Shown: piece after piece, positions 1 to 64,000 of the stretch
How the letters are laid out: each line of letters starts with the position of its first letter
How positions within the stretch are numbered: the first letter of the stretch is position 1
Source of the DNA: a phage
Assembly (NCBI GenBank): GCA_020773975.1
Contig: GCA_020773975.1_3638.1
DNA length: 64,000 nt
Reading direction: 5' to 3' (one strand)
Position numbers and translations under genes: made by a program
Notes under the pieces: model-generated
Databases searched by the model: none
What the model was told of the DNA's origin: nothing
Seen by the model: the letters and a program-made list of their open reading frames with translations, nothing else

Positions 1-1
1 G

Positions 2-1528
2 TTGGGCGACGGAATGCCTGATTTCAATAATGAGAAATTGACCCCGACATTAACCCTTAAACTTTTAGATGGGGCGACCCATTATATCCCTCTGTACGCT
101 TATGCTGAAAATATCAGCGAGGATTATAAAAGAGCCACAATCAAACTTGATTTTTCAAATTTAAAATCTGGCCCTGATGTGAACGTGCCAGTGGATACCT
201 CTCAAGTGGATCAGTTTTTCTTTTCTATGATATCTGAGAAGTATGCAGAAGGAGAAGATGTTGTCCCTAAAGAAAATCAGAACCTTATGTTGAAAATAAC
301 TCTTAAAAAGCCTGATACAGGCTATACAATGATGAGAGTTAATAATTTGACAATTCCTGCACATGATGTGCGTATGTGTACATCCTATGATGACATGTAT
401 AACCTGACACCTGAACGAGTGGTGGACAACTGCTTGAAACTTGGGTACAGGGATATGATAAACCACTATAATGGTATGTCGCATTATTACGAGTTCTCTT
501 GGGAAAGCTCTGCATGGAAACTGAACAAAGATGTCCCTGTCAATAATGCAACTCTACAATGGATGAAAAACTATTTCGCACTGACACAAGCAAATGGTTA
601 TAAGGTTATCAATTCTATTAGTTTTGAGTTGATGAGTACTGTATGTCCGGCAGAATGGGTGCAGCATGATTGGAATGATGCATTGGCTGAAACAGGATAC
701 ACACCACCAAGTTGGGTATTATCACCTAATATTAATGAGGGTATGCAATATATCCAAAGTGTGATAAATAAAATAGCAGCCACATGCGAACAAGTTAACC
801 AGGTTGTTATCATTCAGATAGGGGAGCCTTGGTGGTGGTATAATACTGCTACAAATTTACCTTGTGTCTATGATTATACTACAAAAGTTCGTTTTAATGA
901 AGAGACTGGATTGTATGCTCAAGACATGGGAACAATTTATGACTTTAAGACCGGAACACCCTATGATGAGTATGTAGATTTTCTAAGACAGTGCTTAGGG
1001 GAGCGAGTGGTAAAATTCGGTGCTGATCTTAAAAAATCTTATCCTAATGCAAAAATAACACTTTTACCGTTTTTACCATCCATTATTGGTAATGGTATTA
1101 TGGAAAAGATAAATTTCCCTAGTGGTAGTTATACACCTGAGAATTTTGATTTTTATTGCTCCGAGTGCTATGACTGGTTACTTCAAGGAAAAATGGAAAA
1201 ATCATTCCAGGCCATCACCATTCCGCGAGATGTCTTAAAATTTAAAGAAGATAAGATACATTATCTGGCAGGATTTGTTCCAGACGAAGGGCTAGCACCA
1301 TTATACGGATTTGACCCTAATTCTAATTATAGAGAATATCTTTGGAAAATGATTATAGGGAACATCGTTCTTAATGAGTTTAAGTTTCCAGGTATTTATC
1401 AATACATATGGGCGTATCCACAAGTAATGCATGATTCTATAACAGTGCACAACTCTCAATCCGCAGTCTTTCATATGGGGCATACAGCATTGAAAGGGTA
1501 TTTAAAAGATACCCCACCAGAAGTTTAA
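2..1528 (+). CDS. tail-associated structural protein, C-terminal part (5' end outside window)
   Basis: Long ORF open at window start, immediately upstream of tail-fibre genes; no catalytic motif recognised. Confidence 0.45.
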   Translation: MGDGMPDFNNEKLTPTLTLKLLDGATHYIPLYAYAENISEDYKRATIKLDFSNLKSGPDVNVPVDTSQVDQFFFSMISEKYAEGEDVVPKENQNLMLKITLKKPDTGYTMMRVNNLTIPAHDVRMCTSYDDMYNLTPERVVDNCLKLGYRDMINHYNGMSHYYEFSWESSAWKLNKDVPVNNATLQWMKNYFALTQANGYKVINSISFELMSTVCPAEWVQHDWNDALAETGYTPPSWVLSPNINEGMQYIQSVINKIAATCEQVNQVVIIQIGEPWWWYNTATNLPCVYDYTTKVRFNEETGLYAQDMGTIYDFKTGTPYDEYVDFLRQCLGERVVKFGADLKKSYPNAKITLLPFLPSIIGNGIMEKINFPSGSYTPENFDFYCSECYDWLLQGKMEKSFQAITIPRDVLKFKEDKIHYLAGFVPDEGLAPLYGFDPNSNYREYLWKMIIGNIVLNEFKFPGIYQYIWAYPQVMHDSITVHNSQSAVFHMGHTALKGYLKDTPPEV

Positions 1529-1543
1529 GAAGGAGATACTTTT

Positions 1544-2638
1544 ATGGCTACACCAAGTATACCAATCGAGATTTGGGCAGCGGGGGATGTAATTCTCCCT
1601 AATACTCACGGGAAGAATAAAATAAGACCTATTGACGACCTTTGGTTAAAAGGTTGGGATATGGGAGAAAAACCAGCTTGTGAAGAATTTAACTATGTTC
1701 TTCATATGATGACAAGTTGGATAAAATATGTTACAGAGGATCAAATTCCTGAATTAGATACAAGATTTTTAAGAAGAAGTGAAAATCTGTCTGATTTAGC
1801 TGACAAGGAAACATCCAGAGTCAACCTTGATGTGTGGAGCAGATCAGAGGCCGACAACCGTTACGTGAATGTAACGGGAGATACAATGACAGGAGCTTTG
1901 TCATTGCCGAGATTGAATTTTCAACCTTCTGAAACAGATACTGCGTATATTACAACTACAAATCCGGCTTCTGACTGGACGTACTGGGATTTTGTTCTTG
2001 GAGATAATCCGGGAATAGCAGGGACAAACGGTGTAGATTCTATACGTTTCCGATTCTCTCCTACAGGTAACTCTGGGATGTTCACTATGATGGAGCTTAA
2101 TGCTATTAGCTCCTCAGCGGCTTTGTGTAAAGTAACAGGAAATGTTGTTGCCACAGGAACTGTACAAGGAACAAATGTTAATGGCACAGATGCAACATTC
2201 ACCACAACAAGAACATCCTTTTTGACGGCTACAGGGCAAATTCAAGGTCAGACTGTTGTAGCAACAAGCTCATTAACAACACCATCTGCAAGAGTTAATG
2301 GAACAGCAAACGTAAATGAGTTAATTGTAAATAATAACTTTGCTACGGTTGCTGGGAGAAATATCGTAAGATCTGTTAATGGTGTAGGTGCGGATGGTAA
2401 CGGCAATGTTAATATCCAAACTGGCGGTGTTCAAGATGTTAGATTAACAGGTAACACATGGTACTGGCCTGGTAGTAACCTAGTATCTTGGAACTGGCAA
2501 GCGCCAGCGGGTGCAGTTATGACAGGTATCTGTCCTCAAGATGTTGGTAAAAACTCAGCAGACAACATTGGTGGGGTTTACTATGCGTATATCCAGAAAC
2601 AAGTAAATGGTGTCTGGCACAACGTAAGTAGAGTTTAA
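1544..2638 (+). CDS. tail fibre protein
   Basis: RBS AGGAGA 8 nt upstream of ATG; Gly/Thr/Asn-rich repetitive C-terminal region typical of fibre shafts. Confidence 0.55.
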   Translation: MATPSIPIEIWAAGDVILPNTHGKNKIRPIDDLWLKGWDMGEKPACEEFNYVLHMMTSWIKYVTEDQIPELDTRFLRRSENLSDLADKETSRVNLDVWSRSEADNRYVNVTGDTMTGALSLPRLNFQPSETDTAYITTTNPASDWTYWDFVLGDNPGIAGTNGVDSIRFRFSPTGNSGMFTMMELNAISSSAALCKVTGNVVATGTVQGTNVNGTDATFTTTRTSFLTATGQIQGQTVVATSSLTTPSARVNGTANVNELIVNNNFATVAGRNIVRSVNGVGADGNGNVNIQTGGVQDVRLTGNTWYWPGSNLVSWNWQAPAGAVMTGICPQDVGKNSADNIGGVYYAYIQKQVNGVWHNVSRV

Positions 2639-2655
2639 TCATTCAGGAGAGTTGC

Positions 2656-3240
2656 ATGAACAAAATATTTGGACCATTTTTCCCTTATTCTCCACTTCCT
2701 GATAATGCAACAGGAGCTACGAAAAGATTGTTGGAAGCTAACCCTTTCGCCCCTTTTTTCTATGAAGAATCTACGGGGAAAGACTATTATGAAATAGCCG
2801 AAGAATTGAAATCCCAAACAGAGCCGGGGAAATATGCTTTTCTTTCGCTGGATCTCGACGATAGGGTTTGCTGCGTTTGCTATGAAGGTTTTGATGGGTG
2901 CACTCCTTTCAGCGGCTGGAAAATAGCGGTTGTTCCGGTAGAAAATTTGCCTAAAGGCATTGAGTATGACCTCGGTGACGTGGCATTAAAAGATGGCAAA
3001 TTTGTTTATACCTATTTCCGATCTATACAAGAGGCAAAACTTCACAAGGATAAGGAAATTGCATGGGCAAGTCAATATATTCAGACATATGAAGACTATG
3101 AGCAGGTAACAGGTAAAAAACTACCAGAGCACATGGCAGATATTCTTAAGAAATTAAAGATTTATCGTTGTGAGGTATTAAGCATTAAAACTGAGGATGC
3201 TCCTAACATAACATGGGCTATAAGACCGTCAGTTGAGTAA
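2656..3240 (+). CDS. hypothetical protein (possible fibre accessory or assembly protein)
   Basis: ORF packed between two fibre genes; no motif recognised. Confidence 0.4.
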   Translation: MNKIFGPFFPYSPLPDNATGATKRLLEANPFAPFFYEESTGKDYYEIAEELKSQTEPGKYAFLSLDLDDRVCCVCYEGFDGCTPFSGWKIAVVPVENLPKGIEYDLGDVALKDGKFVYTYFRSIQEAKLHKDKEIAWASQYIQTYEDYEQVTGKKLPEHMADILKKLKIYRCEVLSIKTEDAPNITWAIRPSVE

Positions 3241-3252
3241 AGGAGCTAAGGA

Positions 3253-3567
3253 ATGTCTATTGACCTATTTGCTATCTTAAAAGCCGTATGGGGCGTATTG
3301 ACGTTTTTCTTAGTTGGTGTTCTGAAGCTAACATACTCAGACTATAAAAAGACACAACAACGTCTTGATGAACTTGATAGGGACATCATAAGAATTAAGG
3401 CAGAAATGGTCACTAAAGAAAAACTTGATGAGATTCTTGATAAAAAACTGAAAGCTGTCCGCGATGATGTTTCAGATTTTAGAAAAGACTTAAAAGAGGA
3501 TGTAAGCAGTTTGAGAGTTGATCTTATAGACCGGCTTAAAATTCTTATAGAGAGCCAAATGAAATGA
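3253..3567 (+). CDS. small membrane-anchored coiled-coil protein
   Basis: N-terminal hydrophobic segment followed by charged heptad-like region. Confidence 0.4.
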   Translation: MSIDLFAILKAVWGVLTFFLVGVLKLTYSDYKKTQQRLDELDRDIIRIKAEMVTKEKLDEILDKKLKAVRDDVSDFRKDLKEDVSSLRVDLIDRLKILIESQMK

Positions 3568-4040
3568 TAAGTTCTGCACTGTACTTTATATGCTTTGCAG
3601 TGCTACTTCTTGATAATGATAAAGGTATCCGAACCATGTCAGTACTTGGCATGGTTCATATCCTGATAGAGAATATATTGTACTGGTGGTTCAGTTCCCA
3701 TATCTACGCATTTGATTTATCACTCTACCTAACTTTTTGTTGGTTTTTGGATATATCTCTGATTTTCTTTACTGCATGTGTTTTGACAGGATGGAGAAAA
3801 AAGCTAATGCTTGCACTATCTCTACCTGTTTTGTTTTGCCAAATTTTAATTATGCAGTTCCCATTTATTTTACCGAACGCATTAGGCTTCACGATAAATT
3901 CATCATATCCAACATTTATGGAAGTTCTTTTATTATGCGCTGCATACAAAACAGGTACAATAAAAGAATTGTTTAAAACTTCTGTTGTTGTTGTTGGTTT
4001 CATAATTATAGCCAGAATTGTTCCTGGAGTAAATTATTGA
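3564..4040 (+). CDS. multi-pass membrane protein
   Basis: Several hydrophobic segments; 4-nt start/stop overlap with the upstream gene. Confidence 0.4.
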   Translation: MISSALYFICFAVLLLDNDKGIRTMSVLGMVHILIENILYWWFSSHIYAFDLSLYLTFCWFLDISLIFFTACVLTGWRKKLMLALSLPVLFCQILIMQFPFILPNALGFTINSSYPTFMEVLLLCAAYKTGTIKELFKTSVVVVGFIIIARIVPGVNY

Positions 4041-4055
4041 GGATTCTAATGTATT

Positions 4056-4319
4056 ATGATAAAATCAATATTGAAATTTTTAAAAGATCTTGTCAGATCC
4101 CCAGTAAATCCAGAGAAAGCCTCCCACACAAAATTTTGGAGCAATATCGGATTAGCTGCAATGACAGCAGTTTTTTTGGATTGGGGTTTCAAAGGCACAT
4201 TAACGGAGTGGTATATGTGGGTGTATGCCCCCACAGTAGCTGCCCCGCAGTTAATAAGTAAGTTAATATCTCTACGCTGGGGTGTAGAAGCACAACGTAG
4301 GGAAGAGTCAGACCAATAA
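4056..4319 (+). CDS. small membrane protein
   Basis: One predicted TM segment (NIGLAAMTAVFLDWGF); function unknown. Confidence 0.35.
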   Translation: MIKSILKFLKDLVRSPVNPEKASHTKFWSNIGLAAMTAVFLDWGFKGTLTEWYMWVYAPTVAAPQLISKLISLRWGVEAQRREESDQ

Positions 4320-4329
4320 GGAGATTCTT

Positions 4330-6081
4330 GTGGCGGACATGACTAAATTTGAACAGGCGGTAGATCAGGTTGTAGAAGATTCTGAACGCCTTCATAAAGT
4401 TGTCAATGGGGCAGCTACTGAAACTGTAGTTACAGAGGATGGCAGTCTGATACCTACAGTCAGAAAAGCATTTCTTGACAATTTATTCTTTAAAACACCT
4501 CCACTGCCGTGGGTTGCTGGACAACAGACGACGGTATTTAATCAGTTGTATGCCTATACAGGGGAAAGAGGTGTCCAATGGTGGTATGCACCCGGTGCGA
4601 CAGAGAGTTCGCCTGTAACACTACCTCCTAATCCAGTCAATAATGTTAACTGGAGATTATACAACGATTCAGAATCTATTTCTCAGGTATTTGCGCCTAT
4701 TGACAGCCCTATTTTTACAGGGAACCCTCAAGCACCAACACCATCAGCGGATAGTAACAGTACAACTCTGGCAACAACACAATTCGTTACTAGAGCTATT
4801 GCTACTGCTTTGGCTGGAATTGCGGGTGGCAACGGTACATTCGCGGATCTTACTGTAACAGGTTTAGCGAGTCTTAATACGCTTTCTGTTGGCGGTGTGT
4901 CAACATTTAATGGGCCTGTTAATGCTGAAAATCAAACAGGAAAATTCCAGAATCTTATCTTAACAAAAGATAATTCAAGTCTATCTTTTGCCTACAGTGA
5001 TGATTCTAACCCGACGTTTATGAAAACAAGGCTTGAAGCATACTCAGCGCAGACACATCAGTTACATACAGACATCATCATAAACGGTGTGCCAGTAGCA
5101 GACAATACAACAATGTCTTTCACAGGTCTTGGTAATAATACCTTCGACTATGTTTACATTACAGGTAACTCTAAAAAAGACCCTTCTGAAGCTCGTCTTA
5201 AAGTTTCTGGGATAACAGAACTTGAAAACTTAAAGATTACAGGTACTGTAACAGGACTTTCTTTTTCTGTCAATGGGGAAGATATCTCGCCTAATTCTGT
5301 AACAACGGCACAAGGGATTACTGTAGGTGGTGATTTACAAGTCAATGGTAACACCAATCTCAACAGTACAACATGTGAGAGCTTAGAAGTTACTAACAAC
5401 CTTGTTGTTAATGGACAAGCCAGTCTCAAAGATTTCTCCTCTACAACTGGTAATGTCACAGAGCTATTAACTTTAGGGGAGGGATTCACTGCGACTGGTG
5501 ACGGGTATGTAGGTGGTGATCTAACTGTCAACGGAACTTCAACCCTTGGTAAGATAATATCTGATGGCGATGTGACTTTAAATAGATCTTCTGGCACAAC
5601 AACAGTAAACAACCTGATTGTTAAGGGGACTGTATCTGGTATTACGGTTGATTTGACAGGACAAAACGTAAACGTAGCATCTCTTTCTGCTCAAAGCAGT
5701 GTAACGACAGATCAGTTATTTGTTAACGGCCAGACACAACTTTCTTCCACCAATGTAAGTTTCCTAACTTTACAATCGGAAGAAGTTGACGATCCGACAG
5801 CAACATGGGCACCAAGCGGCACATCCAACATTTATAATGTCACAGTAAATAAAAATCTGACAATCGGAGCATGGCCTGATCCACAGCAACCTTTCTCCGC
5901 TATGATTTATCTGACGCAGGATGCCACAGGTGGGCACAGTGTGACTCTGGATCCTAATTATGTTGTCCTTAACAGTGAAACTGTTAATACAACAGCAAAT
6001 TCAGTCACCATCCTTCAATTAACCTTTAATGGTGTTGAAGGTGGGGTTATCGACACTGTTATTGTCCGTAGACCACAATAA
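4330..6081 (+). CDS. tail fibre protein
   Basis: N-terminal fibre motif SPIFTGNPQAPTPSADSNSTTLATTQFV followed by long T/N/G/S-rich repeats; RBS upstream; GTG at 4321 is an alternative start. Confidence 0.65.
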   Translation: MADMTKFEQAVDQVVEDSERLHKVVNGAATETVVTEDGSLIPTVRKAFLDNLFFKTPPLPWVAGQQTTVFNQLYAYTGERGVQWWYAPGATESSPVTLPPNPVNNVNWRLYNDSESISQVFAPIDSPIFTGNPQAPTPSADSNSTTLATTQFVTRAIATALAGIAGGNGTFADLTVTGLASLNTLSVGGVSTFNGPVNAENQTGKFQNLILTKDNSSLSFAYSDDSNPTFMKTRLEAYSAQTHQLHTDIIINGVPVADNTTMSFTGLGNNTFDYVYITGNSKKDPSEARLKVSGITELENLKITGTVTGLSFSVNGEDISPNSVTTAQGITVGGDLQVNGNTNLNSTTCESLEVTNNLVVNGQASLKDFSSTTGNVTELLTLGEGFTATGDGYVGGDLTVNGTSTLGKIISDGDVTLNRSSGTTTVNNLIVKGTVSGITVDLTGQNVNVASLSAQSSVTTDQLFVNGQTQLSSTNVSFLTLQSEEVDDPTATWAPSGTSNIYNVTVNKNLTIGAWPDPQQPFSAMIYLTQDATGGHSVTLDPNYVVLNSETVNTTANSVTILQLTFNGVEGGVIDTVIVRRPQ

Positions 6082-6098
6082 TGTAAAAGGCCACAGCA

Positions 6099-6731
6099 GT
6101 GGCCTTTGTTTTAGGAGGTTTAATGTATCCAATTCCTTGTTTCTATAATACAATTATTAACAAGATAGCGGCACAATCCATAACTTTACAACCTATAGGT
6201 ATTGCATTAAAAGGTAGTTCTAAAAAGCTGGCGTATGCGGTTTCCCCCGAAGGGGCTGATATATATGATATAACTTTTGAAGCTAATACGCCGGATTCGG
6301 TCTCTGTTAATAAAGATGGGGAAATATCCTTTATTTCAGAAGGTTACTTCAGTATATTAATGACAGCAAAGACAGTTGGAGATATAACTTTATCCGATGT
6401 TATAATTGGAAATGTAGAAGAGTTGAGATTGGACGTTGACCCTATAGGAAATAGACCAATCGGGGACAGGTTCTGGTTTGTCTATAGAGGCGATCCTTCT
6501 TTTGATCCTGGCAACCCATCCCCTAATATGGTTGGTTTTGATGTATTCCCGCCAAAGATCATGGAAGAAGATGACTTCTTTGTCTATGGGTTTGCAGAAA
6601 CACCTAACATCATAAGCATGGCTCCTAGCGGGATATTTACATGCATATCCTCTGGTGAGGCACAATGTGGATTAAAAGGTACATACAAAGATGTTTCTGC
6701 CACCCACAAAGAAACAGTAACGGTGGTTTAA
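6099..6731 (+). CDS. Ig-like (BIG2-type) domain protein, probable fibre-associated
   Basis: BIG2-like segment YAVSPEGADIYDITFEANTPDSVSVNKDGEISF. Confidence 0.4.
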   Translation: MAFVLGGLMYPIPCFYNTIINKIAAQSITLQPIGIALKGSSKKLAYAVSPEGADIYDITFEANTPDSVSVNKDGEISFISEGYFSILMTAKTVGDITLSDVIIGNVEELRLDVDPIGNRPIGDRFWFVYRGDPSFDPGNPSPNMVGFDVFPPKIMEEDDFFVYGFAETPNIISMAPSGIFTCISSGEAQCGLKGTYKDVSATHKETVTVV

Positions 6732-6883
6732 TAAAGCTCTTTTATAATTTTGTAGGACATCACTTATTTTTACAAGTAAATATTTATTACAAATAATCCA
6801 CACTTTATAGGAGTATGTAATTATCATAAGATCGCCACTGTTGTATAAATCCCTAATAAACACCTAGACTTTAATCAAAAAAT

Positions 6884-6908
6884 GGAGGGGAGATCCCCTC
6901 CATTTTTA
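6884..6908. terminator. bidirectional rho-independent terminator between convergent blocks
   Basis: GGAGGGG-agat-CCCCTCC hairpin flanked by A-run upstream and T-run downstream. Confidence 0.7.
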
Positions 6909-6916
6909 TGAGGTAT

Positions 6917-8134
6917 TTACAGGATGTATACCCGATGTTTACCGTACTGTAGACCTACAGGACTGAAAGGGATATCTTCATCATAGTCAAATTCAGGTGC
7001 TGGCGATTCCATATTCGGAATATCGCTATTGGAACTGTTCAAAGGTTCCTCAGCATGCTGTTTGTTCTTTTGTTGTGTCTTCCCATCACCTTTAGATAAG
7101 AACTCGTAAAACGGCTCTGATAGTGTTAGGTAAACATCTTTGGCGGCATTCAGAATACTATCTTCTGTTATTTTATCGGTTTGATGATACAAAGCACAAG
7201 CCACTAAGATAGCATTACCCGCACTAGCGCCCACCGCATTAGATTCCACATCTTTTCCTGTTTTCTCTGCCACAAAAGCCTTCATAGCTACTGTAGCGTT
7301 GTGAACCATCTTCGCGGCAGAGAGACGATCCTCGATCTTAAAACCAGCTTTAATGAGTTCCTTCACACCGTTGATGCCGTGCCCACAAGCAACACCTAAA
7401 GCATCATAGCCGCCAGATGACTTCTTAGTCTGCCCAGCAGGACCATAGGCTTTAAATCCACTTAAGACCGTACCATCACTTAGGTTAACAATCGCAGTGA
7501 CACGACCACCTACTACAACTTGCGCCAATTGCTCATCTGTGAGGACAAGGTTTCCTTGACCATTCTTCTCATCATTAACTGTCACCACATTGCCAACGAT
7601 TGCAGCAATCTCACCATAAATTTTAGTGCCTTTAACTTGGGCATTTGCAGGTGATTGGGTCGAAGATTGCTGGCGAGGAGCACTTTGACCAACTTTACTT
7701 TCATCGAGAATGCTGAAGGTCTTTCCGTTTAAAGTGCCGTTTGTATACGTTTTATCCCCACTCTTAGTAATTTTGAGAGGGAAAGAAACAACCATCCCCG
7801 CCACAATATCTTTGTATCCAGAATCAAATTTCACCTGAATTTTGTCTGCATGGCTTGGGTGAAGTTTTTTCTCACCCATAGAAATCCACTCACCTTGGCT
7901 CTGTGGGTCAATAACGTTGTTATTATCGTCAACCTCTTGCATCAGGAAACTGATTGAGTGCGTAGCCTCAATAACTTTAGCTGGTTGCCCGTTGCGAGCA
8001 GGGATATGGGTACGCCGGATACCATCTGCGTCAGCGTTTTTCACTGGACGAATATTAACATACTTGATAAAACCTTTCGCAAAATAATCAACTTTTCCGT
8101 TGATTGGATTCTTAAATTCATTGATTACGCTCAT
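6917..8134 (-). CDS. putative ssDNA-binding protein with SSB-type acidic DIPF motif
   Basis: Acidic C-terminal region EFDYDEDIPF resembles the SSB tail, but is followed by 15 further residues; position at head of replication block. Confidence 0.45.
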   Translation of the reverse strand: MSVINEFKNPINGKVDYFAKGFIKYVNIRPVKNADADGIRRTHIPARNGQPAKVIEATHSISFLMQEVDDNNNVIDPQSQGEWISMGEKKLHPSHADKIQVKFDSGYKDIVAGMVVSFPLKITKSGDKTYTNGTLNGKTFSILDESKVGQSAPRQQSSTQSPANAQVKGTKIYGEIAAIVGNVVTVNDEKNGQGNLVLTDEQLAQVVVGGRVTAIVNLSDGTVLSGFKAYGPAGQTKKSSGGYDALGVACGHGINGVKELIKAGFKIEDRLSAAKMVHNATVAMKAFVAEKTGKDVESNAVGASAGNAILVACALYHQTDKITEDSILNAAKDVYLTLSEPFYEFLSKGDGKTQQKNKQHAEEPLNSSNSDIPNMESPAPEFDYDEDIPFSPVGLQYGKHRVYIL

Positions 8135-8148
8135 TCTCTCTCCTTTTA

Positions 8149-8490
8149 TTACTTAACGCCTTCAGCAGTTTCGTTTCCAACGCTCAACATTTTATCTACC
8201 ACTAAATCTTCAACTTGATTTAGCAGGTTCAATGCAAAAGTGGAAGCAGTATTTAATTTCAACAAATTGTTGCGGTGTCCTCGGATCCATGAAATTGCAT
8301 CCTCTACCGTTTTATAGTTACCACTTTGGATGAGCTTTAGCATCTCTTCTCGAATTTCTTTCGACCCGATTACTGTTCCCATCTGGTGACTGGCGCTGGA
8401 CAAGTATACGATTGTTCCAAACTGCCCTTCATCAAGATCAAGAAAACGGATATCCTCTTTATTTTCAGGTGTTTGTTTTTCTTTAGGCAT
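8149..8490 (-). CDS. hypothetical protein
   Basis: ORF with TTGACA-containing promoter-like sequence upstream. Confidence 0.4.
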   Translation of the reverse strand: MPKEKQTPENKEDIRFLDLDEGQFGTIVYLSSASHQMGTVIGSKEIREEMLKLIQSGNYKTVEDAISWIRGHRNNLLKLNTASTFALNLLNQVEDLVVDKMLSVGNETAEGVK

Positions 8491-8550
8491 GTCTATTCCT
8501 TACAAGGTTGTTGAGTATCACATCTTACACTATGCATGCATGCATGTATG

Positions 8551-8742
8551 TCAAGATGATTTTTTGTCTTTTTCTTGGAGAAAAGACAGGACAAATGCTG
8601 TAACCGCTATAATCAAAGGGGGCATGACAACAATTGCCCATGGTAGGTATAGAGGGGCAAGAACTAACCACCAAGACCAGTCTATAATCTCACACAACTT
8701 CAACGCTATGAAGAGAATGCTTAACGCAGATAAAAATCTCAT
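8551..8742 (-). CDS. small membrane protein
   Basis: Two hydrophobic segments in 63 aa. Confidence 0.35.
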   Translation of the reverse strand: MRFLSALSILFIALKLCEIIDWSWWLVLAPLYLPWAIVVMPPLIIAVTAFVLSFLQEKDKKSS

Positions 8743-8749
8743 AAAAACC

Positions 8750-9031
8750 TCAAGAGAAAAACTCTTCTATAACTTCCCAAACCCTTTCCGAACCCCCTCC
8801 TGAAAGGATACTCCAAATAACCATATCTTGATAGCCTTTCTTACACACATCCACTTGTCGAAATGCTTTGTGGAAACCCTCTGGACAACCATATTCCACA
8901 GGGAGCATATCCACATTATCTTCGAAATATTTAAGTAGCAATTCCTCTTCCAAAGAGGGGTTGTTGCGAAGTTTCTCTTTGAGATTCTCAACAAGTTGTG
9001 CACCTGTTAACTTTTTGTTTGTCATGTCCAA
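8750..9031 (-). CDS. hypothetical protein
   Basis: ORF in leftward operon; preferred over the overlapping frame 8767-9003. Confidence 0.35.
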   Translation of the reverse strand: MDMTNKKLTGAQLVENLKEKLRNNPSLEEELLLKYFEDNVDMLPVEYGCPEGFHKAFRQVDVCKKGYQDMVIWSILSGGGSERVWEVIEEFFS

Positions 9032-9378
9032 TCTCCATTTTTAATTTCCAGTATATCTACGCTCTCTGTTGGTACAAAGCCAACAACAGGCTTCATACAT
9101 TTCTCTTTTACATTATCGAAGACATACATTTCATCCAATGCTTTTTGTGTTGTGCACGATTCCCAGTTTTTTGTGTACTCTTTGTAGCCATCCTCGTAAA
9201 GGAGGAAGTAGTTAATAGTTGTTGCCCCAAGAATAACGAACATAACAAAAGAGACAACAACGTGTTTCCATGTTCCTTTATACGATAAAATGAAAGCCCA
9301 AATAGAACACAACACATAAAACGATAAAGCAGGGAACCAGTTATTATGCACCTGTACCCACTCTAAAAAAGACATCAT
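9022..9378 (-). CDS. membrane protein
   Basis: Multiple hydrophobic segments. Confidence 0.4.
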   Translation of the reverse strand: MMSFLEWVQVHNNWFPALSFYVLCSIWAFILSYKGTWKHVVVSFVMFVILGATTINYFLLYEDGYKEYTKNWESCTTQKALDEMYVFDNVKEKCMKPVVGFVPTESVDILEIKNGDWT

Positions 9379-9382
9379 GTTT

Positions 9383-9676
9383 CTATCCTTTATTTATATA
9401 TCTCTTCCAGTCAGAAACAATGTTAGATGCAAGCTGGTAAGTTCCGTTGGCATGTCCATCAGTTTTTGCTGCCGCTTTTACATATGGTAGGGATTGTTCG
9501 AGAGCATCCACAATCAAGGGACACATTGCAATAGCCAAAGCTAGATTCCCGTTTTCAGCGGTACAGATTGGGGAGTAGCTCTCCATTCCGTTTCCGTATT
9601 TCTCAAGACTACCTTTAACAATAACTTGGTCTTCACCAAACAAATCCTCATGATGTTCCCACATTTCTTCGATCAT
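9383..9676 (-). CDS. hypothetical protein
   Basis: ORF tightly packed in operon. Confidence 0.4.
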   Translation of the reverse strand: MIEEMWEHHEDLFGEDQVIVKGSLEKYGNGMESYSPICTAENGNLALAIAMCPLIVDALEQSLPYVKAAAKTDGHANGTYQLASNIVSDWKRYINKG

Positions 9677-9898
9677 CTAGTTGTTCCTCAATTTTGCCAT
9701 TGCATTATTAAATATTTTTTCGAGTTTCCTGTATTTAATCTTTTGTTTTATGCTTAACTTTTTTCTCTCTCCGGCAACCATTGCGCCATAATACTTAAAT
9801 AAAACAACACGTCTATTGCTTACTTTTAATACTTGGGATTCCCTTTTCCTTGGCAGGAGAAGGATTTTAGCTTTGCGATTTTTCAACTTTACCTCCAA
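9677..9898 (-). CDS. small basic protein
   Basis: Lys/Arg-rich 73-aa ORF. Confidence 0.3.
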   Translation of the reverse strand: MEVKLKNRKAKILLLPRKRESQVLKVSNRRVVLFKYYGAMVAGERKKLSIKQKIKYRKLEKIFNNAMAKLRNN

Positions 9899-10310
9899 TC
9901 ATCTTATCCAGTTTTCGCCACATATCCCACACACCACCATTACCTATTGTGTTTTTCGATGGAGTCACACAGGCGATAAATTCCAGATCAGTGCCCTTAT
10001 TCATAAGATATTCAGATACCAACCCTGAAGCGATCAGTTTTATATTTTCAAGGTCTTCTTCAAGCTCCTTAATACGAGCCTGTGCTTTTTCAATTTCTTC
10101 CTTATGTCTTTTGTATTCTTGAAAAGCGTGCCAAGATTGTCCTTTATGAACACTTTCACAAATGGCCTCTACTTGCTCTTTTGAGAGCACAGTGAGTGGT
10201 TGAGATGGGAAAATCATTATTTGTCCACTATCCCAATCGAATCCTGCATGTATAGATTGAACATCAACCGAAGGTGTTGCTCCAACAGTACCTGGGGAAT
10301 GAATAACCAT
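9867..10310 (-). CDS. hypothetical protein
   Basis: ORF; overlaps neighbour ends in another frame. Confidence 0.4.
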   Translation of the reverse strand: MVIHSPGTVGATPSVDVQSIHAGFDWDSGQIMIFPSQPLTVLSKEQVEAICESVHKGQSWHAFQEYKRHKEEIEKAQARIKELEEDLENIKLIASGLVSEYLMNKGTDLEFIACVTPSKNTIGNGGVWDMWRKLDKMIGGKVEKSQS

Positions 10311-10491
10311 CGTTAATTTTAATCAAAGGGAAGTCAGTAATCAAGACATGATTTAAACCAACGGCAGTAACAAGGTATTTCTGCTCTGGATCCCAAGACA
10401 ATTTAGACTTGTACAAACAACCTTGTCTAATTTTAAAATCTTCCACACACCCACCCTTCACAGTTGTGATCACGACATCCTTCAAAATCAT
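10264..10491 (-). CDS. hypothetical protein (possible fragment)
   Basis: Overlaps both neighbours by 47-59 nt in different frames. Confidence 0.25.
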   Translation of the reverse strand: MILKDVVITTVKGGCVEDFKIRQGCLYKSKLSWDPEQKYLVTAVGLNHVLITDFPLIKINDGYSFPRYCWSNTFG

Positions 10492-11068
10492 ATGGGCTGT
10501 ACTGCCAGGTTATTTTTCCGCAGTGCGGACAATTCCAGCGCACTTTCCCGCTTCGTGACCTCTTCCTTCTGTTCTGCTTTTTCAACCAATCAGGCATGAC
10601 CAAACCTGCGCCCTGAACCATTGTTCTGCGGTTAAAGTTATTGATATTGAACGTCCGGCGCTTTGCTGCATCAGCAATGGAAAATGGCAACCAAACTATT
10701 CCTGGTTCGTTTTTGTTGGCGACGCTAAAGATGGTCGCTTTACTGAAGTCATCTGTTGGCAATCCACCGTGTTGAAGCCAGTAAACATCGTTGCCGTTCC
10801 AGCTACCTTTTTTGTAGGCCACATACGCAGTGCAATCTGACTCAATCAGGCTTTCTGTAGGGATGTACTGGCAATCAACGTGCCACACAGCCATTGCATC
10901 CACACTATCAGCGCAAACAGGTTGATCGATATCTCGACCACAATTCCAGGCTTTTTGGGCTTCTTCCAGCGTGTAAACATGAGCGCGATCGATATCATAA
11001 CTGTAACCATTGCCGTTATGGCAATGGAATGAGGCGTTATTACCCACAGTTTCACGCAAGCACATCAT
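10433..11068 (-). CDS. Cys-rich hypothetical protein
   Basis: C-terminal CPHCG...C...C zinc-ribbon-like cluster; start placed at internal Met to avoid overlap. Confidence 0.4.
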   Translation of the reverse strand: MMCLRETVGNNASFHCHNGNGYSYDIDRAHVYTLEEAQKAWNCGRDIDQPVCADSVDAMAVWHVDCQYIPTESLIESDCTAYVAYKKGSWNGNDVYWLQHGGLPTDDFSKATIFSVANKNEPGIVWLPFSIADAAKRRTFNINNFNRRTMVQGAGLVMPDWLKKQNRRKRSRSGKVRWNCPHCGKITWQYSPYDFEGCRDHNCEGWVCGRF

Positions 11069-11082
11069 GTAAAAACGGTTGC

Positions 11083-11532
11083 TCACTGGTTGCCTCCGTT
11101 GCGAAGCTGTTCCGCACAATGCCGCAGGGCATCCGTAGCATCTTTAAGCGTAACCATCTCGTCATCATCCAGTCCTGCTCCCCTCGCATCCATGACAAAC
11201 GCTGCGCAAAGGTCGTTAAACACTTCAGCCCGTATTTCAGCCAGAAAAGCATCGGTGGCTGGGGTTTTGATATCATAAATTTCAGGAAGAATCTCTTCCC
11301 ATGTGACGATATCACCATTCAAATGCCAATCGGCAATCCCACTGGAGTTATCAGCAACATCGTGGACAGCTTTAATCGCTCTGTGCAGGGCTATATTCTC
11401 AGCAACCAATTCTGCACAACGAGTCTCCAGTTCTGAGATTTTCTTTTTATTATGGTATCCCTTTTCTAAAAGAGTTGCGCATTTACTACCTAGGCGTTTG
11501 ATTTCATTGGTGTACACTGATTTCTCAGTCAT
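11083..11532 (-). CDS. hypothetical protein
   Basis: ORF in GC-richer segment. Confidence 0.4.
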   Translation of the reverse strand: MTEKSVYTNEIKRLGSKCATLLEKGYHNKKKISELETRCAELVAENIALHRAIKAVHDVADNSSGIADWHLNGDIVTWEEILPEIYDIKTPATDAFLAEIRAEVFNDLCAAFVMDARGAGLDDDEMVTLKDATDALRHCAEQLRNGGNQ

Positions 11533-11752
11533 GGTTGGCTACCCCTTTCTTCAACAACTTGATGTTAGTTTTAAGTTCTGCAATTTGACACATAGCGTCA
11601 ATATTTGTGTCTTCTAACTTCTTAATTTCATCAAGAAGTGTCAATACAACCTCCGGTGTTACCATACTACGATAATCCGTCACCTCTTGATAAGTACCGC
11701 CATCTCTTGCTATCTCTGCTAACTTACGTAATTCTTGGTAGTCAATTTTCAT
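11525..11752 (-). CDS. hypothetical protein (prophage Ea22-like flavour)
   Basis: Short acidic coiled-coil ORF. Confidence 0.35.
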   Translation of the reverse strand: MKIDYQELRKLAEIARDGGTYQEVTDYRSMVTPEVVLTLLDEIKKLEDTNIDAMCQIAELKTNIKLLKKGVANHD

Positions 11753-12146
11753 AACTTGATAAGTCCTGCGTTGTTTTATTTACTACATCATATGCCTCTT
11801 TGAGCACCCAGTCAACAGCATCTTTCCATGCTCCGGTTTCGACTGGTGGATTCTCACGCTTAACCTGTTCATAGAAGCGCACTGCTTTAATCAATCCTTC
11901 TAAGGTTACAGGTGTGGTGTATAACGCCTGAATTTCGTAGTTTGGTCTGTCGTTACAATCCTCTTTTGTCGGTACATATTTCCAGTCACCAACCCACGGC
12001 TCCCCCTGAGAGTCCGTAACGCCTTTTTTCACGTAGCGATATCGCCATGCAACTGGTTGTTGGGTTGCTGCTTTAAGGCTTGGTGACGAAGATGGAAGCG
12101 CAACATTAGTCATTTCCGAGATGACAGGTTGATAACCATTGCTCAT
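11742..12146 (-). CDS. hypothetical protein
   Basis: ORF with PVAW motif shared with 12386-13048 and 61008-61418 products. Confidence 0.4.
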   Translation of the reverse strand: MSNGYQPVISEMTNVALPSSSPSLKAATQQPVAWRYRYVKKGVTDSQGEPWVGDWKYVPTKEDCNDRPNYEIQALYTTPVTLEGLIKAVRFYEQVKRENPPVETGAWKDAVDWVLKEAYDVVNKTTQDLSSYEN

Positions 12147-12321
12147 TTAAATCTCCTCCTGCCTCATATGCCACTTGTAACCAATACATAAATGTTTCAA
12201 TAGAAACACAACCACAATCCACATCAATCTGGTCATGTTGTTGTTCCAACCACTGCTGAAAACGTGATTTTTGAGTATCATTCTCTGGTTGTTCTTTTAT
12301 CATTATCACCCCCATCGGCAA
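12106..12321 (-). CDS. hypothetical protein
   Basis: 71-aa ORF. Confidence 0.3.
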   Translation of the reverse strand: MPMGVIMIKEQPENDTQKSRFQQWLEQQHDQIDVDCGCVSIETFMYWLQVAYEAGGDLNEQWLSTCHLGND

Positions 12322-12385
12322 ACTGAGTACACTGCAAAGGCTACAGCCATTACAACCCCTACCGTTGTGAATGCTTCAGGCCAAG

Positions 12386-13048
12386 TCATTGATTCATCCC
12401 CTTCTTTTTGAGCATAGCGGCACGACAGGCATTCCAGCCATCAACATAATCAAACGTATTGCTATCGTCTGGCTCGATTTCATCTGGTACTGCCAATGTC
12501 GGCTGGGCGGCAGCATTGGCAAAGGCTGCACGCAACCCTGTCTTAATCTCCTCTACCTCATCAGCACCTAGCGATGAATCTGACAGTGCATGATGGAATG
12601 CGTATGCCATGTCGTCGTTTACTGTTATCGGTTCCACTTTCTTTACTGTAAGTGTTGGCGGTACATGATACAACGGGATTACACGACGCGGGTCTGTACC
12701 TTTACCTGGTGGGTACGGCATTATCCAGCCTAAACCAATCTGATCAACATCCCGCAACTCCTCTTCGTCCGTCCATCCCACCGGTTCTGCTCTCAACTCC
12801 ACCTGCGCATTAGGGGAGGTGTAGAGTGGGATTCCTTTCCTCCCACCAGAAAATTCATTGCGAGCGTTATACTCACGACCATCTGCGTCCTCACACATCC
12901 ATGCTACAGGCTCTGTTTCCAGCACTGCCAGAGCAATTCGAGCCAGTTCTTGCGCTTCTTCTGCTGGCAGTACAACGTTGCCACCAAGTCCGTATGTTTC
13001 GCGCCATTGCTTGATTGTCAGCAGACGTTCTTTGGTAATAGTGGTCAT
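12386..13048 (-). CDS. hypothetical protein
   Basis: 220-aa ORF in GC-richer segment. Confidence 0.45.
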   Translation of the reverse strand: MTTITKERLLTIKQWRETYGLGGNVVLPAEEAQELARIALAVLETEPVAWMCEDADGREYNARNEFSGGRKGIPLYTSPNAQVELRAEPVGWTDEEELRDVDQIGLGWIMPYPPGKGTDPRRVIPLYHVPPTLTVKKVEPITVNDDMAYAFHHALSDSSLGADEVEEIKTGLRAAFANAAAQPTLAVPDEIEPDDSNTFDYVDGWNACRAAMLKKKGMNQ

Positions 13049-13050
13049 AA

Positions 13051-13242
13051 CTATTTCACCTTAATCTCAACATTTCTCACATCTAGCTCTACGGGGAGTT
13101 CTGACTTTCCGGTCAGTGCTAATGCAAGATTTTCTGGGGTAACAAGGACAGTTATTGTTTTTCCTCTCTCCAGACGAATAGCCATTCTTATCTTGTCATC
13201 ATCACCTGTGTTAGGTCGAGTAATTGATATTTGTCCGTTCAT
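13051..13242 (-). CDS. hypothetical protein
   Basis: Start moved to internal ATG (MNGQ...) which has AAGGATAAA upstream. Confidence 0.35.
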   Translation of the reverse strand: MNGQISITRPNTGDDDKIRMAIRLERGKTITVLVTPENLALALTGKSELPVELDVRNVEIKVK

Positions 13243-13274
13243 ATATTTATCCTTTGTTATTAATATGCCAATCC

Positions 13275-13400
13275 TTAACAAATAGTTATGTGAATGAAAG
13301 AAAGCAACCAAAGAATTGACTCAATAGCTGCCCAACCAATAACTGCACAAACAACACCAAGAAACAAGAAAAAACCAGTACTGGGCAAATTATTGAACAT
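13275..13400 (-). CDS. 41-aa hydrophobic peptide (small membrane protein)
   Basis: Not in the ORF track (<60 aa): RBS GGAGTGAGG then ATG; MFNNLPSTGFFLFLGVVCAVIGWAAIESILWLLSFIHITIC read by hand. Confidence 0.3.
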   Translation of the reverse strand: MFNNLPSTGFFLFLGVVCAVIGWAAIESILWLLSFIHITIC

Positions 13401-13642
13401 CCTCACTCCCTTTTTTGTTATTAACACGCTGTTGGAGGTCTTTTAGATGGTCAATATTAGAGCGAACATGCTTAAGTAGCTGCTCTTTTGTAAAGGTTTT
13501 CATGATTCCCCCTCATTGAACAGAATATCTCGTAATACAGGGACGCTTTTATCCATACTTGCTTTAAATTGTTTACTGTTCGCACTTGCCCATGTATACA
13601 CAACCATTTTAGCAGCGTCGCTCAAAGTTTCATACTTATTTC

Positions 13643-13984
13643 TTAAAGCTCCTTGAACAAATCTATGTTGTCTTGTACCCATTGCAAGCGTTCTTTGTTC
13701 TCATGGCAAGCCTTTTTAAACATTTCTCTACTATAGGGACTTGTCTGGTTGAAAGGCAATCTTTTGTCTAGCCCCGCCTTTTCGAAATCATCATGCAGCA
13801 TGTCTAGTAGGTCATCTCTGTAGCAGGACAAATGATTCACATTGCACCAATCAAATAAATTAGCGCACAAACCACAGTCACGAGAGAAAATATCAGAGTC
13901 TGGTGCTCCTCTTTTTACCCAAGCATCGTAAGAAAGGTAAAAACTTTGTAGTAAGACATGTAGCTTTGTAATATCAAAATTCAT
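13643..13984 (-). CDS. hypothetical protein
   Basis: ORF. Confidence 0.4.
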   Translation of the reverse strand: MNFDITKLHVLLQSFYLSYDAWVKRGAPDSDIFSRDCGLCANLFDWCNVNHLSCYRDDLLDMLHDDFEKAGLDKRLPFNQTSPYSREMFKKACHENKERLQWVQDNIDLFKEL

Positions 13985-14400
13985 TGTTCGAAATCTCCAT
14001 TACGAAGTTGTTCTGCATAAAGAAGGGCTTGCTTTCCCGCATAGATGATGCTTTCTTCTTGCTCCTGCTCTCCGATACGGATTGTGAGCATACCGTACAT
14101 ATGAACACCTTGAGCCATCATCTCTGTAGAAAACTTCTGTGTGGCTTCCAAACCAGGCATTAAAAGTGATTGATCTGCTGGGGTATATGCATCAGAGATA
14201 TCAGATTGTTCCCCATCAAAAACATAACAACTCTCACGAATGAACTTCTTTAGGAGTGCATTTTCTGATGCTACGTCAATGAACATACCCTCCAGTTTCT
14301 TGTAGTCATCGTAAGAAACCATGTCTGTACAGAAGGAACTCCCTTGTACAGGGGGTGATAAATAGTCACTTGGTATTGCATGTATCTTTACATTTCTCAT
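13981..14400 (-). CDS. hypothetical protein
   Basis: Start placed at internal Met (MRNVK...). Confidence 0.4.
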   Translation of the reverse strand: MRNVKIHAIPSDYLSPPVQGSSFCTDMVSYDDYKKLEGMFIDVASENALLKKFIRESCYVFDGEQSDISDAYTPADQSLLMPGLEATQKFSTEMMAQGVHMYGMLTIRIGEQEQEESIIYAGKQALLYAEQLRNGDFEQ

Positions 14401-14466
14401 AGAAATTCTCCACAAAGTGTCAGGTAGCGAAATGATACACAAACAGATTGCCTATAGCAAGTGTTC

Positions 14467-14838
14467 TTAATTAGCCAATTCAGCATCCAACGACATTATA
14501 TACTCAGGTAGCTTTCGGATGTTCTCATACAGCACAATCTCTCCGTGTGTCAATGGCCTGATTTCTTTATCCACACCAACATTATTATGGTAATCCCAAT
14601 CGGCATCAACATGGACGAAGACCAGTGTTCCTCTATTGCCAGCCTTAGCGTCCTTTCTTACGATAATCTCTCCGTCTATTGAAGGTAGGCATCTTTTGAA
14701 GAATTTGTTTAAAAGTTTTTGTTGAATTGCTTCTGCCAAGATCATTTTGTCTTGGCTATCTACGATTCTTTTGATTTCAGAGTCGTTTACTTCAACATCA
14801 ATAAGTTGTGTTGTTGTCTGGGTTCCTTTTACTTTCAT
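14467..14838 (-). CDS. hypothetical protein
   Basis: ORF downstream of polymerase terminator. Confidence 0.4.
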   Translation of the reverse strand: MKVKGTQTTTQLIDVEVNDSEIKRIVDSQDKMILAEAIQQKLLNKFFKRCLPSIDGEIIVRKDAKAGNRGTLVFVHVDADWDYHNNVGVDKEIRPLTHGEIVLYENIRKLPEYIMSLDAELAN

Positions 14839-14856
14839 GCCACCTCTTCTTTTAAA

Positions 14857-14876
14857 AAGGTGCTTTTCAGCACCTT
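14857..14876 (-). terminator. rho-independent terminator after DNA polymerase exon 2
   Basis: AAGGTGCT-tttc-AGCACCTT hairpin followed by T-run on minus strand. Confidence 0.55.
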
Positions 14877-14883
14877 ACCATTT

Positions 14884-15183
14884 TTAGTGAGAATCTGCCC
14901 ATGTGTATCCACAAAGATATTCTCCTGTAATTAAAACTGGAAGCCCCATTATCTTAGATGCTTTTTCTACACATTTTGTTGCAAGCTCTCCTACTGGGCA
15001 ATGCAGTATCCTGTATTTCCCATACACATCAGGTTCAACAATAACTCTACCCGCTTTCACATAATGTCCGTCGAAACGATGACCTTTTTCAAGCATCATA
15101 TCTACATAGCTTTGTGCCGCCTCTAAGTTAGAATGCTCCGTTATTGATTTAAATCTTTCCGGTACTTGTACCTGTATCTCATC
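14884..15183 (-). CDS. family A DNA polymerase, exon 2 (motif C to C-terminus)
   Basis: Begins DEIQVQVPERF (HDE motif C once joined to exon 1) and ends GEYLCGYTWADSH like PolA C-termini. Confidence 0.85.
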   Translation of the reverse strand, partial: DEIQVQVPERFKSITEHSNLEAAQSYVDMMLEKGHRFDGHYVKAGRVIVEPDVYGKYRILHCPVGELATKCVEKASKIMGLPVLITGEYLCGYTWADSH

Positions 15184-15501
15184 CATCAGTTCAGAGAGTT
15201 CGTTACGCTCTCCCGCACCATTACGTGCATAGCCACAAGATTTCTCCTGTGGGTCGGACTATCTCATCCTCCTGATATTAAGGAGGCCTCCCGTTTCGAC
15301 CGCACTTGCTGGCCTACTCTACTCGCTTTCACATTACTAGTGTGCTTTCGATAGTCTCTGAACGTTCATCCCATAGGGATGCTTCGCTGCGGATTAGCAT
15401 ATTGAACTTTTGCTACTTTTACGTATAAAAGCCAGCTTAGCCTTCCCGTCAATTAGAGAGGTTTTCGACATGCATTACTGCATGAAGCCACAATGTTATT
15501 T
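15184..15501 (-). ncRNA. group I self-splicing intron (ORF-less, 318 nt) in DNA polymerase gene
   Basis: P/Q/R/S-like elements AAUUGACGGGAAGG, AAUCCGCAGC, GUUCAGAGACUA, AGAUAGUCCGACC; IGS GUGG pairs with exon end CCAU; ends in G. Confidence 0.8.
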
Positions 15502-17913
15502 ATGGTAGTAGATAACCCTCCTGACACCTTGGTCGTACCATCCCCATTTCACCAATTCCCAATGGAACAGGACTCCCATGAGGTCAAACAATGAAGCACC
15601 ACCGTTTTGTTGGTAAGCATTCAGCAGAGAATGTTTAGAACGAGTCCAAATTTTACGCCCGTCCATGCCTGGAATATAGCGTCTCCCATTTGCCTCCCAG
15701 AATTTTTCCAACCACTCCCTACGCATTTTCAACCCGAAGTTACTATCCCAGAATGCATCTATTACAGCCTGTGCTCTATTAAGGGGGATACCCAGCATTG
15801 CGGCTATCTTAGGAGCTTGTGCTCCATACATAATTCCATACGTAACCCCCTTTCCTCCAGAGCGTGTTACCTCCTTTCCTGCTGCTATTGTGTATGCTCT
15901 TGCGTTTCGTTCATGGGCATCCTCTTCCATCATGATACGTAAATACTCACCACCATCAAACTCAAAAGCCCCTGCCGCTGCAATCATACCTTCTAAGTTA
16001 GATCCATCACAACCCATCAGGTAGTAGCCTTCAGGGACTGTCCAAAGACCCCGCATTTCTTTTCCCAACAAAACCTTCGGATCAGGCTTGGGCATGTTTG
16101 CGCAAACAGTATGCTTGCACCTGCCCGTGTTAGTGATTCCAGAAAAACGTGCTGGAAGTTTTCCGTCAATGTCTAAACGAGGGTGATTTAATAACCCTGT
16201 ATCCGTCTTATCCTCATCCATTGGGTCTAAAACAGATCGCCTGTTACGAAGTGATAGCCACTTAACAATCTGTTTTGCCATATGCACATCAATTTTCTCC
16301 AAATTTGGACACAGATGCCCAAAATTATCTTTTAATTGAGGAGATGTCGGTAACTGGCGTGCTTTACGCCGAAATTTCTTAAATATCTCTGAATAACCCC
16401 TTTCAGATGCATGGCGATGGTCAAACTTACGCTCTGAAATGTTGAATTTCTCATCTGAATCATTAAGGTAGTCAAGAATAAGAGATTTATACTCAGACTC
16501 TGCCAACTCTTCTATGTACTTCTTAACTAGTACATCAATTTCAGAATCTTCACGAGTCTTTTTAAATTGATCCTTAGTAACATCTTTTACGCGCCACAGT
16601 GTAGGTTTCCAACCAGCATCTTTGATCAAATATTTTTTAATATCATCCTGATTAGAGATTTTCATTGGAACCATTAAATCTGGCATTTTTCTGTTTCGAA
16701 GGTCTTCTTTAGCCTTCTCTAGAAGATCCGGCGGTAAAGGTTCGAGTGTGTTCTCTTTGGTTCGCTGGGAACGAATGAAATCACCGTATAAAGCCGGATC
16801 TTCAATGCCATTCTGGATGCAATATCTCTCCCCTGCTGCACTTACATCCCCATTGCTCTTAAAAGCTGTTTTTGGTGGAGCTTTAAACTCCAGAGCTTCC
16901 CTGTTAACAGGATAGCCAAGTTTATATTCCAACCAATTCCACCCATGATGAGATATATTACCCGCTGTGTCAAAAGGGTTAGCTGGGAATTTTGGTTGTT
17001 GAGATTTCGTCATCTCTTTTTTTGGAAGAAGTGGTTCTACCTCTTCTTCAATTTCTCGCATCATCTTATCTATGCGATCTCTTAATTTTTCTGCCTCCTC
17101 CCGATTAAAGTATACGCCTTGTATTTCTTGCTCTATCATCAAATAGTCTGTGAGCATTCTCCTACGTAATGCATTTTTCCAATTAATCTGGTGCATCCCG
17201 TGAGGTTTATCAGTGTACATAAACTGCTTGTCATCAGGCCATCGCGTACCATTTGACTCATCAATAAGAGCTTTCCACACAAGTTCGTTAATGATAACGT
17301 CTTCCCACACACGGTTTACATATTCCCACAATGGCTGATTACGCCAATCATCAATCTGCACTTTCTTGTTTGCTACACGATAACCCCATGCCAATAAGCC
17401 GTGTGGCCCAACCCTGTCACGTTTTCCTGTTACAGGGTTCAATACAGAATCTGGGCAGCCATTAGGCAATGGGCGATCTGGGTAAAGAACACGACTCATT
17501 GAAAGAGTGTCGTAAAGATTTACCTGTTTATTACCTATCGTCCCCATACATTTTAGGTCTTTGAACATGTCATATTCAATCCCAGAAAGTTTTTTCCACA
17601 GACGTAAATCATAGCCGAACAGGTTATGTATTGCTATCCCTCTTGGCTCGGTCTGCAACCAAGAGTAAAAATCATCATAAGAAAGGATACGTAAATTAAC
17701 ACCTTCTTTGCTGCGTGCAAAATTAACTGCACTCTGGTATTCCTTGTGAGCAGGATCGAGAAACAACACCCAGTTATTTACAGCATATTCTTTAAAAAGT
17801 GTGCAGTGATATTTAGTTGCCTCTTCTAATAATCCGTCAGCTTCGTTATCTCCGACAAAAAGCCCTTTCATACTCCTCCTATTCAAGATGGGCTTGACTG
17901 TATCGTCGCCCAT
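15502..17913 (-). CDS. family A DNA polymerase, exon 1
   Basis: Motif B RSGGKGVTYGIMYGAQ; ORF runs 2 codons into the intron before a stop. Confidence 0.85.
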
Positions 17914-18066
17914 CTCTTAGTTGGTTATAGATTATGTGGAAAACTACCTATTTTTGATTTATGTTTCTTTGCCAAAGGGCTTCTCTTGGCGGGAATGTAC
18001 CCCTCAAGCCCCTTGGCAACACGAATAGCTAACTCATCATATTTTACATGTATCCTCTTTTTTCTC

Positions 18067-21039
18067 TCAAAATGGAGAATCGCTATCTAAATCTTCAGGT
18101 TGCTCAATCACAACAGCAGGTTCTTGTTGAGGAACAGAAACAGCAATTTTCCCCACAGGTGTTTCAAGTTCCAGACTTTGAATCATTGATTTAGGTCTTA
18201 GCATTACCTCCCCGTTGAGTTTAAACATATTGTCTTCCCACACCCATCCTGACGCATCAGAAAACTGACCATTATCATCCATAATCAGGGTATCCGCTAT
18301 GCCTAATTTTTTGTGTGGACGGTTTTTCAAAACAACACTACGAATACGCCCACGAGATCGGTCAGGGAGTTCTTCAGGCTCGACACCTAAGACAACCCAC
18401 GATAACTGTTCGAGTGCTGCACTATTTCCTGTGACAAAAATATGTCCGTTGCGGCGTGCCACCCACATACCGGATGGTAATGTAAAGCAATACTTGCGAC
18501 CATCTGGGGAAGGTACACGTTTAATAGAAGATTTATTTTTCCCTCCTTTACGTATATGCATATACTTTGTGGCACAAACTCTTACTACATACAGAGGTTT
18601 GTGATCATATTTACCATCAAACGCACCATTGCCATTTTTTACAACAGACACAGACGTTCTATGCCCACAAGCACTGTAAGCAAATTGTAGGAAATCTGCC
18701 TCAAATTTGTTAATGGTTGATACCCTGTTTCTGTTTACAGAATCACCATCCCAATACATGACTTCATCACAGATAATCTCCAACTCGTGCTGTTTAAGAT
18801 TAAACCATTCCTTTGTCACCCCTTTATACCCACAAGGGGCTTTAAATTGGTACTCTGTTCTGCCTTCATGCTTCCCGTGCAAATCAAAACTCTTGTAAGG
18901 AGTGTTCGTCTTCTTCAGTAGCATCTCAAGGCGTTGTTTCTTACGTTCTTTTTTGATGCGTACAGCTACCCTTCCCGTTGATTCAGTAAGAACCGTCCCA
19001 TCAGCATTTACAGCTATCTGTAAACGTAGTTGATCATCAGTTAACCCTAATGAACCATCACATCCAGTGGTGAATGTAGTAGGTATTTTACCACGCATAC
19101 CTGATCGTTTATTGGTATGGTCATGAACAACCTCCTGCATAGTTTTCATACGAAAAATATCAGGCGTTCGATCGTTTACATACACAACACGATGTTCATC
19201 GCTCAACATCATGTCTACAACATGGCTATTAGAAAGATGCCACATTTCATTACAAGGTAGATTAATGTACGCCTCGGGATTTACGAAGGTCATTACACCA
19301 TTTTTATCGTGTTGTGCAACCAAATCTCCTTCTACGTATTCATCAATACGTTTCCAGCCTTGCGGGGTTAAGAACTCTGTGCTTGCATCAACACAACCAC
19401 GGAGATCCTCTTTCCGCACAGGATACCAAAACGGTAACAAATTACCTTCTTTATCTTTCGGAATTTGTATATCAACACGCTTCATATGACTGATACTGAG
19501 GATAAACACGTCATATTTTTTGCAGAAGGCAGCCAATTCCGTCATGATGTTATCTAAATCTCTTCGCTCGTTATCGGATTTTAATCCTGATATCACCATC
19601 GATAAGTGATCTAAGATAATCCATCTACACCCATCAAGGAAAACCATCTGTTTCAATTTTTGTAGTAATTGGTCAGTTGGTATTGAACCAAAGTGATCGA
19701 AAATTTTAACCTTATCTTCGGCAATCCATCGTTGGTGTATAGCTAAGTGCTGCTCATCGGTAAGGAATTGTTCTGGGTCTGCAACAAATGCTTTCGGGTC
19801 AATCTTTAGCTCCTCAGCATATAAACTGTTTACAGACTCCTCCTCATCCTCCTCTAGACGAATAATTGCAATTTTCTCGTTCTCTTTCCAACCGTCTAAT
19901 CGGGGAATATCCATGTTACGGAGGTACTCGATAATTGCATACTCAATCTTTCTTGAGAAAGTTGATTTCCCAGCTCCAGATGGGCCTGTCAGTGTCCACA
20001 ATTCTCCTGTTCGTGGGCCTCTTGTTAGTTCATACAAACGAGGAAAGCACGGCAACGGAACGCCATCTTTTTTCTTTTTACGGAGATTTTCAATAGATAT
20101 TCTCTCCAACCCAATCAATTTGTCTGGAACATATTTATCCTGCGCTTTAGCAAACATATTCCAGATATCCATCCATTTACCTTTTTTGTAAATATCCCGG
20201 ATATCTTTAACACCATTTGGGTCATTGCGCTCATTTGGGTATCGTGCAACATAGATGTTGTCAGACAGTAAAAAACCTGCGACATCATCTGTGGCTTCCT
20301 TACCTTTCTTAATTCTGTGTTCTTTTTCCCTTGCTGTGGCTTCATCATTGTCTAAGCCAAGGACAATCTTTTCATATTCCCTGATAAACTTTTCGTTGTG
20401 GGCGAATGTATCCACAGCATTGGCTGTACCACAGTTCAACCCGATAAAAGGTAATGTCGGGCAATTAGAAACCTCTTCCCCATCCTGAATTGCTTTGATG
20501 CCTTTTAAAGCATTGTTTGCCCACTCACGTACTGAACGTGACGTGTTAGGATTGCTATGAAGGAATTTAATATACTCAAACCCAGCTTGCCAGCCAGCCG
20601 TTACATCACCTTCCCCCTCAACAATAAAGATCTGTTTTTTACCAGATCCCATAGAGGCCTCATGTTGACCAAAAAATTGAGAGGAAGCCTTTACTGTGCC
20701 AACAACAGAGAAATGCCCCTTTTTCTCTTTCGGAACAGTCCAGTCTCGTTTTTTGTACCCTGTCAATTTCCCATATTTGTCATAATATGGAAGATATGTT
20801 GCCACCACTGTAGTACCGTCTTTCAAATCTGTTGCAGATCTGATCTTGAAGTACTTAGCTGCATCTAAACTAATATCCATTTGGGGGACAGCCAAGATCC
20901 TTGTACTATCTAGGACAGACTCTACAGTTTCTTCTTCTTTTTTCTGATAATTCACTTTACCACCACTTTTTGTAGGTCGGAATGCTTTTGGGTTCTCACC
21001 TTCAAAGTATGCACCAGCCCCCCATTTTGTCATCTTCAT
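18067..21039 (-). CDS. T7 gp4-like primase-helicase (TOPRIM + DnaB-family helicase) containing an intein
   Basis: TOPRIM IVEGEGD...LGLDNDEA; Walker A GPSGAGKST; Walker B-like WIILDH; acidic C-terminus ending in F (DLDSDSPF) as in T7 gp4; no N-terminal Cys4 zinc ribbon seen. Confidence 0.85.
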   Translation of the reverse strand: MKMTKWGAGAYFEGENPKAFRPTKSGGKVNYQKKEEETVESVLDSTRILAVPQMDISLDAAKYFKIRSATDLKDGTTVVATYLPYYDKYGKLTGYKKRDWTVPKEKKGHFSVVGTVKASSQFFGQHEASMGSGKKQIFIVEGEGDVTAGWQAGFEYIKFLHSNPNTSRSVREWANNALKGIKAIQDGEEVSNCPTLPFIGLNCGTANAVDTFAHNEKFIREYEKIVLGLDNDEATAREKEHRIKKGKEATDDVAGFLLSDNIYVARYPNERNDPNGVKDIRDIYKKGKWMDIWNMFAKAQDKYVPDKLIGLERISIENLRKKKKDGVPLPCFPRLYELTRGPRTGELWTLTGPSGAGKSTFSRKIEYAIIEYLRNMDIPRLDGWKENEKIAIIRLEEDEEESVNSLYAEELKIDPKAFVADPEQFLTDEQHLAIHQRWIAEDKVKIFDHFGSIPTDQLLQKLKQMVFLDGCRWIILDHLSMVISGLKSDNERRDLDNIMTELAAFCKKYDVFILSISHMKRVDIQIPKDKEGNLLPFWYPVRKEDLRGCVDASTEFLTPQGWKRIDEYVEGDLVAQHDKNGVMTFVNPEAYINLPCNEMWHLSNSHVVDMMLSDEHRVVYVNDRTPDIFRMKTMQEVVHDHTNKRSGMRGKIPTTFTTGCDGSLGLTDDQLRLQIAVNADGTVLTESTGRVAVRIKKERKKQRLEMLLKKTNTPYKSFDLHGKHEGRTEYQFKAPCGYKGVTKEWFNLKQHELEIICDEVMYWDGDSVNRNRVSTINKFEADFLQFAYSACGHRTSVSVVKNGNGAFDGKYDHKPLYVVRVCATKYMHIRKGGKNKSSIKRVPSPDGRKYCFTLPSGMWVARRNGHIFVTGNSAALEQLSWVVLGVEPEELPDRSRGRIRSVVLKNRPHKKLGIADTLIMDDNGQFSDASGWVWEDNMFKLNGEVMLRPKSMIQSLELETPVGKIAVSVPQQEPAVVIEQPEDLDSDSPF
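18424..19395 (-). mobile_element. intein (324 aa, Hint + LAGLIDADG-like endonuclease) in the helicase domain
   Basis: Starts CVDASTEF..., ends ...HIFVTGN with +1 Ser; removal joins DLRG|SAALEQLS; LAGLIDADG-like LQIAVNADG. Confidence 0.75.
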
Positions 21040-21190
21040 CTCTTCTCCTTAGAAGGGTTTGCTAACTACAGCCATATACCAGCCATTACACACAGATATA
21101 CCACCTGAAATACAGTAACCTTTTCTAAACCAAGTGTTTAGCTTTAATTCTAATTCTGAAATACTAGTTCCTGTGAGAATCTTGACATTT

Positions 21191-21913
21191 TTATCCACCA
21201 GCCCTCCTAAAATCATTATATAGGAATACAGCTTTGGCAAATCCTCTTGGGGTTAACGATCTTATAACCTTTGTCTTTTTTGATTTACCACCCAATTTTA
21301 GGTGCTGCTCAGAATACCCGCTTACCACGGGAACAGGTAATTTCTCAGGCATCCTAAAACCATTGCCTGTCCACAAACAAGTCCTCTTAGGGTAGGCATC
21401 TCTGGGTTTTATGTATTCTGGAAAAAACGGATGAACATCATTCTCTGATAGATACCCGCCGTACTCATAAGGATGAAATGAATGATCTGGTTTACGCCAC
21501 AGAGAAGATAGAACACTAACAGGATTTTCTATCATGTAAGGGCAGTCGTATTCATCTGCCAACCTTGCTGCCACCTTTGCTGTATTTACAGCCTTTATCT
21601 GGAATAAAGGGTCTTTTGCAGCTTTTCTTGCGAAATGCGCTGCACCACTAACAGCCATGTCAGTACATGGTGGAGATGCGAATATAATACTTGGCTTACA
21701 GATCCCTATCTCTGTTGGGTTAAACTGGTCATCTATCCAAACATTAATGTATTCTATATTTTTATGTTTTACTCGGATACTTTCATAACCGCCGTGATCA
21801 GCGCCATCATAGTTAAGGCATATTACTTTGTACCCATTCTTTGCCCACTCATAACCCATGATGCCTGATCCGTCAAACATGTACAAAACCGTATCACTCA
21901 ATACACCTCCCAT
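21191..21913 (-). CDS. compact DNA (cytosine-5)-methyltransferase-like protein
   Basis: Motif I FDGSGIMG, motif IV ASPPCTD (PC dipeptide), motif VI IENP; only 240 aa, no obvious target-recognition domain. Confidence 0.45.
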   Translation of the reverse strand: MGGVLSDTVLYMFDGSGIMGYEWAKNGYKVICLNYDGADHGGYESIRVKHKNIEYINVWIDDQFNPTEIGICKPSIIFASPPCTDMAVSGAAHFARKAAKDPLFQIKAVNTAKVAARLADEYDCPYMIENPVSVLSSLWRKPDHSFHPYEYGGYLSENDVHPFFPEYIKPRDAYPKRTCLWTGNGFRMPEKLPVPVVSGYSEQHLKLGGKSKKTKVIRSLTPRGFAKAVFLYNDFRRAGG

Positions 21914-21923
21914 ACCAGAAAAC

Positions 21924-21946
21924 AGGCCCGTAATGTGGGCCTTTTG
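21924..21946 (-). terminator. rho-independent terminator
   Basis: AGGCCC-gtaatgt-GGGCCT hairpin with T-run on minus strand. Confidence 0.45.
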
Positions 21947-21959
21947 AGTACACTAGAAA

Positions 21960-22181
21960 TCAATGCAATGCTGTATGGACAGGAGTTCCATCTGCACCGT
22001 ATGGAATGTCTTGCACTTGGGAATGCTTTCTCACTAAAGTATACACCAGCCAACCTTCAGCTTCATGCTGTCCTGCAATGTCATAGCCATCATCAAGAAG
22101 TTCAGCCAGTTTGCTCTCTACTTCTTCTCTTTTTGTTTTGCTAATTTTGAACTCAATGAGTTTAACAGTGTTTTTAACCAT
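21960..22181 (-). CDS. hypothetical protein
   Basis: ORF. Confidence 0.35.
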   Translation of the reverse strand: MVKNTVKLIEFKISKTKREEVESKLAELLDDGYDIAGQHEAEGWLVYTLVRKHSQVQDIPYGADGTPVHTALH

Positions 22182-22185
22182 AATT

Positions 22186-22470
22186 CTAGAAACCTTCTTC
22201 TCTATTGTAACACCCGTTTATCTCTAGATCTCTTAGGTATTCTCTTAAATGATGGTATAGCACATCATCTGGAATGTCAAGATAGATTTGCTTACCGTTT
22301 TTGAATACAGCGCAATATTCCAGTTCCTGAAAACCGTTGTAATCCCAGTCGCTTTCTTTACTGAAGAAGTCAGGTTTTTGAACAGAAAATAGAGCTTCGA
22401 CAACCACCAATCCGCAATCCTCATGGTCGTATTCGAACTCAATGTCTACCATAGGGGATTTGCTATTCAT
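22186..22470 (-). CDS. hypothetical protein
   Basis: ORF. Confidence 0.4.
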   Translation of the reverse strand: MNSKSPMVDIEFEYDHEDCGLVVVEALFSVQKPDFFSKESDWDYNGFQELEYCAVFKNGKQIYLDIPDDVLYHHLREYLRDLEINGCYNREEGF

Positions 22471-22937
22471 ACTCCCCCCAACTCTTGTTTTAACTCAATA
22501 TTTTCTTTTAACAGGGCATCCACAAAAGCTAATATGTGAACAAGAGAACTATGACAACCATTAGCATATAGTTCGGCTTCTACACGCTTTTTCAATTCTG
22601 CGCCATAGCCGCCTAAGTTGTCGAGATGCTCTTTAATTTTATCATAAGCATCTCGTTTTCCTCTTAGCTCATTAATAATGTACAGAACATTATCTGGGCT
22701 TGCGGTGGCAATGTAACTGGCATCGTAGTCATTTTGCCAGTGAGATAAATTCCCGGTTCCCTCATGTCTCTTTGCCGGACCCATTTTAGGATCTGTGATG
22801 AAAACAGTTTCTATTTTATTATCATTTTGGAATGATACCATTGCATGTCCATGGCTATCTATCCACCAGTGCCCTCTGGTGGCTTTCTTTGCCAGTTTCT
22901 CAATATCTCCGATTAAGATATCAGCTTTTGTCTGCAT
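22467..22937 (-). CDS. hypothetical protein (Ead/Ea22-like flavour)
   Basis: 156-aa ORF; weak resemblance to lambdoid Ea22-type proteins. Confidence 0.4.
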   Translation of the reverse strand: MQTKADILIGDIEKLAKKATRGHWWIDSHGHAMVSFQNDNKIETVFITDPKMGPAKRHEGTGNLSHWQNDYDASYIATASPDNVLYIINELRGKRDAYDKIKEHLDNLGGYGAELKKRVEAELYANGCHSSLVHILAFVDALLKENIELKQELGGV

Positions 22938-23247
22938 TGATATCCTCCTTCTTCAAGACTAAACTTGCTCTTGAGATCTCAGAAGAAACATACTCTATGT
23001 GACTAATCACATATGTCGTTACTTCGCTTCCATCGCCAAAAATATTATCAAGATCTACGATAACAAGATCACCATTCTCCGGTTTTTCTACATCCTCGGA
23101 TAAGATGATAACAGCTTCTGCAACCTCACCAGATTGGTTGAGACGCAGTGTAATATCGTGACCATTACCCCTATACTTAGTAAAATCAAAAACTTTTTCT
23201 GCTTTTTGGTGTGGTGGGAAAAACCACTTAAAGAGCTTCTTCAACAT
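22921..23247 (-). CDS. hypothetical protein
   Basis: ORF. Confidence 0.4.
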   Translation of the reverse strand: MLKKLFKWFFPPHQKAEKVFDFTKYRGNGHDITLRLNQSGEVAEAVIILSEDVEKPENGDLVIVDLDNIFGDGSEVTTYVISHIEYVSSEISRASLVLKKEDINADKS

Positions 23248-23410
23248 TCATTCGCTCCTTAATTTCATTTAGGATGTCTTCGTATCGCTGCCACGACTCT
23301 TCGGCAGACAACTTTGCTTCAAGAAAGTTGTCTCGTGCAACATCTCGTAATTTCAACAATTTCTCAGTTGAAACTTGACTCAAATCTGTAAAGTCTTCGA
23401 CTTTAAACAT
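23228..23410 (-). CDS. small acidic hypothetical protein
   Basis: Start trimmed to internal Met (MFKVEDF...) to remove overlap. Confidence 0.3.
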   Translation of the reverse strand: MFKVEDFTDLSQVSTEKLLKLRDVARDNFLEAKLSAEESWQRYEDILNEIKERMNVEEAL

Positions 23411-23774
23411 CTTTATTTTCCTTAAAGTAGTTAAACAGATCAGTGATCTTCTCTTCCACACCTTTATAGAAGAGATACTTTGTGTCTGCCATACGAGAAT
23501 TATATGCGTCTTGGCCTTTTTCTTGTAACCAAAAGAACGCCTGTGCAAACTCACCCTCTCTAAGGGTAGGGTCATATTCAAACCCTATTCGTTTACATGC
23601 TTGCAAACACTGAAAGATAAGAACATCCAATGAGTTTATTACATGTGCAGCTATCTCAACATCCCTTGCCATACGATGCTCTCCTTTTGCAGAGAGTTCT
23701 TTAGAAATCTCTATGAGTCTGCTGTAATTCTCTTCTGCCGCTGTCTTTGCTCTTTTGCTTGTAGATGTGCTCAT
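23403..23774 (-). CDS. hypothetical protein
   Basis: ORF. Confidence 0.4.
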   Translation of the reverse strand: MSTSTSKRAKTAAEENYSRLIEISKELSAKGEHRMARDVEIAAHVINSLDVLIFQCLQACKRIGFEYDPTLREGEFAQAFFWLQEKGQDAYNSRMADTKYLFYKGVEEKITDLFNYFKENKDV

Positions 23775-23776
23775 AA

Positions 23777-24202
23777 TCAGTCCTCGAACTTAATCCAACG
23801 CTTCTGGGATTTGATCTGCCCTCGTTCACCTTTACCTTTCAAACGCTGGACAGCCACCTGTTGTACAATTTTACTCCGTAAAGCAAAGCTGATAGCGTCA
23901 GGAGCTAAAACACGAGCTTTACAAACACAATTATTATGAAGTGACACAGCATCTTCAAAAGACAGGTTTAAAGGGTGTTTTTCAGAACCCCAAACACGAT
24001 AATATCCAAAACGACCATCCTTAACATCTGGGTAGTTAGGTAGTAAACGAGGTGCATATCCTAATGCAGCCATCATTTCATCAACCGATGCCATCTGGAT
24101 ATGTGTGGTGTCTTTACCATGATGAGATTCTTTATTATCCCACCAACCCTTTAATTCAGCTTTAAATTTCTTCAAAAGTTCACTTTTTGAATATGAGGTC
24201 AT
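23777..24202 (-). CDS. hypothetical protein
   Basis: ORF. Confidence 0.4.
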   Translation of the reverse strand: MTSYSKSELLKKFKAELKGWWDNKESHHGKDTTHIQMASVDEMMAALGYAPRLLPNYPDVKDGRFGYYRVWGSEKHPLNLSFEDAVSLHNNCVCKARVLAPDAISFALRSKIVQQVAVQRLKGKGERGQIKSQKRWIKFED

Positions 24203-24212
24203 CAGCTATCTC

Positions 24213-25517
24213 CTACTTACCAGGGAAAGTCTCTTCATAAAACTTAACAAGACGTTGATCAACGATAATATCTTTATCCCTGATCCTACGTAATAACCTT
24301 AATCCTTTTGCACTTGTTGCTCTGCTAAAAGCCACGTATGCCATGCCTGGTGCAAAAGTCCCATTGCCAAAGTCAACATTAACTTCCGGTAATGTTAATC
24401 CTTGTGCTTTGTGTATTGTAACAGCCCACCCAAGACGAATCGGCAAAGCCCTGTACTCACCAATGATAATCTTCTCAATTTCTTCAGTTATTGTACCATC
24501 TGGGTTTTTCACCTTTATGGGGTTATACTCAACATTTTCCCACACATAAGGTTCTACGTCAACAATATCACCATTCTCAAGGCGGACTTTAACACTGTAT
24601 TTACGTAGTTCAACAATCTCCCCACGGGAACCATTCACATAACTTGGTTCATCCAGACCTCTGGGGTCATTGACAGTAATCATCACCTGCGCCCCCTCTT
24701 TCAGATATAACTCTTCAGGTACAGGTGTCTGGTTAAATTGCCCTGTCTTTTTTGCCTTGTAAACTGTTGGGATTCCAGGTATTGCATCAAAACGTTTTTT
24801 GTTTATTTTGTCTGCTGCCGCGTTTGTTGAGGTTATTGTTATAGCATCCAAGGGTTTTCCCATGTTGTAGCAATAAGTATTCATAAACTCAACAATCTCT
24901 GGAATACGCTCTCCCTTGCGAAGGCAATTAAGAAGTGTTGAAAAATGAACACTACTTTGCCTGTATATTTTATCAAGAAATACAGGATATGGGTTCAATT
25001 CTTTCCATGTTTTAGAAAAGCAACAAAGTTCTGTGTCGTGGAACTGGTAGTAGATCTCTTTTTCTTCACCTTTCAAAACAGGTGGATTCTGTAAGAAATC
25101 CCCGAACATGCACACCTGCAAACCACCGAAAGGCTCTTTAGGTTTTTTACGTGCCAGACGACATTTCATGTCCATTTCCCAAAGTTTGTCTGCCCTGAAC
25201 ATACTTATCTCTTCAATAATAAGAATCTTCAGTGCTTTACTTTTAAGCAACTTCTTAGCCTTTGCCTTTATCTCTTCTGCATCTTTTTTAGTGGACACGC
25301 CTAATGAAAGTCCGAAAGCTCTGTGTGCCGTCATACCATCCACATTAATGGCAGCAGCCCCTGTAGGGGCCACTGTCAAGACTGAACCTGCGTATAAGGA
25401 TTGGATAGTTTTTATGGTATGGCTCTTTCCAGCACCTGCATAACCACTGATAAACACATTTTCACCGGACATTATAGCGCCAAGAGCTTCTTCAACGCCA
25501 ACCCCGTATTGAGACAT
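24213..25517 (-). CDS. SF1 DNA helicase (Dda/RecD/Pif1-like)
   Basis: Walker A GYAGAGKS; Walker B ILIIEE; C-terminal TIHKAQG and VAFSR motifs. Confidence 0.8.
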   Translation of the reverse strand: MSQYGVGVEEALGAIMSGENVFISGYAGAGKSHTIKTIQSLYAGSVLTVAPTGAAAINVDGMTAHRAFGLSLGVSTKKDAEEIKAKAKKLLKSKALKILIIEEISMFRADKLWEMDMKCRLARKKPKEPFGGLQVCMFGDFLQNPPVLKGEEKEIYYQFHDTELCCFSKTWKELNPYPVFLDKIYRQSSVHFSTLLNCLRKGERIPEIVEFMNTYCYNMGKPLDAITITSTNAAADKINKKRFDAIPGIPTVYKAKKTGQFNQTPVPEELYLKEGAQVMITVNDPRGLDEPSYVNGSRGEIVELRKYSVKVRLENGDIVDVEPYVWENVEYNPIKVKNPDGTITEEIEKIIIGEYRALPIRLGWAVTIHKAQGLTLPEVNVDFGNGTFAPGMAYVAFSRATSAKGLRLLRRIRDKDIIVDQRLVKFYEETFPGK

Positions 25518-26530
25518 CAGTCCTCCTTAGATTCTTGTAGATAAATCTCTTCAAGAATTTTACCCTGTACACCAATGACAATAATATCTGGTGCACCTGC
25601 TGGTTTTGGTGTTCCTGTCAGAACTTCATAACGACAGCAACGGCATTTTTTCTGGTTATAGTCATAAGGGACACTGACAATATCTGCCGGATCCACAGAT
25701 ACTTCTACAAGTGCCCTTGAAGTCTTCTCAAAGGTAGCGGCATAGTCAATAGATGCAACATGCAAACCTTGGCTACATGTTCTATTGGGATTATCCTCAA
25801 CCATATTACGTGGCATGGAAATCACTTGCCCTTTATAATTAGGAACTTTACCTGTATGACAATCTCGTGGGCCATCTACAGTTATCTTAATTTTCTTGTA
25901 TGCCTTAATATTTCCGTTTTCAAGGATCTCAAGATCATTATGTTTTACAAAATCATAAAGCATTTTAACAGAAGCATACGACGGGTTGTGTAGCAACTTC
26001 TGCATGAATTTGACATATCGTTCGTCAAAGCAATCATTCTCAATATCTTTAATGATTCGTTTAGCAATACTGCTTTCCTGTTTTTGACCGTGCCAATATA
26101 AAACGTTATCTATCAATACTAAATTATCACCAAAATCAATGGTCTTTTTCTTTTCTGCTTCTTTCTCTTCCAAAATACGTTGTACAGCAGCATCTATTCC
26201 TCCTGTCCAAAGGATAACACCAACTTCTTTGAAGATGGGGCTGCTACTATTTAGAGTATATTGTTCACCATTTAACAAAGTGATATGGATATTGTCTTGG
26301 GTAACAAGGACAATTGGTTGTGCAAGAGTATGCACTGGCTTCATAATACCTACAGGATCTTCCTTAGCCTTTTTGGTTGTCGGCATTCCTTTTTTGGGTG
26401 CAACTGTCCAGCGTTTAAGAACATTTAGACCACGATCAACAACCACCATATTATTTTTCTTAGCGTATTCACGAGCTTCACGACGTGACATGAATAAAGG
26501 ATTACTCACCTTTTTCTCCTTTGCTGTCAA
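25517..26530 (-). CDS. rIIB: rIIB-like protein
   Basis: Size and position immediately downstream of rIIA; start may be the internal Met at 26491. Confidence 0.4.
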   Translation of the reverse strand: MTAKEKKVSNPLFMSRREAREYAKKNNMVVVDRGLNVLKRWTVAPKKGMPTTKKAKEDPVGIMKPVHTLAQPIVLVTQDNIHITLLNGEQYTLNSSSPIFKEVGVILWTGGIDAAVQRILEEKEAEKKKTIDFGDNLVLIDNVLYWHGQKQESSIAKRIIKDIENDCFDERYVKFMQKLLHNPSYASVKMLYDFVKHNDLEILENGNIKAYKKIKITVDGPRDCHTGKVPNYKGQVISMPRNMVEDNPNRTCSQGLHVASIDYAATFEKTSRALVEVSVDPADIVSVPYDYNQKKCRCCRYEVLTGTPKPAGAPDIIVIGVQGKILEEIYLQESKED

Positions 26531-28514
26531 TAAATTTACGATACTCTAGCATCTCTGGAGTATTGAAATGCCTAATATTAATGTATTTTAACAATGGGTA
26601 ACGATCTTTCTTAATCTGTAGTAGCTTTTTCCCAATTCTCTTCTTGGCCTCTATCATCCTTAATGCTTTCTCACGACTATCTTCGTAGCCAGGAACTGAC
26701 CAATAACTGGGTATGTTTACCTTCATCTCCCATTTTGGGAAACTAGCTACCATCACACCAAAATAGCTAAGCTCTTTAACAATGTTATGATACTCATGAT
26801 CTTTCCCCACTTCTTGATATAAATGATATTCAAGAAGGTTAGTTTTTGCAAGAGCATGAATATCCTCCTCAGTTATAACCCGTGCCTCATCTGGCAGCCA
26901 ACTTGATCTGTTTAAAGGCACAATATATAACTTACCAGCTACACCAAGATTCTTAAGAAATGTTGGTGGTTGCTTTCTCCAAGATGTTCTAAGATTTGTT
27001 CTAAGATTGGAAACGTATCCTAACGGGCATAATCCTTTCACCTGCCCACCCCAGTAGACCATAGCCGCCTCAATATCTTCAAACTGAGCACGGGAAATGC
27101 GGGTTACATCTACGGAGCCATCTTGGTTGATTATCCAAACTTTATGACCCGGTTCGTAATAACCATAGCCACCATACTTTTTATCTGCTTTTTGCACTGG
27201 TCGTTTTTCAAGTTCAGATAACTTGAAAATCATCCCTTCAAAGAATTTATCACTGTATAAGGACAGAGCGTAATCAGCATCGGTTATAAATGATCTCTTA
27301 CCAAACTTCTCTGCGAGCCAGTTACATTTAGAGCGCACATACTTGTGATCATCATTGTAAACCAGTGGATGACCATTCATCAACTCTGCGTATGAATATC
27401 TCTCATCCTTACCACGGCGTGATCCTTCGCCACCATATGTTTCACAGTAATCTATGTAAGAACCATCAGTATAATTCTTGAACTTATTTGCAATAAAAGC
27501 AGCACCGTACTTTGTAGCGAAGTACCCGCCAATAAACTTCATATGATCAAGAACTGCTTTTAACGTTGGCAGATCGCTTAATTCTTTTGTGATTTCTTCT
27601 CCGCGAAGTCGGATAGCTTTCGTCACAAAACTTTCAAGTTTATCACGAAATCCCCCGTCATTCTTTCCTTCTACTGTCCACTCCCTGCCAGGATCTACAT
27701 TACAATCCCCAATAGGGATAGATACCGTCATCATAGGCAGTTCTTTGCGAGTAGAGAGATAATCAGAGAGATATGGTTGTTGCCCCATGATGACAACACT
27801 ATCAGCGTTTCTTGAAATGCTACTATACATCTCAAGAACCCAGCCAGTCTCCTCATCCTCATACCGATACTGAACAGGATAAGTGCGATCTTCAATCTGA
27901 GTTTTAACAAAAGGATCGTTAATAATATATGGGAATTTGGCATAACGAAGGCATTTTACAATAGCCTGTCGATAAGCTCCTGTTTCCCAAGTGTTTACGT
28001 TAAATTTAACCTCTACACCATTCTCCTCTGTTGTTTCACAACAGAATAAAGGTACAACCTCTGGTATTCCGCTGTTTTTGTGAACAGAGTATGTTGTTTT
28101 CACTCCATCTTTAACAGAAACAACTGTGAACATATCTGTTACTGCAAGAGGCGCTTTTGACCCAATACCTTTCGCGCCAATCAGATCATTACTGTTTCTT
28201 TTTGTGGACTTACCAATCATCATGAATGTACGTGTTACCATCTCATGATCCATACCTAACCCTGTATCCTTAACAGAATACCAAGGTTCCAAGTCTGTTG
28301 GTGAGTGGATGATGATGGGTTTATCAGAACACCCTGCCTCTGTATGAGCATCTACAGCGTTGAAGAGAGGCTCTCGTACTGCTGCCAAAGGTTTATCTTT
28401 ATAAATTCCATCGATAAGAATACTGAAAGTCTCAGGATTCATTGCAATTGATGCTTGGTATCTTTCTACGTTCCCAGTTACCTGAACTTTGTTGTCAGAT
28501 CTTTGAATAATCAT
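26502..28514 (-). CDS. rIIA: rIIA-like protein with N-terminal GHKL ATPase domain
   Basis: REPLFNAVDAH, DTGLGMD, GAKGIGSKAPL match the GHKL N/G1/G2 boxes as in T4 rIIA. Confidence 0.7.
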   Translation of the reverse strand: MIIQRSDNKVQVTGNVERYQASIAMNPETFSILIDGIYKDKPLAAVREPLFNAVDAHTEAGCSDKPIIIHSPTDLEPWYSVKDTGLGMDHEMVTRTFMMIGKSTKRNSNDLIGAKGIGSKAPLAVTDMFTVVSVKDGVKTTYSVHKNSGIPEVVPLFCCETTEENGVEVKFNVNTWETGAYRQAIVKCLRYAKFPYIINDPFVKTQIEDRTYPVQYRYEDEETGWVLEMYSSISRNADSVVIMGQQPYLSDYLSTRKELPMMTVSIPIGDCNVDPGREWTVEGKNDGGFRDKLESFVTKAIRLRGEEITKELSDLPTLKAVLDHMKFIGGYFATKYGAAFIANKFKNYTDGSYIDYCETYGGEGSRRGKDERYSYAELMNGHPLVYNDDHKYVRSKCNWLAEKFGKRSFITDADYALSLYSDKFFEGMIFKLSELEKRPVQKADKKYGGYGYYEPGHKVWIINQDGSVDVTRISRAQFEDIEAAMVYWGGQVKGLCPLGYVSNLRTNLRTSWRKQPPTFLKNLGVAGKLYIVPLNRSSWLPDEARVITEEDIHALAKTNLLEYHLYQEVGKDHEYHNIVKELSYFGVMVASFPKWEMKVNIPSYWSVPGYEDSREKALRMIEAKKRIGKKLLQIKKDRYPLLKYINIRHFNTPEMLEYRKFIDSKGEKGE

Positions 28515-28534
28515 TCAATACCTCTATGAACTAA

Positions 28535-29155
28535 TTATGCGTCAGGATGCTTGTAAAAAATATGATTCCCAACCTTCACTGTTTTCACCATGACTTTTGC
28601 CCAAGATGGCCTAACAGTAGTTGCATGATAGTACGTTGCTGATTTTGTGTAGTCAAGAGCCTTGTATAAACTTTTGTGGTCTTTATGCAATCTCATCAAG
28701 ATTTTAGCATAAAATTTAGCTCTTAACCACCTATCCTTTTCATAGACTTTAAAGGATTGCCCACCGAATGTCCAAGAGAATTGCCCCGGCTGGTAAACTA
28801 CTTTCTTGATAGTATGCGGGAAATTCTTGTCATCTTTTCTATTCAATGTGACAAAAGCGACACCCATCATTCCATAATCACCTTCTCCTCTTCCCTCTTT
28901 ATACAAGTTACAGGCAAGAATATTAAGCTCTGTATCATTCTTCTTGCAAATGTGAAGAACTTGGGGCTTCTTTGCACTTTCTTTGGCTAGAACAGGGGTA
29001 ATAGACAGAGAAAGTGCACAGCAAACTGCAAATAATAAAGATCTTATTTTCAAAACTAACTCCAGACAAATAAGCCCCATAAAGGGGCTTTCTGTTAACG
29101 ATGGGTAATATCTCCAGATACTGTGTTTACACTTCCATGGATTGTATTTGCGCAA
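28535..29155 (-). CDS. cell-wall hydrolase, SleB/CwlJ family (probable endolysin) with N-terminal signal or anchor
   Basis: ACNLYKEGRGEGDYGMMGVAFVTLNRK motif; hydrophobic N-terminus. Confidence 0.6.
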   Translation of the reverse strand: MRKYNPWKCKHSIWRYYPSLTESPFMGLICLELVLKIRSLLFAVCCALSLSITPVLAKESAKKPQVLHICKKNDTELNILACNLYKEGRGEGDYGMMGVAFVTLNRKDDKNFPHTIKKVVYQPGQFSWTFGGQSFKVYEKDRWLRAKFYAKILMRLHKDHKSLYKALDYTKSATYYHATTVRPSWAKVMVKTVKVGNHIFYKHPDA

Positions 29156-29436
29156 ACATCGCCAGACACCGAAGACACATTGCCTAAGATATCTTTTTCA
29201 ACATTAATATCCCCAGATGTTGAGATCACACCATTAGAGACATTTCCATAGACATTGATACCACCTGATGTTGTACGTACCTCTTTAGCATCACCTTTGA
29301 TAATAACTGTGATGTTTTTATCGTTTGTGGTATGAACTAAATCACCATTGATATAGACATTATCACCCTTAGTGGTGATAGAGATACTACCATTGGTATA
29401 GTTTCCAGAAATTGTATTACCATTAATCGTAATCAT
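29095..29436 (-). CDS. beta-helix repeat protein (bactofilin-like repeats)
   Basis: Repeated G-x-V/I-x-G-N/D pattern; start placed at internal Met MITINGN. Confidence 0.35.
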   Translation of the reverse strand: MITINGNTISGNYTNGSISITTKGDNVYINGDLVHTTNDKNITVIIKGDAKEVRTTSGGINVYGNVSNGVISTSGDINVEKDILGNVSSVSGDVCANTIHGSVNTVSGDITHR

Positions 29437-29607
29437 TGTTTTGTTTCTCTTTAACAATAGGTGCTTTCTGAACAGAGTATACAAATGTTTTATTGTCTTC
29501 AATAAACTTTCTGCCCTGTTCTTCATCTTCAAAAATAATTGTGTCACACTTTGCCTTTAACATACCACGTTCTACAGTTGTGTGTGTCGTAGAAACAATT
29601 AAAGCCA

Positions 29608-30642
29608 TCAAGACACCTCGTTAAGTTGTTCCATGTACCAACTACGGGCTTTATTTGTTGTAAATTTTGCCACGTCTTTCATAGAAAGAGAATTGGCTTC
29701 TAACACATCTGCTTCTTCTTTGTTGATATCGCGGTTAACCCATGCGATAAATGCCCCCAGAGATGCGATGTCCAATCCAATTTCTTGCAACCCTTGTCGT
29801 AAACGGTTCTCAGTAACTGCATACTCCACAAAATCTTTGATAGATTGCAGTTTCACAGGATCAACAGCAGCCAGGGTTTTCACTTTAGAAACAGAATGTT
29901 TTTGCCCTTTCACTTTAAACCAAAGTGCAGAAACATGTGCCAAGTGGCGATCTTTAGGTGTCCATACCACACCCTCACCAACACCAGATACGCCAAAATA
30001 TTTACCTACTGGACACTCTTTTTCCACACCTTCGGTAATCTGTGCAATTTCTGATTGCACTGTCTCTGGCATGTTAAAAGGAATATCCAGTTCCCACTTA
30101 CCAAAAGTTAAAATATTATAAATACGTTGTTCTGGTAATCCAATGCCAAGAATATCGTTTAAAGCTAACCATTTCCGATGGTCATTCTCTTTTCCTACTG
30201 CCACACGGAAAATAGTAAAGAAAGGCATGATTTCAGATACCGCAACACCTTTCTGGATACCTTTCCCTGCAAATTCCCCAGCGATTTCTACTGGGAACTT
30301 AAATTCAATACCACGATCTTCGCAGATCTGTTTGACTTGCTCCAACAGGCCTTTAGGGTCTTTTTCAACCATAAAGGCCATAAACCCATAATTATCTTCT
30401 TCCAGAGACAAAACGCGTTCTTTGGACTGGTATACAACCTCATTTTCAGAATTAAAGACTACACGGCAATTAGTCCCGTGAATTTTAACTGTTCCTACAT
30501 AAGGAATGAGATATTGGTCTGGAGAGGCAACCTTACGCTTTATATTGCCATTCTCATCACGACCATCATAAGTCAGACGGTCATTAACCGCTCGGATAAC
30601 ATTGCGAAATTGACTAGTGCTTGGGTACTTAGTTGCTTGCAT
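29608..30642 (-). CDS. RNA ligase, Rnl2 family
   Basis: Motif I KIHGTN; GEFAGKGIQKGV; EGVVW; FKVKGQKH. Confidence 0.8.
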   Translation of the reverse strand: MQATKYPSTSQFRNVIRAVNDRLTYDGRDENGNIKRKVASPDQYLIPYVGTVKIHGTNCRVVFNSENEVVYQSKERVLSLEEDNYGFMAFMVEKDPKGLLEQVKQICEDRGIEFKFPVEIAGEFAGKGIQKGVAVSEIMPFFTIFRVAVGKENDHRKWLALNDILGIGLPEQRIYNILTFGKWELDIPFNMPETVQSEIAQITEGVEKECPVGKYFGVSGVGEGVVWTPKDRHLAHVSALWFKVKGQKHSVSKVKTLAAVDPVKLQSIKDFVEYAVTENRLRQGLQEIGLDIASLGAFIAWVNRDINKEEADVLEANSLSMKDVAKFTTNKARSWYMEQLNEVS

Positions 30643-31015
30643 TACTATCTTCCTTATTAATAAAAGTCACACCAAGAGTTGCCTGGGCAAGAAGTTTCGT
30701 GATCTCCTGGCTCCATACAGGACTGGAGATAAAATGTTGTAATTGGAGGCTACCTAAGCGATAGGCGCTGTTCATCGTAATAGCATAGATCTCCCCATCG
30801 TGCATAATCAGACTTTCGACAACAGAAGTCCTGATATTAGAACCACTAAATCCACGCTTTTTGAGGTCATCTGCTAAGTATCCGCAGATACAACGCACAT
30901 CTTTTGTATCACCAAAACCGAAATAGGGTTCAGCACCAAACAGGATACCAGCGTATCTCTTCCCACAGACATAAGTATCTTTAGATACGCCTGTTACAGA
31001 TTTACTTTCCATCAT
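30629..31015 (-). CDS. hypothetical protein
   Basis: ORF. Confidence 0.4.
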   Translation of the reverse strand: MMESKSVTGVSKDTYVCGKRYAGILFGAEPYFGFGDTKDVRCICGYLADDLKKRGFSGSNIRTSVVESLIMHDGEIYAITMNSAYRLGSLQLQHFISSPVWSQEITKLLAQATLGVTFINKEDSNASN

Positions 31016-31171
31016 TGTCCCTCCACATCGTCAATATCTTCCATACCATCTTGCCACAGAACTTCATAGCAAGCGTCATAAATTGCGCTCATAGCATCTT
31101 TACGATCTAACACATCTACAATTTTTGGATCAATACTTTTAATTGCTTCCGCAATTTTATCGTAAGCAATA

Positions 31172-31780
31172 TCAGGATGCATGTTCTCTTTTGCCATCTG
31201 GGATCTCCTCTTCGTTTAAGACATAAATTGTCACATCACAATCATGGAGAACAGATTCTATCATAGTTTCTATGATTTTCCAATCCCCACCTGCTAGTCC
31301 AGCACCTATTTTTGGCAGCCCGATCTTATAATCAGACATAAAGCCATCTGTGTGCCTTTGCAAACAATCTCGCATTGCTGCTAAAGAATCGTAAAGGGCG
31401 TTATAATTCAGATCCCTCACACCCATTCTACGCCCATTATATCCGTATTGTGTGTACAGATTAAAACCCGCCAGCTTACCTTCGTTCATGACAGCCCAAG
31501 TATAACTGCCCAGTTTTGTTCGATCACCTTTCTCTGTCTTTAAATCTTCAGCATACATTTTTGGGAATGTATTCTTTATTTCTTTAGCAATTCCAGACCC
31601 CATGGTGCAAAATGTATTACAACCATGAGCTATCACATTAACATCCCTTTTAAGTGCTGCCTCTATTAAGCAACCAACTTTATACTTAAGCATTGTCTGA
31701 TACCTCTTCGCATTCGTATGGATAGATATCCAGTCTTTTCCCATTCCATTCGCAAGAGTAACACTCAAGAAAACTACCAT
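31172..31780 (-). CDS. macro-domain protein (ADP-ribose binding or hydrolysing)
   Basis: NVIAHGCN...GSGIAKEI and IGLPKIGAGLAGG resemble the macro-domain pocket motifs. Confidence 0.55.
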   Translation of the reverse strand: MVVFLSVTLANGMGKDWISIHTNAKRYQTMLKYKVGCLIEAALKRDVNVIAHGCNTFCTMGSGIAKEIKNTFPKMYAEDLKTEKGDRTKLGSYTWAVMNEGKLAGFNLYTQYGYNGRRMGVRDLNYNALYDSLAAMRDCLQRHTDGFMSDYKIGLPKIGAGLAGGDWKIIETMIESVLHDCDVTIYVLNEEEIPDGKREHAS

Positions 31781-32040
31781 TAAATATTTCTTCTCTTACT
31801 TCAAGAATATCTCCTGTTTTTGGATATCCATCAACATCCGAAAAATCAGAAATCATTTTAACCTTCATTCACAACTCCTTTCAAGGAAGGCATTCATACT
31901 TTCCAATGCCTCGCTTTTATTTTTAGCACAAACAACAAACACACGCTTATTTTTATAGGTGTATCCTGCCATGACCATATCGGATCTTTCAACCCACCAT
32001 TTCTCATGTAGCTGGTCTTTCTTAAATTTATGTTTTGCCA

Positions 32041-32457
32041 TCAACGATTATACCATACCACATGTGTGGCCCAGTCTGGCTTTTTATCCCATACTGAAAC
32101 GTCAGATTCATAGCTATCGTTAGGACACCAGTATCCATTCCCATCTTCAGGGCTAAAAATCGCCGCTTGGACACCGAAATTCCAATCATCAAGATCCATC
32201 ACCTTAGCTCCAGCGGTCTTAAAATTAGCATCTGTTTTAAAATGCTCTTTCAGAAGATTACTGACAGATGGTATAGGCATATAAGCAATGACAGGTTCAC
32301 AATCAAAGTAGAAAGACCCATTGATGACATGAGCAATACAGTTATTGCCTTGATAGGATTCACAAATGCCAATCTCACCATCTGCCAAGACTACAAGCCA
32401 TCTACCAACATCAAGATCTTTAACACCATTTGGTGTTTTTATCCACATATCATTCAT
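32041..32457 (-). CDS. hypothetical protein
   Basis: ORF. Confidence 0.4.
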   Translation of the reverse strand: MNDMWIKTPNGVKDLDVGRWLVVLADGEIGICESYQGNNCIAHVINGSFYFDCEPVIAYMPIPSVSNLLKEHFKTDANFKTAGAKVMDLDDWNFGVQAAIFSPEDGNGYWCPNDSYESDVSVWDKKPDWATHVVWYNR

Positions 32458-32497
32458 TCAGGTATTCCTGGGAAAAGCAGCCATTAGGCTGCTGTTA

Positions 32498-33706
32498 TTA
32501 ATTTAAAATTGCATCTACATCTTTTGCAAAGTTCTTGTGATATTCAGTAATAATCTGCATGACAACAGGATACTTCTTAAGTAACTTCGCTGGCAGTCTG
32601 TCACGAAGGCCATCTAACAAAATACCCTTCCCTGTAGAACTGTCATTAATAAACATCATGAAGACAGATGATACAAAATCACGGTTGGAATGAGCATCAT
32701 CTTTACCAAAGTTATCATACAGATATTGCAAGAAATTGGCTGAGAAGTCAATAATCTGATCATCTGTGTAGTTGGTATTCTTCATAGCCTTACGTAGCCA
32801 GATGCAACCTTGTGATCCTAGCGTCCACAATACATCAGAGCTATCAGAGCCAGTGTGTTCCTTAATTGAACCATCCATTACTTTCTCAATGGGGACCATA
32901 TCAGCAACGCGAGTATGGTAATACCATAACTCTTTCATTAACGGCCCACCAATACACCCTTGCAAAGCAGCCATTGCAAGACGGGAAGTAAGATCACCAT
33001 CCTCATACGCATACAGAATATCACTTGCAGTAACCCAAGTTCGTGGTGTGGCATATGCAGGACTGTTAATCTCATACATGGCCTCGAAGTTTTCCAGTTT
33101 ATCGGGATTGGCCTGGATAAAACCAATTACTGATGGATGCACATTTTTACGCAACGCATAATCCTGCATCCACACAGAGGCATCGTAATCAAGTTCCACA
33201 ACAATAAAACGGTTAGCCAAAGGAGCTTCCATCATGGTCACTGCCGTACCATCACCAGGACGGTTCCCTGCCGCTGCAAAAACTGCACCTTTTGGAAAGG
33301 TGTACTTACCAATTTTATGATCCAAAACAATCTGGAAAGCTACTTTCTGTAAGTAGTTATCAGCATGTAAAAGTTCGTCAAGGAAAATAATACCTTCCCA
33401 ATCTGGGTCTTCTGGCCAGAAATCTGGTAGCGCATAGACTGTACGTGTTTTTCCATTATCGTCTGTTACAGGAATCTGTACACCTACTACGTCTGTCGGA
33501 TCTTTATCCGCAAGACGAAAATCAACGAGATTATCATCTCGTTCACCAAACATCTCATTGGCAACTTGCTTCATGACTTGACTCTTACCAAGCCCAGCAC
33601 CACCAAACATCATAAGTGCTTTGTTTGCCTTCTTACAAAATTTCATGAGGCTTGGAATATCACGGAGTGTAACACGATGATCTTCAAAAATATTTCTACT
33701 AGACAT
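32498..33706 (-). CDS. AAA+ ATPase, MoxR/AAA_5-like
   Basis: Walker A GGAGLGKS; Walker B IIFLDELLHA. Confidence 0.6.
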   Translation of the reverse strand: MSSRNIFEDHRVTLRDIPSLMKFCKKANKALMMFGGAGLGKSQVMKQVANEMFGERDDNLVDFRLADKDPTDVVGVQIPVTDDNGKTRTVYALPDFWPEDPDWEGIIFLDELLHADNYLQKVAFQIVLDHKIGKYTFPKGAVFAAAGNRPGDGTAVTMMEAPLANRFIVVELDYDASVWMQDYALRKNVHPSVIGFIQANPDKLENFEAMYEINSPAYATPRTWVTASDILYAYEDGDLTSRLAMAALQGCIGGPLMKELWYYHTRVADMVPIEKVMDGSIKEHTGSDSSDVLWTLGSQGCIWLRKAMKNTNYTDDQIIDFSANFLQYLYDNFGKDDAHSNRDFVSSVFMMFINDSSTGKGILLDGLRDRLPAKLLKKYPVVMQIITEYHKNFAKDVDAILN

Positions 33707-33941
33707 TCGTCTCGTTCCTTAAATCGTTCTTCTGCTCAAGATAACTTTCAATGATACTGTCTATATCTGCTGATTCAATATCAGCATACAGATTCATAAT
33801 GCTTGATGCAAGGTCTTTGGCAGAAAAATTGTCTACTCTTTCTGCACCAAAAACTAAAAACCATTGTCGTCGTGTCATCCTCGCTCTAACAACGGTTTTT
33901 AAATACTCCGCTCTCTCTGAAAAATCAAGAGGTTTTACCAC
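33699..33941 (-). CDS. hypothetical protein
   Basis: ORF. Confidence 0.35.
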   Translation of the reverse strand: MVKPLDFSERAEYLKTVVRARMTRRQWFLVFGAERVDNFSAKDLASSIMNLYADIESADIDSIIESYLEQKNDLRNETNV

Positions 33942-34291
33942 TTATCCACCCAAACTCTGTTCTCATCACACCAGTCGTAGAACTCGTTCAAAGCTAGATT
34001 GAACTGCTGTAGAGGACTCACGATAAGGTTGGGGTTATCTTCTTTGCTACAGATTTCCAAGTATTCTTCATATGTGAGAATATGCTGCATTTCTTCAAGA
34101 ATATCATACAACCACCCATCGAAGTCAGCATTCTCTTCATCAGTTTGCTTTGGTAAAAGTCGTTTTACTCTTTTTACAAGCATGTCCACAAACAGGTGAA
34201 TATTATCATCTGCCCAAGGCTCTACCTTACCTTCTACGGGATTACCTTTCCAGATATCACGTAAATCAAGTCGATGTTTCCACTGTGCCAT
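33935..34291 (-). CDS. hypothetical protein
   Basis: ORF. Confidence 0.4.
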   Translation of the reverse strand: MAQWKHRLDLRDIWKGNPVEGKVEPWADDNIHLFVDMLVKRVKRLLPKQTDEENADFDGWLYDILEEMQHILTYEEYLEICSKEDNPNLIVSPLQQFNLALNEFYDWCDENRVWVDKW

Positions 34292-34292
34292 T

Positions 34293-34487
34293 TTATAACT
34301 CCTTAACAGATTCTAAATCAAGATATTCATCACCACCCACTCGTTTACCGTCTTTCTTACGGTATTTTGCCTTGCTTTCAAATGCTACCCAATAAGCACC
34401 TTCATCTTTTAACTTGTCTTCCCATACCCAACCGAACTGCTTTTTCCTAATGGTTCCTTTGTGGGTATATTGTTGTTTACAATACAT
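34293..34487 (-). CDS. hypothetical protein
   Basis: ORF. Confidence 0.3.
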   Translation of the reverse strand: MYCKQQYTHKGTIRKKQFGWVWEDKLKDEGAYWVAFESKAKYRKKDGKRVGGDEYLDLESVKEL

Positions 34488-34488
34488 C

Positions 34489-34704
34489 CTAATCCTCCCA
34501 TTTTATCCATAAAGGGTATTCTGCAACATGCACTTTCTTACCCTTTTTGTTAATAAAAGTATACTCAACAAACTTTGCTATGTAAAACCTATTGTAATCC
34601 TCTGTACCTTTAACAGGACAGTCTGTTTTCCTTCTCTCCACCCATTCTCTGTGGATCACCGCTTTGTTCTTTGGATCAAATGGATGTGGTTGATAAACAT
34701 TCAT
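34489..34704 (-). CDS. hypothetical protein
   Basis: ORF. Confidence 0.3.
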   Translation of the reverse strand: MNVYQPHPFDPKNKAVIHREWVERRKTDCPVKGTEDYNRFYIAKFVEYTFINKKGKKVHVAEYPLWIKWED

Positions 34705-35201
34705 TATTTCCCCTCGAATCTTTTTCTTGCATCAGCAAGTTTAAGATGCATTTCATGGTATTTCTTTAACCTTGCCAAATCCTTATCAGATAAGGATTTA
34801 AGACGTTTTACGTCCATATTGTCTTTTAAATCAGCGAGTTTTACACGAATCGCATCATAATTAGTACAGATGCCCTCAATGTACTCTTCTTCAGTCAGGC
34901 TCTGTTTCTTTGTTAGCAGAAGAACTGCATCTTTTACTCTGTTAGTGAACCCTAACATTACCAAATCGTAAGCTGTAACTTTAGTATCCTCAAGGATATC
35001 GTGAAGGACACCGATTGCCATTAGCTGTAAGTCATCATTACCAAGTTCATGCATCACCCTTAATGGGTGAAGAATGTATGGCATTCCACCACGATCTTTC
35101 TGCTTAAGATGGTTTTCAGAGGCCAACTTTACAGCTAAAGCCAACTCCTGATGGGGTCTTAAATCTTGCATATTACTGGGGACAGACTTCGATTGTACCA
35201 T
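34704..35201 (-). CDS. small alarmone hydrolase (SpoT/RelA-type HD domain)
   Basis: YILHPLRV...GVLHDILEDT matches the (p)ppGpp hydrolase HD motif. Confidence 0.7.
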   Translation of the reverse strand: MVQSKSVPSNMQDLRPHQELALAVKLASENHLKQKDRGGMPYILHPLRVMHELGNDDLQLMAIGVLHDILEDTKVTAYDLVMLGFTNRVKDAVLLLTKKQSLTEEEYIEGICTNYDAIRVKLADLKDNMDVKRLKSLSDKDLARLKKYHEMHLKLADARKRFEGK

Positions 35202-36019
35202 TTATATGTCTCTTCCATGTTAAAGGGTTTTATACCGATATTATCAAAATCTACAAGAGAATCAAGAAAAAATTCTCCTTTGTACCCAGCCATTTCTATC
35301 ATTGAGCGTTCCTCTTGGGTAGGGATCTCCCCCAAGATAAGCTCTTTTAGCTCCTTTTCTACAACACGATGGTACATTACTTCTTGGGTATTACACACCA
35401 AGTAGTAGTGCGATTTCTTATTCTCTACGTTTGGCGTGTTGGCTATCTTAATTGCAGCATGACCTACATAATCATACATCTTTGTTTGGTAAAACATTCC
35501 ATAACAACCCGCCAGAGAAAAGGATCCAAAACTGGAGTTAATCTCCCTGATGTGGAGAATATCTGGGTTTGTTCTGACATAGGAAGCCTTTATGGAAAAC
35601 ATATTACCATCCCAATGCCCCAATTGGGACAAAACAGACAGGAATTTTTGTGTTCGTGCAGACAACGATCCTGCTAAACACATTCCATAATTAAAGCCTT
35701 GGAAAGAAATTGTTATTTGCCCACAAGTAATATCATAGCTTGAAAACTCATGCGTTAAGTTTACGCTTGCCATGTAAGCACGCTCGTCAGCTTCAACATA
35801 ATATTTCCAGTAACATTTCCTATCCCGAGTATCAAAACACATAAGCACAGCATGTTTTATGAGTTCTATTAAAGGGTTTGGTTCATGGTGGCGACTTTCA
35901 ACTTCCCTTATAATGGCTTCACGGAATACATTAAAATCTATTTTCATAGATTTTGTGTGATACAGGTAGGCATCAAAGTAAGAAGAAATGTTTTCGTCAG
36001 GTATCTTTGTCATGGTCAA
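35159..36019 (-). CDS. hypothetical protein
   Basis: 286-aa ORF, first gene of the leftward block. Confidence 0.45.
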   Translation of the reverse strand: MTMTKIPDENISSYFDAYLYHTKSMKIDFNVFREAIIREVESRHHEPNPLIELIKHAVLMCFDTRDRKCYWKYYVEADERAYMASVNLTHEFSSYDITCGQITISFQGFNYGMCLAGSLSARTQKFLSVLSQLGHWDGNMFSIKASYVRTNPDILHIREINSSFGSFSLAGCYGMFYQTKMYDYVGHAAIKIANTPNVENKKSHYYLVCNTQEVMYHRVVEKELKELILGEIPTQEERSMIEMAGYKGEFFLDSLVDFDNIGIKPFNMEETYKWYNRSLSPVICKI

Positions 36020-36124
36020 ACTCCAAAAATATTTTCATTGGTTATGAGGAATGTACAGAACTAAAAAATCAAAGTCAACGCTTGACAAACTGGAAATTTG
36101 TGAGATACTACGAACACAAGTTAA

Positions 36125-36940
36125 GTGACAGAGATATTCTGTATGAACTGGAATGAAGAGTTTACAACCAAAGAGATAAGGTATCTCAAAACACGACTCT
36201 TTTTCAAAAAGAGGAATACCAAAGCGAGAGGTATAGAGTTTAATCTGACAGAAGATGACTGGTTTATGATGGGCAACGGATTACTTGGGAAAGGTGTTTG
36301 TGATTACACAGGCCTACCTTTTTCTGCAACACCTAATGACCCCCTCTACCCGTCTGTTGAACGAATAGATGACAAAAAAGGGTATGTTCGTGGAAACGTT
36401 TGTGTAGTCGGTAAGAGAGCAAACCAGTTAAAAGATTTTCTTGTAGACAAAAAGAAAGCTCTAACGATTGTAGATCCACTCGACATGGATATCGTCCAAG
36501 GAATGATGTTAAATATGTCAAAGGATCACTTGGAAAAGTTAAAACTTAAATACATACCTACGGAAACAGATATGAAAGAGACAGAGAACGTAATTATTGA
36601 TGAGCAGGTTGAAGAGATGAAAGAAAAATCTCTTCCTGACGATGTTGAAATTGCACTTGCATACGCAAACTACTGTAAAACATTTGCGGAAGCAGGTATG
36701 AATGTTAGCGTTACTTATGCACAATTTAAAGCTAAATATTCAAGAAACACCTGTTCTCTAACAGGGGAGAAGTTAACAAAAACACCAAAACCTATTCTCA
36801 TTATGGATTTAGATCTTGGGTTCGCAAAAGACAACTTTATTATTGTTTCTGAAAAGATGGAAACAGCATTAACACAACTCATGATCAATACGAAAATGAG
36901 TTTACCAAAAATTACAGCTATGCTGAACAAGGTGGTTTAA
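36125..36940 (+). CDS. HNH-family (HNH_3-like) endonuclease-like protein, two tandem domains
   Basis: CDYTGLPF...PSVERIDDKKGYVRGNVCVVGKRANQLK and a second degenerate copy. Confidence 0.45.
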   Translation: MTEIFCMNWNEEFTTKEIRYLKTRLFFKKRNTKARGIEFNLTEDDWFMMGNGLLGKGVCDYTGLPFSATPNDPLYPSVERIDDKKGYVRGNVCVVGKRANQLKDFLVDKKKALTIVDPLDMDIVQGMMLNMSKDHLEKLKLKYIPTETDMKETENVIIDEQVEEMKEKSLPDDVEIALAYANYCKTFAEAGMNVSVTYAQFKAKYSRNTCSLTGEKLTKTPKPILIMDLDLGFAKDNFIIVSEKMETALTQLMINTKMSLPKITAMLNKVV

Positions 36941-37128
36941 TGAAAGATTCTCTACCAAAACCGTGTCCGTTTTGTAAAAATGATGCACTTCTGCTTAAAC
37001 AATCACGCTCTGGTCAAACAATATTTCACTACATTTACTGCCAGAAATGTGGAACATCTGGGCCACAGGCTCTGAGTGAGCCTACTGCTGTAAGTTGGTG
37101 GAATGTCGGTAATAAAGAGGTAAAATAA
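36940..37128 (+). CDS. Lar-family (restriction alleviation-like) zinc-ribbon protein
   Basis: CPFC...CQKCG in 62 aa. Confidence 0.45.
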   Translation: MKDSLPKPCPFCKNDALLLKQSRSGQTIFHYIYCQKCGTSGPQALSEPTAVSWWNVGNKEVK

Positions 37129-37129
37129 T

Positions 37130-37393
37130 ATGTTTGAAGAGATTCTTGGAAGGCCAGCTACCGATCAAGAAGCCCAGATGATTGAATCTGGAAAGAAACC
37201 AAATTTTAAAGTTGGTGATAGGGTTCGTTATAAAAATGCCAGAAACGTTATAACTTCTGTAGAGGCTATAGTATTATTTATGTTCCCACACCAACCAACT
37301 GGAGGACAAGTTCCGGTATGGGGAGCCAGATTAACTGGCGGTAATAATTTTATGCCGCTTGATACCATAGAATTATTTACAAGTAAAAAATAA
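37130..37393 (+). CDS. hypothetical protein
   Basis: ORF. Confidence 0.4.
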   Translation: MFEEILGRPATDQEAQMIESGKKPNFKVGDRVRYKNARNVITSVEAIVLFMFPHQPTGGQVPVWGARLTGGNNFMPLDTIELFTSKK

Positions 37394-37444
37394 CAAGTAT
37401 AATAGGCTGTCGAAAGATAGCCTATTTTTGTATGGAGCATAATT

Positions 37445-38881
37445 ATGCAAAAAGACGAACATGAAATGATTGCCAAGTTAGAGAAGGATGCTGTAAAAGT
37501 TATCCAATCGGCACGAATAGCTCTTTTAAAGTACAGACCATTTTACGGGACTTTGTTAAGTTCTCTACCCTTAGTTGCTAACTGGAAATGGTTGCCAACA
37601 GCAGCGACTGATCACAAAAACCTCTACTTCAACCCTGAGTTTATTATGGGTATGCCTGAAGAAAGGAAGAAGAAGGTTTTTGAGCGTGTGGATAATCACC
37701 CCACAATGACACAACAAGAAAAAGATGACTATAAAGACTATGTGAACGTATTTTATCGTAAGAAAACACCCAAAGAGGTTGTTGTTATTCTTATGCACGA
37801 GCTACGTCATATTACTAACGATCATTTATCCCGTGGAAAAGCATTTGATTCTAAAACCTACAACACAGCAGCAGATCATTATATTAACACGGATTTAGTG
37901 GTGTCTGATCTTGGGCCACGCTCCAGCCAGATGTGTTTCTTCCCAATGGGGAAACAGACAACCTTTGACAAAGGTAAAGAGTTTGGGTTTATGGCTTATT
38001 GCTACTGTGATTTTAATTTCCACGGTAAGACAGCGGAGGAGATTTACAGTCTCATAAACAAAGGCCAACCGTCTGTTGGTAAACCTATGGGCACACACAT
38101 AGGTGATTATGATCAAGACAGCAATATCCTAGGATATGAAGATCCTCACCCAGTGCCAAGCCAAGCAGAAAAAGATGATAATATGTCGTGGTCATCTGGT
38201 CTTATCGAGGCCGCGATGGAAGCAGCGGGAGGAGAGGGGCCGAAAGAGGTGCGTGACGTTATTGCAAGAATGCGTAAACCACACATAAATTATCTTCAGA
38301 TAATCAAACAGCGTATGCTTTCTCGGATCAAGTCTAACCTGACATACAGGAAACCATCTCGTAGGTCTGGATCTATGACACAGGCACTTCGGCAGTATGG
38401 AGCTATTGGAAAAAAACAGCATATTGTTTTACCAGGAAGGGAGTACGATAATACTATAGATATAGTTATTGGCTTCGATGTGTCTGGATCAATTTCGAAG
38501 GCGAATTTAGACAAAATCTTCGGAGAAATTGTAGGATTATGCCAGCTTTACCGCGTTTTTCGCGTGACATTGTTCTGTTGGTCAACAAAAGTCGGAGAGG
38601 TTAAAGTTTATACACATGATAATATCAAGGAAATGCTTGATTATAAAGTAAATTCTACGGGTGGGACACTTGCAGCATCGGCTTTTGAGTATATTGAAAA
38701 TAACATTTTTGATGCAAAAGACGTTATTATTTTTACAGACGGATATATAGAGGATTTAAGACACAAGAAAAAAGATTGGGGACGCAAATGGGATATTCTT
38801 TGGGTTATTTGTGGTCGCGGAAATAATAAATTTGTACCACCTTTCGGAAGGGCTGTAAATTTAGATGAACACGCAAAATAA
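37445..38881 (+). CDS. putative metallopeptidase (HExxH) fused to vWA domain
   Basis: LMHELRHI zincin-like motif; C-terminal MIDAS-like DVSGSIS. Confidence 0.55.
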   Translation: MQKDEHEMIAKLEKDAVKVIQSARIALLKYRPFYGTLLSSLPLVANWKWLPTAATDHKNLYFNPEFIMGMPEERKKKVFERVDNHPTMTQQEKDDYKDYVNVFYRKKTPKEVVVILMHELRHITNDHLSRGKAFDSKTYNTAADHYINTDLVVSDLGPRSSQMCFFPMGKQTTFDKGKEFGFMAYCYCDFNFHGKTAEEIYSLINKGQPSVGKPMGTHIGDYDQDSNILGYEDPHPVPSQAEKDDNMSWSSGLIEAAMEAAGGEGPKEVRDVIARMRKPHINYLQIIKQRMLSRIKSNLTYRKPSRRSGSMTQALRQYGAIGKKQHIVLPGREYDNTIDIVIGFDVSGSISKANLDKIFGEIVGLCQLYRVFRVTLFCWSTKVGEVKVYTHDNIKEMLDYKVNSTGGTLAASAFEYIENNIFDAKDVIIFTDGYIEDLRHKKKDWGRKWDILWVICGRGNNKFVPPFGRAVNLDEHAK

Positions 38882-39299
38882 ATTAAAAGTTTTCGACATG
38901 TTAGTGGATATTCACTTCCTGTCTCTAGGGTGTGCCATAGATATATCATGGAAGAGTTGGAACGGTGGTAAATTTATTTTTGGGTCGCTTAGACAAGATA
39001 CCACAAAATATTTTGTAAGTTGCACAAGGAAATCTCTTGAAATACAGAAATTTTTTGGGTCTGGTTGGAAAACATTAATTGATCCCAGCATGACACTTGA
39101 CCCACAAAATATATCAGAGAGTGAAAAACTCTTGGTAAATATTCTCCCAGGACTCACAGATTTTGAGAGGGAACTCTACGAAGTGGCTGGGAATGTGGCT
39201 AAAATGTGGGCAGATGACCACACACAAGAAACGGATGCAAGGGAGTACGTGAGGAAGTTTCTCCATAGTCATCTCGATTGGGATACACCAGAAGAGTAA
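38865..39299 (+). CDS. hypothetical protein
   Basis: ORF. Confidence 0.4.
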   Translation: MNTQNKLKVFDMLVDIHFLSLGCAIDISWKSWNGGKFIFGSLRQDTTKYFVSCTRKSLEIQKFFGSGWKTLIDPSMTLDPQNISESEKLLVNILPGLTDFERELYEVAGNVAKMWADDHTQETDAREYVRKFLHSHLDWDTPEE

Positions 39300-39354
39300 A
39301 ATTTAACCACACAGGGAGGCTAACGCACGTAGTCTCCCATATGTCCCCATTTCA

Positions 39355-39378
39355 GGGACATGGGTATGTCCCTGTTTT
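39355..39378 (+). terminator. rho-independent terminator within a cluster of overlapping GGGACAT/ATGTCCC hairpins (39341-39385)
   Basis: GGGACAT-gggt-ATGTCCC followed by TGTTTTG. Confidence 0.55.
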
Positions 39379-39430
39379 GGGGACACAATACTAACTGATC
39401 AAATTAAACTAACTTATAAGATCTATTAAA

Positions 39431-39564
39431 TATAATACTACGTATTATAATACTATGATCTATTTAATATAATATATTATACTACGTATAATATAATTTA
39501 ATATGATCTAATATAATATAATATAAATTATATAATATAATTTAATATAATACTACGTATTATA
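39431..39564. repeat. very AT-rich segment with three copies of inverted repeat TATAATAC-TAC-GTATTATA
   Basis: Copies at 39431-39449, 39476-39492, 39546-39564. Confidence 0.7.
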
Positions 39565-40040
39565 TATTATAATATATATATTATATAAAATTTATTTAAA
39601 ATACACTAAGTCTTGAAGAATGTCAAGACTTGATTTTAAATATTTTTGTTGATATGATTCGATTGAGTCGAATCGTATGGTTCGATGATTTCGAATCATA
39701 GAGTTCATAGTGTTTTGCCTGAAAGTGTGAGTCGATGAGACTCTTCAGGCAATACGTGAGTGTGTAAGATGCTCACTGCGCTGATAGCTTGTGACCATCT
39801 AACCCTCATGAGCCATTCTGAGATAAACCCACATCAACAAACCCTACAGGTTTGTCTCTGTGTGTTGATCTCAATCATGGATTCGGGTTGTCACAGGTCA
39901 CTATGTGACTCTGTGTGTGGGGGATTTTGAATGTGTACCGGAGCATGGCGCACAGGACTGGTTCATCTGTCTGTCTCAACTGGGGCGCGGCGGGTGTCAA
40001 GGTTTAGTTTTACGTTTGTTTGGGTGTGGAGGAGAGTTTT

Positions 40041-40358
40041 ATGGCCTACGATGAAAATTCTATCCGTGTGCTGTCACCTGAGGATATCAAACAACGATTT
40101 GACTGGGTACGCATCGGGGATTTGGTTCACGAATATAACTTACCTGTGGATTGGGTCAGACGTGGTTTTGAAGCGTGCTGGAGGTTAGACATCGATCCTG
40201 ATTATTTTATCAACAAGTACATCCTCAAGCAGGATGTTGATCCTGTACCTGATTTTGAGGCTGTTTTTAAGGAGATTGTTATGGAGTCTCGATTCAAGGA
40301 TCAGGTATGCACTCGGCAGTCTCAAAAACGCACCTACGAATCAGATTTGCAAATGTAG
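40041..40358 (+). CDS. early-region hypothetical protein
   Basis: RBS GGAGGAGAG before ATG 40041. Confidence 0.45.
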   Translation: MAYDENSIRVLSPEDIKQRFDWVRIGDLVHEYNLPVDWVRRGFEACWRLDIDPDYFINKYILKQDVDPVPDFEAVFKEIVMESRFKDQVCTRQSQKRTYESDLQM

Positions 40359-40437
40359 CCTACGGATAGGTAAAAACATCAACGAAAATCGATTCTCCGC
40401 TGGATCTACAGAGTAAATTTTCAATTTTCGGAGAAAA

Positions 40438-40812
40438 ATGATGAAACGTACCATGACAGATAAAGAGCGCGAAATTGCCCTCCAGTTAGCAAGAGAAAAA
40501 AGAGAGCAACAAAAGCGAGAATGGACTGCGCTGGCAGAAGCGGGAAAAATACGCCAACATTTCGCTGACGCTAATCACTGGACAAGGCTTCGTAGCAAGT
40601 ATAGGATTTCGTCTCCGTACAAATTAGCTCCCGCAGAAAGTGAGCATGGAATGAAAATTCTTAGACGAACGATCAGACTGACCGGAGGATTCGAGTGGTT
40701 CAATGAGTCTTTCGGTATGGACATCAAGCAGTTTGTCAGAATGAACCATACGTGGCCTGCATACGCCATTCAGGGGATCATCCTTGAAGAGTGGGATGAT
40801 TATCAGAATTGA
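40438..40812 (+). CDS. early-region hypothetical protein
   Basis: RBS GGAGAAAA before ATG. Confidence 0.45.
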   Translation: MMKRTMTDKEREIALQLAREKREQQKREWTALAEAGKIRQHFADANHWTRLRSKYRISSPYKLAPAESEHGMKILRRTIRLTGGFEWFNESFGMDIKQFVRMNHTWPAYAIQGIILEEWDDYQN

Positions 40813-40905
40813 TTTTTGTTGTATTTCTGGTAGCCAACTGGTATGTTTATTACAGGGAGTGATAAACACCCCTGTGTTACTTGTTTTATACAGGAGAGTT
40901 GATAT

Positions 40906-41520
40906 ATGTCTTGGCCTTTTTTGATTTATCTTATTGATGTTCTTAGTACGGATGGGAAGTATGATGGCTGGGGATTCTTGTTGTTTCTGTGTGTTATTGT
41001 ATACATGCTGATGCGTATTCTTCCAAAGATCCTCGAAAAACCTAAGCTGGATATCTATCCAGGACAAAACCTTGTTTTAGCACAAGACTGGTCACGATTT
41101 AAAGCCGGAGATGTTCTTGTTGTGAAGGATACTGCGGGTGGTGATGTTCTTCTTCGCCACGGGGAGGAATCACTTGGTTATTGGGTGGGTAAGAGCATTT
41201 TACGAAAAGTGTGCAAACTTGATGAAAAACAAGAATATATCCCACAGCAAGATGCGATGGAAACACCGCGAAAGTTAACTGTTATTGCTATGGTTGTCTG
41301 TGTAATAGGTATTCTATATGCCAACTTCATGCCGCAGAAAGAGACTTCTTACAAGATGCTTGCTGCGTATGTAGGTCAAAACATTGTAGAATCTCCAAGG
41401 ACTCAACAACTTGCAGACAGCACAATCAAGTATCTGGATGCCCAAATCAAGAAGTACACCCAAGAATTGGGTGACGAGGGGAGTAAGGAGTCTAAGCCTG
41501 GTGAGAAGGTGAAAGAATGA
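40906..41520 (+). CDS. membrane protein
   Basis: RBS; two hydrophobic segments. Confidence 0.45.
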   Translation: MSWPFLIYLIDVLSTDGKYDGWGFLLFLCVIVYMLMRILPKILEKPKLDIYPGQNLVLAQDWSRFKAGDVLVVKDTAGGDVLLRHGEESLGYWVGKSILRKVCKLDEKQEYIPQQDAMETPRKLTVIAMVVCVIGILYANFMPQKETSYKMLAAYVGQNIVESPRTQQLADSTIKYLDAQIKKYTQELGDEGSKESKPGEKVKE

Positions 41521-41882
41521 TGGGAAAGCCATTTGAAATAAAACGAATAGCGTTGGACTTTGATGATACTTTCACGCTAGATACTGAGAGATGGTCACAA
41601 TTTGTTGCTATATTCGCAGCAAAAGATTCAGGTTGGTGTGTTAAATTTGTTACTTATCGATTCGACTCAGATGATAACTCTGATATCCAGTTTTGGGCTG
41701 AAAAACTAGGTATCGAAATAATTTATTGCAATGGTATCCAGAAAGCACAAGTTTGTGCAGAACTTGGTTGGATCCCAGATGTGTGGATAGACGATTTTCC
41801 TGTTCTCATTCCTGTGAAACAACAACTACAGGGTATGCTTTTAGGAATAGAAAATAACGAAGAAAAACACAATGTTAAGTAG
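41517..41882 (+). CDS. small HAD-like hydrolase, possibly 5'(3')-deoxyribonucleotidase-like
   Basis: IALDFDDTF (DxDxT motif I) and WIDDFP. Confidence 0.35.
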   Translation: MMGKPFEIKRIALDFDDTFTLDTERWSQFVAIFAAKDSGWCVKFVTYRFDSDDNSDIQFWAEKLGIEIIYCNGIQKAQVCAELGWIPDVWIDDFPVLIPVKQQLQGMLLGIENNEEKHNVK

Positions 41883-42119
41883 TTTAAGGGGGAGTGTTGA
41901 GAAGCGTTGCGTATTACAAATTCAAATGTTGGGAGAAACTCTATGATTTGAGCTACCTTATTTTTGGGAATCTCCCTGTCACTGAAGACATTAAACACAA
42001 AATGTATCTTGCATACATGAAATACCGTCTCCACGAAAGAAAGAGTGGTTGATGAGAATGTTATGATGCCCTGTAGATACTCTCTACAGGGCTTGAATGC
42101 TTAATCACAGGACTTACCA

Positions 42120-42944
42120 ATGACAAGTATTTTACACACGACAGGTATTTTACCACACTATCAGAAGGACTATTCTTTCCCTGATTTCTCTGGGGATATG
42201 TTGCAAATATACGACAAAGTGCAAGGCGAAGTGTCGGAGCTACAGTTTAGTTCAGACCCTGATGATGAGCAAGAGTTTGATAAACAGATTTGTCGTGTAG
42301 AAAACGAGCTTATAGAGCTACAATCATTAGCCAAATCAACAGATATCGAAGACTTAAGGCGATACGTCGAGAATCTTGAAAATTTAGTGTTCGGGCTTTC
42401 GCAAGCTATTATAAACATTGGTGAAATTGCTAAAATTGCCTCTGACAAGTTGCCAGACAACGCAGAAGATATTGAAGAAGCGTTGCAGAATATCTGCTAT
42501 GAAGGAAGTTCTGCTCTCGGTTGTGAATGTAATCTAGGAAATGCTCTTGAAGAACGTGGGTGGAGCCTAGCCCAAAAAACTTTTGTTTATCTTGTTATTG
42601 GTGGTGAGTTCCCACGACTTTTACAACTTAATGCCCTTTTTGGAAACAGTCAGAGCGATAATATTGCATTAGGTATTGATGGTTGGTTCTGCTTAAGAGG
42701 TAAAGAATTAACATTTTGTCGTGGCGATGATGTGTTAATTCTCAATGCTTCTAAACCTGGTGTTGGAATAACAGTAAGACTTAATGGTAAGTCCACTAAT
42801 TTCCACACCACAGAATTGACAGATATTTTTATGGACATATTCGATCCTACAGAAGACGAAATTCTTATGTATGAAATGACCAGTGGAAAAAGGTATGATA
42901 TTTTGTTGTGGAGAAATATTTTCGGTAAGAAGAAAAGTTTATAG
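42120..42944 (+). CDS. hypothetical protein
   Basis: 274-aa ORF. Confidence 0.45.
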   Translation: MTSILHTTGILPHYQKDYSFPDFSGDMLQIYDKVQGEVSELQFSSDPDDEQEFDKQICRVENELIELQSLAKSTDIEDLRRYVENLENLVFGLSQAIINIGEIAKIASDKLPDNAEDIEEALQNICYEGSSALGCECNLGNALEERGWSLAQKTFVYLVIGGEFPRLLQLNALFGNSQSDNIALGIDGWFCLRGKELTFCRGDDVLILNASKPGVGITVRLNGKSTNFHTTELTDIFMDIFDPTEDEILMYEMTSGKRYDILLWRNIFGKKKSL

Positions 42945-43204
42945 TATGATATTTTATCGCTGATATTTGTTTTCCCTGTGATATTTTTGTCACAGGGAAA
43001 GTTTCAACAACAGATATTTTCTTGATACTTTAAAACTCTACCAGAATTTAAAATTCTGTAAATTTAGAAAACTATTACTTATAAGCGTTTCGACACAATT
43101 TTGTTATGAAAGCCTTGTTTTTATATAAAAACCTGTTTTAGCATGAGTGGTAGGATCACACTCCATACTACCTTTATTCCTACAGATGAGCACCTCCATG
43201 TCCG

Positions 43205-43420
43205 AAAACTCGGTTCTCGATCGAAAATTCATTTTCCAGATCGTATTTGCTCCTTACGGAGAAAATTTTTTAGGGCTACAAATTTCAGTTCTCGATCAGT
43301 TTTTCGATTTCAAAATCGTATTTGTTTTTTCTTGCGAAAAATTTCGCACGCTCAGTTCTCGATCGAGTTTTCAAAATCGAAATCGTATTTGCTCTATAGC
43401 GCGAAAAAATTTTTATGGGT
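43205..43420. repeat. three tandem direct repeats of 67-75 bp
   Basis: Cores GTTCTCGATC(GA) at 43213, 43288, 43355 and ATCGTATTTG at 43240, 43315, 43382. Confidence 0.7.
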
Positions 43421-43796
43421 ATCATAATTCTATCACACACTTAAACGCAAAGCAACATAAAAATTTTTGTTGAATGATAATCATTCTTATTTGCATAATG
43501 ACAGGCAGGAGCGGTGTCTTATCCTCCCCCGTTGACCATCGTCGCCGTAGTTTGAAGTTTATAGCCGTTCTCGGCTTATATCTTTGTTAGATATAGATTA
43601 GCATAATTGATAAAGAAAGCAAGTTTTAGGCATAATCTTTACGTTTCTTTACAAATTTATTTTTGACGAGTTACCGGCGATCGACCTTCCAACCAGCGCC
43701 CTGATATGTTAGCCCCGCCTTTACGCCGTGGGGATGGCGTTTCCTCTTCTGTATGTGAAACATTATAAGCCCGACCCCCGGGCTTGTCAAACATTT

Positions 43797-44063
43797 TTAT
43801 TGTTTATTTTCTTGCCAGGTTAGGACACCTAGCCAGAAATGGCAATCACCTTTCGCCCATTGTGGTATATTGCTTTCTTTCCCACCTTCCCGCGCCCAGG
43901 AATAACCGCCCGTGTAACTTTGCAATTGATAACTATCCTCGACCTTATAATCTGACAGGCTGAGAACTGTTTCTACCTTTAAGCCCGTTGCGCTCGCTAC
44001 CTGGTGGATAGTTCCCCCTTGCCAGCCTAACGCGTGCATAAGGTGCAATGTGGTAGTGGTCAT
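43797..44063 (-). CDS. hypothetical protein, antisense to the early block
   Basis: RBS AGAGGAA upstream; GC-richer than surroundings by eye; hairpin AAGCCCGACCCCCGGGCTT just downstream. Confidence 0.4.
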   Translation of the reverse strand: MTTTTLHLMHALGWQGGTIHQVASATGLKVETVLSLSDYKVEDSYQLQSYTGGYSWAREGGKESNIPQWAKGDCHFWLGVLTWQENKQ

Positions 44064-44142
44064 TTTTTCTATTCCTCTGTTAGTTGGCTAGTTGTTAAAA
44101 TTATATCTATAACCAGCCAGGTTAGCAAGGCAAATAAAAGAG

Positions 44143-44193
44143 AAAAATTTTTTAAAAATAGTATTGACAGCGGGGGTAGTATAGATCTACTAT
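44143..44193 (+). promoter_or_regulatory. sigma70-like promoter with A/T UP element (cassette copy 1)
   Basis: AAAAATTTTTTAAAAATAGTATTGACA then 18 nt then TACTAT. Confidence 0.5.
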
Positions 44194-44248
44194 GTGCACA
44201 TCAAGGCGATACACCGCCACCAACCAACCTAAAAAGGGGTGAATTAAT

Positions 44249-44596
44249 ATGAAAACCATCGTTAACGCTGAGAATGTATCTTTTGATAAGTTGAGCGACG
44301 CACAAAAAGAAAAAGCCATTGATCTTATTCGTGAGCGTGAAAGAGAAAGTAATAATGATTTCTTTGCTGATAGTGTCATTGAAGACTATAAGAATGACAT
44401 TTTGCCAGAGTACGGGATCGATGACGCGGTTATCTATTGGTCAGGATTCTGGTCGCAAGGCGACGGCGCATCAATCAGCACTGACCGCGTGGATATTGAA
44501 AAATTTTTAAGAAAAGTTAAATCTTTAACAAAATTCAGAGGGATCCGCAAACTATTTGATATTGATGAAGATGGAAAAGTTTACGCTATCGCTTAA
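44249..44596 (+). CDS. early-region hypothetical protein
   Basis: Leader AAAAGGGGTGAATTAATATG shared with the gene at 50099. Confidence 0.5.
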   Translation: MKTIVNAENVSFDKLSDAQKEKAIDLIRERERESNNDFFADSVIEDYKNDILPEYGIDDAVIYWSGFWSQGDGASISTDRVDIEKFLRKVKSLTKFRGIRKLFDIDEDGKVYAIA

Positions 44597-44636
44597 AAGT
44601 GCTTGCATTCAGTTTTAAAATAGGAGGTAAATAAAA

Positions 44637-44993
44637 ATGGCAATCAAGGCAATCATGTTAGAACTTACAGACTTCCGTAATACTGTAAAAAATTTAACCA
44701 AAAAACAGGTTGATAATATTATCAACGGATACCGTAGCAAGATTAAAGATCTTCCGCTTAAACGCGATCAACATGCGGCTAATATGATGCTTGACGCTAT
44801 GATCAAAAAGATGATTCAGTGCGATCTTACTCTGGCTTATGAATACGCTGGCGATCTCTTTGTAACGTATAATAAGCCAGTGCCAGGCATGTGCACCACG
44901 GAAGAATTGCACGCCCTGAATCTAAAACAAGATGCATGGGATAATATGCGCCGCGTTATGGTGTGGGCAGAAAGCGGTAAAATTTATCAATAA
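44637..44993 (+). CDS. early-region hypothetical protein
   Basis: RBS AGGAGGTAAAT. Confidence 0.5.
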   Translation: MAIKAIMLELTDFRNTVKNLTKKQVDNIINGYRSKIKDLPLKRDQHAANMMLDAMIKKMIQCDLTLAYEYAGDLFVTYNKPVPGMCTTEELHALNLKQDAWDNMRRVMVWAESGKIYQ

Positions 44994-45000
44994 AGATAGT

Positions 45001-45038
45001 TGTCTTTTAGTTATGCCGTGGTAGAATACACGGCATAG
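45001..45038 (+). promoter_or_regulatory. promoter with -10 inside a palindrome
   Basis: TTGTCT - 16 nt - TAGAAT; ATGCCGTG (45014-45021) and CACGGCAT (45030-45037) flank the -10. Confidence 0.5.
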
Positions 45039-45069
45039 ATAAGAGAAACTACTTATCAGAGTTTAAAAG

Positions 45070-45288
45070 ATGAAAAATATTACGGGTAAAACCGAGCTAT
45101 TAAAGGCGCTTTCTGTCGGTGAGTCAGCTTTATGGGTATGTGAAAAAGATCGCCTACCGTCGCGTGAGATGGCCTTGTTTAAGGCTTTATCTTTGAAGCT
45201 GAAAATTAAATTATCCCAAAAATTAGCGGTTGTTGCCGCACCTGGGGAAACTGCTTTCAGTATCGTAATGGTTAAAAGGTTGGAGTAG
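45070..45288 (+). CDS. early-region hypothetical protein
   Basis: ORF; weak RBS. Confidence 0.35.
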   Translation: MKNITGKTELLKALSVGESALWVCEKDRLPSREMALFKALSLKLKIKLSQKLAVVAAPGETAFSIVMVKRLE

Positions 45289-45306
45289 AAAAAATTAAAA
45301 ATTATA

Positions 45307-45335
45307 TTGACAAGCAAAACAGCAAAAATTAAACT
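45307..45335 (+). promoter_or_regulatory. sigma70-like promoter
   Basis: TTGACA - 17 nt - TAAACT. Confidence 0.45.
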
Positions 45336-45373
45336 TACACACAGTTAAATAAACAATATTAACGAGGTAAATC

Positions 45374-45745
45374 ATGAAACAGTTAACCGCTTCCCAAAAA
45401 GCAATGATCCGTGAGTATGTTTTAAACTCTCTTTCTTTCGATATTGAATCGGGTAGCGAGCAAGAGCAGATCAAAGAATTAAAAAACCGATTTGAATCTG
45501 AATACTGGTACGATAGCAACAAGAAACGCTATCAAAATGATAAAGTACAAGGCCTCAAAAATTGGTTGCAAGGCTTGCCGAGTGGTGTTAATATCGATTT
45601 CACTTATTACGATATTGAGCAACGCCTTAAAGATCTTGGAATCATTACCGAGACGACCAGAGAAAGCACTATTGAAAAATATATATCTGAGTGGTGGGAT
45701 CTGGTAGCGCCGTTTTATGCTGGGCTAATCGTCAACTTAAAATAA
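45374..45745 (+). CDS. early-region hypothetical protein
   Basis: RBS GAGGTAAAT. Confidence 0.5.
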   Translation: MKQLTASQKAMIREYVLNSLSFDIESGSEQEQIKELKNRFESEYWYDSNKKRYQNDKVQGLKNWLQGLPSGVNIDFTYYDIEQRLKDLGIITETTRESTIEKYISEWWDLVAPFYAGLIVNLK

Positions 45746-45823
45746 TTATTGCAAACTATCTAAAACTGGTTTAAATTAAAGGGAGTGAGTTTAATCACTC
45801 CCAACATGAAAGAGGTTAATCAA

Positions 45824-46135
45824 ATGAATACTTATTTTTCTACTCGTTCACTTGCACGCATTGCAGCGAAAGAAACAGGCGGTAAAGTTTTAGATAATGG
45901 CAAAGATGCGCCGATCGGTAAACGTTGGCAAGTTATCCCTGGCTATGTTATTGAAGCCGTCCAGGATACAGCAAAACAACGCGCTGAGATGGAAAATAAA
46001 CCAGTAGTCACCTTGTCCATTGGTAAGCGTAGCAATGTAGCGAATCAAGCCCGTAAGGCGCTTTATTACGCCATCAATTACGCAAGAAATAATAAAACTG
46101 TTCCGCTTTATCATAAGCGTTCATTTAAGAAATAA
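45824..46135 (+). CDS. early-region hypothetical protein
   Basis: RBS AAAGAGGTTAAT before ATG 45824. Confidence 0.45.
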   Translation: MNTYFSTRSLARIAAKETGGKVLDNGKDAPIGKRWQVIPGYVIEAVQDTAKQRAEMENKPVVTLSIGKRSNVANQARKALYYAINYARNNKTVPLYHKRSFKK

Positions 46136-46204
46136 TTTTTAATTAGATAAAAAGCGCCCTAAGAAATGGGCGCTAAACAAAAACACTTAAAGAGGTAAAT
46201 TATT

Positions 46205-46555
46205 ATGGCTAGCATTGTAGAAATTTTCAAAAAAGCTGTTGAAAATAAAAACGCTGAGTTGTCTTTAACGTCTTTGAATTTTACTGATGCTTACGGTAAT
46301 ACTTATTTTGTTTATGAGCTTGGTTTTACTTGTCCTGAGTTAAAAACATGGGAAACGTTGCATAAATCTCGCGATCTGCAATATGGATATGGTGATCACG
46401 TTTTAACTGTTGCAATGAAAGACCTTTCAACTATTACCGGGGTAAAATCTGAGGCCGCATATATTACCCGTTGGGCGCATGACAACGGCTTAAAAATTAG
46501 TGTCAACAAGCGCACCAATTGCCGGAAAAAAGATTTAAAACAGTTTATCGCTTGA
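46205..46555 (+). CDS. early-region hypothetical protein
   Basis: RBS AAGAGGTAAAT. Confidence 0.5.
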
Positions 46556-46580
46556 TCCTGTTAATCATCTTGGTGGTTGT

Positions 46581-46931
46581 ATGATCCAGTTTTATATAAT
46601 CATCGCGGCGCTTGCAATTTACTTAGGATTGCACCAAAAAGTATTCAGGGTAATTCTTTGGTTTTATTACGAGTACAGGATCAGAATGGGTTATCACTAT
46701 ATCGAATACTCTTTCCACGGCGAGAGATACCACACAAGGAGATCCGGCCCATTAAATGATCTTGAGGGAAACGGTTTAATCTGTGAGGTCAAAAAGCGGG
46801 GCGGGAAAATTCTTTACCACAAAGAGGGCACTTTTGATTATATTGATGAGGTGATTAATTTTAGGCAACAAGCCGTAAAAGATCACGCCAGCAAAATAAT
46901 CAACGGCAGCTATAAACGCAAAGCGGGGTAA
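46581..46931 (+). CDS. hypothetical protein with N-terminal TM segment
   Basis: ORF. Confidence 0.4.
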   Translation: MIQFYIIIAALAIYLGLHQKVFRVILWFYYEYRIRMGYHYIEYSFHGERYHTRRSGPLNDLEGNGLICEVKKRGGKILYHKEGTFDYIDEVINFRQQAVKDHASKIINGSYKRKAG

Positions 46932-47122
46932 TATGCGGAATTTTGAAAAAATTGTTAAAGCTAATCGCCTGGAATACGGGGAAACAGACGAAAAACGGGA
47001 ACGGGTAGGCAAACGCCATAAACCTAAAAAGGTTCCTAAATTGTGGTGTCCTGATAAATACGATCACAAATTAAAACAGCGTATCGCTGAGAAACAGCGA
47101 TTAAACGCAAGATAACAGACAA

Positions 47123-47146
47123 GGCCGGAACTATCCGGCCTTTTTA
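47123..47146 (+). terminator. rho-independent terminator
   Basis: GGCCGGA-acta-TCCGGCC followed by TTTTT. Confidence 0.65.
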
Positions 47147-47510
47147 ATGCCTGGTGGCGTTCAGAACGATTAAAACTATTAAAGATGGTCCGATGTACCA
47201 CAAAATAAAATAGCTCGTTAGAGAGTGTTTTAGAGGCCTTAAAATCGATCCTAAAAATATCTATAAAAATGCTTGCAATGCTTTCCCGCTATCGTTATAG
47301 TGTTCCCAACAAGCAAGCAAACGAGGTTAACGGCAATGATTGAGATTCTTAAAAATCCTATTTTGTGTGGTATGGTTGTTTCTGTGTCACTTCCGATCGT
47401 GCTGTTAGTCGTTAGCGAAATAGATGATTTTATCTTTAATAAAAGACTTGCCAACAAGTCAAAAACAAATTAATATAGTATCAGCATACTAACTAGCGAG
47501 GTGATTTAAT

Positions 47511-47729
47511 ATGTTTGGTTTTATTGTTCTATCTTGTTCTCTTCCTGTCACTGCTGCAAAGGTAGAATGTAACTACACTGTAAAAGAGACTTTTAATGAT
47601 GAAAAGTCTTGCAATGTATACGAAAATAATTATAAACTAGGAGACGGGGAGCAGTTCGGGATCTGTGATGAATTAAAGGACGGTATGAAGAAAGGCGATA
47701 AGCGCCCGATCCTGGTCCTGAAAAAATAA
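47511..47729 (+). CDS. small secreted or membrane-anchored Cys-containing protein
   Basis: Signal-peptide-like N-terminus; RBS GCGAGGTGA. Confidence 0.45.
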   Translation: MFGFIVLSCSLPVTAAKVECNYTVKETFNDEKSCNVYENNYKLGDGEQFGICDELKDGMKKGDKRPILVLKK

Positions 47730-47770
47730 TTTTTCTAATCATGTTGATCAATTCTTAAGAGGTGAATAAA

Positions 47771-48058
47771 ATGTTTGAAGTTTTCGCGGGTATGTGTTTT
47801 TATACAGCTTTGGCAGTTCGCCAATGTGATGATTATATCGTTGAATCATACGATGATCAGTTGACTTGCGAAATAGTCGCTAATGACTACGGCAAAAAAG
47901 ATCGCTGGATTAATCCGGCTTGCATACCATCCCCAGAGGTAGAAGCCATGCCGGAAGGGGAAGAGGTATCAAATCCAGTTGTAGCAGTATCCTCCTTTTT
48001 CGTTGACAACCTGGACGCCCAAGAATTGATCAACATGTATGTAAAAAATCAAAAATAA
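47771..48058 (+). CDS. early-region hypothetical protein
   Basis: RBS AAGAGGTGAATAAA before ATG 47771. Confidence 0.45.
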   Translation: MFEVFAGMCFYTALAVRQCDDYIVESYDDQLTCEIVANDYGKKDRWINPACIPSPEVEAMPEGEEVSNPVVAVSSFFVDNLDAQELINMYVKNQK

Positions 48059-48061
48059 CGC

Positions 48062-48097
48062 TTGACGTTGATTTGTGCCACCTTATAATAGGTGGCA
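48062..48097 (+). promoter_or_regulatory. promoter with consensus -10 inside a palindrome
   Basis: TTGACG - 16 nt - TATAAT; TGCCACC (48076-48082) and GGTGGCA (48091-48097) flank the -10. Confidence 0.55.
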
Positions 48098-48148
48098 TAG
48101 GTAAGCGAAAGCGGATCTAAGTCTTAAACAAGGTAAGAGAGGTAAATC

Positions 48149-48469
48149 ATGGAACAAGCTAATAAATTTTTCTTCCTGGCTGGGATCGTGGATAATGTGA
48201 AATGTGATTTCAAGCGTGAAAATGATAAGACGTTACTCACTTTCTGCGATATGCTTGATCATGAGAATGCCGACAAGTTACGAATCGAGATCCGCACGAT
48301 AACCAATATCGACAATTCAAGCCGTTTAATTTATAAATCTCATTCGATAGCTTACAGCTTGGAAACATCAACAAGCTGCATACAACAAGGTGAGAGCTTG
48401 CCCATTCTAAATAGTGCCGATGTATTTGGCGCGGTTGTTGCAATTGTAAATGATGTTTTTTCTCGTTGA
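48149..48469 (+). CDS. early-region hypothetical protein
   Basis: RBS AGAGAGGTAAAT. Confidence 0.5.
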   Translation: MEQANKFFFLAGIVDNVKCDFKRENDKTLLTFCDMLDHENADKLRIEIRTITNIDNSSRLIYKSHSIAYSLETSTSCIQQGESLPILNSADVFGAVVAIVNDVFSR

Positions 48470-48586
48470 TTGGTGTTAATATTATGTTAGAGAATATCGT
48501 GTTTTGGTGTGGTGTCGTTATCGCTGTTATGGTTGGCATCCTGGCGACGATGGCGAACATTGTGATCTCAAACAACCTGGCAGGGT

Positions 48587-48635
48587 AAAAATTTTTTAAA
48601 AATAGTATTGACATACTGGCGGCATATGGTATCAT
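48587..48635 (+). promoter_or_regulatory. sigma70-like promoter with A/T UP element (cassette copy 2)
   Basis: Same 27 nt AAAAATTTTTTAAAAATAGTATTGACA as at 44143; TG-extended -10 TATCAT after 16 nt. Confidence 0.5.
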
Positions 48636-48686
48636 TTACCACATGAAGGGGCGAGATTGACTTGCCTCACTAACGAAAGGTAAATA

Positions 48687-48956
48687 ATGATGAACATTTC
48701 TAAAACTACTTTTAACTTTGCTAAAAAGCGTGGAATTTAGCTTGAGCTAGTCGAAGCAGATGATCGCTTGCTCCTGGCTTTTTATGAAGCTAAAAACGAA
48801 TGTGAGTGGATGTTCTCTTATAATGTTAATCATGATTGCCTAACCTGGCGCGGAAATATCTATCTTTCAAACGAAGTGAAAGAGGAATTACCCGCCACGA
48901 TCACGACTGAGAAAAAACTACGTGAGGTTATTGACTTCATCTCTAAAAGTATCTAA
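48687..48956 (+). CDS. reading frame interrupted by an in-frame TAG at 48738-48740
   Basis: RBS AAAGGTAAAT then ATGATG; 17 codons, TAG, then 72 in-frame codons with no ATG until 48810. Confidence 0.3.
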
Positions 48957-49002
48957 GATTACAGGGAAAGGGGCAAAAGCCCCCTACCGCAGAAGGTATA
49001 AA

Positions 49003-49227
49003 ATGGATAAATTAACAAAGATTGAACATGAAGTTATGGATCTTGCAAGGGCTAATAGGCCATTTGACAAGATTTTCTCTAAGGAGAATAAAGAGATCTT
49101 GAAAGATCTAACGCAAGGTCAAAAAGACGGCTTGCGCCGCTTATATCGTGAGGCGTATGACTATTTTCGCTGGTGGGAAATAGAAGAGGCTAACGCGAAA
49201 ATAGAAGGCCTAGAAAATTTAGTATAA
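49003..49227 (+). CDS. early-region hypothetical protein
   Basis: RBS GAAGGTATAAA before ATG 49003. Confidence 0.45.
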   Translation: MDKLTKIEHEVMDLARANRPFDKIFSKENKEILKDLTQGQKDGLRRLYREAYDYFRWWEIEEANAKIEGLENLV

Positions 49228-49233
49228 AAGTAG

Positions 49234-49270
49234 TTGACTTTTACTTATGCCGTGATAGAATGCACGGCAT
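49234..49270 (+). promoter_or_regulatory. promoter with -10 inside a palindrome (second copy of the 45001 type)
   Basis: TTGACT - 16 nt - TAGAAT; ATGCCGTG (49247-49254) and CACGGCAT (49263-49270). Confidence 0.55.
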
Positions 49271-49322
49271 AGATAAGAGAGACGGCACAAGCCATTGATT
49301 AAACTTAAAGAGGTAAATTATC

Positions 49323-49724
49323 ATGAATACTTACAAAACTGTTTTTAATTTCGACAACTTCAAAGCTATCTGTGACGATCAGATCGGTAAGTGCCGTAAA
49401 GAAAAAGGATTCTATAAATCTTATAAATTGATTGCGGTTGTTGATGAAGAGATCACCGAAGTGGCAACGCTCAACCTGTACCACACCAACGCTACTAATT
49501 ACGCTTGCCTGTGGATGCACTGGACCAATATTAAAGGTTGGGATCATGGCTATGTTGGCGGGAAAGCAAGCGGATACGGTTACGACAGGGAGGAGGCCGC
49601 GATCCATGTCGTAGCTAATAAGCTCGGTATTACTGGCAACTGGTTTAAAGGTGAGCAATTGCTAGATGCGATGGCACGCCATTTTGATATGAAAGGCGCA
49701 AAGGTTATAACTTGCAACGCGTGA
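49323..49724 (+). CDS. early-region hypothetical protein
   Basis: RBS AAGAGGTAAAT. Confidence 0.5.
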   Translation: MNTYKTVFNFDNFKAICDDQIGKCRKEKGFYKSYKLIAVVDEEITEVATLNLYHTNATNYACLWMHWTNIKGWDHGYVGGKASGYGYDREEAAIHVVANKLGITGNWFKGEQLLDAMARHFDMKGAKVITCNA

Positions 49725-49771
49725 TCATTCAATAGCGGGGAATATTCCCCGCTTATAGATAGGGCATAATC

Positions 49772-50023
49772 ATGATTTACGATCTTAAATATTACGACGA
49801 ATTGAGCATTACAGCACAATTAACCGCCCGTGTCAATATTATAGCAGACCTTGAGAATCACCACAGAAAGCGCATAGTCCAGACTATCGCAAGTTTTAAA
49901 AATAATCCTCATAAAGTGATTAATGACACGAAGCACATTCAACGCCTCAGAAACGGCGCAAAGGCGCTTTATAGTGTACAAGTTTTAACGAGATCGCCCC
50001 GCGTTTTGACTGGTCGAGCTTAA
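49772..50023 (+). CDS. early-region hypothetical protein
   Basis: ORF after hairpin AGCGGGGA-atat-TCCCCGCT. Confidence 0.4.
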   Translation: MIYDLKYYDELSITAQLTARVNIIADLENHHRKRIVQTIASFKNNPHKVINDTKHIQRLRNGAKALYSVQVLTRSPRVLTGRA

Positions 50024-50098
50024 AAACAATAGTTTAAAATTAATTTAGTTATTGATAAAATCTTATATAAAACTTTAATCTAAAAGGGGTGAATTAAT

Positions 50099-50299
50099 AT
50101 GAAACGTTTTACCTATGGTGTTGTTGGTGGTTATGTTTCAAACCGGTTTTACAATACCGAGCGTGGTGCTAAAAATGCGGCTACCCGTGGATATGGCAAT
50201 AGTGCAAATTTACAAGTTGGCTACATTAGCAAAATTAGCGGTATGTTTATTCCGGTTGCTCAACGCGGCATGTATTGCATAAACTGGATGCCAATGTAA
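50099..50299 (+). CDS. early-region hypothetical protein
   Basis: Leader identical to that of the gene at 44249. Confidence 0.45.
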   Translation: MKRFTYGVVGGYVSNRFYNTERGAKNAATRGYGNSANLQVGYISKISGMFIPVAQRGMYCINWMPM

Positions 50300-50314
50300 A
50301 AAGGAGTAATAAAA

Positions 50315-50506
50315 ATGGATGTATCACAAGTTAGAAAGGTATTAGCAGCGTTACGCTATCACAATTATAGCAAGGTGAAGAATGATCCTGATTATGTTGA
50401 TTCCAGCTTGGAGGAAGACACCTTGCAAGCTATAAGCCATATGCAGGAATTGCTTAAGCGTATGACAGAGAAGAACAGATCTGATTATATAGGTGAAGAG
50501 ATTTAA
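50315..50506 (+). CDS. early-region hypothetical protein
   Basis: RBS AAAGGAGTAAT. Confidence 0.45.
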   Translation: MDVSQVRKVLAALRYHNYSKVKNDPDYVDSSLEEDTLQAISHMQELLKRMTEKNRSDYIGEEI

Positions 50507-50540
50507 TCTCTTACAACCGCACAAAGTAAAATTGTACAAG

Positions 50541-50567
50541 GGGCGCATTAAGCGCCCTTTATTTTTG
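50541..50567 (+). terminator. rho-independent terminator closing the early block
   Basis: GGGCGC-attaa-GCGCCC followed by TTTATTTTTG. Confidence 0.65.
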
Positions 50568-50951
50568 CCCTAACAAGCATGATAAGTTTTATCTATCAAA
50601 ACACCACACAGAAAAAAGTGAATAAAACGCGGTATCGAGCTAAACGAGGGTAGGCAGTACAACGGCAAGGGTAAACAATTAAGGCCGTTATAACGCGATT
50701 TAGGCCGCTTAAAATCGATCCCCATCACGAACAACCCCCATAATCTGACCAAAACGACACAACATGACTTAAATGATAACCATTCTCAACAACATAAGAA
50801 TTTTTATGCAATTTTAGTGAATATCTATTTAAATGATAATGACTCTCAACAACAAAATAACACGACCGAAGCGATTTAATCGCCTATCACAAAACAAATC
50901 AATTGTAAAGAACAATTTAAAAGCTGCGTAAGTGGCGCGACCGTAGGGAGC

Positions 50952-51177
50952 GACACAATAACGCAGTAGTAACCCCTCCCCCTCACTCCTTACAGTCGCC
51001 CGGTATCGGGATAGCGTTATTATGTCGCTACGCGCCAACGCGTTAACAATTTTGCAAAGAAGCCTGCTTTGCAGGTTAAGCGCATTGCGCTTAATCGCGT
51101 AGCGACTATGTGAAATTATAACAGTTAAATTATTAATAAAATCTTGCAAAATTGTTAACCTACTGCGTTATTGTGTC
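50952..51177. repeat. nested inverted-repeat locus (three different perfect IR pairs)
   Basis: 18-bp pair 50952-50969 / 51160-51177; 11-bp pair 51024-51034 / 51096-51106; 16-bp pair 51042-51057 / 51144-51159; central hairpins. Confidence 0.7.
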
Positions 51178-52047
51178 CTGTATATAATTCGTTAAATTAA
51201 CCAAATTAATCCCCGATTATTACGCAGTAAATCACCTGCTTTTAACCCTGTTAATGTGCCACGTAGTGATCTGCTATCTTGCCCAGGGATAACCGCATGG
51301 CATGCGGTTAAATGCTGTTAAGTGCTTGAAATGCCAGATCAATTTGGTCACTGCGTGATTATGATTGCGACAATAATTTGCTATTTATTTGTTATAATTT
51401 GTTATAATTTGTTAAACACTCTTTTATCTTTTCTCTTACATTTTCGTTATATTTGATTTGTTATCGTTTTCCCTCATTTCGCTTCGTTATTGAAAACAAG
51501 AATTATTATCATTGATACGCCTTAACAGGCTGGCGGGTCTGTTAGTGGTCTGGCTCTCTGTGTGGTCATGTTGTTATTGGTTGTGATAGCTTGGTTTTAT
51601 TGTCTGGCCTGTTATTGTTAGCTTGCTTATTGTTGTGTGGTGTATGTATTAGTTAGCTAGTACATTAGCTGGTGCGCATAACGTGTATTATGTTAAATCA
51701 GGTGGCCCACAAGTAAGGTGGCTTGTCAATAACAATAAGTGCTATGTGCGGTAGTCTGGCCCATCAGTGTGCCCCTTTGTTGTGTGGTGCTCTCAGTGTG
51801 TGACCTGTCTGCTGTGTGCGCTGCGCCAAATCTCGAGCGGTTCTCGATCACAATAGCTGTAGGATATTTTCAAAACATCCGAATTTCCATCGACACCCCC
51901 AGCTCATCTGCCTGTCACCTCTGAGATAAAGCTGTAGATATTTTCACTCCTCACATCATGCACAAGTTAATACATGCAAGTCTTTACAGACAGGGGTGGG
52001 TGGTGTAAAATACCTGTGCCAACAGTACAAAACACAGAGGAGGTTTA

Positions 52048-53508
52048 GTGGCAAAACAGTTCTTTGACAAACATTACATGGAAACGCATTTTGTAGAGAA
52101 ACCTCTGCATCGCCTGAACTTTACAGATTTAGAAGGAATGAGGTTTGGCAAGATAACGGTGCACAAACTTAACAGAAGAGAGGATAAGTCTTTTGTGTGG
52201 TGGTGTACGTGTGATTGTAACCCATCCAGATATTTTATGGTTGTGCCTTACTCACTTAAAACAGGGGTGACAACATCTTGTGGTTGCAATTATAAAACTA
52301 ATGGAGGGAATATACATGAAACACTCCAAGAGTTTCAAAAGAAAGTTGGTGGTGATTGGGAGATTATCTCATACCAAGGTAGAAAGCACGATTGTGTTGC
52401 CAAATGTACTATGTGTGGGAGTATTGTCACCAAACAAGGTGGCTCATTTATCTGCGGTGTGACGTGCCATTGCACTGATAAAAGAATAAAGAGGCGTGAT
52501 GATATTTTGCATCTTGCGGGGTACAGTCTGATCAAAGAAGAGAAAGTTCAACAGCAGAATGGTGAATATATAATGCACTTGCGCTGTAAATCTTGTGGTG
52601 TTAAGAAACTGACGCGAAACACGGAGTTAAGGGATTTAAAGCCATGCCTGTGTAGAGGCGACCACACCAACAATGGGAAACCTTGCGCCATTTACCTGCT
52701 TTCACATAAAGATGGTAAGTATTGTAAGATTGGTAGGTCTTATAGCCCCTCCTCAAGATTACGTATGATTAATGGTTCTGGTGGCGACTTTATATTGGAG
52801 CATGTTTGGTGGACACCTAACTATCACTACGCATCTGTGCTGGAGACAACACTCCACAGGGAATTTTCTGAGCATCGCTTTGACGCTGGTGGTTTCGATG
52901 GGAGCACAGAGTGTTTCTACATAAAGCCTGACAAATTGGCAAAAGGAATATCTGAGATAGTCGCCAAGTTGGTTGGGGATTACAAACCTGAAGATGGGGT
53001 GTTGACAAAAGATGTGAAGATAAGGAATAACTACAAGAACAGCGGTATGATTGTGAAGTCTAGGAGTTATCACTTCAAAGAGTCAGATGTGTGTTTGTGG
53101 ATACCTTATAAAGGGTATCTCAGAAAGAAGAGATCCCCATTCTCCTCTTGGGAGATGGCAGAAGAGTGTCACTATTTAGCTGCAAATGTGCAGCCTTCCA
53201 AAAACTTAGATAGGTTTAAAATTTATGATGTGGATGGGGTTACTGACTCCATAGCAGGTTGGTCAAGGAGAACTGGAATCCCTGCTCAGACACTTACGTG
53301 GAGAATGCAACGCACAGGCATGACAATGAAAGAGGCGATTAATTATTGCAGACCAGACACTGTTATTTGGTGTGGCGGGAAAATGGTTAAGAAGAGAGAT
53401 CTTAAAAGCATTATCGGTGTTTCTTGGGAGTCGGTTTATACAGCATCCAGAAAAAGCAAGAAGTCCCCAGAACATATTATAGAAGAAATACTGAAAAGGG
53501 CCACTTAA
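52048..53508 (+). CDS. free-standing GIY-YIG/T5orf172-like homing endonuclease-like protein
   Basis: GTG start with RBS AGAGGAGG; Cys-rich N-terminal repeats; AIYLLSHKDGKYCKIGRS; C-terminal HTH-like IAGWSRRTGIPAQTLTWRMQ. Confidence 0.5.
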   Translation: MAKQFFDKHYMETHFVEKPLHRLNFTDLEGMRFGKITVHKLNRREDKSFVWWCTCDCNPSRYFMVVPYSLKTGVTTSCGCNYKTNGGNIHETLQEFQKKVGGDWEIISYQGRKHDCVAKCTMCGSIVTKQGGSFICGVTCHCTDKRIKRRDDILHLAGYSLIKEEKVQQQNGEYIMHLRCKSCGVKKLTRNTELRDLKPCLCRGDHTNNGKPCAIYLLSHKDGKYCKIGRSYSPSSRLRMINGSGGDFILEHVWWTPNYHYASVLETTLHREFSEHRFDAGGFDGSTECFYIKPDKLAKGISEIVAKLVGDYKPEDGVLTKDVKIRNNYKNSGMIVKSRSYHFKESDVCLWIPYKGYLRKKRSPFSSWEMAEECHYLAANVQPSKNLDRFKIYDVDGVTDSIAGWSRRTGIPAQTLTWRMQRTGMTMKEAINYCRPDTVIWCGGKMVKKRDLKSIIGVSWESVYTASRKSKKSPEHIIEEILKRAT

Positions 53509-53541
53509 GGCCCGTTGTGTTGTTGGTATGGGACACCCGAC

Positions 53542-53793
53542 TTACCATTGACCAGGTAAACCAATATCAAGGCCAAATTCGTGACACTCATCCCAGTCAA
53601 GACTTTGATTCCAGTTTGTAACTGTCCTCTCTGTGTGGTGGGTGTATGATGCTCTCCGTGACTGCTTTGGCATCTTTTTTGTCTGAGATTTCCCGAAAAG
53701 AGGTGTGTTGTCATTGAGTCTTCCGGCAGCCTTTTCACCCTTTTTGACTTGTCTCCCACGGGCATTCCACTGCTCCAGTGTCCTGTAACACAT
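53542..53793 (-). CDS. small basic protein
   Basis: RBS AGGAGAAT before ATG; Lys/Arg-rich. Confidence 0.35.
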   Translation of the reverse strand: MCYRTLEQWNARGRQVKKGEKAAGRLNDNTPLFGKSQTKKMPKQSRRASYTHHTERTVTNWNQSLDWDECHEFGLDIGLPGQW

Positions 53794-54193
53794 AAAATCA
53801 TTCTCCTGTAATATCTGGTGTGGGGATAATGACAGATTGTACCAGAGGTGTCAAGTCTGTTGACCAGAGTGTGTGGGAGGGGTGTCGCTATAAAAAATTT
53901 TTGGAGAGCTTTCTATGGTTTATTCTGTAGCTTCAGACAGGCCATAAACCCAGATGTGACGGGGCTTTCAGCTATGTTGTGTGTTGATCGCAAATAAGGA
54001 TAAAATAATCAATATAAATGCAGATAAATGTTGTTTTATTGTGTTTGTGTAACTGGGGTGTCATGTCTTGATAGGTTATGACCTGTACATATTTTGTACA
54101 GAAGTGTGGTGTGCAGAGTGGAGGTGGCAATTCCCCAGACGGGGGTGGGGGTAGGTCATGGTGGAGAGCAGGGGCATGGTTAGCCCCATATGA

Positions 54194-54517
54194 TCAGGGT
54201 TGTGCGTCTGTTTGTTTGAACTGGTCTTTTGAACGTATTACATAACCACAACCATATTTTCTCAGCCAGACCAGTTCCCATGGACTATCACTCAGGTTAT
54301 TCCTGTTTATCTCTTTTAGCTGGGCAACCGCATCGTCCCATGATGTGACTTCGAGATAACCGATAAGACTGTCCTCTCCAAAATCTCCATAATCAAATGT
54401 ACATTTGACCTTGGCGATGAACTCTGTCTGTGGGTTTGTTGGTTTTACAAAAACCCAGTGGAAGATTTGTTCTGTGCAGTGCTCATTCACCCATCTGATT
54501 TGTGTGGTCATAATCAC
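54194..54517 (-). CDS. hypothetical protein
   Basis: ORF. Confidence 0.4.
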   Translation of the reverse strand: MIMTTQIRWVNEHCTEQIFHWVFVKPTNPQTEFIAKVKCTFDYGDFGEDSLIGYLEVTSWDDAVAQLKEINRNNLSDSPWELVWLRKYGCGYVIRSKDQFKQTDAQP

Positions 54518-54520
54518 CTC

Positions 54521-55144
54521 TCATCGTATAATCTCGCCTCGAAAAACTGGCGCTTTCTCCTGGGGTTGCTTTGCCATGTAGTCTTTAATCCGATCATCAA
54601 CCCATTTAATACGTTCTGGGTTGGTGTGACATTTATCATTGAGGCTTTCCAACCAGTAAGCCGCTTGGTCAGCGGTGAATGGAAAATTCAATGGGCGACC
54701 CGCAGCTACGAATTGTGCTTGCATCTCCCGAAGTAAGTTATCCCTTTCTCGCCATGACCAGCGCCATTCTGCATAAGCCTTCAGATTGTTTTTCAGACCT
54801 GTCTGTTTTGAAAACTTATATCCTAGATATTCGTCAGGGTCATTAAGCCATTTCTGGTAAGCCGTGTAAAACTCATATAGTTTTTCACTTGAAACTTTTA
54901 TCTTTGTTGTCTGCATTGGTGGCAGAGGCAGATATGCCCAGTGTGTTGGTTCACACACAATACGTGTATCATCGTGGTAAGCATACTGGAATACACCTTG
55001 CCCAATATGAGCACCAACAAACATTTCTTTAGTGTCTGAACAAAACACCAACACATCTACAAAATCTGGTGGTAACTTATCGGAGCACATTACCCATGTA
55101 TCTGTGTGATGGGTTTTTAATTCCGCAAAAAATTTATTGTTCAT
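54521..55144 (-). CDS. hypothetical protein (possibly prophage DUF551-like)
   Basis: Start at internal ATG with RBS AAGGGTG; motif LPPDFVDVLVF. Confidence 0.4.
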   Translation of the reverse strand: MNNKFFAELKTHHTDTWVMCSDKLPPDFVDVLVFCSDTKEMFVGAHIGQGVFQYAYHDDTRIVCEPTHWAYLPLPPMQTTKIKVSSEKLYEFYTAYQKWLNDPDEYLGYKFSKQTGLKNNLKAYAEWRWSWRERDNLLREMQAQFVAAGRPLNFPFTADQAAYWLESLNDKCHTNPERIKWVDDRIKDYMAKQPQEKAPVFRGEIIR

Positions 55145-55337
55145 ACTTACACCCTTAAAAATAAGGAAAACAGACAGGCGACCCCAGCAAATACACTGAC
55201 ACAACTTAGAAGAATACTCCACAATCTTTTCCAGCCTTTAACAGCAGCACTTTCCGAGAATCCGCAGAGTGCCAATATGAAATTGGAAATTCCAAGAAAG
55301 GCCAGTAGTAAATTTAATAGTATATCTATCATCGGCA

Positions 55338-55694
55338 TCACCCAAACCACATTACTATCCCTAATACTACGAAAAGAAACCCAAGTAGGCAAAAGGAGGT
55401 TATTCTCTCTTTCTTTTTAAACTCTTTTGTTGGGTTGTAATTTTCCTGTTTTAATACAAGGTTCTCATCATACCAAGTAATCCGTTGCCCGTTCAGGTTA
55501 TGATACCGCTTATGAAGCTGCACAGCTTTTTTGGCAATATCTCCTGTTGGGTATGGGTTTGAGTACATGGCCTCGCCATCATCTGAAACTACTGTTTGGT
55601 TTATCGCATTACCATCGTAGTACACTTCCCAGCAGGATTTAGTTATAACCCCATCAACCATGTCTTCTATGTGGTATATATTGTACTTGCTCAT
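55338..55694 (-). CDS. C-terminally membrane-anchored protein
   Basis: Single hydrophobic segment at the C-terminus. Confidence 0.4.
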   Translation of the reverse strand: MSKYNIYHIEDMVDGVITKSCWEVYYDGNAINQTVVSDDGEAMYSNPYPTGDIAKKAVQLHKRYHNLNGQRITWYDENLVLKQENYNPTKEFKKKERITSFCLLGFLFVVLGIVMWFG

Positions 55695-56062
55695 GCGTAC
55701 TCTTTTATCTCCTGGATTGCATCTTTCGATAGCCAGCTATCAACAGGAATACTACTGAAATCTTTGTGCCACCGATGGGGCTTGTGCCCCTCCCTATGGT
55801 CAAGGGGGCATATATCCTCTGGCACTTTAAAATGAATGCCTTCGATATCGTAATAGTTTCCGTCTATAAGGGTATAGACGTGCCCTTGTATCCTGCTATA
55901 GCATATCTGTGCTTGTGGGAAAATGTGTTTAAGTACTAATGCCACTTGGTAGCACTTCCCATTCTGACCAATCCACACACTATCTACTTGTGGTGGGAAA
56001 ATATCCCTGATTTTTCTTATCAGGGATGTTATATGGTTTTCTACACAACCTGCCATACTCAT
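55691..56062 (-). CDS. hypothetical protein
   Basis: ORF. Confidence 0.4.
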   Translation of the reverse strand: MSMAGCVENHITSLIRKIRDIFPPQVDSVWIGQNGKCYQVALVLKHIFPQAQICYSRIQGHVYTLIDGNYYDIEGIHFKVPEDICPLDHREGHKPHRWHKDFSSIPVDSWLSKDAIQEIKEYA

Positions 56063-56334
56063 CGCCTTGCTTTTAGCAGTGCCTTGAAAAATTTTCTCGC
56101 TGCTTTTTCTGCCTGTCCTTTACGAGAAAACTCGTTCTCTCTGAATCTCCATTTTCCCGTATCTTCATCCTTCCAGACTTCTGCGTTAAGGAAATCAAGA
56201 ATATTATCTGGAATCAATTCAATATCCTCATCTGTAAACCAATATTTTATAGCCCCGCTATAGACTTCCCGGAGGTACTCTCTACAGTCATTACCAGAAA
56301 TCATACTTTTCCCTGATAGCTGCTCCCAGTCCAA
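56059..56334 (-). CDS. hypothetical protein
   Basis: ORF. Confidence 0.4.
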   Translation of the reverse strand: MDWEQLSGKSMISGNDCREYLREVYSGAIKYWFTDEDIELIPDNILDFLNAEVWKDEDTGKWRFRENEFSRKGQAEKAARKFFKALLKARR

Positions 56335-56476
56335 TACCGATAACTAATAATATTGCCACAGTGATCAACCAAAAGAGATAGGCATTGCCAAAAAAGGTTA
56401 TTGGAAACACAACAATAAACAAAGCAAGCAGTACGACAGGAACCCCGATACACAAATTCTTTAACACTTCCTTCAT
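56291..56476 (-). CDS. small membrane protein
   Basis: Two hydrophobic segments in 61 aa. Confidence 0.35.
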   Translation of the reverse strand: MKEVLKNLCIGVPVVLLALFIVVFPITFFGNAYLFWLITVAILLVIGIGLGAAIREKYDFW

Positions 56477-57206
56477 AATTACAAACTACCTTTTTTCTTT
56501 GGTAATGGCTTGAAACATGGGGGTAATTCACCACCTAACGACCAACGCAGCAGATTGTTATATCCAGGAAGTCTTTTTCTACCACCTTCTCCTTTATACA
56601 CCCACGGAACATGCGTAGTTTCAAACTTTCTCTCACCTGTCTTTGATTCGTACAATAGCCACATACCTAATGTGAGGGTTTCTGTGTCTGTCCAGTTTAT
56701 CTGCTACTCAGATGTGCCTATTAATTCGAAATTGTCTTTTTCTTTCTTTTTCTTAAACCATCCGAACATTATTCAATCCTCACTGATACATATCGCCATG
56801 TTCTTTTGTAGTATTCTACGGTTTCCACCAATTTGTCAAGAGGTACTCTTGTTTTCAATATCCACCAGCTACCAAGATACTCTGTAGAACATGCACTCAT
56901 CCTGCCACATATGGTATACGTTGCCACTACATCCTCCACGTTAGTTTCTGAGCGATCTCTAACAAAGCATCTATCTTGTGTATATACTCTTTCCTTTTCT
57001 CACTGCCAGGAGGGAATTGGTCTCTCGTTTGCATCAAGGTTTTTATCTCTTCAGACAGATGATTAAGGATTTCAACGCGCTCACGTTTTCGACCTAGTTG
57101 TTCAATTTCTTTATCACTACAATTCATAACACACCCTACAGTGTTGTCAAACTATGAGAGTATGATAATATATGGTGCAACAACTTACAATAGCAGGAGA
57201 CAATTT

Positions 57207-57488
57207 ATGACTGTGAAAATACCTAAAGGCGGCAGACCAGATAGAAATGCATGTGACATGCGTGTAAGGGTAGGGAGAATGTGTCTAATTTATGGAATAA
57301 CTTATCCACCAATGGTGCGACTTAATGGTAAAATATGTAAGGTCATCGACATACCAAAAGATAGAACAACACGCTTCTTGTGCAAGGTCAAAGGTGAAGA
57401 GAAGGTTTTTAACATCTCACACAAAAACCTAACAGTTTTGGATCTTAATGACAACATTGTTATCTCCAAATACCGTTGTATAAACTAA
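57207..57488 (+). CDS. hypothetical protein
   Basis: RBS AGGAGA 7 nt before ATG; followed by bidirectional terminator. Confidence 0.4.
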   Translation: MTVKIPKGGRPDRNACDMRVRVGRMCLIYGITYPPMVRLNGKICKVIDIPKDRTTRFLCKVKGEEKVFNISHKNLTVLDLNDNIVISKYRCIN

Positions 57489-57494
57489 AATAAA

Positions 57495-57519
57495 AGCCCC
57501 GCATGGGGCTTTTATTTTT
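57495..57519. terminator. bidirectional rho-independent terminator
   Basis: AGCCCC-gcat-GGGGCT with A-run upstream and T-run downstream. Confidence 0.7.
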
Positions 57520-58258
57520 ATTCAAAATCATCAACACCGCTATCGGTAAGGTTTTCTCTGCTCGAAGGTTTTGTCGAAAGAACTTGCTCAAGCAGAGAGG
57601 AAAATTTCTGCAAATTACTTACAGAAGAAGTCCCTGCTGCCATGGCAAGCATATCCACTTCTTTTTCGGTAGGTTGCGTCCAGTCTAGAAACATCTCTTT
57701 CATGTACAACGTTGATATCCCTATTGGTGTGGCGTGGTCAACCCTATCAGTACGGACCCAGAAAAGAACTTCTTTCTCTATACATACACACAAAGCAGCA
57801 CCCAACGAGTATCCTGTAACGATGGATGGATAACTTGCAACGAGGATCTCGACATTCAGGTCATCCCAGTGAAATACAACACCCAAACACTTCATATCCA
57901 CAATGTCTTCCACTGCGGGTCTTAGCTCCTCATGGGAAGAAAGGGAGTCATAGTTAATATTCTTTATGAATTTAAGAACGTCTTGGCGGTTGTAGGCACA
58001 ATCGTTATTACCTTGCTTCCAGTAGCCCCAAAATGAAGTCGATAAATTCAACCAAAAACTTGCAGTTGTCCCTAATGTCTCAGCCAGTTTTTCAGCCACA
58101 TCTTCTGATACTTCTTCCATGTTATATAGGATAGTTCTTAACTTATTTACAGGTATACCAGATCTGTCGGCAAGATCATCCACACACCAACCTAATGGAT
58201 CCAGATATTCGTGGATAATAACCTCCCCTGGTGACACTGGTGCTCTTTCTTTCTGCAT
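57518..58258 (-). CDS. XRE/HigA-family HTH protein with extra C-terminal domain
   Basis: N-terminus PGEVIIHEYLDPLGWCVDDLADRSGIPVNKLRTI...FWLNL resembles HigA antitoxin HTH; start at internal ATG with RBS AAAGGAGAGA. Confidence 0.55.
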   Translation of the reverse strand: MQKERAPVSPGEVIIHEYLDPLGWCVDDLADRSGIPVNKLRTILYNMEEVSEDVAEKLAETLGTTASFWLNLSTSFWGYWKQGNNDCAYNRQDVLKFIKNINYDSLSSHEELRPAVEDIVDMKCLGVVFHWDDLNVEILVASYPSIVTGYSLGAALCVCIEKEVLFWVRTDRVDHATPIGISTLYMKEMFLDWTQPTEKEVDMLAMAAGTSSVSNLQKFSSLLEQVLSTKPSSRENLTDSGVDDFE

Positions 58259-58311
58259 TCTCTCTCCTTTCTCTCTACCAGAAAACCCTGCAAAGCAGGG
58301 TTTTGTTACTA

Positions 58312-58515
58312 TCAGCATTTAGGCGAGCATTTATCGCACGGGCATGAAATTCCGTGGAAACACAAACCTGTTCCGTCTTTCTTGACCCCTGTTCCACCAC
58401 ATTGGGGACAACTATCGTGTAAGCATTTTGTTTTTGTTGTCTCCTCTTTATCTTTATTAAAGAGGTTTTTCATAATCATTTTCTGTTGCTCAATCGTAAA
58501 CATTTTCGTCCCCAA
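58312..58515 (-). CDS. small Cys-rich (zinc-ribbon-like) protein
   Basis: CPQCGG...C...CPCDKCSPKC. Confidence 0.35.
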   Translation of the reverse strand: MGTKMFTIEQQKMIMKNLFNKDKEETTKTKCLHDSCPQCGGTGVKKDGTGLCFHGISCPCDKCSPKC

Positions 58516-58684
58516 AATCTTTCAAGTGCTTCTACCTCTCCCATGTTTGGGAAGATACCACAGAGACTTTTATAGCCTCTTTAATACTTTTATCCCACTG
58601 ATGCGCCATTTACAGGCTTTTAAGTACCCACTACTATTGTAAAAGCCTACTCTCCGAAAGATACTGGTGAGGAACTTTTTATTT

Positions 58685-58990
58685 TTACGAATAATCTTCT
58701 TTTTCACTCAAAAACCTCGTTTCTTCAAACTGCTCTGGTGTCAATAAACTTGTTCCTACACGACTGCCATTACCACACATAATGGGCACGGCAATCATGT
58801 GGCTATCCTTTTCTGCATTAGCTGTATCAAGGTACTGCCCATAACGTTTGATAAGTCGGATACTCATTTTTGAATTAGCTAAAGCCCTTGTATTATAGAG
58901 ATAATCCTCAATGTACAAACGCAATGCGTTTGCGGATTTTAAGGATTTCGATAAGAATAATTTATTACGCCGTACCAGTTTTTTCTTCAT
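58685..58990 (-). CDS. hypothetical protein
   Basis: ORF. Confidence 0.35.
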   Translation of the reverse strand: MKKKLVRRNKLFLSKSLKSANALRLYIEDYLYNTRALANSKMSIRLIKRYGQYLDTANAEKDSHMIAVPIMCGNGSRVGTSLLTPEQFEETRFLSEKEDYS

Positions 58991-59175
58991 GCAACCCTCG
59001 CTTGTGCCTGTACATTGCTAGGGGCCATACAGAACTCACTATAAAGCATTTCCATGCCCAACCCCATGCAGTTTTTGGTGCATATACCTGCTCAAGTATT
59101 TTACTATTCTCCATCTCTGCGGTATGTACAAACCATACAGCAATATACAATGTAACTATAATGTAGATAAAGCCA

Positions 59176-60237
59176 TTAATCATTCATCTTATCCCAACAC
59201 ATTTGTTGTGCTGTCATCAAAACATCGGCAGCAAAGTTAAGATCTGTTGTTTTCGGTAAATGCGTGTTCTTGTACAGAGTGTTACGAATATAATCATCCT
59301 TCTCTTCTGCCCAAGCCAAGAGCTTCTCCAAAGACCATGCGCCATTCCTGATTGCAAGAAGCTCCTGAGCATCAGGTCTTTTTACTAAGACTTTCCCTTC
59401 CGTCAGGATTTCTTCCGCTTGACGCATCAGCCTAACCAAGTGCATACCATGCTTTGAATCGAAGCCATACTTTTCTTCTAACTCATGACGTGCTGGGTTT
59501 CTGTTTTCAACCCATGTCCAGTAGTTCTTATGCTTTTCCTTTGCTTGTTTATGCTCATCTGCCAGATATTTAACGATTAAAATTGGCTTACGTTTCTTAT
59601 CTTCGTCAGAGAACTGCTCGTATGGAACTTTACGAATAGAACCATCAGAGTTAAACAAACCAGCATTGTCGCGTGTTCCGATTACACCATAGATATTATC
59701 ACCCATGGGTAAAAAGACACACAACTTGTTAAGATCATCCAACATTTTCTGGAAGTCTTTGTGTTTTGTAAGATTATCATCCATCCACGAGTGTGTCAAG
59801 CGCATGAACTCTTTTTGTGTTGGTTGCTCTTTAGGCTGCGGGTTATTAATCCATTTATTATGGCCTTTGATACGCTTCAGTTGCGCCATCGCATACCCAG
59901 AAAAAGTAAAAGCAACTTTACTGGATAGGAGTTTTGGCGCTTGCTCGCGTAGGTACTCGTAAACATCTGAAGTTTGCAGAATGTCACTTCTATCAACAAA
60001 CATAAGCTCGATGATGTTTGGGTTCATATCAACGAACAACTTCATGTAGTTTGTTAGCTCATACAGCTTACCATCCTCTTCATCAATAAGAGTCATTTCT
60101 CTGTCAACGAAAAACGGGGTAAGAATGCTTTTAGGCTCTGCACAATAAATTCCGCGAATATCCACATCGGATGTTGGTAAGTTAGTTCCATAGGCAATGC
60201 TACCACTGTAGCAGCGCATTAGTTCTAGTTTCTTCAT
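59176..60237 (-). CDS. Pol-beta superfamily nucleotidyltransferase
   Basis: GSIAYGTNLPTSDVDIRG (GS-x9-SDxD) NTase signature. Confidence 0.5.
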   Translation of the reverse strand: MKKLELMRCYSGSIAYGTNLPTSDVDIRGIYCAEPKSILTPFFVDREMTLIDEEDGKLYELTNYMKLFVDMNPNIIELMFVDRSDILQTSDVYEYLREQAPKLLSSKVAFTFSGYAMAQLKRIKGHNKWINNPQPKEQPTQKEFMRLTHSWMDDNLTKHKDFQKMLDDLNKLCVFLPMGDNIYGVIGTRDNAGLFNSDGSIRKVPYEQFSDEDKKRKPILIVKYLADEHKQAKEKHKNYWTWVENRNPARHELEEKYGFDSKHGMHLVRLMRQAEEILTEGKVLVKRPDAQELLAIRNGAWSLEKLLAWAEEKDDYIRNTLYKNTHLPKTTDLNFAADVLMTAQQMCWDKMND

Positions 60238-60614
60238 TCTTGTACCTTTGTGCTTTTTCTTACATTATCCCAAAAATCAAGGATATTTTGGTAACGGATT
60301 TTGTCTTCCATATATTCAGCTTCATCCCGAAGATCGCACACATGTTCTATTAAGGCACACACTTCATTGTGGTATGTTGTATCACTTGTGATGTGCTTAA
60401 TCATACAAGATCCTGCTTTCCACTTTGAAAGTGAGTATCTCAGATTATCATCTTTCTCTGTTGGAAAAGCATCAACTAGCACCTTTGCCCTATTCCCTTG
60501 TATCGTTTGTATTGTTCCTTGGCGCAACTCGTTTCCACCCCAATAGATAAACACAGTATCACCAACAAATAATCTAGTTCCACTTGCGTCTCTCATTTTA
60601 TGCCTCCAACCCAA
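60234..60614 (-). CDS. hypothetical protein
   Basis: ORF, 4-nt overlap with downstream gene. Confidence 0.4.
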   Translation of the reverse strand: MGWRHKMRDASGTRLFVGDTVFIYWGGNELRQGTIQTIQGNRAKVLVDAFPTEKDDNLRYSLSKWKAGSCMIKHITSDTTYHNEVCALIEHVCDLRDEAEYMEDKIRYQNILDFWDNVRKSTKVQE

Positions 60615-60942
60615 AGAAATAATAAATTGTTACCGCTGCAAAGTAAAGTGTTTTGGAAATCAGCCGTAACCAACAATCTCTGTTTGTATACACTTTTCCT
60701 GCTAAGATATTACTACCTGTTACGATATGTCCCCACACCCACACACCAAACAGGAATCCTCCTAGCAAACCCCCTGTTGGTGGTGTTAATGTGGTAATCA
60801 TTGCAATACCTTCTAGGATGGTGAATATGAAGAAATATGAGAATGCCTCTCTTACACATTTTATTCCTTTGCCAGTAACGCAGGTATTGACTAAACCTAT
60901 AAGACAAAAGATCGTCCAAAGTACATACAATGTATAAACCAT
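60598..60942 (-). CDS. membrane protein
   Basis: Multiple hydrophobic segments. Confidence 0.4.
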   Translation of the reverse strand: MVYTLYVLWTIFCLIGLVNTCVTGKGIKCVREAFSYFFIFTILEGIAMITTLTPPTGGLLGGFLFGVWVWGHIVTGSNILAGKVYTNRDCWLRLISKTLYFAAVTIYYFFGLEA

Positions 60943-61007
60943 AAACCACTTAACCCCGAGAATGTTAACCTCTCCAACCCTATCAGAGAGGTTTCAGAAA
61001 TGATCTG

Positions 61008-61418
61008 TTACTCACCTTTCAGCTTAAAACTTTTCAATGTTTTGATAAAGTTTTTCTCTGCTGGTGTGTAAGTGTGAACGAAACCTGTTTCTTCACAGGT
61101 GTAGGTATCATTAACCTCCATTGCGTGTGGAGGGATAAATGCACCATCAGGAACAGACTTATATTCCGGGTTGTAGATAAATTCCGGCAGTACAACAGCT
61201 ACAGCAGTCATTGCTCCGTTCAAGGCTTTCTTTTCTTCACGCCACCACGCTACTGGGTAAGTCTCTAAAGACATTGCCTGGGTAAGAAAATCTTCAAGCA
61301 CGGACTGATAACCGCCATTCAAAACAATAATGGTCTTATCTTCTTCTTTCCAGCATTTCAGCCAATGGTGTGCAGTGATCTGCTCTGGTGTATATGCTTC
61401 ACCACTATGCAAAACCAT
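61008..61418 (-). CDS. hypothetical protein
   Basis: ORF. Confidence 0.4.
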   Translation of the reverse strand: MVLHSGEAYTPEQITAHHWLKCWKEEDKTIIVLNGGYQSVLEDFLTQAMSLETYPVAWWREEKKALNGAMTAVAVVLPEFIYNPEYKSVPDGAFIPPHAMEVNDTYTCEETGFVHTYTPAEKNFIKTLKSFKLKGE

Positions 61419-61496
61419 AAGCTCTGCAATGGCGTGTGCTGATTGGATACCCGCATGGATACCGGAGATATATTGATTAACAATACATTCTTGTTT

Positions 61497-61715
61497 TCAT
61501 TTTTGTTTTTTCCTCAGAATTATTCTATCTTCACTAAAAATTTCCTGTAACCCAGCAGCAATCAGAGCAAATATTGCTACCCACCATACAACTAACAGGA
61601 GTGCCCCAACAAGCAAATCTCTACCTGTGATCTGTTGCTCAATCCTGTAGGTAAAAATAAAGAAAGCTACGGATACTAAAGCACCAACAAAGAAGTAGAT
61701 AAACACTTCAGTCAT
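61497..61715 (-). CDS. small membrane protein
   Basis: Two hydrophobic segments. Confidence 0.35.
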   Translation of the reverse strand: MTEVFIYFFVGALVSVAFFIFTYRIEQQITGRDLLVGALLLVVWWVAIFALIAAGLQEIFSEDRIILRKKQK

Positions 61716-62043
61716 TATCTCTTTTCTCCAAATCCCGTTTCTCCAAGTATCCTTTTACCATAAGTGCTACAGCGTAAATCCCCACAAGACAAATACAAAA
61801 TGTGAAAATAATAGGTAAAACCATTACCGCAAACATCATAAATAGCGGTCCTGCAACAGTAATGAATGCTTCTCCAAGCAACAGCAAAAATACTACATAT
61901 TTATTTGCCGTCTCATCCACCTTCTTAAGATACACACCTAAACACACAGAAGACAACAGGAATGACAGAATGGACAGCAATAGATACCAATTATCAATAA
62001 AGATGATAATTGGACCAGCAACATTTTCTAACCACCACATCAT
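61708..62043 (-). CDS. membrane protein
   Basis: Three hydrophobic segments. Confidence 0.4.
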   Translation of the reverse strand: MMWWLENVAGPIIIFIDNWYLLLSILSFLLSSVCLGVYLKKVDETANKYVVFLLLLGEAFITVAGPLFMMFAVMVLPIIFTFCICLVGIYAVALMVKGYLEKRDLEKRDND

Positions 62044-62057
62044 ATATACTTACCTCT

Positions 62058-63302
62058 TTAGAATAACATATCTCTGCTGATTGCTTTACGAATAGCATCA
62101 ATACGGGCTACTCGCACAGCTTCACCAATCTCTTTACCCTTCTTACCCTTTTCCAGAAGGGGTTTTGTTATAGCTTTAGAATCAACTTTTGTCATAGCGT
62201 CGTAGGCTTCCAACAAAAAATGACCTTGAAGATAAGGTTTATGTCTAAAATCACCACCTCTTCCTTTAGCATCACAATAACACGCATCTGCAAGTGTGTA
62301 AACCTTCATTTTCTGGTCAGCTTGTCCAGCAGCTTCAAATATTTTCATGATGCTTTTTGGTTTCAAACCGTTGTTACCATCTCTGGGAGAGATGGTGTGC
62401 ACTTTTGTGTGATTTTCTGCAACATATTTTGCCGTGTCACGATAGATATTATAAATCTTCAACCTTTCACACAAGGATTGGATAACATCTACCCCAGCTT
62501 TCTCATGACCATGAAGATTACCATTGTCCTTGTAAGTTATAGCTTTGCCAAAATCATGGCACAGCACAGCAAACTTGGTCAGTGGATCAGCTTCTAATTC
62601 ATCAGCAACCCGTAACGCTAGAATTGTATGGGTGTAAGCATCCCCCTCTGGGTGATGTTCTTTAGGTTGTTGCACACGACGTAGGGCTTCCAGTTCAGGA
62701 AGTTCGCCAATACGTCCCATATTGACAGCAAAAGACCTGAAATAACCACTCTTTAAGGCTTTCAACATTTCCTTCCATTTACGATAGGCGCTTATTTCTG
62801 CCAAAGAGTGTCGGTTGTCATAAGCCAGTTTAAAAGTTTCTGGATGGATATGCCATTCTTCCCCAAGCTGGGCTTTAAATCTAAACAGGCGTAGAATACG
62901 TAATGGATCTTCAATAAACGCCTCCGATGTATGACGTAATGTTTTAAGTCCTAAGTCAACCTGACCACCAAAAGGATCAATAATCTCACCACTGTCAACA
63001 TCCATCGCCATGGAGTTGATGGTAAGATCTCTACGTGCCAAATCCTCTTCCAGAGTTACATCTGGACTAAAGCATACCTCAAATCCTTTATGGCCTTCGC
63101 CTGTTTTTCTTTCTGTGCGTGCAAGAGCGTACTCTTCTTTTGTTTCTGGGTGAAGATAAACTGGAAAAGATGCGCCAACTTGTGTGAACCCTCTTTTCAG
63201 CATCTCTTCATGCGTAGCACCAACAACCACATAATCACGGTCTGATATTTCACGACCTAACAATTTATCTCTTACTGCGCCACCTACCAAGTATACCTTC
63301 AT
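62058..63302 (-). CDS. cca: tRNA nucleotidyltransferase (class II CCA-adding enzyme) with HD domain
   Basis: MKVYLVGGAVRDKLLGR...DRD head domain; FPVYLHPETKEEYALARTERK; HD motif HHPEGDAYTHT...CHDFGK; near-colinear with E. coli Cca from memory. Confidence 0.85.
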   Translation of the reverse strand: MKVYLVGGAVRDKLLGREISDRDYVVVGATHEEMLKRGFTQVGASFPVYLHPETKEEYALARTERKTGEGHKGFEVCFSPDVTLEEDLARRDLTINSMAMDVDSGEIIDPFGGQVDLGLKTLRHTSEAFIEDPLRILRLFRFKAQLGEEWHIHPETFKLAYDNRHSLAEISAYRKWKEMLKALKSGYFRSFAVNMGRIGELPELEALRRVQQPKEHHPEGDAYTHTILALRVADELEADPLTKFAVLCHDFGKAITYKDNGNLHGHEKAGVDVIQSLCERLKIYNIYRDTAKYVAENHTKVHTISPRDGNNGLKPKSIMKIFEAAGQADQKMKVYTLADACYCDAKGRGGDFRHKPYLQGHFLLEAYDAMTKVDSKAITKPLLEKGKKGKEIGEAVRVARIDAIRKAISRDMLF

Positions 63303-63571
63303 TTCTTCGCCCACGTATTCATATAATTAACAATATCTTTTACGGTTCTCTTTCCGTCCAGTGGATAAACCATGTCATCGCTCATCCCACCGTGTTTTAG
63401 CATTGCTACCAGTCTAGTATATACCTCTTTTGGTCTTTTGCAAGTTCTTTTCTTCCATTTATGACCGTCTGGGAAGTACTCCTTATCTTCAAGAGAGATA
63501 TGAAGGATGTCCCCTATAAACTCTTTAGCCTGTGTGCTGTAAAGTGGACGGTGGAATATGTAGAATTTCAT
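63299..63571 (-). CDS. hypothetical protein
   Basis: Start at internal ATG (MKFYIFHRP...); 4-nt overlap with cca start. Confidence 0.35.
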   Translation of the reverse strand: MKFYIFHRPLYSTQAKEFIGDILHISLEDKEYFPDGHKWKKRTCKRPKEVYTRLVAMLKHGGMSDDMVYPLDGKRTVKDIVNYMNTWAKK

Positions 63572-63660
63572 TGCTTGCTCCTTTGTTGTAATAACAATAT
63601 CAGTGCAAGCCACCTGTGTCAACACATAAAGAAAAACCCGCTAAAAAGCGGGTTAATCTC

Positions 63661-63942
63661 TTACCATGTTACAAATATGTTTATAGATGTGCCTTGTTTT
63701 GTTGGTCGATAGCTAATAATATCTACCGTGAAGCCACCACCACGAAGATCGCCAACAATATGAGGCAGGTAATCACCCATTTCCTCCGGGAACTGTAGTG
63801 ACATACCCATTCCAAATAGACCTTTCTTTGCACATTGGCTGATCCCGTTTACTATCTGGTCGTACAGTTCCACCAGAGATTTTGGGGTATCCTTTTTCGA
63901 CTTGTTCGCTATCTCTCTCATTTTGCTGGCGACATTTGCCAT
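63661..63942 (-). CDS. hypothetical protein
   Basis: ORF. Confidence 0.4.
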   Translation of the reverse strand: MANVASKMREIANKSKKDTPKSLVELYDQIVNGISQCAKKGLFGMGMSLQFPEEMGDYLPHIVGDLRGGGFTVDIISYRPTKQGTSINIFVTW

Positions 63943-64000
63943 CTTTACCTCTTAAAAAATAGAAAGGCTTCAAATTAAGGGTGTTCTTTTTGTCCCACAC

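Follow-up and report, generated by a model that had tools for sequence, protein, structure and literature searches.

Why is the DNA polymerase gene of this phage interrupted immediately before the codons for its catalytic Asp-Glu? In the window (the whole stretch of 64,000 nucleotides analyzed here), the polymerase is distributed over two minus-strand ORFs of the ORF list. The upstream ORF (15496-17913) encodes 805 amino acids and ends with ...VRRVIYYHK before its stop codon; the downstream ORF (14884-15186) encodes 100 amino acids, with the N-terminus MDEIQVQVPERF... and the C-terminus GEYLCGYTWADSH. Judging from the sequence, the 318 nt between them (15184-15501, minus strand) are almost certainly a group I intron, a phase-0 insertion that separates the His codon of polymerase motif C (HDE) from the Asp codon. 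The intervening RNA begins with AAAUAACAUUGUGG and ends with ...CUGAUG. Its bases 1-6 (AAAUAA) provide both the Lys codon and the TAA that close the 805-aa ORF, and its final three bases are the ATG (15186-15184) of the 100-aa ORF.

Joining position 15502 to 15183 leaves exons of 2412 and 300 nt, each a multiple of three and in frame with each other. Exon 1 (15502-17913, minus strand), delimited by the ORF list, the joining test and the Pfam family DNA_pol_A, has 804 codons and ends with ...VIYYH, its last base being U. Exon 2 (14884-15183, minus strand) has 99 codons plus stop and begins with DEIQVQV, including the catalytic Asp-Glu of motif C. Together they encode a family A DNA polymerase of 903 amino acids (...VIYYH/DEIQVQV, ...VIYYHDEIQVQV; the slash marks the junction). 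In this product, YYHDEIQVQV was aligned with AWVHDEIQVGC of T7 DNA polymerase, that is, with motif C and its catalytic Asp-Glu. The DNA_pol_A profile matched amino acids 592-814 of the joined protein, continuing across the junction to profile position 344; on exon 1 alone, the match covered amino acids 592-757 and ended at profile position 278. Furthermore, uninterrupted alleles were found in Raoultella phage Ro1 (Mydovirus; ...TTATTACCAT/GATGAAATT..., encoding YYHDEIQVQV) and in Escherichia phage naam (...TTATTACCAT/GACGAATAT...). From the sequence, the spliced mRNA is expected to read ...CTACTACCAT/GATGAGATAC... (...UACCAU/GAUGAG...) and the peptide across the predicted junction VIYYHDEIQVQVPER. 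An in-frame acceptor 3 nt further upstream (...CUG/AUGGAUGAG), which would yield H-M-D-E with an extra Met, was rejected because the intron-less alleles encode YYHDE and the relatives have A or U, not G, at that position.

A search with the covariance model of group I introns (Rfam RF00028, Intron_gpI; cmsearch) matched positions 15511-15236 on the minus strand over the full length of the model (1-253) with 81.2 bits (E = 4.6e-19), far above the gathering cut-off of 50 bits. This was the sole RNA-family match in the 64-kb window, both at the gathering level and at E ≤ 0.1, and the same scan of the whole window revealed no further introns at E ≤ 0.1. The final 52 nt, comprising P9.1, P9.2 and the terminal G, lie beyond the end of the match at 15236 and were placed by comparative analysis. 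The intron has the architecture of subgroup IA2, which is recognized by extra helices P7.1 and P7.2, linked by G-U-A, between P7 and the 3′ strand of P3 (PMC3428280); in the window, P7.1 and P7.2 are joined by GUA. On the sense strand, the longest start-to-stop ORF has 28 amino acids. Folded as a single sequence, the intron gave a modest thermodynamic signal (z = -2.45), and its minimum-energy structure without constraints did not display group I topology. The latter was not counted against an intron because it is expected for a pseudoknotted ribozyme. From the sequence and the homologues described below, we infer that the window intron is catalytic.

The initial annotation, made from the bare sequence, had proposed a group I intron splitting the polymerase exactly at motif C. 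The covariance-model score, the T7 alignment (VHDEIQV) and the contiguous alleles of Ro1 and naam, which display the HDE expected at this position in homologous polymerases, all agree with this proposal. The ORF ends that it gave and the VIYYHDEIQV that it read across the join were likewise recovered. Its description as a 'minimal ribozyme without its own homing endonuclease' holds with respect to the endonuclease (longest ORF 28 aa) but not with respect to 'minimal', as copies in Vibrio phages are only 253-259 nt long. Its one omission was that both the intron family and the insertion site had been described before.

To resolve the structure, the window copy was aligned with 11 GenBank homologues after trimming of ORFs (alignment A1, 12 sequences). 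The homologues come from 18-1-2 and Av-05 (Avunavirus); JEP1, JLBYU08, rV5, FV3 and Mangalyan (Vequintavirus); SSE121 (Seunavirus); CR9 (Certrevirus); and the unclassified Vibrio phages K412 and qdvp001. Without guidance, RNAalifold recovered P1, P2, P3, P4, P5, P7.2, P8, P9, P9.1 and P9.2, with compensatory changes in 26 of 66 pairs. The canonical structure, drawn by hand from P1 to P9.2 and including P6 and the pseudoknotted P7, comprises 65 pairs in 11 helices. The pair counts do not include P6a and P7.1, which vary too much in length to be aligned consistently and are based on hairpins in the individual sequences. In the hand-drawn structure, 98.8% of the alignment cells were paired, compared with 35-41% when the 3′ partners were slid by 1-3 columns. 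Compensatory changes occurred in 26 pairs, and the observed covariation score was reached by none of 500 shuffles. P1, P6 and P10 hardly vary, if at all, and contribute no covariation evidence; for P1, this is because exon and guide are both conserved.

All helices of the window copy lie on the minus strand. P1 (15488-15505) pairs CCAU/AA (15505-15500) with the guide UUGUGG (15493-15488); its six pairs are invariant in 12 of 12 sequences, and the Rfam alignment contains the same helix. The GUGG/CCAU pairing with a U-G pair at the 5′ splice site, read from the sequence in the initial annotation, is part of this helix, and the wobble U15502.G15491 marks the splice site. Downstream of P1 follow the P2 hairpin (15469-15484; all six pairs compensatory) and the 5′ strand of P3 (15456-15461, pairing with 15292-15287; two of six pairs compensatory, 100% paired). 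The P4-P5 domain with its P5 extension (15388-15451), supported by the Rfam alignment and by covariation, contains the P and Q elements. P6 (15362-15387; 15387-15385 with 15364-15362) encloses the P6a hairpin CAUCCCUAUGGGAUG of 15 nt (15381-15367). The R element, the 5′ strand of P7 (15351-15358), pairs with the S element (15262-15256) to form a helix that is pseudoknotted with P3; two of its seven pairs are compensatory, one of them a change from G-C to A-U at the pair flanking the bulged A of P7, and 97.6% of the cells are paired. In the Rfam alignment, the four strings that had been named P-, Q-, R- and S-like turned out to be the 5′ and 3′ strands of P4 and the 5′ and 3′ strands of P7, respectively. 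Next to P7 are P7.1 (15350-15324), the GUA linker (15317-15315) and P7.2 (15314-15298), for which a constrained fold, covariation in P7.2 and an invariant GUAG were obtained. The remaining helices are P8 (15268-15286; four of six pairs compensatory), P9 with a GAAA loop (15252-15233; five of eight), P9.1 (15228-15215; one of four) and P9.2 (15213-15193; three of six), the last three also being found by RNAalifold.

The elements expected at the splice sites and in the guanosine pocket are in place. All 12 sequences have the same internal guide sequence, a U.G pair at the 5′ splice site and a terminal G. The terminal guanosine (omega-G, 15184), with which the intron had correctly been said to end, precedes GAYGAR (Asp-Glu) in each of them. 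The invariant pair G15356-C15257, adjoining the bulged A15357, presumably forms the guanosine-binding site; this assignment was made by analogy with G264-C311 of Tetrahymena, which we take to be the equivalent pair. The first four bases of exon 2, GAUG (15180-15183), could form a 4-bp P10 with CAUU (15495-15492) beside the guide. RNAalifold also proposed a pairing of GUCCG, part of the 3′ strand of P7, with UGGAU across the 3′ splice site. We rejected it because it is invariant and incompatible with P7, for which two compensatory pairs were observed.

With respect to its origin, the window represents an Avunavirus-like (Vequintavirinae, rV5-like) Escherichia phage. Its polymerase region is about 96% identical to those of the Avunavirus Escherichia phages 18-1-2, 19-1-2, TH18 and Av-05. 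Searched by sensitive blastn, the 318 nt returned matches in 178 phage records. In all 11 GenBank homologues compared, the insertion directly follows the His codon (CAU), precedes GAYGAR and is bounded by an exon U and an intron G. The copies fall into two kinds: (i) ORF-less introns of 253-329 nt in the window, 18-1-2 (Rfam 91 bits), JEP1, JLBYU08, rV5 and both Vibrio phages; and (ii) ORF-bearing introns of 771-843 nt. The intron is absent from Mydovirus Ro1 and from several phages of Vequintavirus, e.g. naam and JES2013.

A pattern scan of viral contigs yielded 12 loci, nine with both ends at the polymerase H/DE site and a tenth with the 5′ end only; three (L016, L017 and L018) were Av-05, phiTE and qdvp001 found again. 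The ORF-less copies among them measured 253, 259 and 311 nt and the ORF-bearing ones 687-849 nt. One off-site locus (L026) was discarded as a chance match in GC-rich DNA without intron signal. Another off-site locus (L025, positions 658-1004; IMG/VR contig 3300018411_000029, 51 kb) contains a related IA2 intron (Rfam 52.3 bits) that has the GUA-P7.2 core and P9.1 in common with the window family. Its host gene is apparently an RNA polymerase beta-prime-like ORF (...ARNPTLTRGSIGYNQ...LNLID / ADFDG...), with the intron located in a catalytic motif of the NADFDGD type.

The same intron at H/DE was also found in the Vibrio phages K412 (L009, 601-854), qdvp001 (L011, 901-1153) and L027. These introns are 76-78% identical in nucleotide sequence to the window copy, while the polymerases are about 45% identical in the region, pointing to lateral intron transfer between distant phages. 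The Vibrio copies (253-259 nt) lack P7.1 and the P5 extension. A separate observation concerns P8, the P5 extension and P7.1, which differ blockwise among the window, 18-1-2, Av-05 and the Vequintavirus copies and suggest mosaic exchange of intron segments.

Both site and family have been encountered before. In the T7-like phages PhiI and W31, polymerase site 881 is occupied by self-splicing IA2 introns with an HNH gene in P6a (as summarized in PMC3428280, citing Bonocora and Shub 2004). Site 881 of E. coli Pol I follows the His of H881-D882-E883 and is the window site, as the T7 alignment (VH/DE) confirms. Compared by site and architecture, these introns resemble the window copy in having P7.1 and P7.2 joined by GUA, and the ORF-bearing relatives of the window intron have their HNH gene in P6a as well. 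Two differences stand out: the host of the window intron is a myovirus of about 120-140 kb (Vequintavirinae) rather than a T7-like podovirus, and the window copy has no endonuclease gene.

A second comparator is Pectobacterium phage CB7 (Certrevirus), a member of the same subfamily, in which both HNH-containing polymerase introns splice in infected cells according to RT-PCR and cDNA sequencing (PMC7344957). We checked the CB7 sequence and found its second intron (HNH CB7_50) at YYH/DEYQ, the H/DE site of the window, with homologous ends (5′ AAGUAACAUUGUGGCUU..., 3′ ...AAACUUUUG/GAUGAA). The CR9 intron, a near-twin of that of CB7, is part of alignment A1 (70% core identity). CB7 differs in having an HNH ORF in P6a, where the window has the 15-nt hairpin, a shorter P7.1 and an additional upstream intron at motif B, which the window lacks. 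More generally, the introns of T4 (td, nrdB and nrdD) and the polymerase introns of the Bacillus phages SPO1, SP82 and Bastille are of the IA2 type, as is the window intron, and are self-splicing. Like the window copy, they reside in conserved catalytic regions of genes for nucleotide metabolism or replication, those of T4 being in other genes than the window intron. They carry HNH or other homing endonucleases in peripheral loops, which have been lost or inactivated in some copies. Other polymerase intron sites are 674 (SPO1, SP82, Bastille and Pf-WMP3) and 676 (phiL7) (PMC3428280).

We infer that the window copy would follow the steps of the standard group I scheme. The polymerase gene would be transcribed together with the intron, and pairing of the guide UUGUGG with CCAU/AA would form P1, placing the U.G wobble at the splice site. 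An exogenous guanosine held by P7 would then attack after U15502. Subsequently, the terminal G15184 would occupy the guanosine site while P10 (GAUG/CAUU) aligns exon 2, and ligation of the exons would produce the mRNA for the 903-aa polymerase with an intact HDE. If the RNA were not spliced, the ribosome would meet a stop after a single intron codon (AAA UAA), and the 805-aa product would lack the catalytic Asp-Glu; splicing would therefore be needed for a working polymerase and for phage replication.

Alternatively, the insertion could remain in the RNA and the polymerase could consist of two polypeptides (805 and 100 aa) that assemble after translation. Split phage genes that do not splice exist, and the NrdA gene of Aeromonas phage Aeh1, split by mobE, is a precedent for post-translational assembly (PMC7344957). 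Moreover, the downstream ORF of the window does open with a start codon (ATG, 15186-15184), the relatives having GTG or TTG there. This NTG, however, is merely the conserved UG of the intron 3′ end, and no Shine-Dalgarno-like sequence precedes the NTG at 15186. A split at this point would also part the His from the Asp-Glu inside one catalytic motif, and the maintenance of a catalytic core by 26 compensatory pairs across genera would be senseless for an inert spacer. In addition, the CB7 homologue at H/DE splices (PMC7344957). We regard assembly from two polypeptides as extremely improbable and retain the spliced intron as the preferred reading.

The relatives of the intron differ mainly in P6a. 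In Av-05, FV3, Mangalyan, SSE121 and CR9, the P6a hairpin gives way to a segment of 497-529 nt with an HNH endonuclease gene, and the ORF of the Av-05 intron belongs to the Pfam family HNH_3. The ORF-less P6a hairpin (CAUCC-loop-GGAUG) is conserved in Avunavirus and Vequintavirus. No homing endonuclease is encoded in the window copy (longest sense ORF 28 aa), and tblastn with the three HNH proteins of Av-05 revealed no candidate for a trans-acting endonuclease in the 64-kb window. The window copy therefore cannot home by itself, and its spread would require recombination or an endonuclease provided in trans. It derives either from an endonuclease-free ancestor or from a copy that lost the gene. 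The family is mobile in the sense that it is present or absent among close relatives and present in distant hosts. A precedent for an intron that persists and spreads without a working endonuclease is the T4 nrdB intron, which has a defunct I-TevIII and is mobilized in trans by the free-standing HNH endonuclease MobE (PMC2790892). Unlike the T4 system, the window contains no such trans-acting candidate within its 64 kb.

Used as a tblastn query, the HNH protein of the Av-05 intron identified a family of 2437 records. A match in Pectobacterium phage Clickz (Autographiviridae) was considered as a T7-like comparator and dropped because the gene lies outside the polymerase, its neighbors being the collar and head-tail connector genes. 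In Av-05, a free-standing NUMOD4/HNH_3/HTH endonuclease gene directly follows the polymerase gene (L002, 5761-6399), an arrangement which we take to resemble that of T3 gene 5.3 beside its polymerase. In the window (14839-14885), this gene is missing and the polymerase is directly followed by the next ORF.

Introns without an ORF can decay, which raises the question of whether the window copy is a relic that self-splices poorly, depends on a protein cofactor or leaves the phage with a crippled polymerase. Such decay would be in keeping with the absence of the endonuclease gene, with the lower identity to the closest relative 18-1-2 in the intron (86%) than in exon 1 (97%), and with an S element that reads GAGAUAGUC instead of the commoner GAUAUAGUC. 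Yet the same S element occurs in JEP1, FV3 and rV5, all core helices of the window copy are intact (with 98.8% of the alignment cells paired, as given above), and the G-C pair of the presumed guanosine site is found in it, as are the U.G pair and the terminal G. As the polymerase gene is essential, a non-splicing allele should not persist. We therefore consider a decaying relic very improbable, and a functional intron remains the preferred reading.

Possibly, though we think it rather unlikely, the endonuclease-free intron has been kept because it is protective in mixed infection: by splitting the HDE-coding target, it may render the gene immune to the HNH endonucleases of relatives (Av-05, FV3 and CB7 type). 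If this were true, cleavage and marker exclusion would be avoided without the cost of an endonuclease gene, and the P6a hairpin shared by the two genera would represent a stable lineage of an 'immune allele' rather than repeated recent deletions. The ORF-less, ORF-bearing and intron-less alleles form a natural series for the gain and loss of homing endonuclease genes in introns.

A second intron site of the polymerase is empty in the window. It lies between 15835 and 15834 (minus strand) in motif B, KGVTYG/IMYG, after Gly763 (E. coli numbering). In 18-1-2 and Av-05, it is occupied by an HNH-containing insertion of 735 bp with exon U and intron G bounds, which scored 47.5 bits (E = 8.7e-11) with Intron_gpI, just below the cut-off of 50. 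The codon at the site is GGA in the window and GGT in the intron-plus alleles. PMC3428280 lists 674, 676 and 881 as polymerase intron sites but not 763.

A further interruption was noted in the neighborhood. Positions 18424-19395 (minus strand), within the ORF 18067-21039, encode a 324-aa insert in a 990-aa DnaB-like primase/helicase (CVDASTEFLTPQGW...GHIFVTGN/S). The insert is precisely missing from the Av-05 orthologue, the flanks of which are 98-99% identical; in 18-1-2, the corresponding sequence shares no more than about 50% identity. On visual inspection, the insert shows end blocks like those of inteins and motifs resembling LAGLIDADG, with Gly in place of His before the final Asn; it gave no Pfam match at E ≤ 1 and no PDB sequence match.

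The window intron is a new, unannotated and endonuclease-free member of a family that is already known, at a known site. No description of the Avunavirus copy was found in the literature searched, and the rV5 genome paper mentions introns only in the terminase. General knowledge of group I introns is unchanged by this case, and specialists will not be surprised. It extends, by a well-supported ORF-less copy, a lineage of introns that insert into the catalytic HDE motif of family A polymerases; the H/DE site is occupied in podoviruses of the T7-like kind, in four genera of rV5-like myoviruses and in Vibrio phages. The finding is mainly of practical value, for the correct annotation of an essential polymerase in the Vequintavirinae, a group with applications in phage therapy and biocontrol.

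A truncated polymerase plus an orphan, the outcome predicted in the initial annotation for any ORF-based approach, is indeed what the GenBank records of relatives contain. Split or orphan polymerase ORFs were found in the public records of 18-1-2, JEP1, rV5, FV3 and Av-05. In Av-05, the polymerase is annotated in three pieces with HNH endonuclease genes between them; JEP1_076 and the rV5 ORFs 225-227 are 'hypothetical proteins' overlapping the intron or exon 2; and in 18-1-2, the final exon of the polymerase lacks any annotation. Splitting the polymerase into fragments and 'hypothetical proteins' in this way inflates orphan counts and breaks polymerase phylogenies of the Vequintavirinae. We also noted rV5-like sequences in about 20 records that bear the name 'Campylobacter phage' (MG0656xx).

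Follow-up and report, generated by a model that had tools for sequence, protein, structure and literature searches.

The AceL NrdHF split intein (PDB 6ZGQ) resides in an RNR subunit, is probably phage-borne and has a proven class 3 mechanism. The element is naturally split, lacks an in-frame endonuclease, possesses a free-standing GIY-YIG gene between its halves, and begins with Ala1. Splicing is fast and is destroyed by the G145H change, residue R69 makes up for a missing histidine, and position B:12 is occupied by methionine (M70), with tryptophan not tolerated there (PMC7891396). The intein in the phosphoesterase-type recombination directionality factor (RDF) of mycobacteriophage Bethlehem is ~317 aa in length and includes Cys1, a TANHRV segment, VWCLRV with cysteine at F:4, an LTGN end and a two-motif LAGLIDADG domain. 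In the study of Kelley et al. (PMC5050341), this intein is described as class 1, splices completely in E. coli, carries an endonuclease that is toxic in that bacterium, and is slowed in splicing by the G316H change such that the penultimate glycine is beneficial; no mention of a role for the F:4 cysteine was found in the portions consulted. Endonuclease-bearing inteins at site a of bacterial DnaB (Msm DnaBi2 and Mtu DnaB) are canonical class 1 and interrupt the H4 loop of a replicative hexameric helicase (PMC6195587). The canonical class 3 (WCT) inteins MP-Be DnaB, Msm DnaBi1 and MchDnaB1 have Cys at F:4, Thr at G:5 and Ser/Thr at +1, and are associated with phages.

The window, which is the entire 64,000-nt stretch of DNA under analysis, includes an E. 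coli phage gene for a gp4-like primase-helicase that is interrupted by an insert. The insert is considered, with a probability of roughly 0.9, to be a full-length and probably still mobile intein in helicase motif H4, in which a monomeric LAGLIDADG homing endonuclease with two motifs interrupts a HINT domain. This interpretation draws on the architecture, fold, homology, conservation and insertion site of the element and on its presence/absence polymorphism among sister phages, all of which were observed here. The gene is organized as follows.

18067-21039, minus strand: ORF of the gp4-like DNA primase-helicase precursor, 990 aa, 112.8 kDa, stop codon included
19396-21039, minus strand: N-extein, aa 1-548, ending ...YPVRKEDLRG, colinear with Av-05 and T7 gp4
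18424-19395, minus strand: intein, 324 aa, 37.0 kDa, Cys1 to Asn324 (precursor aa 549-872)
18067-18423, minus strand: C-extein, aa 873-990 plus the stop codon, starting SAALEQLS, colinear with Av-05 and T7 gp4

The precursor ORF matched PHROG_239 (DNA primase/helicase, 5e-149) and Pfam DnaB_C (1e-10); the NCBI name of the protein is just "AAA family ATPase". The insert of 972 bases opens with CVDASTEFLTPQGWKRIDE directly after ...KEDLRG and closes with ...HIFVTGN ahead of SAALEQLS. The sequence-only reading had placed it exactly, as 324 aa within a 990-aa protein at 18424-19395 with Cys at the start and Ser next, and all the strings that it quoted are present. Removal of the insert left 666 aa, a length equal to that of the intein-less primase/helicase of Escherichia phage Av-05, with which the spliced sequence is colinear and from which it differs at three residues. 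The alignment with T7 gp4 ran unbroken over the junction (pvrkedlrgsaaleqls / pvsitdlrgsgalrqls, E 1e-21) and located the insertion point, between Gly548 and Ser873, within the DNA-binding loop of motif H4. The claims that excision restores DLRG-SAALEQLS in register with T7 gp4 and that the insert lies within the helicase domain were therefore both borne out. The element sits in frame within a conserved host protein, which its exact removal leaves uninterrupted; the length match with Av-05, the continuity with T7 gp4 and the thousands of relatives argue that it is not a chance insertion. At the nucleotide level the intein-less junction with the window-type flank reads ...GAGGATCTCCGTGGT/AGTGCAGCA..., where the slash marks the insertion point, and the Av-05 allele reads ...GAATCTTTAAGGGGA/AGT....

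The DnaB site-a inteins likewise interrupt the H4 loop and share the functional logic of a precursor that is useless before splicing, but a specific sequence relationship between them and the window intein was not detected. The Ssp DnaB junction is presumably RESG/SIEQD, which would set that site about two residues off DLRG/SAALEQ. A literature search found no inteins in primase-helicases. The 112.8-kDa precursor would be made by translation, after which the intein would fold and cut itself out as a 37-kDa protein while KEDLRG is ligated to SAALEQLS to give the active enzyme of 75.8 kDa and 666 aa. The N-terminal peptide bond would be attacked by Cys1 and/or Cys303, Arg69 rather than a penultimate His would help Asn324 cyclisation, and the freed intein would cut the DLRG/S site of intein-less alleles, spreading by homing during co-infection. 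The primase-helicase would be non-functional until the 37-kDa element leaves its DNA-binding loop, which makes the rate of splicing a step at which replication might be controlled.

Used as a single sequence, the insert matched nothing in Pfam, NCBIfam or the PDB (phmmer), and a word-prefiltered homologue search returned only 11 relatives. The family was recovered by related-locus searches and by exhaustive HMMER searches of 1.84 billion representatives in a library clustered at 50% identity, in which the insert alone had 3323 relatives at cluster level with E≤1e-3, 586 of them with E≤1e-30. For the insert, informative results came solely from PHROGs, tblastn, family profiles and the structure model: the PHROG matches were to internal segments of the PhoH, RNR and TerL families, and full-length tblastn matches lay inside primase/helicase, PhoH, RtcB and RecD-like genes. 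The assignment as an intein rests on the family profiles and the predicted structure. At 80 IMG/VR loci with family inteins, insertion was mostly after the first Gly of G-(S/T/C)GK(S/T) P-loops, and hosts that were spliced in silico gave full-length Pfam matches to RecA, SNF2, RecD-like, PhoH, RtcB and clamp loader proteins; the same element is present at conserved sites of unrelated hosts. The window intein is ordinary in kind within a large and poorly catalogued phage family, which is systematically under-annotated because Pfam and NCBIfam miss the intein despite thousands of cluster-level members. A further copy of the intein family was not found in the 64,000-nt window.

The splicing domain was delineated with the family profile, AF2 secondary structure and conservation among relatives.

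19075-19395, minus strand: HINT N-terminal half, intein residues 1-107, blocks A and B (family profile, AF2 secondary structure)
19393-19395, minus strand: Cys1 codon, candidate block A nucleophile
19186-19206, minus strand: block B, LSDEHRV, with Ser65 at B:7, His68 at B:10, Arg69 at B:11 and Val70 at B:12
18424-18525, minus strand: HINT C-terminal part, intein residues 291-324, blocks F and G
18448-18495, minus strand: block F, KYCFTLPSGMWVARRN, with Cys303 at F:4 (codon 18487-18489)
18421-18444, minus strand: block G and first C-extein residue, HIFVTGN/S, with Thr322, Gly323, Asn324 and Ser+1

The AF2 model of the intein (pLDDT 89.6) adopts a predicted HINT fold, and Foldseek searches with the model retrieved TliVMA, PhoVMA, PI-SceI and PI-PfuI (E 1e-13 to 1e-9). 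These four and PI-PkoII are only 10-15% identical to the window intein and are larger (solved chains of 366-537 residues), and they carry a penultimate His of the canonical kind and are not known to have Cys at F:4. By sequence profile the best PDB match was AceL NrdHF, to which the family profile aligned in the N-terminal HINT half with E 3e-8. The two elements share Ser65, His68 and Arg69, numbered alike in both, Cys at F:4 followed by a Pro/Gly kink, a Thr-Gly-Asn end and Ser+1, and both lack the two histidines, penultimate and in block F, that normally assist Asn cyclisation. The window intein differs from AceL NrdHF in that it starts with Cys1, is contiguous, includes a LAGLIDADG domain and occupies a helicase. 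The Bethlehem RDF intein, from another host phylum, scored 44.9 bits against the family profile and aligned end to end with the window intein at only 19% identity.

Residues at the splice junctions are Cys1, Asn324 and Ser+1; among relatives the Asn is invariant and the +1 position is always Ser, Thr or Cys, with Ser/Thr at 60 of 80 loci and in 95 of 155 representative copies. Block B conforms to T/S-x-x-H (Ser65-Asp-Glu-His68), the His being invariant in 67 relatives. Tyr302-Cys303-Phe304 and Arg314 are invariant in sets of 58 and 67 relatives; in the former (32-43% identity) the same is true of H68, D132, K152, K191, W215, D216 and T322-G323-N324. The invariant Cys F:4 and Thr G:5, a class-3-type signature, were missed in the sequence-only reading. 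A penultimate His (G:6) is a frequent, non-obligatory feature of inteins, and the window intein has Gly323 instead, as do all 67 close relatives. The glycine had been recognized correctly at the outset, but its description as an uncommon variant does not hold for this family in which the T-G-N terminus is found in 67/67 close relatives and 140/155 representative copies. Replacement of Gly by His at this position harms splicing in the two relatives that have been studied (PMC7891396; PMC5050341). The active site is of the AceL NrdHF type and not the textbook type, consisting of Cys1, Ser65-x-x-His68-Arg69, Cys303, Thr322-Gly323-Asn324 and Ser+1.

Hallmarks of two splicing classes coincide in this site, and its makeup resembles that of the rare class 3 inteins. 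Cys303 at F:4, Thr322 at G:5 (Thr in 67/67 relatives) and Ser873 at +1 are class 3 features held in common with the WCT inteins. Unlike the latter, the intein has Cys1, a candidate N-terminal nucleophile of the class 1 kind, and has Val70 in place of Trp at B:12, where relatives carry Val (48), Ile (7), Cys (5), Met (3) and others. Of 67 distinct relatives, 61 start with Cys, as do all 155 top representative copies, and the latter also uniformly have Cys at F:4. The remaining six distinct relatives start with Pro1, as does MP-Be DnaB (PMC2807308). These six represent at least three separate lineages and have an otherwise unchanged catalytic set with Ser+1 in every case; Pro1 is found even in close relatives at the same insertion site, with identity of up to 72%. 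We tentatively suggest that the family has two invariant cysteines, Cys1 and Cys F:4, as candidates for the initiating nucleophile, each of which can be lost in relatives; Cys F:4 is retained in variants that start with Pro1 or Ala1. A requirement for Cys303 in splicing is slightly favored, and the chance that a Cys1Ala mutant would still splice is judged to be a little short of even.

Splicing by the class 1 route only is a credible alternative that nevertheless falls below even odds. Here Cys1 would form a linear thioester, the N-extein would pass directly to Ser+1, and Cys303 would take the place of the customary Asp, acting only as a helper or as a residue sensitive to redox state. The retention of Cys1 noted above is in keeping with this scheme, as are the resemblance of block B to that of class 1 (S/T-x-x-H), the class 1 status given to the Bethlehem RDF intein by Kelley et al. 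(PMC5050341), and a remote relative in Rheinheimera phages in which Cys1 is retained while F:4 is Gly, so that its use of Cys1 is obligatory. The scheme is at odds with the invariance of the class 3 signature, with the proven class 3 mechanism of the closest solved relative, AceL NrdHF (PMC7891396), and with the Pro1 relatives to which this route is closed.

An obligate class 3 mechanism is only slightly less probable than this. Cys303, activated by His68 and Thr322, would attack the N-junction, and a branched thioester at block F would next hand the N-extein over to Ser+1 with no nucleophilic role for Cys1. The match to the AceL NrdHF constellation and the repeated occurrence of Pro1 in combination with Ser+1 fit such a mechanism; moreover, the prototype class 3 intein itself has Pro1, and Tori et al. 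had already pointed out three WCT inteins that carry Ser1 or Cys1 (PMC2807308). However, an idle Cys1 would leave its strong conservation unexplained, the Trp of the WCT triplet is missing, and Cys+1, which is present in 60 of 155 relatives, is unusual in class 3. If instead both cysteines can initiate splicing, class 3 would have originated repeatedly from a dual-cysteine background, apart from the canonical WCT lineage that is considered monophyletic (PMC4031507), and the window would also provide an intein that natively splices in E. coli with Ser+1. As the family joins class 1 and class 3 hallmarks with a repeated Cys1-to-Pro1 swap, the origin of class 3 splicing can be tested directly with few point mutants.

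The HINT domain is interrupted by the putative endonuclease.

18526-19074, minus strand: two-motif LAGLIDADG homing endonuclease domain, intein residues about 108-290
18997-19023, minus strand: LAGLIDADG motif 1, LQIAVNADG, Asp132 invariant
18745-18783, minus strand: LAGLIDADG motif 2, LEIICDEVMYWDG, intein residues 205-217, Trp215 and Asp216 invariant
18664-18693, minus strand: FLQFAYSACG, non-catalytic helix after the beta-hairpin in the endonuclease's second half

Two helices each terminate in a catalytic Asp followed by Gly, with Asp132 and Asp216 invariant in the sets of 58 and 67 relatives, and the domain is modeled with a duplicated alpha-beta-beta-alpha-beta-beta-alpha fold. Of the two LAGLIDADG segments proposed initially, LQIAVNADG was upheld whereas FLQFAYSACG yielded to LEIICDEVMYWDG as the second motif: the Cys243 column of FLQFAYSACG is variable (T/C/L/V/I/A), and in Pfam LAGLIDADG_3 alignments of relatives the corresponding helix falls in the middle of the profile. 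The window intein produced zero matches to Pfam LAGLIDADG_1, LAGLIDADG_2 and LAGLIDADG_3 even at E≤1; 21 of 58 relatives matched LAGLIDADG_3 with a best value of 1e-7, and the individual hits that were examined fell under the gathering score. Compared with an 87%-identical copy, Ka/Ks was 0.063 for the whole intein and 0.037 for the endonuclease domain, the latter value being only rough because Ks in this domain (1.8) is near saturation. Site-specific double-strand cleavage of the intein-less allele is predicted on indirect evidence, from the low Ka/Ks and from the polymorphism and recoded Av-05 site that follow. Phage Av-05, with 96% nucleotide identity in the flanks, is without the intein, and four sister phages have at the same site an intein of the same family that is 32% identical to the window intein. 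The 37 nt directly 5' of the insertion point hold 13 of the 65 nucleotide differences from Av-05 (P about 6e-10), a recoding that could reflect endonuclease pressure, among other possible explanations.

A functional splicing domain coupled with a dead endonuclease, which would make the intein a fixed, vertically inherited passenger that has lost homing, is unlikely. Decayed endonucleases are common among inteins and the window sequence is under every Pfam LAGLIDADG threshold, but the two catalytic Asp and a pair of Lys residues are invariant, Ka/Ks in the domain is low, presence/absence and replacement polymorphism exists among phages with flanks that are 95-96% identical, the target site is recoded in Av-05, and toxicity in E. 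coli is documented for the endonuclease of the Bethlehem intein (PMC5050341). A decayed pseudo-intein also was considered and rejected. It is very improbable that the insert is no intein at all but a permanently kept domain (for example, an endonuclease-derived DNA-binding module) or a cleavage-only Hint/BIL domain. No profile library names it directly, but it splits the conserved H4 motif here and, in most relatives, the Walker A loop, where a retained 37-kDa insert would abolish function; the terminal Asn and +1 Ser/Thr/Cys occur without exception, and splicing has been demonstrated for relatives (PMC7891396; PMC5050341).

The original interpretation of the insert as an intein is thus supported. 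Given that splicing at 37 °C is expected in E. coli and that Ser occupies +1, the element is a candidate tool for protein engineering. The companion intron that was mentioned alongside it is real and belongs to group I; with this intron in the polymerase gene and the intein in the primase-helicase, selfish elements reside in both core replisome genes of the phage.

The primase-helicase gene of the window carries an insert whose position, length and flanking strings, as proposed in the sequence-only reading, were borne out exactly on translation of the ORF:

18067..21039, minus strand, primase-helicase precursor ORF, 990 aa
18424-19395, minus strand, insert Cys549-Asn872, 324 aa, between ...KEDLRG and SAALEQLS

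The GC content of the insert (0.39-0.44) is the same as that of the flanks. The Escherichia phage Av-05 (L082, KM190144; Vequintavirinae, Avunavirus) possesses flanking DNA that is 96% identical and is without the insert, and the in silico spliced product of the window is 666 aa in length, as is the Av-05 protein from which it differs at three residues. The suggested colinearity with T7 gp4 after removal of the insert also held: the spliced helicase domain could be aligned to T7 gp4 structures (E 1e-21) with no gap at the junction, pairing 'pvrkedlrgsaaleqls' with 'pvsitdlrgsgalrqls' of T7 gp4. The calculated masses of the precursor, spliced product and insert are 112.8, 75.8 and 37.0 kDa, respectively. 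A protein identical to the 990 aa encoded at 18070-21039 (minus strand) is deposited in NCBI on a 133,857-bp contig as 'AAA family ATPase [Escherichia coli]' (EIM2934250.1; 26 members in its 90% cluster), and neither this record nor related phage records bear an intein annotation.

The insert is an intein. Its own sequence matched nothing in Pfam, NCBIfam or phmmer searches against the PDB. However, PHROGs profiles revealed that it resembles internal segments of three unrelated families, namely PhoH-like (3e-60), ribonucleotide reductase (RNR; 1e-8) and TerL (0.07) proteins, and tblastn recovered full-length relatives with 24-42% identity inside many phage genes, including those for primase/helicase, PhoH, RtcB, RecD-like helicase, RNR, primase, NAMPT and phosphatase. 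Eighty IMG/VR loci contain a family member, nearly all in Walker A loops with the pattern G-x-x-G / intein / (S/T/C)-G-K-(S/T). After in silico removal, the hosts gave full-length Pfam matches to RtcB (1-426/426), PhoH (2-203/205), RecA (7-261/262), SNF2, RecD-like and clamp loader proteins. When 1.84 billion cluster representatives were scanned exhaustively with HMMER, 3323 relatives reached E<=1e-3, of which 586 also reached E<=1e-30. The best 150 proteins comprise 155 full-length copies, 126 in P-loops and three in RtcB, with seven at the same site in motif H4 of gp4-like helicases (P0027, P0029, P0030, P0031, P0035, P0038 and P0080). The presence of these copies among the best-scoring relatives places the intein of the window in an established H4-site lineage, and as it is detected by no Pfam or NCBIfam model, this large family probably is under-annotated in public records. 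Inteins in motif H4 already are known, and that of the window adds a member: 'site a' of bacterial DnaB is located in this motif (PMC6195587), and LAGLIDADG inteins have been described in phage helicases, including in Vequintavirinae, with Pectobacterium phage CB7 as an instance (PMC7344957). Additional inteins were noted in the host proteins of several relatives (L008, L011, L065; P0028, P0034, P0043), among them a canonical ...VVHN/C intein in the L065 RNR and a second intein in the terminase-like protein of L011, and some single host proteins harbor two or three copies of the family.

An AlphaFold2 model of the intein built with 12 sequences (mean pLDDT 89.6, pTM 0.88) matched the TliVMA, PhoVMA, PI-SceI and PI-PfuI inteins in Foldseek searches of the PDB (E 2e-13 to 4e-9 for the predicted model), and I-DmoI matched its middle domain. 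Columns that are invariant in 58 relatives (32-43% identity) include Asp132, Lys152, Lys191, Trp215 and Asp216. The first LAGLIDADG motif that had been nominated, LQIAVNADG, ends in invariant Asp132. The second, FLQFAYSACG (235-244), was misplaced: it is the next helix, in which the 'acidic' position is occupied by T/C/L/V/I/A, and is the counterpart of the mid-profile helix of Pfam LAGLIDADG_3 in relatives. This model matched 21 of the 58 relatives (best 1e-7). Instead, LEIICDEVMYWDG, which ends in invariant Asp216 within helix 202-216 of the model, is the second motif. Comparison with an 87% identical intein at the same site (L001) gave Ka/Ks values of 0.063 overall and 0.037 for the endonuclease domain, in which Ks is near saturation.

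The intein of the window possesses C1, S65, H68, R69, V70, C303 (F:4), P307..G309, T322-G323-N324 and S+1.

Active-site positions in relatives of the intein (67 distinct relatives; 80 loci for +1)
Position 1: Cys 61, Pro 6
B:7: Ser, Thr or Cys
B:10: His 67/67
B:11: Arg 45
F:4: Cys 67/67
G:5-G:7: Thr-Gly-Asn 67/67
+1: Ser 38, Thr 22, Cys 20

All 155 representative copies have both Cys1 and Cys F:4, and 140 have T-G-N. Thus, the penultimate Gly was read correctly, but is the rule in this family rather than an uncommon variant. Among PDB sequences, the family profile best matched the AceL NrdHF intein (E 3e-8), which was shown to be class 3 by Hoffmann et al. (PMC7891396). That intein possesses A1, S65, H68, R69, M70, C124 (F:4), P128-G129, T144-G145-N146 and S+1; R69 makes up for the absent penultimate His, and G145H abolishes activity (PMC7891396). 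The intein of the window differs in C1 and V70, whereas S65, H68, R69, the F:4 Cys, T-G-N and S+1 are common to both. The penultimate Gly therefore belongs to a different but self-consistent layout of the active site. The Bethlehem RDF intein is a remote relative (44.9 bits to the family profile) with C1, TANHRV, VWCLRV and LTGN; its splicing goes to completion in E. coli, G316H slows this reaction, and the endonuclease is toxic (PMC5050341). Other remote relatives in Staphylococcus phage Romulus RNR (L087), Shigella phage SHSML-45 RNR (L088) and Citrobacter phage Tr1 NAMPT (L091) end in V-C-G-N, with Cys replacing Thr at G:5 and the F:4 Cys kept (VYCVEV, VYCVQV).

Six relatives from IMG/VR contigs (L015, L047, L057, L064, L066 and L080) start with Pro, with the other catalytic residues intact and Ser at +1. 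Judged on sequence, these six are class 3 inteins by definition. A neighbor-joining tree shows Pro1 on at least three separate branches, and probably on four, and each Pro1 relative adjoins Cys1 relatives at the same site in the same host protein (L057 is 72% identical to Cys1-containing L016, and L066 59% to L008). Proline at position 1 cannot form a thioester, and the prototype class 3 intein likewise begins with Pro1 (PMC2807308); the scaffold therefore evidently is able to run on Cys F:4. Conversely, a remote relative in a Ser/Thr phosphatase gene of Rheinheimera phage Barba35A (L090; 83 related records; 86 bits to the family profile) retains Cys1 and VTGN/C, but has Gly at F:4 and lacks Cys throughout the final 40 residues, and so must run on Cys1. 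The intein of the window has Cys1 and lacks Trp at B:12 and hence is not class 3 by the usual definition, but may work like a class 3 intein. A requirement for Cys303 is marginally favored (~55%); that a C1A mutant would still splice is plausible, but somewhat doubtful. The specialist interest lies at the family level, in dual cysteines of which either one has been lost repeatedly, and in kinship to the atypical AceL NrdHF intein and not to the canonical WCT lineage.

The sister phages 18-1-2, 19-1-2, 24-2-1 and vB_EcoM_TH18, whose flanks are 95% identical to the window, carry, at precisely this DLRG/S site, another intein from the family:

L083:1922-2845, minus strand, intein of phage 18-1-2, 308 aa

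This 308-aa intein is only 32% identical to that of the window and is closest to terminase-type P-loop inteins, which suggests that the site was invaded independently or that one intein replaced the other. Av-05 and the window differ at 65 nucleotides over 2001 nt, and 13 of these differences fall within the 37 nt that directly precede the insertion point on its 5' side (1.2 expected; P about 6e-10); the 130 nt 3' of this point are identical. The Av-05 codon at the insertion point is the equivalent of window 19396. The recoded stretch includes one Asp-to-Ser change, and the last five codons before the insertion are GAA TCT TTA AGG GGA in Av-05 and GAG GAT CTC CGT GGT in the window. Since KEDLRG, as in the window, also occurs in the intein-less phages SSE121, 4MG and KB57, the Av-05 site is the derived one. 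From its sequence, the recoded site may be endonuclease-resistant, consistent with escape from the endonuclease.

The DNA polymerase gene is interrupted by a group I intron, which matched the full Rfam model RF00028 (81.2 bits, E 6.5e-21) and is too short for an endonuclease ORF:

15236-15511, minus strand, group I intron

An 805-aa ORF (15496..17913) ends in ...VIYYHK* and the ORF at 14884..15186 starts MDEIQVQV; the polymerase gene presumably is split at the 'HDE' motif of family-A polymerases.

Follow-up and report, generated by a model that had tools for sequence, protein, structure and literature searches.

A minimal phage protein of the PHROG 757 family is very probably an intact, stand-alone DNA cytosine-C5 methyltransferase

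A relative of the gene described here has been tested experimentally in phage K42, a member of the Drexlerviridae that is 95.4% identical to KarlJaspers/Bas06 (bioRxiv 10.1101/2023.08.16.553469). All K42 escapers of the retron Ec86 disrupt a 711-bp ‘dcm’ gene; K42 Dcm is toxic on expression if the retron is there and not otherwise, its expression raises the amount of 5mC in msDNA as detected by LC-MS, and a C82A/E128A/K175A/K176A mutant is inactive (bioRxiv 10.1101/2023.08.16.553469). The gene is encoded by 34 of the 35 retron-sensitive phages in that study (bioRxiv 10.1101/2023.08.16.553469). A peer-reviewed version is cited in PMC12871103 as Cell Rep 2024;43:114857, and later papers, in the passages that refer to this work, cite the same conclusion.

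Here we analyse a stretch of phage DNA of 64,000 nucleotides (the window), in which an ORF call and a reading of the sequence place a 240-amino-acid ORF at 21191..21913 on the minus strand. The preliminary description of this locus had singled the ORF out as a C5-methyltransferase-like protein with P-C-T in place of P-C-Q and with no room for a normal target-recognition domain. It had offered three readings: a frameshifted or split methyltransferase, a low-specificity cytosine modifier and a protein with a different substrate. We conclude with high confidence that the product of this intact gene is a DNA cytosine-C5 methyltransferase, AdoMet-dependent, stand-alone and orphan, belonging to the PHROG 757 family of minimal enzymes of ~230 amino acids. 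Among phage methyltransferases this family is already known and very abundant; the gene is an ordinary member of it, and its nearest phage relative is already so annotated. The features of the gene are as follows.

21191..21913, minus strand: compact stand-alone cytosine-C5 DNA methyltransferase gene of the PHROG 757 family, orthologue of Av-05 gene Av05_00139; activity predicted
21863..21877, minus strand: motif I, F13-D-G-S-G17, read from the sequence as the loop that follows strand beta1 and binds AdoMet; in the model beta1 spans residues 8-12 and is followed by helix 18-25
21641..21670, minus strand: motif IV and catalytic loop, P82-C83-T84-D-M-A-V-S-G90-A91, with Cys83 the predicted nucleophile, from conservation, the M.HhaI alignment and equivalence to K42-type Dcm; the P82-C83-T84 codons occupy nt 21662..21670
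21521..21529, minus strand: motif VI, E129-N130-P131, with Glu129 the predicted proton donor to cytosine N3, from conservation, the M.HhaI alignment and equivalence to K42-type Dcm
21371..21394, minus strand: strand beta7 block, Y174-P-K176-R-T178-C-L-W181, in place of motif VIII (Q-x-R-x-R), from conservation; model strand 178-183
21263..21364, minus strand: short linker, residues ~184-217, where canonical enzymes carry the target-recognition domain
21230..21262, minus strand: C-terminal block, R218-S-L-T-P-R-G-F-A-K-A228, from conservation; model helices 212-219 and 223-233

At the DNA level the region shares ~95% identity with Escherichia phage Av-05 (Vequintavirinae, Avunavirus) and with phages 18-1-2, 19-1-2, 24-2-1 and TH18. 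RefSeq labels the Av-05 orthologue, Av05_00139, ‘DNA methyltransferase’; it lies in the replication module, upstream of a small gene, a primase/helicase gene and pieces of a DNA polymerase gene. The window gene and this orthologue differ at 40 nucleotides and 14 amino acids (dN/dS = 0.16), and none of the 14 replacements falls on a conserved position. The methyltransferase gene is thus shown to be under purifying selection. Upstream of it, a consensus scan marks one further feature.

21924..21942, minus strand: terminator-like hairpin, AGGCCC-loop-GGGCCT and then a T-run, separating the 73-aa ORF upstream from the start of the methyltransferase gene

The same scan finds three terminator-like sites in the region against 1.2 expected, and this hairpin counts as weak evidence of a terminator.

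The window protein matches the PHROG 757 profile ‘DNA methyltransferase’ along its whole length with E=3.1e-85, its residues 7-234 aligning with profile positions 15-219 of 247. By tblastn, homologues are present in 1,510 phage records; the carriers include phages of Escherichia, Klebsiella, Salmonella, Vibrio, Campylobacter, Arthrobacter and others, and the lineages represented include rV5-like myoviruses, T1-like Drexlerviridae and phiKO2. Annotations of these homologues range from ‘hypothetical protein’ to ‘Dcm-like C5 cytosine methyltransferase’. A search of 5.8 billion proteins returned 4,630 homologous clusters at 90% identity, and an exhaustive HMMER search returned 1,044 at 50% identity. 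Because the full-length members are nearly all 210-260 amino acids long, the window protein is not truncated: being small is characteristic of its family. The protein is unusually compact, as it had been called, when set against C5-methyltransferases in general, but its length is wholly usual within its own family. One copy from a ‘bacterial’ (Salmonella) assembly sits on a 48.5-kb T1-like phage contig, without a restriction-enzyme partner.

We also observed the compact methyltransferase fold inside very large proteins of uncultured phages, BFVD entries A0A6J5SE15 (1,397 aa) and A0A6J5NPY6 (1,126 aa). Both are annotated ‘Helicase/UvrB, N-terminal’ and match at ~25% identity; they may be methyltransferase-helicase fusions.

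To describe conservation within the family we aligned 53 representative sequences, whose identities to the window protein range over 32-56%. Motifs I, IV and VI, originally read from the single sequence, are present in the 240-aa ORF and are not there by chance; the key residues of motifs IV and VI are conserved in this alignment. The positions G27, G90, E129, P131, P148, Y174, K176, W181, P189, R218 and G224 are invariant, and the window protein keeps all 11 of them; P81, C83, T84, K97, N130, D172, T178, S219, P222 and A228 are conserved in at least 90% of the sequences. The window protein deviates from near-invariant positions with Asn34 for Asp and Met12 for Leu, and it has Ser80 where most members carry Phe. 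Asn34 occupies the usual motif II acidic position at the end of strand beta2, where Asn is also found in the K42-type proteins of the Drexlerviridae. For motif I the family consensus is F-D-x-T-G, which is looser than the canonical F-x-G-x-G. Compared with the canonical motifs, the whole family has Thr for Gln in motif IV and Pro for Val in motif VI. Since P-C-T and E-N-P are conserved family-wide, they are the family's own versions of these motifs and not peculiarities of the window copy.

Standard sequence comparison barely connects this family with the canonical C5-methyltransferases. A Pfam search of the window protein gave no match at E<=1, and hence none for PF00145, which is matched by just 3 of the 53 family members (best E=0.0067); an NCBIfam search of the window protein likewise gave no match. 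A phmmer search of the PDB with the window protein returned nothing, and comparison of the family profile with the PDB returned only non-significant matches to M.HaeIII (E=0.43) and DNMT2. With hhalign, the match to M.HhaI (whose sequence was verified against 10mh_A) has E ~0.1 and covers motifs IV-VI only. Its register nevertheless sets PPCT and IENP against FPCQ and MENV, and the motif IV loop against FPCQAFSISG, thereby pairing C83 with C81 and E129 with E119 of M.HhaI; the spacing from the Cys to a conserved Gly (C+7) is identical in the two proteins. Because these direct routes (Pfam, PDB, NCBIfam and hhalign) failed, it was PHROGs, the fold prediction and published work that established the relationship.

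The AlphaFold2 model, built with the 53-sequence alignment, is a single domain with a pLDDT of 93.1 and a pTM of 0.90. It consists of a seven-stranded Rossmann-type sheet with a conserved ~23-residue insertion between beta6 and beta7, a ~35-residue linker after beta7, and two C-terminal helices that close the fold. This is the class I AdoMet-methyltransferase fold, and it is most similar to that of the C5-methyltransferases. The fold comparison gave scores of 13.7 for DNMT3B, 12.6 for the C5-carboxymethyltransferase 8yf3, 12.2 for the prophage methyltransferase 3g7u, 12.1 for DNMT3A, 11.6 for M.HhaI, and 10.9 for both M.HaeIII and M.MpeI. Fold, motif conservation and a functionally tested relative together uphold the initial reading of a C5-methyltransferase catalytic core that has P-C-T for P-C-Q and is devoid of a normal target-recognition domain.

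The C-terminal half is where the protein departs most visibly from the canonical pattern. Neither Q-x-R-x-R (motif VIII) nor G-N-x-V (motif X) is recognisable in the window protein or the family alignment. From its place in the topology of the model, the beta7 block would be the counterpart of motif VIII. After beta7 there are only ~35 residues before a single motif IX-like C-terminal block, and no target-recognition domain. The family version of that block, R-S-x-T-P-R-G-F-A-x-A-V, can be compared with R-x-x-T-x-R-E-x-A-R of motif IX, and the last helix follows directly; the R218-A228 block thus appears to resemble motif IX, compressed with the helix of motif X. The remark that the protein has no room for clear motifs IX/X therefore stands for motif X, but a motif IX-like block is conserved. 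The linker (~184-217), together with the conserved beta6-beta7 insertion (~155-177), is a candidate for the DNA-reading element.

The link to K42 Dcm was made through the tunus/FritzSarasin gene, and its basis is the length of the gene, the numbering of the residues and the genus of the phage. In the Drexlerviridae phage tunus the homologue shares 97.7% DNA identity with its counterpart in the BASEL phage FritzSarasin, annotated ‘Dcm-like C5 cytosine methyltransferase’; it is 711 bp long and encodes 236 amino acids, with Cys82, Glu128, Lys175 and Lys176 in the numbering of K42 Dcm. The window protein is 54% identical to this 236-aa Drexlerviridae protein over 229 amino acids (E=1e-88), and its residues C83, E129, K176 and R177 are the equivalents of the four. 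The identity and the matching residues therefore make the window protein a relative, along its full length, of an enzyme for which C5 methylation has been demonstrated.

Could the window protein have kept the fold and lost the chemistry, so that it only binds AdoMet or DNA and serves, say, to regulate or to act as a decoy for the defences of the host? The loose motif I loop of the family, together with Asn34 and Ser80 at positions where most members have other residues, would fit such a dead protein. We consider this very unlikely, as the predicted catalytic residues Cys83, Glu129, Asn130 and Lys176 are all present and near-invariant family-wide, and the K42-type protein also has Asn at the motif II position yet is active.

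The other way in which the gene might fall short of a complete enzyme concerns the small ORF at its 3′ end. Some C5-methyltransferases are split and need a second polypeptide: M.AquI consists of an alpha and a beta subunit, and M.EcoHK31I of an alpha subunit and a small beta subunit translated from an overlapping frame. By analogy, the 240 amino acids might be only the catalytic part, with recognition and motifs IX/X supplied by the overlapping ORF or lost with a former C-terminus. The small ORF is listed here in the form that we consider best.

21049..21198, minus strand: separate 49-aa gene, PHROG 17689, with a GTG start at 21198 preceded by the Shine-Dalgarno sequence AGGAGGG, and with 8 nt of overlap with the end of the methyltransferase gene

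In its longest form this ORF has 63 amino acids and begins at a TTG codon. The 48-position profile of PHROG 17689 matches residues 16-63 of that form (E=2e-29), and Av-05 annotates a 150-nt gene at the same position, so the small gene is best read as 49 amino acids. The overlap reported for the 63-aa ORF is thus real, but it joins the methyltransferase to a separate gene. That overlap of 8 nt looks like translational coupling, and the order of the two genes is kept in Av-05-like and some 4MG/PVP-SE1-like phages, as a split enzyme would have it. The wider distribution does not agree with this: the 49-aa product occurs in just 33 phage records, all of Av-05-like or 4MG/PVP-SE1/GAP31-like myoviruses, against the 1,510 with the methyltransferase. 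In naam, an rV5-like phage, nothing separates the methyltransferase gene from the primase/helicase gene, and the small ORF is missing; in tunus its neighbours are unrelated and the small ORF is absent there. A Pfam search of the downstream neighbour in tunus, gp64 (128 aa), gave no domain, so that gene does not conceal a partner either. PHROG, Pfam and NCBIfam searches with the 49-aa product gave no methyltransferase signal. In addition, a length of 210-260 amino acids is the norm everywhere in the family, the model is a complete and confident domain closed by its own C-terminal helices, the K42-type enzyme is active when expressed alone, and the dN/dS of 0.16 speaks against a broken gene. A split or frameshifted methyltransferase is accordingly rejected, on the closed fold of the model, the activity of the K42-type enzyme by itself and the dispensability of the partner ORF, and we regard it as having next to no likelihood.

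Several observations concern the neighbouring genes. The 73-aa gene at 21960..22181 on the minus strand belongs to PHROG 10384, which is labelled ‘DNA ligase’; on a protein of this size the label looks like a propagated misannotation. The 49-aa and 73-aa products flank the methyltransferase and, by eye, have a common pattern, ...E-L-E-x-K-L-N/A...G-Y-x-I-x-G...G-W-x-x-A/T-x-V; from their sequences, they may be paralogues with a small fold. The primase/helicase at 18067..21039 (minus strand) has 990 amino acids in the window and 666 in Av-05. The difference is a clean insertion of 324 amino acids (residues 549-872, ~18424..19395) between flanks that are 99% identical; it starts with Cys (CVDASTEFL...), ends in ...HIFVTGN followed by Ser, and sits in the DnaB-like helicase domain. 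This insertion bears an intein signature; a Pfam search of it flagged no Hint or homing-endonuclease domain. The DNA polymerase of Av-05 is annotated in several pieces split by HNH homing-endonuclease genes (Av-05 1..4343), and in the window the interval ~9000..17913 holds an 805-aa ORF at 15496..17913 and then many small ORFs, which suggests that the polymerase gene of the window phage is similarly fragmented or invaded.

For the stand-alone cytosine-C5 methyltransferase that we favour, a mechanism can be proposed from the conserved residues and the established chemistry of C5-methyltransferases, and the K42 mutant supports its catalytic steps. Given its fold and motif I, the Rossmann core would bind AdoMet. 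The target cytosine would be flipped out and attacked at C6 by Cys83 of the P-C-T loop; Glu129 of E-N-P would protonate N3, and the methyl group would then pass to C5. Lys176 on beta7 probably stands in for the arginines of motif VIII. Because there is no separate target-recognition domain, the DNA would be read by the catalytic loop (83-100), the beta6-beta7 insertion (~155-177) and the short linker (~184-217), and dimerisation may help, as in DNMT3. Most likely the enzyme methylates the phage DNA once it has been replicated, and some restriction enzymes of the host would thereby be blocked. Such activity has a side effect, in that the retron Ec86/Eco1 senses it in a relative.

The substrate deserves separate consideration. 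An enzyme with this fold might act on single-stranded or hairpin DNA, on RNA (as DNMT2 does), or might transfer a carboxymethyl group from Cx-SAM. Such a non-canonical substrate or group would suit a protein with no target-recognition domain and no recognisable motif X, the motif that lines the cofactor pocket in canonical enzymes. It would also suit the K42 data, in which the substrate that gains 5mC, msDNA, is largely a single-stranded hairpin and msDNA from the empty-vector control in E. coli MG1655 has only low 5mC (bioRxiv 10.1101/2023.08.16.553469); MG1655 carries a dcm gene of its own. Nevertheless, the product of the relative is 5mC in DNA and depends on the catalytic residues, DNA methyltransferases rank above DNMT2 in fold similarity, and the gene lies within a DNA-replication module. 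As for Cx-SAM, no pathway gene is among those identified in the window. We therefore think a non-canonical substrate or group improbable. Of the possibilities first raised for this protein, a different substrate is accordingly less likely; a low-specificity cytosine modifier that would protect phage DNA is plausible.

The name ‘Dcm’ carries an expectation of CCWGG specificity that we could not trace to homology. Comparison of E. coli Dcm (472 aa) with the window protein gave E=3.6 in BLASTP and E=0.21 in hhalign, the latter over motifs IV-VI only, and on these values we rejected the kinship with E. coli Dcm that the ‘Dcm-like’ label implies. As nothing matches the recognition domain of Dcm, CCWGG specificity cannot be inferred by homology. 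The retron study took CCWGG by analogy, from the name ‘Dcm’, and its only test was the mutation of CCTGG in the msDNA hairpin (bioRxiv 10.1101/2023.08.16.553469). The low 5mC of msDNA in a host with its own dcm suggests that host Dcm and the phage enzyme do not prefer the same sites or substrates.

The window itself provides a second view of specificity. CCWGG is the most depleted 5-mer in it (27 observed against 53 expected, O/E 0.51), and the deamination products of CCWGG, CTWGG and CCWAG, show no enrichment. GGWCC has an O/E of 0.30, and AAGCTT, GAATTC, CTGCAG, CAGCTG, GGTACC, GGCGCC, AGCGCT and TCCGGA are all absent where 6-17 of each are expected. This fits a phage that relies on strong avoidance of restriction sites; as evidence against complete protection of its own CCWGG sites it is weak and ambiguous. 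In the BASEL study, resistance to restriction did not follow in any simple way from these methyltransferase genes (PMC8594841). A literature search for methylome data on Vequintavirinae or Drexlerviridae phages, or for ‘phrog_757’, found none.

One way to bring these observations together, which we put forward tentatively and hold to be possible rather than probable, is that the family is a minimal C5-methyltransferase with no target-recognition domain of any kind. Its specificity would then not be CCWGG; it would recognise a motif that is very short or relaxed, or else prefer a DNA structure (single-stranded or hairpin). Recognition would fall to the catalytic loop and the family-specific beta6-beta7 insertion, perhaps within a dimer like that of DNMT3. 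On this view one would understand why, on retron msDNA, the phage enzyme is not mimicked by host Dcm, why the methyltransferase content of phages does not predict their restriction resistance, and why the window phage continues to avoid CCWGG. If so, the enzyme would be among the smallest natural enzymes of the C5-methyltransferase class.

These results have practical implications. Phage records in GenBank often give this gene as ‘hypothetical protein’; it can now be named confidently, and the worry about a frameshift can be dropped. The interest that remains is at the level of the family, whose minimal architecture has no recognition domain and is invisible to Pfam and NCBIfam. Because one member is a known trigger of Eco1, a phage that carries the gene may be sensitive to this retron and its DNA may contain 5mC; this bears on host range in phage therapy, on cloning and sequencing of the phage DNA, and on its sensitivity to modification-dependent restriction enzymes. 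A minimal enzyme without a recognition domain could also serve as a scaffold for engineering.

Set beside the known systems, the window protein is closest to the Dcm of the K42/KarlJaspers type, with which it shares family, architecture, length class (236 versus 240 aa) and the status of an orphan, phage-borne enzyme, along with the blocks P-C-T, E-N-P, K-K/R and R-S-L-T-P-R-G-F. The two differ in that the window gene belongs to a Vequintavirinae/Avunavirus myovirus and the K42-type gene to a T1-like siphovirus, and in their gene neighbourhoods. M.HhaI and M.HaeIII (PF00145) have a target-recognition domain of ~80-100 amino acids, Q-x-R-x-R and G-N-x-V, which the window protein does not; nor does it have a cognate restriction enzyme, unlike these bacterial type II enzymes. 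E. coli Dcm and M.EcoRII (CCWGG) resemble it in the generic motif IV-VI core and in the ‘Dcm’ label of phage annotations. The catalytic domain of DNMT3A/DNMT3B is the closest solved fold, at just 11-19% identity to the phage protein; DNMT3 keeps a target-recognition loop and motif X and forms dimers or tetramers with regulatory domains. The C5-carboxymethyltransferase 8yf3 has 333 amino acids and a recognition domain and uses Cx-SAM, whereas the compact phage relative yields 5mC. Finally, M.AquI and M.EcoHK31I offer a similar arrangement of a catalytic polypeptide of ~250-310 amino acids and a small overlapping or adjacent ORF; in contrast to both, the small ORF here is dispensable across the family, and in the model the 240-aa protein forms a closed fold by itself.

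What the first reader, a model, noticed from the sequence alone, without database searches (positions are those of the whole stretch)
29608..30642. Rnl2-type RNA ligase: with the CCA-adding enzyme and a Pol-beta nucleotidyltransferase, a candidate RNA-repair toolkit
The ligase has all nucleotidyltransferase motifs (KIHGTN, GEFAGKGIQKGV, EGVVW, FKVKGQKH). Elsewhere in the window are a class II CCA-adding enzyme (62058-63302) and a GS-x9-SDVD nucleotidyltransferase (59176-60237). No polynucleotide kinase-phosphatase and no tRNA gene were seen in this window. Together these could heal and reseal tRNAs cut or 3'-trimmed by host anticodon nucleases or tRNA-targeting defences, a less documented combination than the T4 Pnk + Rnl1 pair.
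Basis: partly seen in the sequence, partly recalled or inferred. Interest (0 to 1): 0.55.

Follow-up and report, generated by a model that had tools for sequence, protein, structure and literature searches.

The report
Phage Rnl2 RNA ligase, repair arsenal
This E. coli phage carries a genuine T4-Rnl2-type RNA ligase, an RlaP end-filling enzyme and a CCA-repair enzyme, but this RNA-repair combination is already described for phages, and the closest complete relative also carries the classical Rnl1 ligase with a kinase and phosphoesterases just outside the window.

Summary
ORF 29608-30642(-) is a 344-aa Rnl2-type RNA ligase: every residue essential in T4 Rnl2 is conserved, including the C-domain pair, and full-length T4 Rnl2 is the best structural match. 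59176-60237(-) is an RlaP nucleotidyltransferase. 62058-63302(-) is an E. coli-type CCA addition/repair enzyme with an HD domain. The window has no tRNA gene and no Pnkp.

The window is an Avunavirus-like phage (92-97% identical to Av-05/TH18), and relatives already annotate the gene as "RNA ligase 2". The ligase + RlaP + CCA (+ Macro, tRNAs) arsenal was described by Burroughs & Aravind (2016) and Iyer et al. (2021), and RlaP was characterised biochemically in 2025. The closest complete genome (TH18) carries 16 tRNA genes, all with encoded CCA. About 26-28 kb past the window it has a kinase, cREC protein, Rnl1 and metallophosphoesterase cluster. So this is an addition to the T4-style pathway, not an alternative.

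New details: a small beta-barrel protein mislabelled "methyltransferase" overlaps the ligase start and is fused to Rnl2 in other phages. Other Rnl2 homologues are fused to the same metallophosphoesterase family. RlaP sits in a conserved CCA / PTH2-like / DUF7205 / RlaP block.

Verdict: new member of a known kind, modest interest.

The parts
29608..30642 (-). Rnl2-type ATP-dependent RNA ligase, 344 aa: nucleotidyltransferase domain (about residues 1-248), flexible linker (249-259), all-helical C-terminal domain (262-343)
   Evidence: Pfam PF09414 E=2.3e-9 and PHROG 548 E=4e-73. AF2 model pLDDT 89.5. Best Foldseek match is full-length T4 Rnl2 2hvr_A, E=2.7e-11. Family HMM against T4 Rnl2 gives E=1e-15, with K53, H55, T57, N58, E123, F145, E223, K243, K245, R280 and D305 matching T4 K35, H37, T39, N40, E99, F119, E204, K225, K227, R266 and D292. 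The same residues are invariant across 50 homologues.
30629..31015 (-). Rnl2 partner protein, 128 aa: small beta-barrel plus two helices, labelled 'methyltransferase' in databases. Its stop overlaps the ligase start by 14 nt.
31012..31197 (-). 61-aa ORF of unknown function (PHROG 35483) whose ends overlap the Macro gene and the partner gene
   Evidence: ORF coordinates overlap both neighbours. PHROG 35483 E=3.7e-40.
31172..31780 (-). Macro-domain protein of the Poa1p/TARG1/DarG-like group, two genes upstream of the ligase. Relatives annotate a shorter 173-aa form.
   Evidence: Pfam Macro E=2e-4, just under the cutoff. PHROG 335 E=4.9e-62. PDB matches 2afc (9e-8), yeast ADP-ribose 1''-phosphate phosphatase 6lfu (5e-7) and TARG1. 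NCBIfam DarG macro E=2e-9. Same position in SSE121. In Vibrio phage Ceto the homologue lies between Prs and NAMPT.
59176..60237 (-). RlaP-family Pol-beta nucleotidyltransferase, 353 aa (G12-S13 ... D24-x-D26)
   Evidence: Pfam RlaP PF10127 E=2.2e-14, 54 bits against a cutoff of 23. PHROG 388 E=3.3e-79. 203 phage records by tblastn. Family biochemistry (adds 1-2 NMP to RNA 3'-OH) in PMC12776372.
60234..60614 (-). DUF7205 protein, 126 aa. Its stop overlaps the RlaP start by 4 nt.
   Evidence: Pfam DUF7205 E=2.8e-32. Same position next to RlaP in Av-05, TH18 and SSE121, not detected in phiTE, ABPH49 or RaK2.
61008..61496 (-). Divergent PTH2-like (peptidyl/aminoacyl-tRNA hydrolase-like) gene between CCA and RlaP. 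It is frameshifted in this window by a 5-nt deletion just after codon 7.
   Evidence: PHROG 3668 'hydrolase'. Pfam PTH2 PF01981 is sub-threshold (E=0.0016 for the intact Av-05 copy), 19 of 33 family members hit PTH2, and no other family recurs. UniRef names the NINP13076 homologue 'Aminoacyl-tRNA hydrolase'. The deletion is shown by alignment with Av-05, TH18 and SSE121. The gene is also present between CCA and RlaP in ABPH49.
62058..63302 (-). Class II CCA-adding/repair enzyme with a C-terminal HD phosphohydrolase domain (E. coli Cca type)
   Evidence: Pfam PolyA_pol 5e-22, HD 1.2e-7, PolyA_pol_RNAbd 3.7e-5. NCBIfam PRK10885 415 bits over residues 5-412, against PcnB at 81 bits. PDB 1miv CCA-adding enzyme 7e-20. 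PHROG 2244 1.4e-143.

Best explanation
The gene encodes an ATP-dependent, Rnl2-type RNA ligase that seals 3'-OH/5'-phosphate nicks. It is one component of a dispersed RNA (mainly tRNA) damage-repair and counter-defence arsenal of an Avunavirus-like E. coli phage. It is not the core of a self-contained three-gene toolkit. Shown here: the fold, the full set of T4 Rnl2 catalytic residues and the C-domain nick-sealing residues; the identities of RlaP and of the HD-bearing CCA enzyme; and the gene layouts. Inferred: the window holds two separate sub-modules. Module A is Macro, a 61-aa ORF, the partner beta-barrel and Rnl2, four genes with overlapping ends. The ligase works with its partner domain, which is fused to it in other phages. 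It can directly reseal breaks that already carry 3'-OH/5'-P, such as nicks made by metal-dependent Toprim or HNH tRNA nucleases. Module B is the CCA/HD enzyme, a PTH2-like hydrolase, DUF7205 and RlaP. It acts on RNA 3' ends: RlaP adds back 1-2 lost nucleotides and Cca rebuilds CCA, and its HD domain may remove 2',3'-cyclic or 3'-phosphates. By analogy with the closest complete genome, breaks with 2',3'-cyclic phosphate/5'-OH ends are healed by a P-loop kinase, a cREC protein and a metallophosphoesterase. These are encoded next to an Rnl1-family ligase about 26-28 kb beyond the window, beside NAD-salvage genes and a 16-tRNA cluster.
For: Ligase class. Link between this Rnl2 clade and RNA end healing: metallophosphoesterase-Rnl2 fusions P0031/P0033, whose phosphoesterase is 38% identical (E=5e-37) to the stand-alone enzyme in TH18's Rnl1 cluster; metallophosphoesterase adjacent to Rnl2, with Rnl1 + ATPase 3-4 kb away, in Cr30; Rnl1, kinase, phosphoesterase, Prs, Macro, NAMPT and Rnl2 within 10 kb in Ceto. 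Healing module in the closest genome: AAA_33 kinase (PHROG 505 'polynucleotide kinase' 8e-11), cREC_REC (1.7e-15), Rnl1 PF09511 (1.2e-17), Metallophos. Partner domain fused or adjacent. CCA is for repair, not maturation: all 14 and all 16 tRNA genes of relatives encode CCA. The CCA...RlaP block is conserved in SSE121, phiTE and ABPH49. A separate ATP-dependent DNA ligase exists in TH18. Literature: RlaP adds 1-2 NMP to RNA 3'-OH and prefers broken-tRNA mimics (PMC12776372). The phage repair inventory is described in PMC7824862. The Toprim nuclease P2-OLD leaves 5'-P/3'-OH ends, and both T4 Rnl1 and T4 Rnl2 reseal a single stem nick (PMC12445682).
Against: There is no experimental evidence for any of these phage proteins. 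The physiological role of even T4 Rnl2 is unknown (my own knowledge). The ligase lies 29 kb from RlaP/CCA and is embedded among replication and early genes (rIIA/B, helicase, primase). The healing/Rnl1 cluster is seen in TH18 and its sibling records, not in the window's own genome, which cannot be inspected beyond 64 kb. The ligase scores far below the NCBIfam Rnl2 equivalog cutoff (34 against 197 bits), so its substrate preference could differ from T4 Rnl2. The Macro-Rnl2 linkage is confined to Avunavirus/Seunavirus, and in Ceto the Macro gene sits with the NAD-salvage genes instead. The PTH2-like assignment is sub-threshold, and that gene is frameshifted in this window.
Confidence: 0.6

Rival explanations
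1. One reading: Rnl2 + RlaP + CCA-adding enzyme form a self-sufficient repair toolkit that replaces the T4 Pnk + Rnl1 pair in a phage lacking both.
For: None of Pnkp, Rnl1 or tRNA genes is present in the 64-kb window. The HD domain of the CCA enzyme could supply some 3'-end healing.
Against: The closest complete genome encodes Rnl1 plus a kinase, a cREC protein and a metallophosphoesterase, and 16 tRNAs. Rnl1 is present across Vequintavirinae. No 5'-kinase exists among the three genes. The ligase is not linked to the other two (29 kb apart), and relatives keep RlaP + CCA without this Rnl2.
Confidence: 0.05
2. The ligase serves phage nucleic-acid metabolism rather than counter-defence. Examples would be sealing nicks with an RNA 3'-OH strand in RNA:DNA hybrids during replication or recombination, or processing phage transcripts. 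RlaP and CCA would be unrelated to it.
For: The gene lies in a long leftward block with rIIA/rIIB, helicase, primase-helicase and DNA polymerase. T4 Rnl2 seals nicks in RNA:DNA hybrids in vitro (my own knowledge). The in vivo role of Rnl2 has never been established.
Against: This clade is repeatedly fused or adjacent to RNA end-healing phosphoesterases and to Rnl1 + kinase in three different phage families. A dedicated ATP-dependent DNA ligase is present in TH18.
Confidence: 0.15
3. The CCA / PTH2-like / RlaP block is housekeeping for the phage's own tRNA pool (3'-end quality control, turnover, recycling of peptidyl-tRNA during heavy translation). It would not be a response to defence-inflicted damage.
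For: The lineage carries 14-16 tRNA genes. E. coli Cca itself is a housekeeping repair enzyme (NCBIfam name). The PTH2-like gene is dispensable enough to be frameshifted here.
Against: All phage tRNA genes already encode CCA, and the host has its own Cca and Pth. RlaP family members are linked to RNA-repair operons and prefer damaged tRNA mimics.
Confidence: 0.15
4. The ORF is a DNA ligase or an inactive ligase relic.
For: Covalent nucleotidyltransferase motifs are shared with DNA ligases, which appear as weaker structural matches.
Against: There is no OB domain. The helical Rnl2-type C-domain is present, with R280/D305 conserved. T4 Rnl2 outranks all DNA ligases. All catalytic residues are invariant across 50 homologues at 44-92% identity, which indicates purifying selection. 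A separate DNA ligase exists in TH18.
Confidence: 0.03

Closest known systems
Bacteriophage T4 RNA ligase 2 (Rnl2, gp24.1; PDB 1s68, 2hvq, 2hvr)
   Same: Two-domain architecture (nucleotidyltransferase domain plus all-helical C-domain). All essential residues are conserved, including the C-domain R266/D292 equivalents. It is the best structural match over both domains.
   Different: Only about 17% identity, and far below the NCBIfam Rnl2 equivalog cutoff (34 against 197 bits). About 18 extra residues lie before motif I. T4 D120 and K209 are replaced by R146 and T228. It has a separate or fused N-terminal beta-barrel partner domain that T4 Rnl2 lacks.
T4 Pnkp + Rnl1 tRNA repair pathway (counter to PrrC)
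   Same: The lineage (TH18) has an Rnl1-family ligase clustered with a 5'-kinase-like P-loop protein and phosphoesterases, which follows the same heal-and-seal logic.
   Different: Healing is split among an AAA_33 kinase, a cREC domain protein and a metallophosphoesterase, instead of one kinase-HAD Pnkp. No T4 Pnkp homologue was found beyond a weak P-loop hit. This module lies outside the window.
RlaP nucleotidyltransferases (PF10127; Pseudomonas PfRlaP/PaRlaP; T4 NrdC.11)
   Same: Pfam match well above threshold, with the GS...DxD active-site signature. The family adds 1-2 NMP to RNA 3'-OH ends (PMC12776372).
   Different: Here the gene is not next to an RNA ligase. It sits in a conserved block with a CCA-adding enzyme, a PTH2-like protein and DUF7205. 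Only the N-terminal 120 residues match the Pfam model.
E. coli multifunctional CCA addition/repair protein (Cca, PRK10885)
   Same: End-to-end alignment, with head, RNA-binding and HD domains.
   Different: Slightly below the NCBIfam equivalog cutoff (415 against 451 bits). Phage-encoded, in a genome whose relatives' tRNA genes all encode CCA.
Phage RNA-repair inventories described by Burroughs & Aravind 2016 and Iyer et al. 2021 (PMC7824862)
   Same: The same component list: tRNAs, Rnl1/Rnl2, kinase, 2H/HAD/cREC phosphoesterases, RlaP, CCA-adding enzyme, Macro, NAD salvage.
   Different: That survey covered jumbo phages. This is a 134-kb Vequintavirinae phage. The partner-domain fusion, the metallophosphoesterase-Rnl2 fusion and the CCA / PTH2-like / RlaP block did not appear in the passages I read.

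Membership tests
Rnl2 family RNA ligases | Covalent nucleotidyltransferase motifs I, III, IIIa, IV and V with the catalytic lysine | tested here: met
   K53 (KIHGTN), E123 (GEFAG), F145, E223 (EGVVW) and K243/K245 (FKVKG) align with T4 K35, E99, F119, E204 and K225/K227. They are invariant in 50 homologues.
Rnl2 family RNA ligases | Signature all-helical C-terminal domain (no OB fold), with the R266/D292 equivalents needed for nick sealing | tested here: met
   The AF2 model has helices 262-343 after a flexible linker. Foldseek aligns 364 columns to full-length 2hvr_A. R280 and D305 align with R266 and D292 and are invariant.
Rnl2 family RNA ligases | Score at or above the curated equivalog threshold (NCBIfam TIGR02307) | tested here: not met
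   34.1 bits against a cutoff of 197, although the alignment spans residues 48-333. It is a divergent subfamily (PHROG 548), not a close T4 Rnl2 orthologue.
Rnl2 family RNA ligases | ATP-dependent sealing of 3'-OH/5'-PO4 nicks in duplex RNA | not testable with these tools
   Needs adenylylation and nick-sealing assays.
RlaP (PF10127) nucleotidyltransferases | Pfam model above the gathering score, with the Pol-beta GS...DxD active site | tested here: met
   54.2 bits against 23. G12-S13, D24 and D26 read directly.
RlaP (PF10127) nucleotidyltransferases | Gene neighbourhood with an RNA ligase (the origin of the name) | tested here: not met
   29 kb from Rnl2 in the window and about 30 kb from Rnl1 in TH18. 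It is instead 1.8 kb from the CCA enzyme, an arrangement conserved in SSE121, phiTE and ABPH49.
RlaP (PF10127) nucleotidyltransferases | C-terminal helical domain forming the RNA-binding cleft, and a third catalytic Asp | not tested
No PDB sequence match. The Pfam match covers only residues 7-123.
Class II CCA-adding enzyme, E. coli multifunctional Cca type | PolyA_pol head, RNA-binding region and HD phosphohydrolase domain, and closer to Cca than to poly(A) polymerase | tested here: met
   Pfam domains. PRK10885 at 415 bits against PcnB at 81 bits.
Class II CCA-adding enzyme, E. coli multifunctional Cca type | Curated equivalog threshold | tested here: inconclusive
   414.7 bits against a cutoff of 451. 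CCA versus CC- or A-adding specificity cannot be read from the sequence with these tools.
T4-type Pnkp (kinase-HAD phosphatase) | Walker A kinase domain fused to a DxDxT phosphatase | tested here: not met
   A validated T4 Pnk probe gives no hit in the window. There is no DxDxT motif in any ORF of the window, Av-05 or TH18. Only a stand-alone AAA_33 kinase was found in TH18.
PTH2 peptidyl-tRNA hydrolase (for 61008-61496) | Pfam PF01981 above the gathering score | tested here: inconclusive
   19.1 bits against 23 for the intact Av-05 copy. 19 of 33 homologues give sub-threshold PTH2 hits and nothing else recurs. A family profile finds no PDB sequence.

The most novel reading that the evidence does not exclude
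Two things the evidence does not exclude. (1) The conserved CCA/HD / PTH2-like / DUF7205 / RlaP block is a dedicated tRNA 3'-end repair pathway, separate from anticodon-loop repair. RlaP would restore acceptor-end nucleotides upstream of CCA addition. Together with the nearby RelA/SpoT-type hydrolase, it would counter defences that trim, extend or pyrophosphorylate tRNA 3' ends. (2) The mislabelled 'methyltransferase' is a previously undescribed RFTS/SANTA-like beta-barrel accessory domain that defines a three-module Rnl2 subfamily and directs the ligase to its substrate.
Probability: 0.2. Interest if true: 0.55.

Novelty: new member of a known kind. Interest (0 to 1): 0.3.

Why it matters
tRNA-cleaving defences (PrrC, RloC, PARIS, retron Eco7, OLD, Schlafen-like nucleases) are now known to be widespread. 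The only phage repair pathway tested experimentally is still T4 Pnkp + Rnl1. Vequintavirinae-type coliphages are used in therapy and biocontrol. They carry a much richer arsenal that has never been tested: two ligases, a split healing module, RlaP, Cca, a PTH2-like protein, Macro, NAD salvage and 16 tRNAs. This lineage infects E. coli, so it would be a tractable system for finally assigning a biological role to Rnl2 and RlaP. For this finding in particular, the value is mostly corrective. The ligase is already annotated, the toolkit idea is already published, and the 'missing' Pnk/Rnl1 functions very probably lie just outside the window.

Tried and rejected
1. The HD phosphohydrolase (34704-35201) plus 'thymidylate kinase' (35159-36019) as a Pnkp-like healing pair. 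Rejected: the 286-aa protein has no Walker A motif and no Pfam or NCBIfam hit. The HD protein is RelA/SpoT-hydrolase-like.

2. A T4 Pnkp homologue in the window. None found.

3. The CCA enzyme being needed because phage tRNAs lack CCA. Rejected: 14/14 and 16/16 tRNA genes encode CCA.

4. The gene next to the ligase being a Hen1-like methyltransferase. Rejected: it is too small, has no methyltransferase family hit, and its fold matches the non-catalytic DNMT1 RFTS / SANTA barrel.

5. Av-05 as the complete-genome proxy. Rejected: its 103-114 kb segment is 100% identical to the T4-like phage phiC120, so the record is chimeric.

6. PTH2 identity via PDB. Neither the single sequence nor the family profile found anything. 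Only sub-threshold Pfam support exists.

7. Promoter scan of the ligase operon. Not above shuffled expectation.

8. Rfam. No repair-related RNA, only a group I intron.

9. Literature search for experimental tests of phage Rnl2 or CCA enzymes against defence systems. None found.

10. DUF7205 as a general RlaP partner. Not detected next to RlaP in phiTE, ABPH49 or RaK2.
Full report
**What the window is.** The 64-kb window comes from an Avunavirus-like myovirus (Vequintavirinae) of E. coli. The ligase region is 96.5-96.8% identical in DNA to Escherichia phages Av-05, vB_EcoM_TH18, 18-1-2, 19-1-2 and 24-2-1. The rest of the window is 92-96% identical to the same phages. In those records the gene is already annotated 'RNA ligase 2' or 'RNA ligase family protein'.

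**The observation.** ORF 29608-30642(-) encodes 344 aa with the four quoted motifs.
- It hits Pfam RNA_ligase (E=2.3e-9) and PHROG 548 'RNA ligase' over its full length (E=4e-73).
- ORF 59176-60237(-) has the GS-x9-SDVD signature and is Pfam RlaP, 'RNA repair pathway DNA polymerase beta family' (54 bits against a cutoff of 23).
- ORF 62058-63302(-) has PolyA_pol head, RNA-binding and HD domains. It aligns end to end with the E. coli-type 'multifunctional CCA addition/repair protein' at 415 bits, against 81 bits for poly(A) polymerase.
- No tRNA gene is present in the window.
- A T4 Pnk probe, validated against PDB 1ltq, finds no homologue in the window.

**Is it Rnl2-type?** Sequence similarity to T4 Rnl2 is weak. 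phmmer gives E about 0.007 over the N-terminal half only. NCBIfam's Rnl2 equivalog scores 34 bits against a cutoff of 197, although it aligns residues 48-333. I gathered 2,215 homologues, aligned 50 of them and predicted the structure (pLDDT 89.5).
- The model has a nucleotidyltransferase domain, a disordered linker (249-259) and a four-helix C-terminal domain.
- Foldseek ranks full-length T4 Rnl2 first (2hvr_A, E=2.7e-11, 364 aligned columns). It comes ahead of Rnl1, archaeal Rnl3, Naegleria Rnl5, trypanosome REL1 and all DNA ligases.
- A family HMM aligned to the T4 Rnl2 sequence (validated) gives E=1e-15. It maps K35, H37, T39, N40, E99, F119, E204, K225 and K227 onto identical residues K53, H55, T57, N58, E123, F145, E223, K243 and K245.
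- The C-domain residues R266 and D292 map onto R280 and D305. All of these are invariant in the family.

It is therefore a divergent but genuine member of the Rnl2 structural family, and it is under purifying selection.

**What surrounds the ligase.** Four minus-strand genes have overlapping ends: the Macro-domain protein (31172-31780), a 61-aa ORF (31012-31197), a 128-aa protein (30629-31015) and the ligase.
- The 128-aa protein is labelled 'methyltransferase' in PHROGs and GenBank but has no methyltransferase family hit.
- It is homologous to the N-terminal extensions of the longer Rnl2 proteins of Salmonella phage SSBI34 (E=7e-13) and Acinetobacter phage ABPH49 (E=3e-6). This is a fusion-versus-split pattern, and it marks the protein as a ligase partner.
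- The family is tiny: 26 representatives among 1.84 billion proteins.
- The partner and Macro genes keep their positions in Seunavirus SSE121.
- The Macro domain belongs to the Poa1p/TARG1/DarG-like group. In Vibrio phage Ceto its homologue lies between the NAD-salvage genes Prs and NAMPT, so its tie to the ligase is uncertain.

**Link to RNA end healing.** Two Rnl2 homologues (P0031 and P0033, about 525 aa) carry an N-terminal metallophosphoesterase. That domain is a full-length homologue (38% identity, E=5e-37) of a stand-alone enzyme in TH18.
- In Caulobacter phage Cr30 a metallophosphoesterase sits next to Rnl2, with Rnl1 and a P-loop ATPase 3-4 kb away.
- In the T5-like Vibrio phage Ceto, Rnl1, kinase, phosphoesterase, Prs, Macro, NAMPT and Rnl2 all lie within 10 kb.

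These recurrent links in three phage families are the best evidence that this Rnl2 clade works in RNA repair.

**The missing healing enzymes and tRNAs.** TH18 is a concatenation of the two 18-1-2 contigs (79,447 + 54,435 = 133,882 bp), and the window bridges their starts.
- About 26-28 kb beyond the window's right end, TH18 encodes an ATP-dependent DNA ligase and SIR2. These are followed by an AAA_33 P-loop kinase (PHROG 'polynucleotide kinase' 8e-11; weak T4 Pnk hit) and a cREC 'cyclic-phosphate processing' domain protein (1.7e-15). Then come an Rnl1-family ligase (PF09511, 1.2e-17) and a metallophosphoesterase.
- If the two contigs close into a circle, this cluster abuts Prs/NAMPT and a cluster of 16 tRNA genes. 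Ceto has the same arrangement, which supports that inference.
- Rnl1 homologues occur in 635 phage records, including rV5, FV3, phi92-like, Seunavirus and KB57-like phages. This Rnl2 occurs in only 153 records.
- Av-05 lacks the cluster, but its record is chimeric: 11 kb of it is 100.0% identical to the T4-like phage phiC120.

The lineage therefore has a T4-style heal-and-seal pathway with a split healing module, and Rnl2 is an addition to it. That this particular phage has the cluster is an inference from relatives at 92-97% identity.

**RlaP and CCA.** RlaP and the CCA enzyme are 1.8 kb apart. Between them lie two small membrane proteins, a PTH2-like gene, another membrane protein and a DUF7205 protein that overlaps the RlaP start by 4 nt.
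- The same block occurs in SSE121. A simpler form occurs in phiTE and ABPH49.
- rV5-like and phiTE-like phages have RlaP + CCA without this Rnl2.
- The 'hydrolase' in the block gives a consistent sub-threshold PTH2 signal: E=0.0016 for the Av-05 copy, 19 of 33 homologues hit PTH2, and no other family recurs. UniRef names one homologue 'Aminoacyl-tRNA hydrolase'.
- In this window the gene is frameshifted by a 5-nt deletion in a tattg-tattg repeat.
- All 14 Av-05 and all 16 TH18 tRNA genes encode CCA. The CCA enzyme is therefore not needed for their maturation, which favours a repair role.

**Comparison with the literature.**
- RlaP was named 'RNA ligase-associating Pol-beta' by Burroughs and Aravind (2016).
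- Iyer et al. 2021 (PMC7824862) describe the phage arsenal explicitly. It comprises tRNAs, RtcB/Rnl1/Rnl2, kinases and HAD/2H/cREC phosphoesterases, RlaP 'to restore lost nucleotides before ligation', the CCA-adding enzyme, and KptA/Macro.
- Carruthers et al. 2025 (PMC12776372) show that RlaP adds one or two NMPs to RNA 3'-OH ends, prefers broken-tRNA mimics and can restore aminoacylation of over-damaged tRNA. T4 NrdC.11 is an RlaP.
- The P2-OLD study (PMC12445682) shows that Toprim tRNA nucleases leave 5'-P/3'-OH ends. It also shows that a single stem nick is resealed by both T4 Rnl1 and T4 Rnl2 without end healing.
- I found no experiment on any phage Rnl2 or Cca in counter-defence.

**Mechanism proposed.**
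- Shown: the enzyme classes, the conservation of active sites, and the gene layouts and fusions.
- Inferred: Rnl2, working with its partner domain, seals 3'-OH/5'-P breaks in structured RNA. These are either made directly by metal-dependent nucleases or produced by the kinase, cREC protein and metallophosphoesterase. RlaP refills one or two lost 3' nucleotides. Cca, with its HD domain, rebuilds and cleans CCA ends. Phage tRNAs replace what cannot be repaired.

Confidence is about 0.9 for the enzymology and about 0.6 for the repair and counter-defence role.

**Verdict.** The finding is real and correctly identified, but ordinary for this phage group and already covered by published comparative genomics. 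The claim of an alternative to Pnk + Rnl1 does not hold. Three modest new observations came out of the work: the Rnl2 partner domain, the metallophosphoesterase-Rnl2 fusions, and the conserved CCA / PTH2-like / DUF7205 / RlaP block.

Noticed in passing
window 15236-15511 (-): Rfam group I catalytic intron (81 bits, E=4.6e-19, full model). It lies inside the DNA polymerase gene, which relatives annotate as several pieces interleaved with HNH homing endonucleases.
   Followed up: no
window 61400-61520 (-), around 61470: A 5-nt deletion within a tattg-tattg direct repeat frameshifts the PTH2-like 'hydrolase' gene after codon 7. Av-05, TH18 and SSE121 are intact. It could be a real pseudogene, a slippage variant or a sequencing error.
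   Followed up: yes
window 34704-35201 (-): A 165-aa HD protein resembling the RelA/SpoT hydrolase domain (NCBIfam spoT_relA 7e-14), i.e. a small alarmone hydrolase. Such enzymes can reverse tRNA 3'-CCA pyrophosphorylation by toxSAS defence effectors (10.1101/2021.04.30.441581). It could therefore belong to the same tRNA-protection theme.
   Followed up: partly
window 35159-36019 (-): A 286-aa protein carried in PHROGs and RefSeq as 'thymidylate kinase'. It has no Walker A motif and no Pfam or NCBIfam hit, so the label looks wrong.
   Followed up: partly
window 32498-33706 (-) and 37445-38881 (+): A MoxR-like AAA ATPase and a DUF2201 metallopeptidase/VWA protein lie a few kb apart on opposite strands. 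This is a known two-gene pairing of unknown role in phages.
   Followed up: no
window 10451-13048: A segment 93-96% identical to EaA/Ea22-type genes of P1, SJ46 and Stx-converting lambdoid phages. This suggests recent exchange with temperate phages or plasmids.
   Followed up: no
L003 13100-24100 (NC_025830.1 103.1-114.1 kb): The RefSeq Av-05 record contains about 11 kb that is 100.0% identical to the T4-like phage phiC120 (tk, vs, regB, ipI-III, e, denV-type genes). It lacks about 26 kb present in TH18, so the record appears chimeric or misassembled.
   Followed up: yes
L004-L006 (ON075799.1): The TH18 'complete genome' equals the two 18-1-2 contigs joined end to end (79,447 + 54,435 bp). The window shows the true junction is contig-1 start to contig-2 start, so the deposited order and orientation are arbitrary.
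   Followed up: partly
L006 40056-40841 (-); L005 31396-33984 (-): TH18 encodes a SIR2-family protein next to the DNA ligase and the RNA-repair cluster, and NAMPT + Prs (NAD salvage) next to the tRNA cluster. With the Macro protein in the window, this points to a NAD/ADP-ribose counter-defence theme.
   Followed up: no
window 57518-58318 (-): A 266-aa protein with a weak N-terminal HTH_3 match, annotated 'plasmid antitoxin with HTH domain' in Av-05. It lies just downstream of the RlaP block.
   Followed up: no
L011 6303-6896 (phiTE_127): In phiTE a 197-aa gene annotated 'histidyl tRNA synthetase' lies about 0.8 kb downstream of RlaP. This is another tRNA-related label in the same neighbourhood, and I did not check it.
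   Followed up: no
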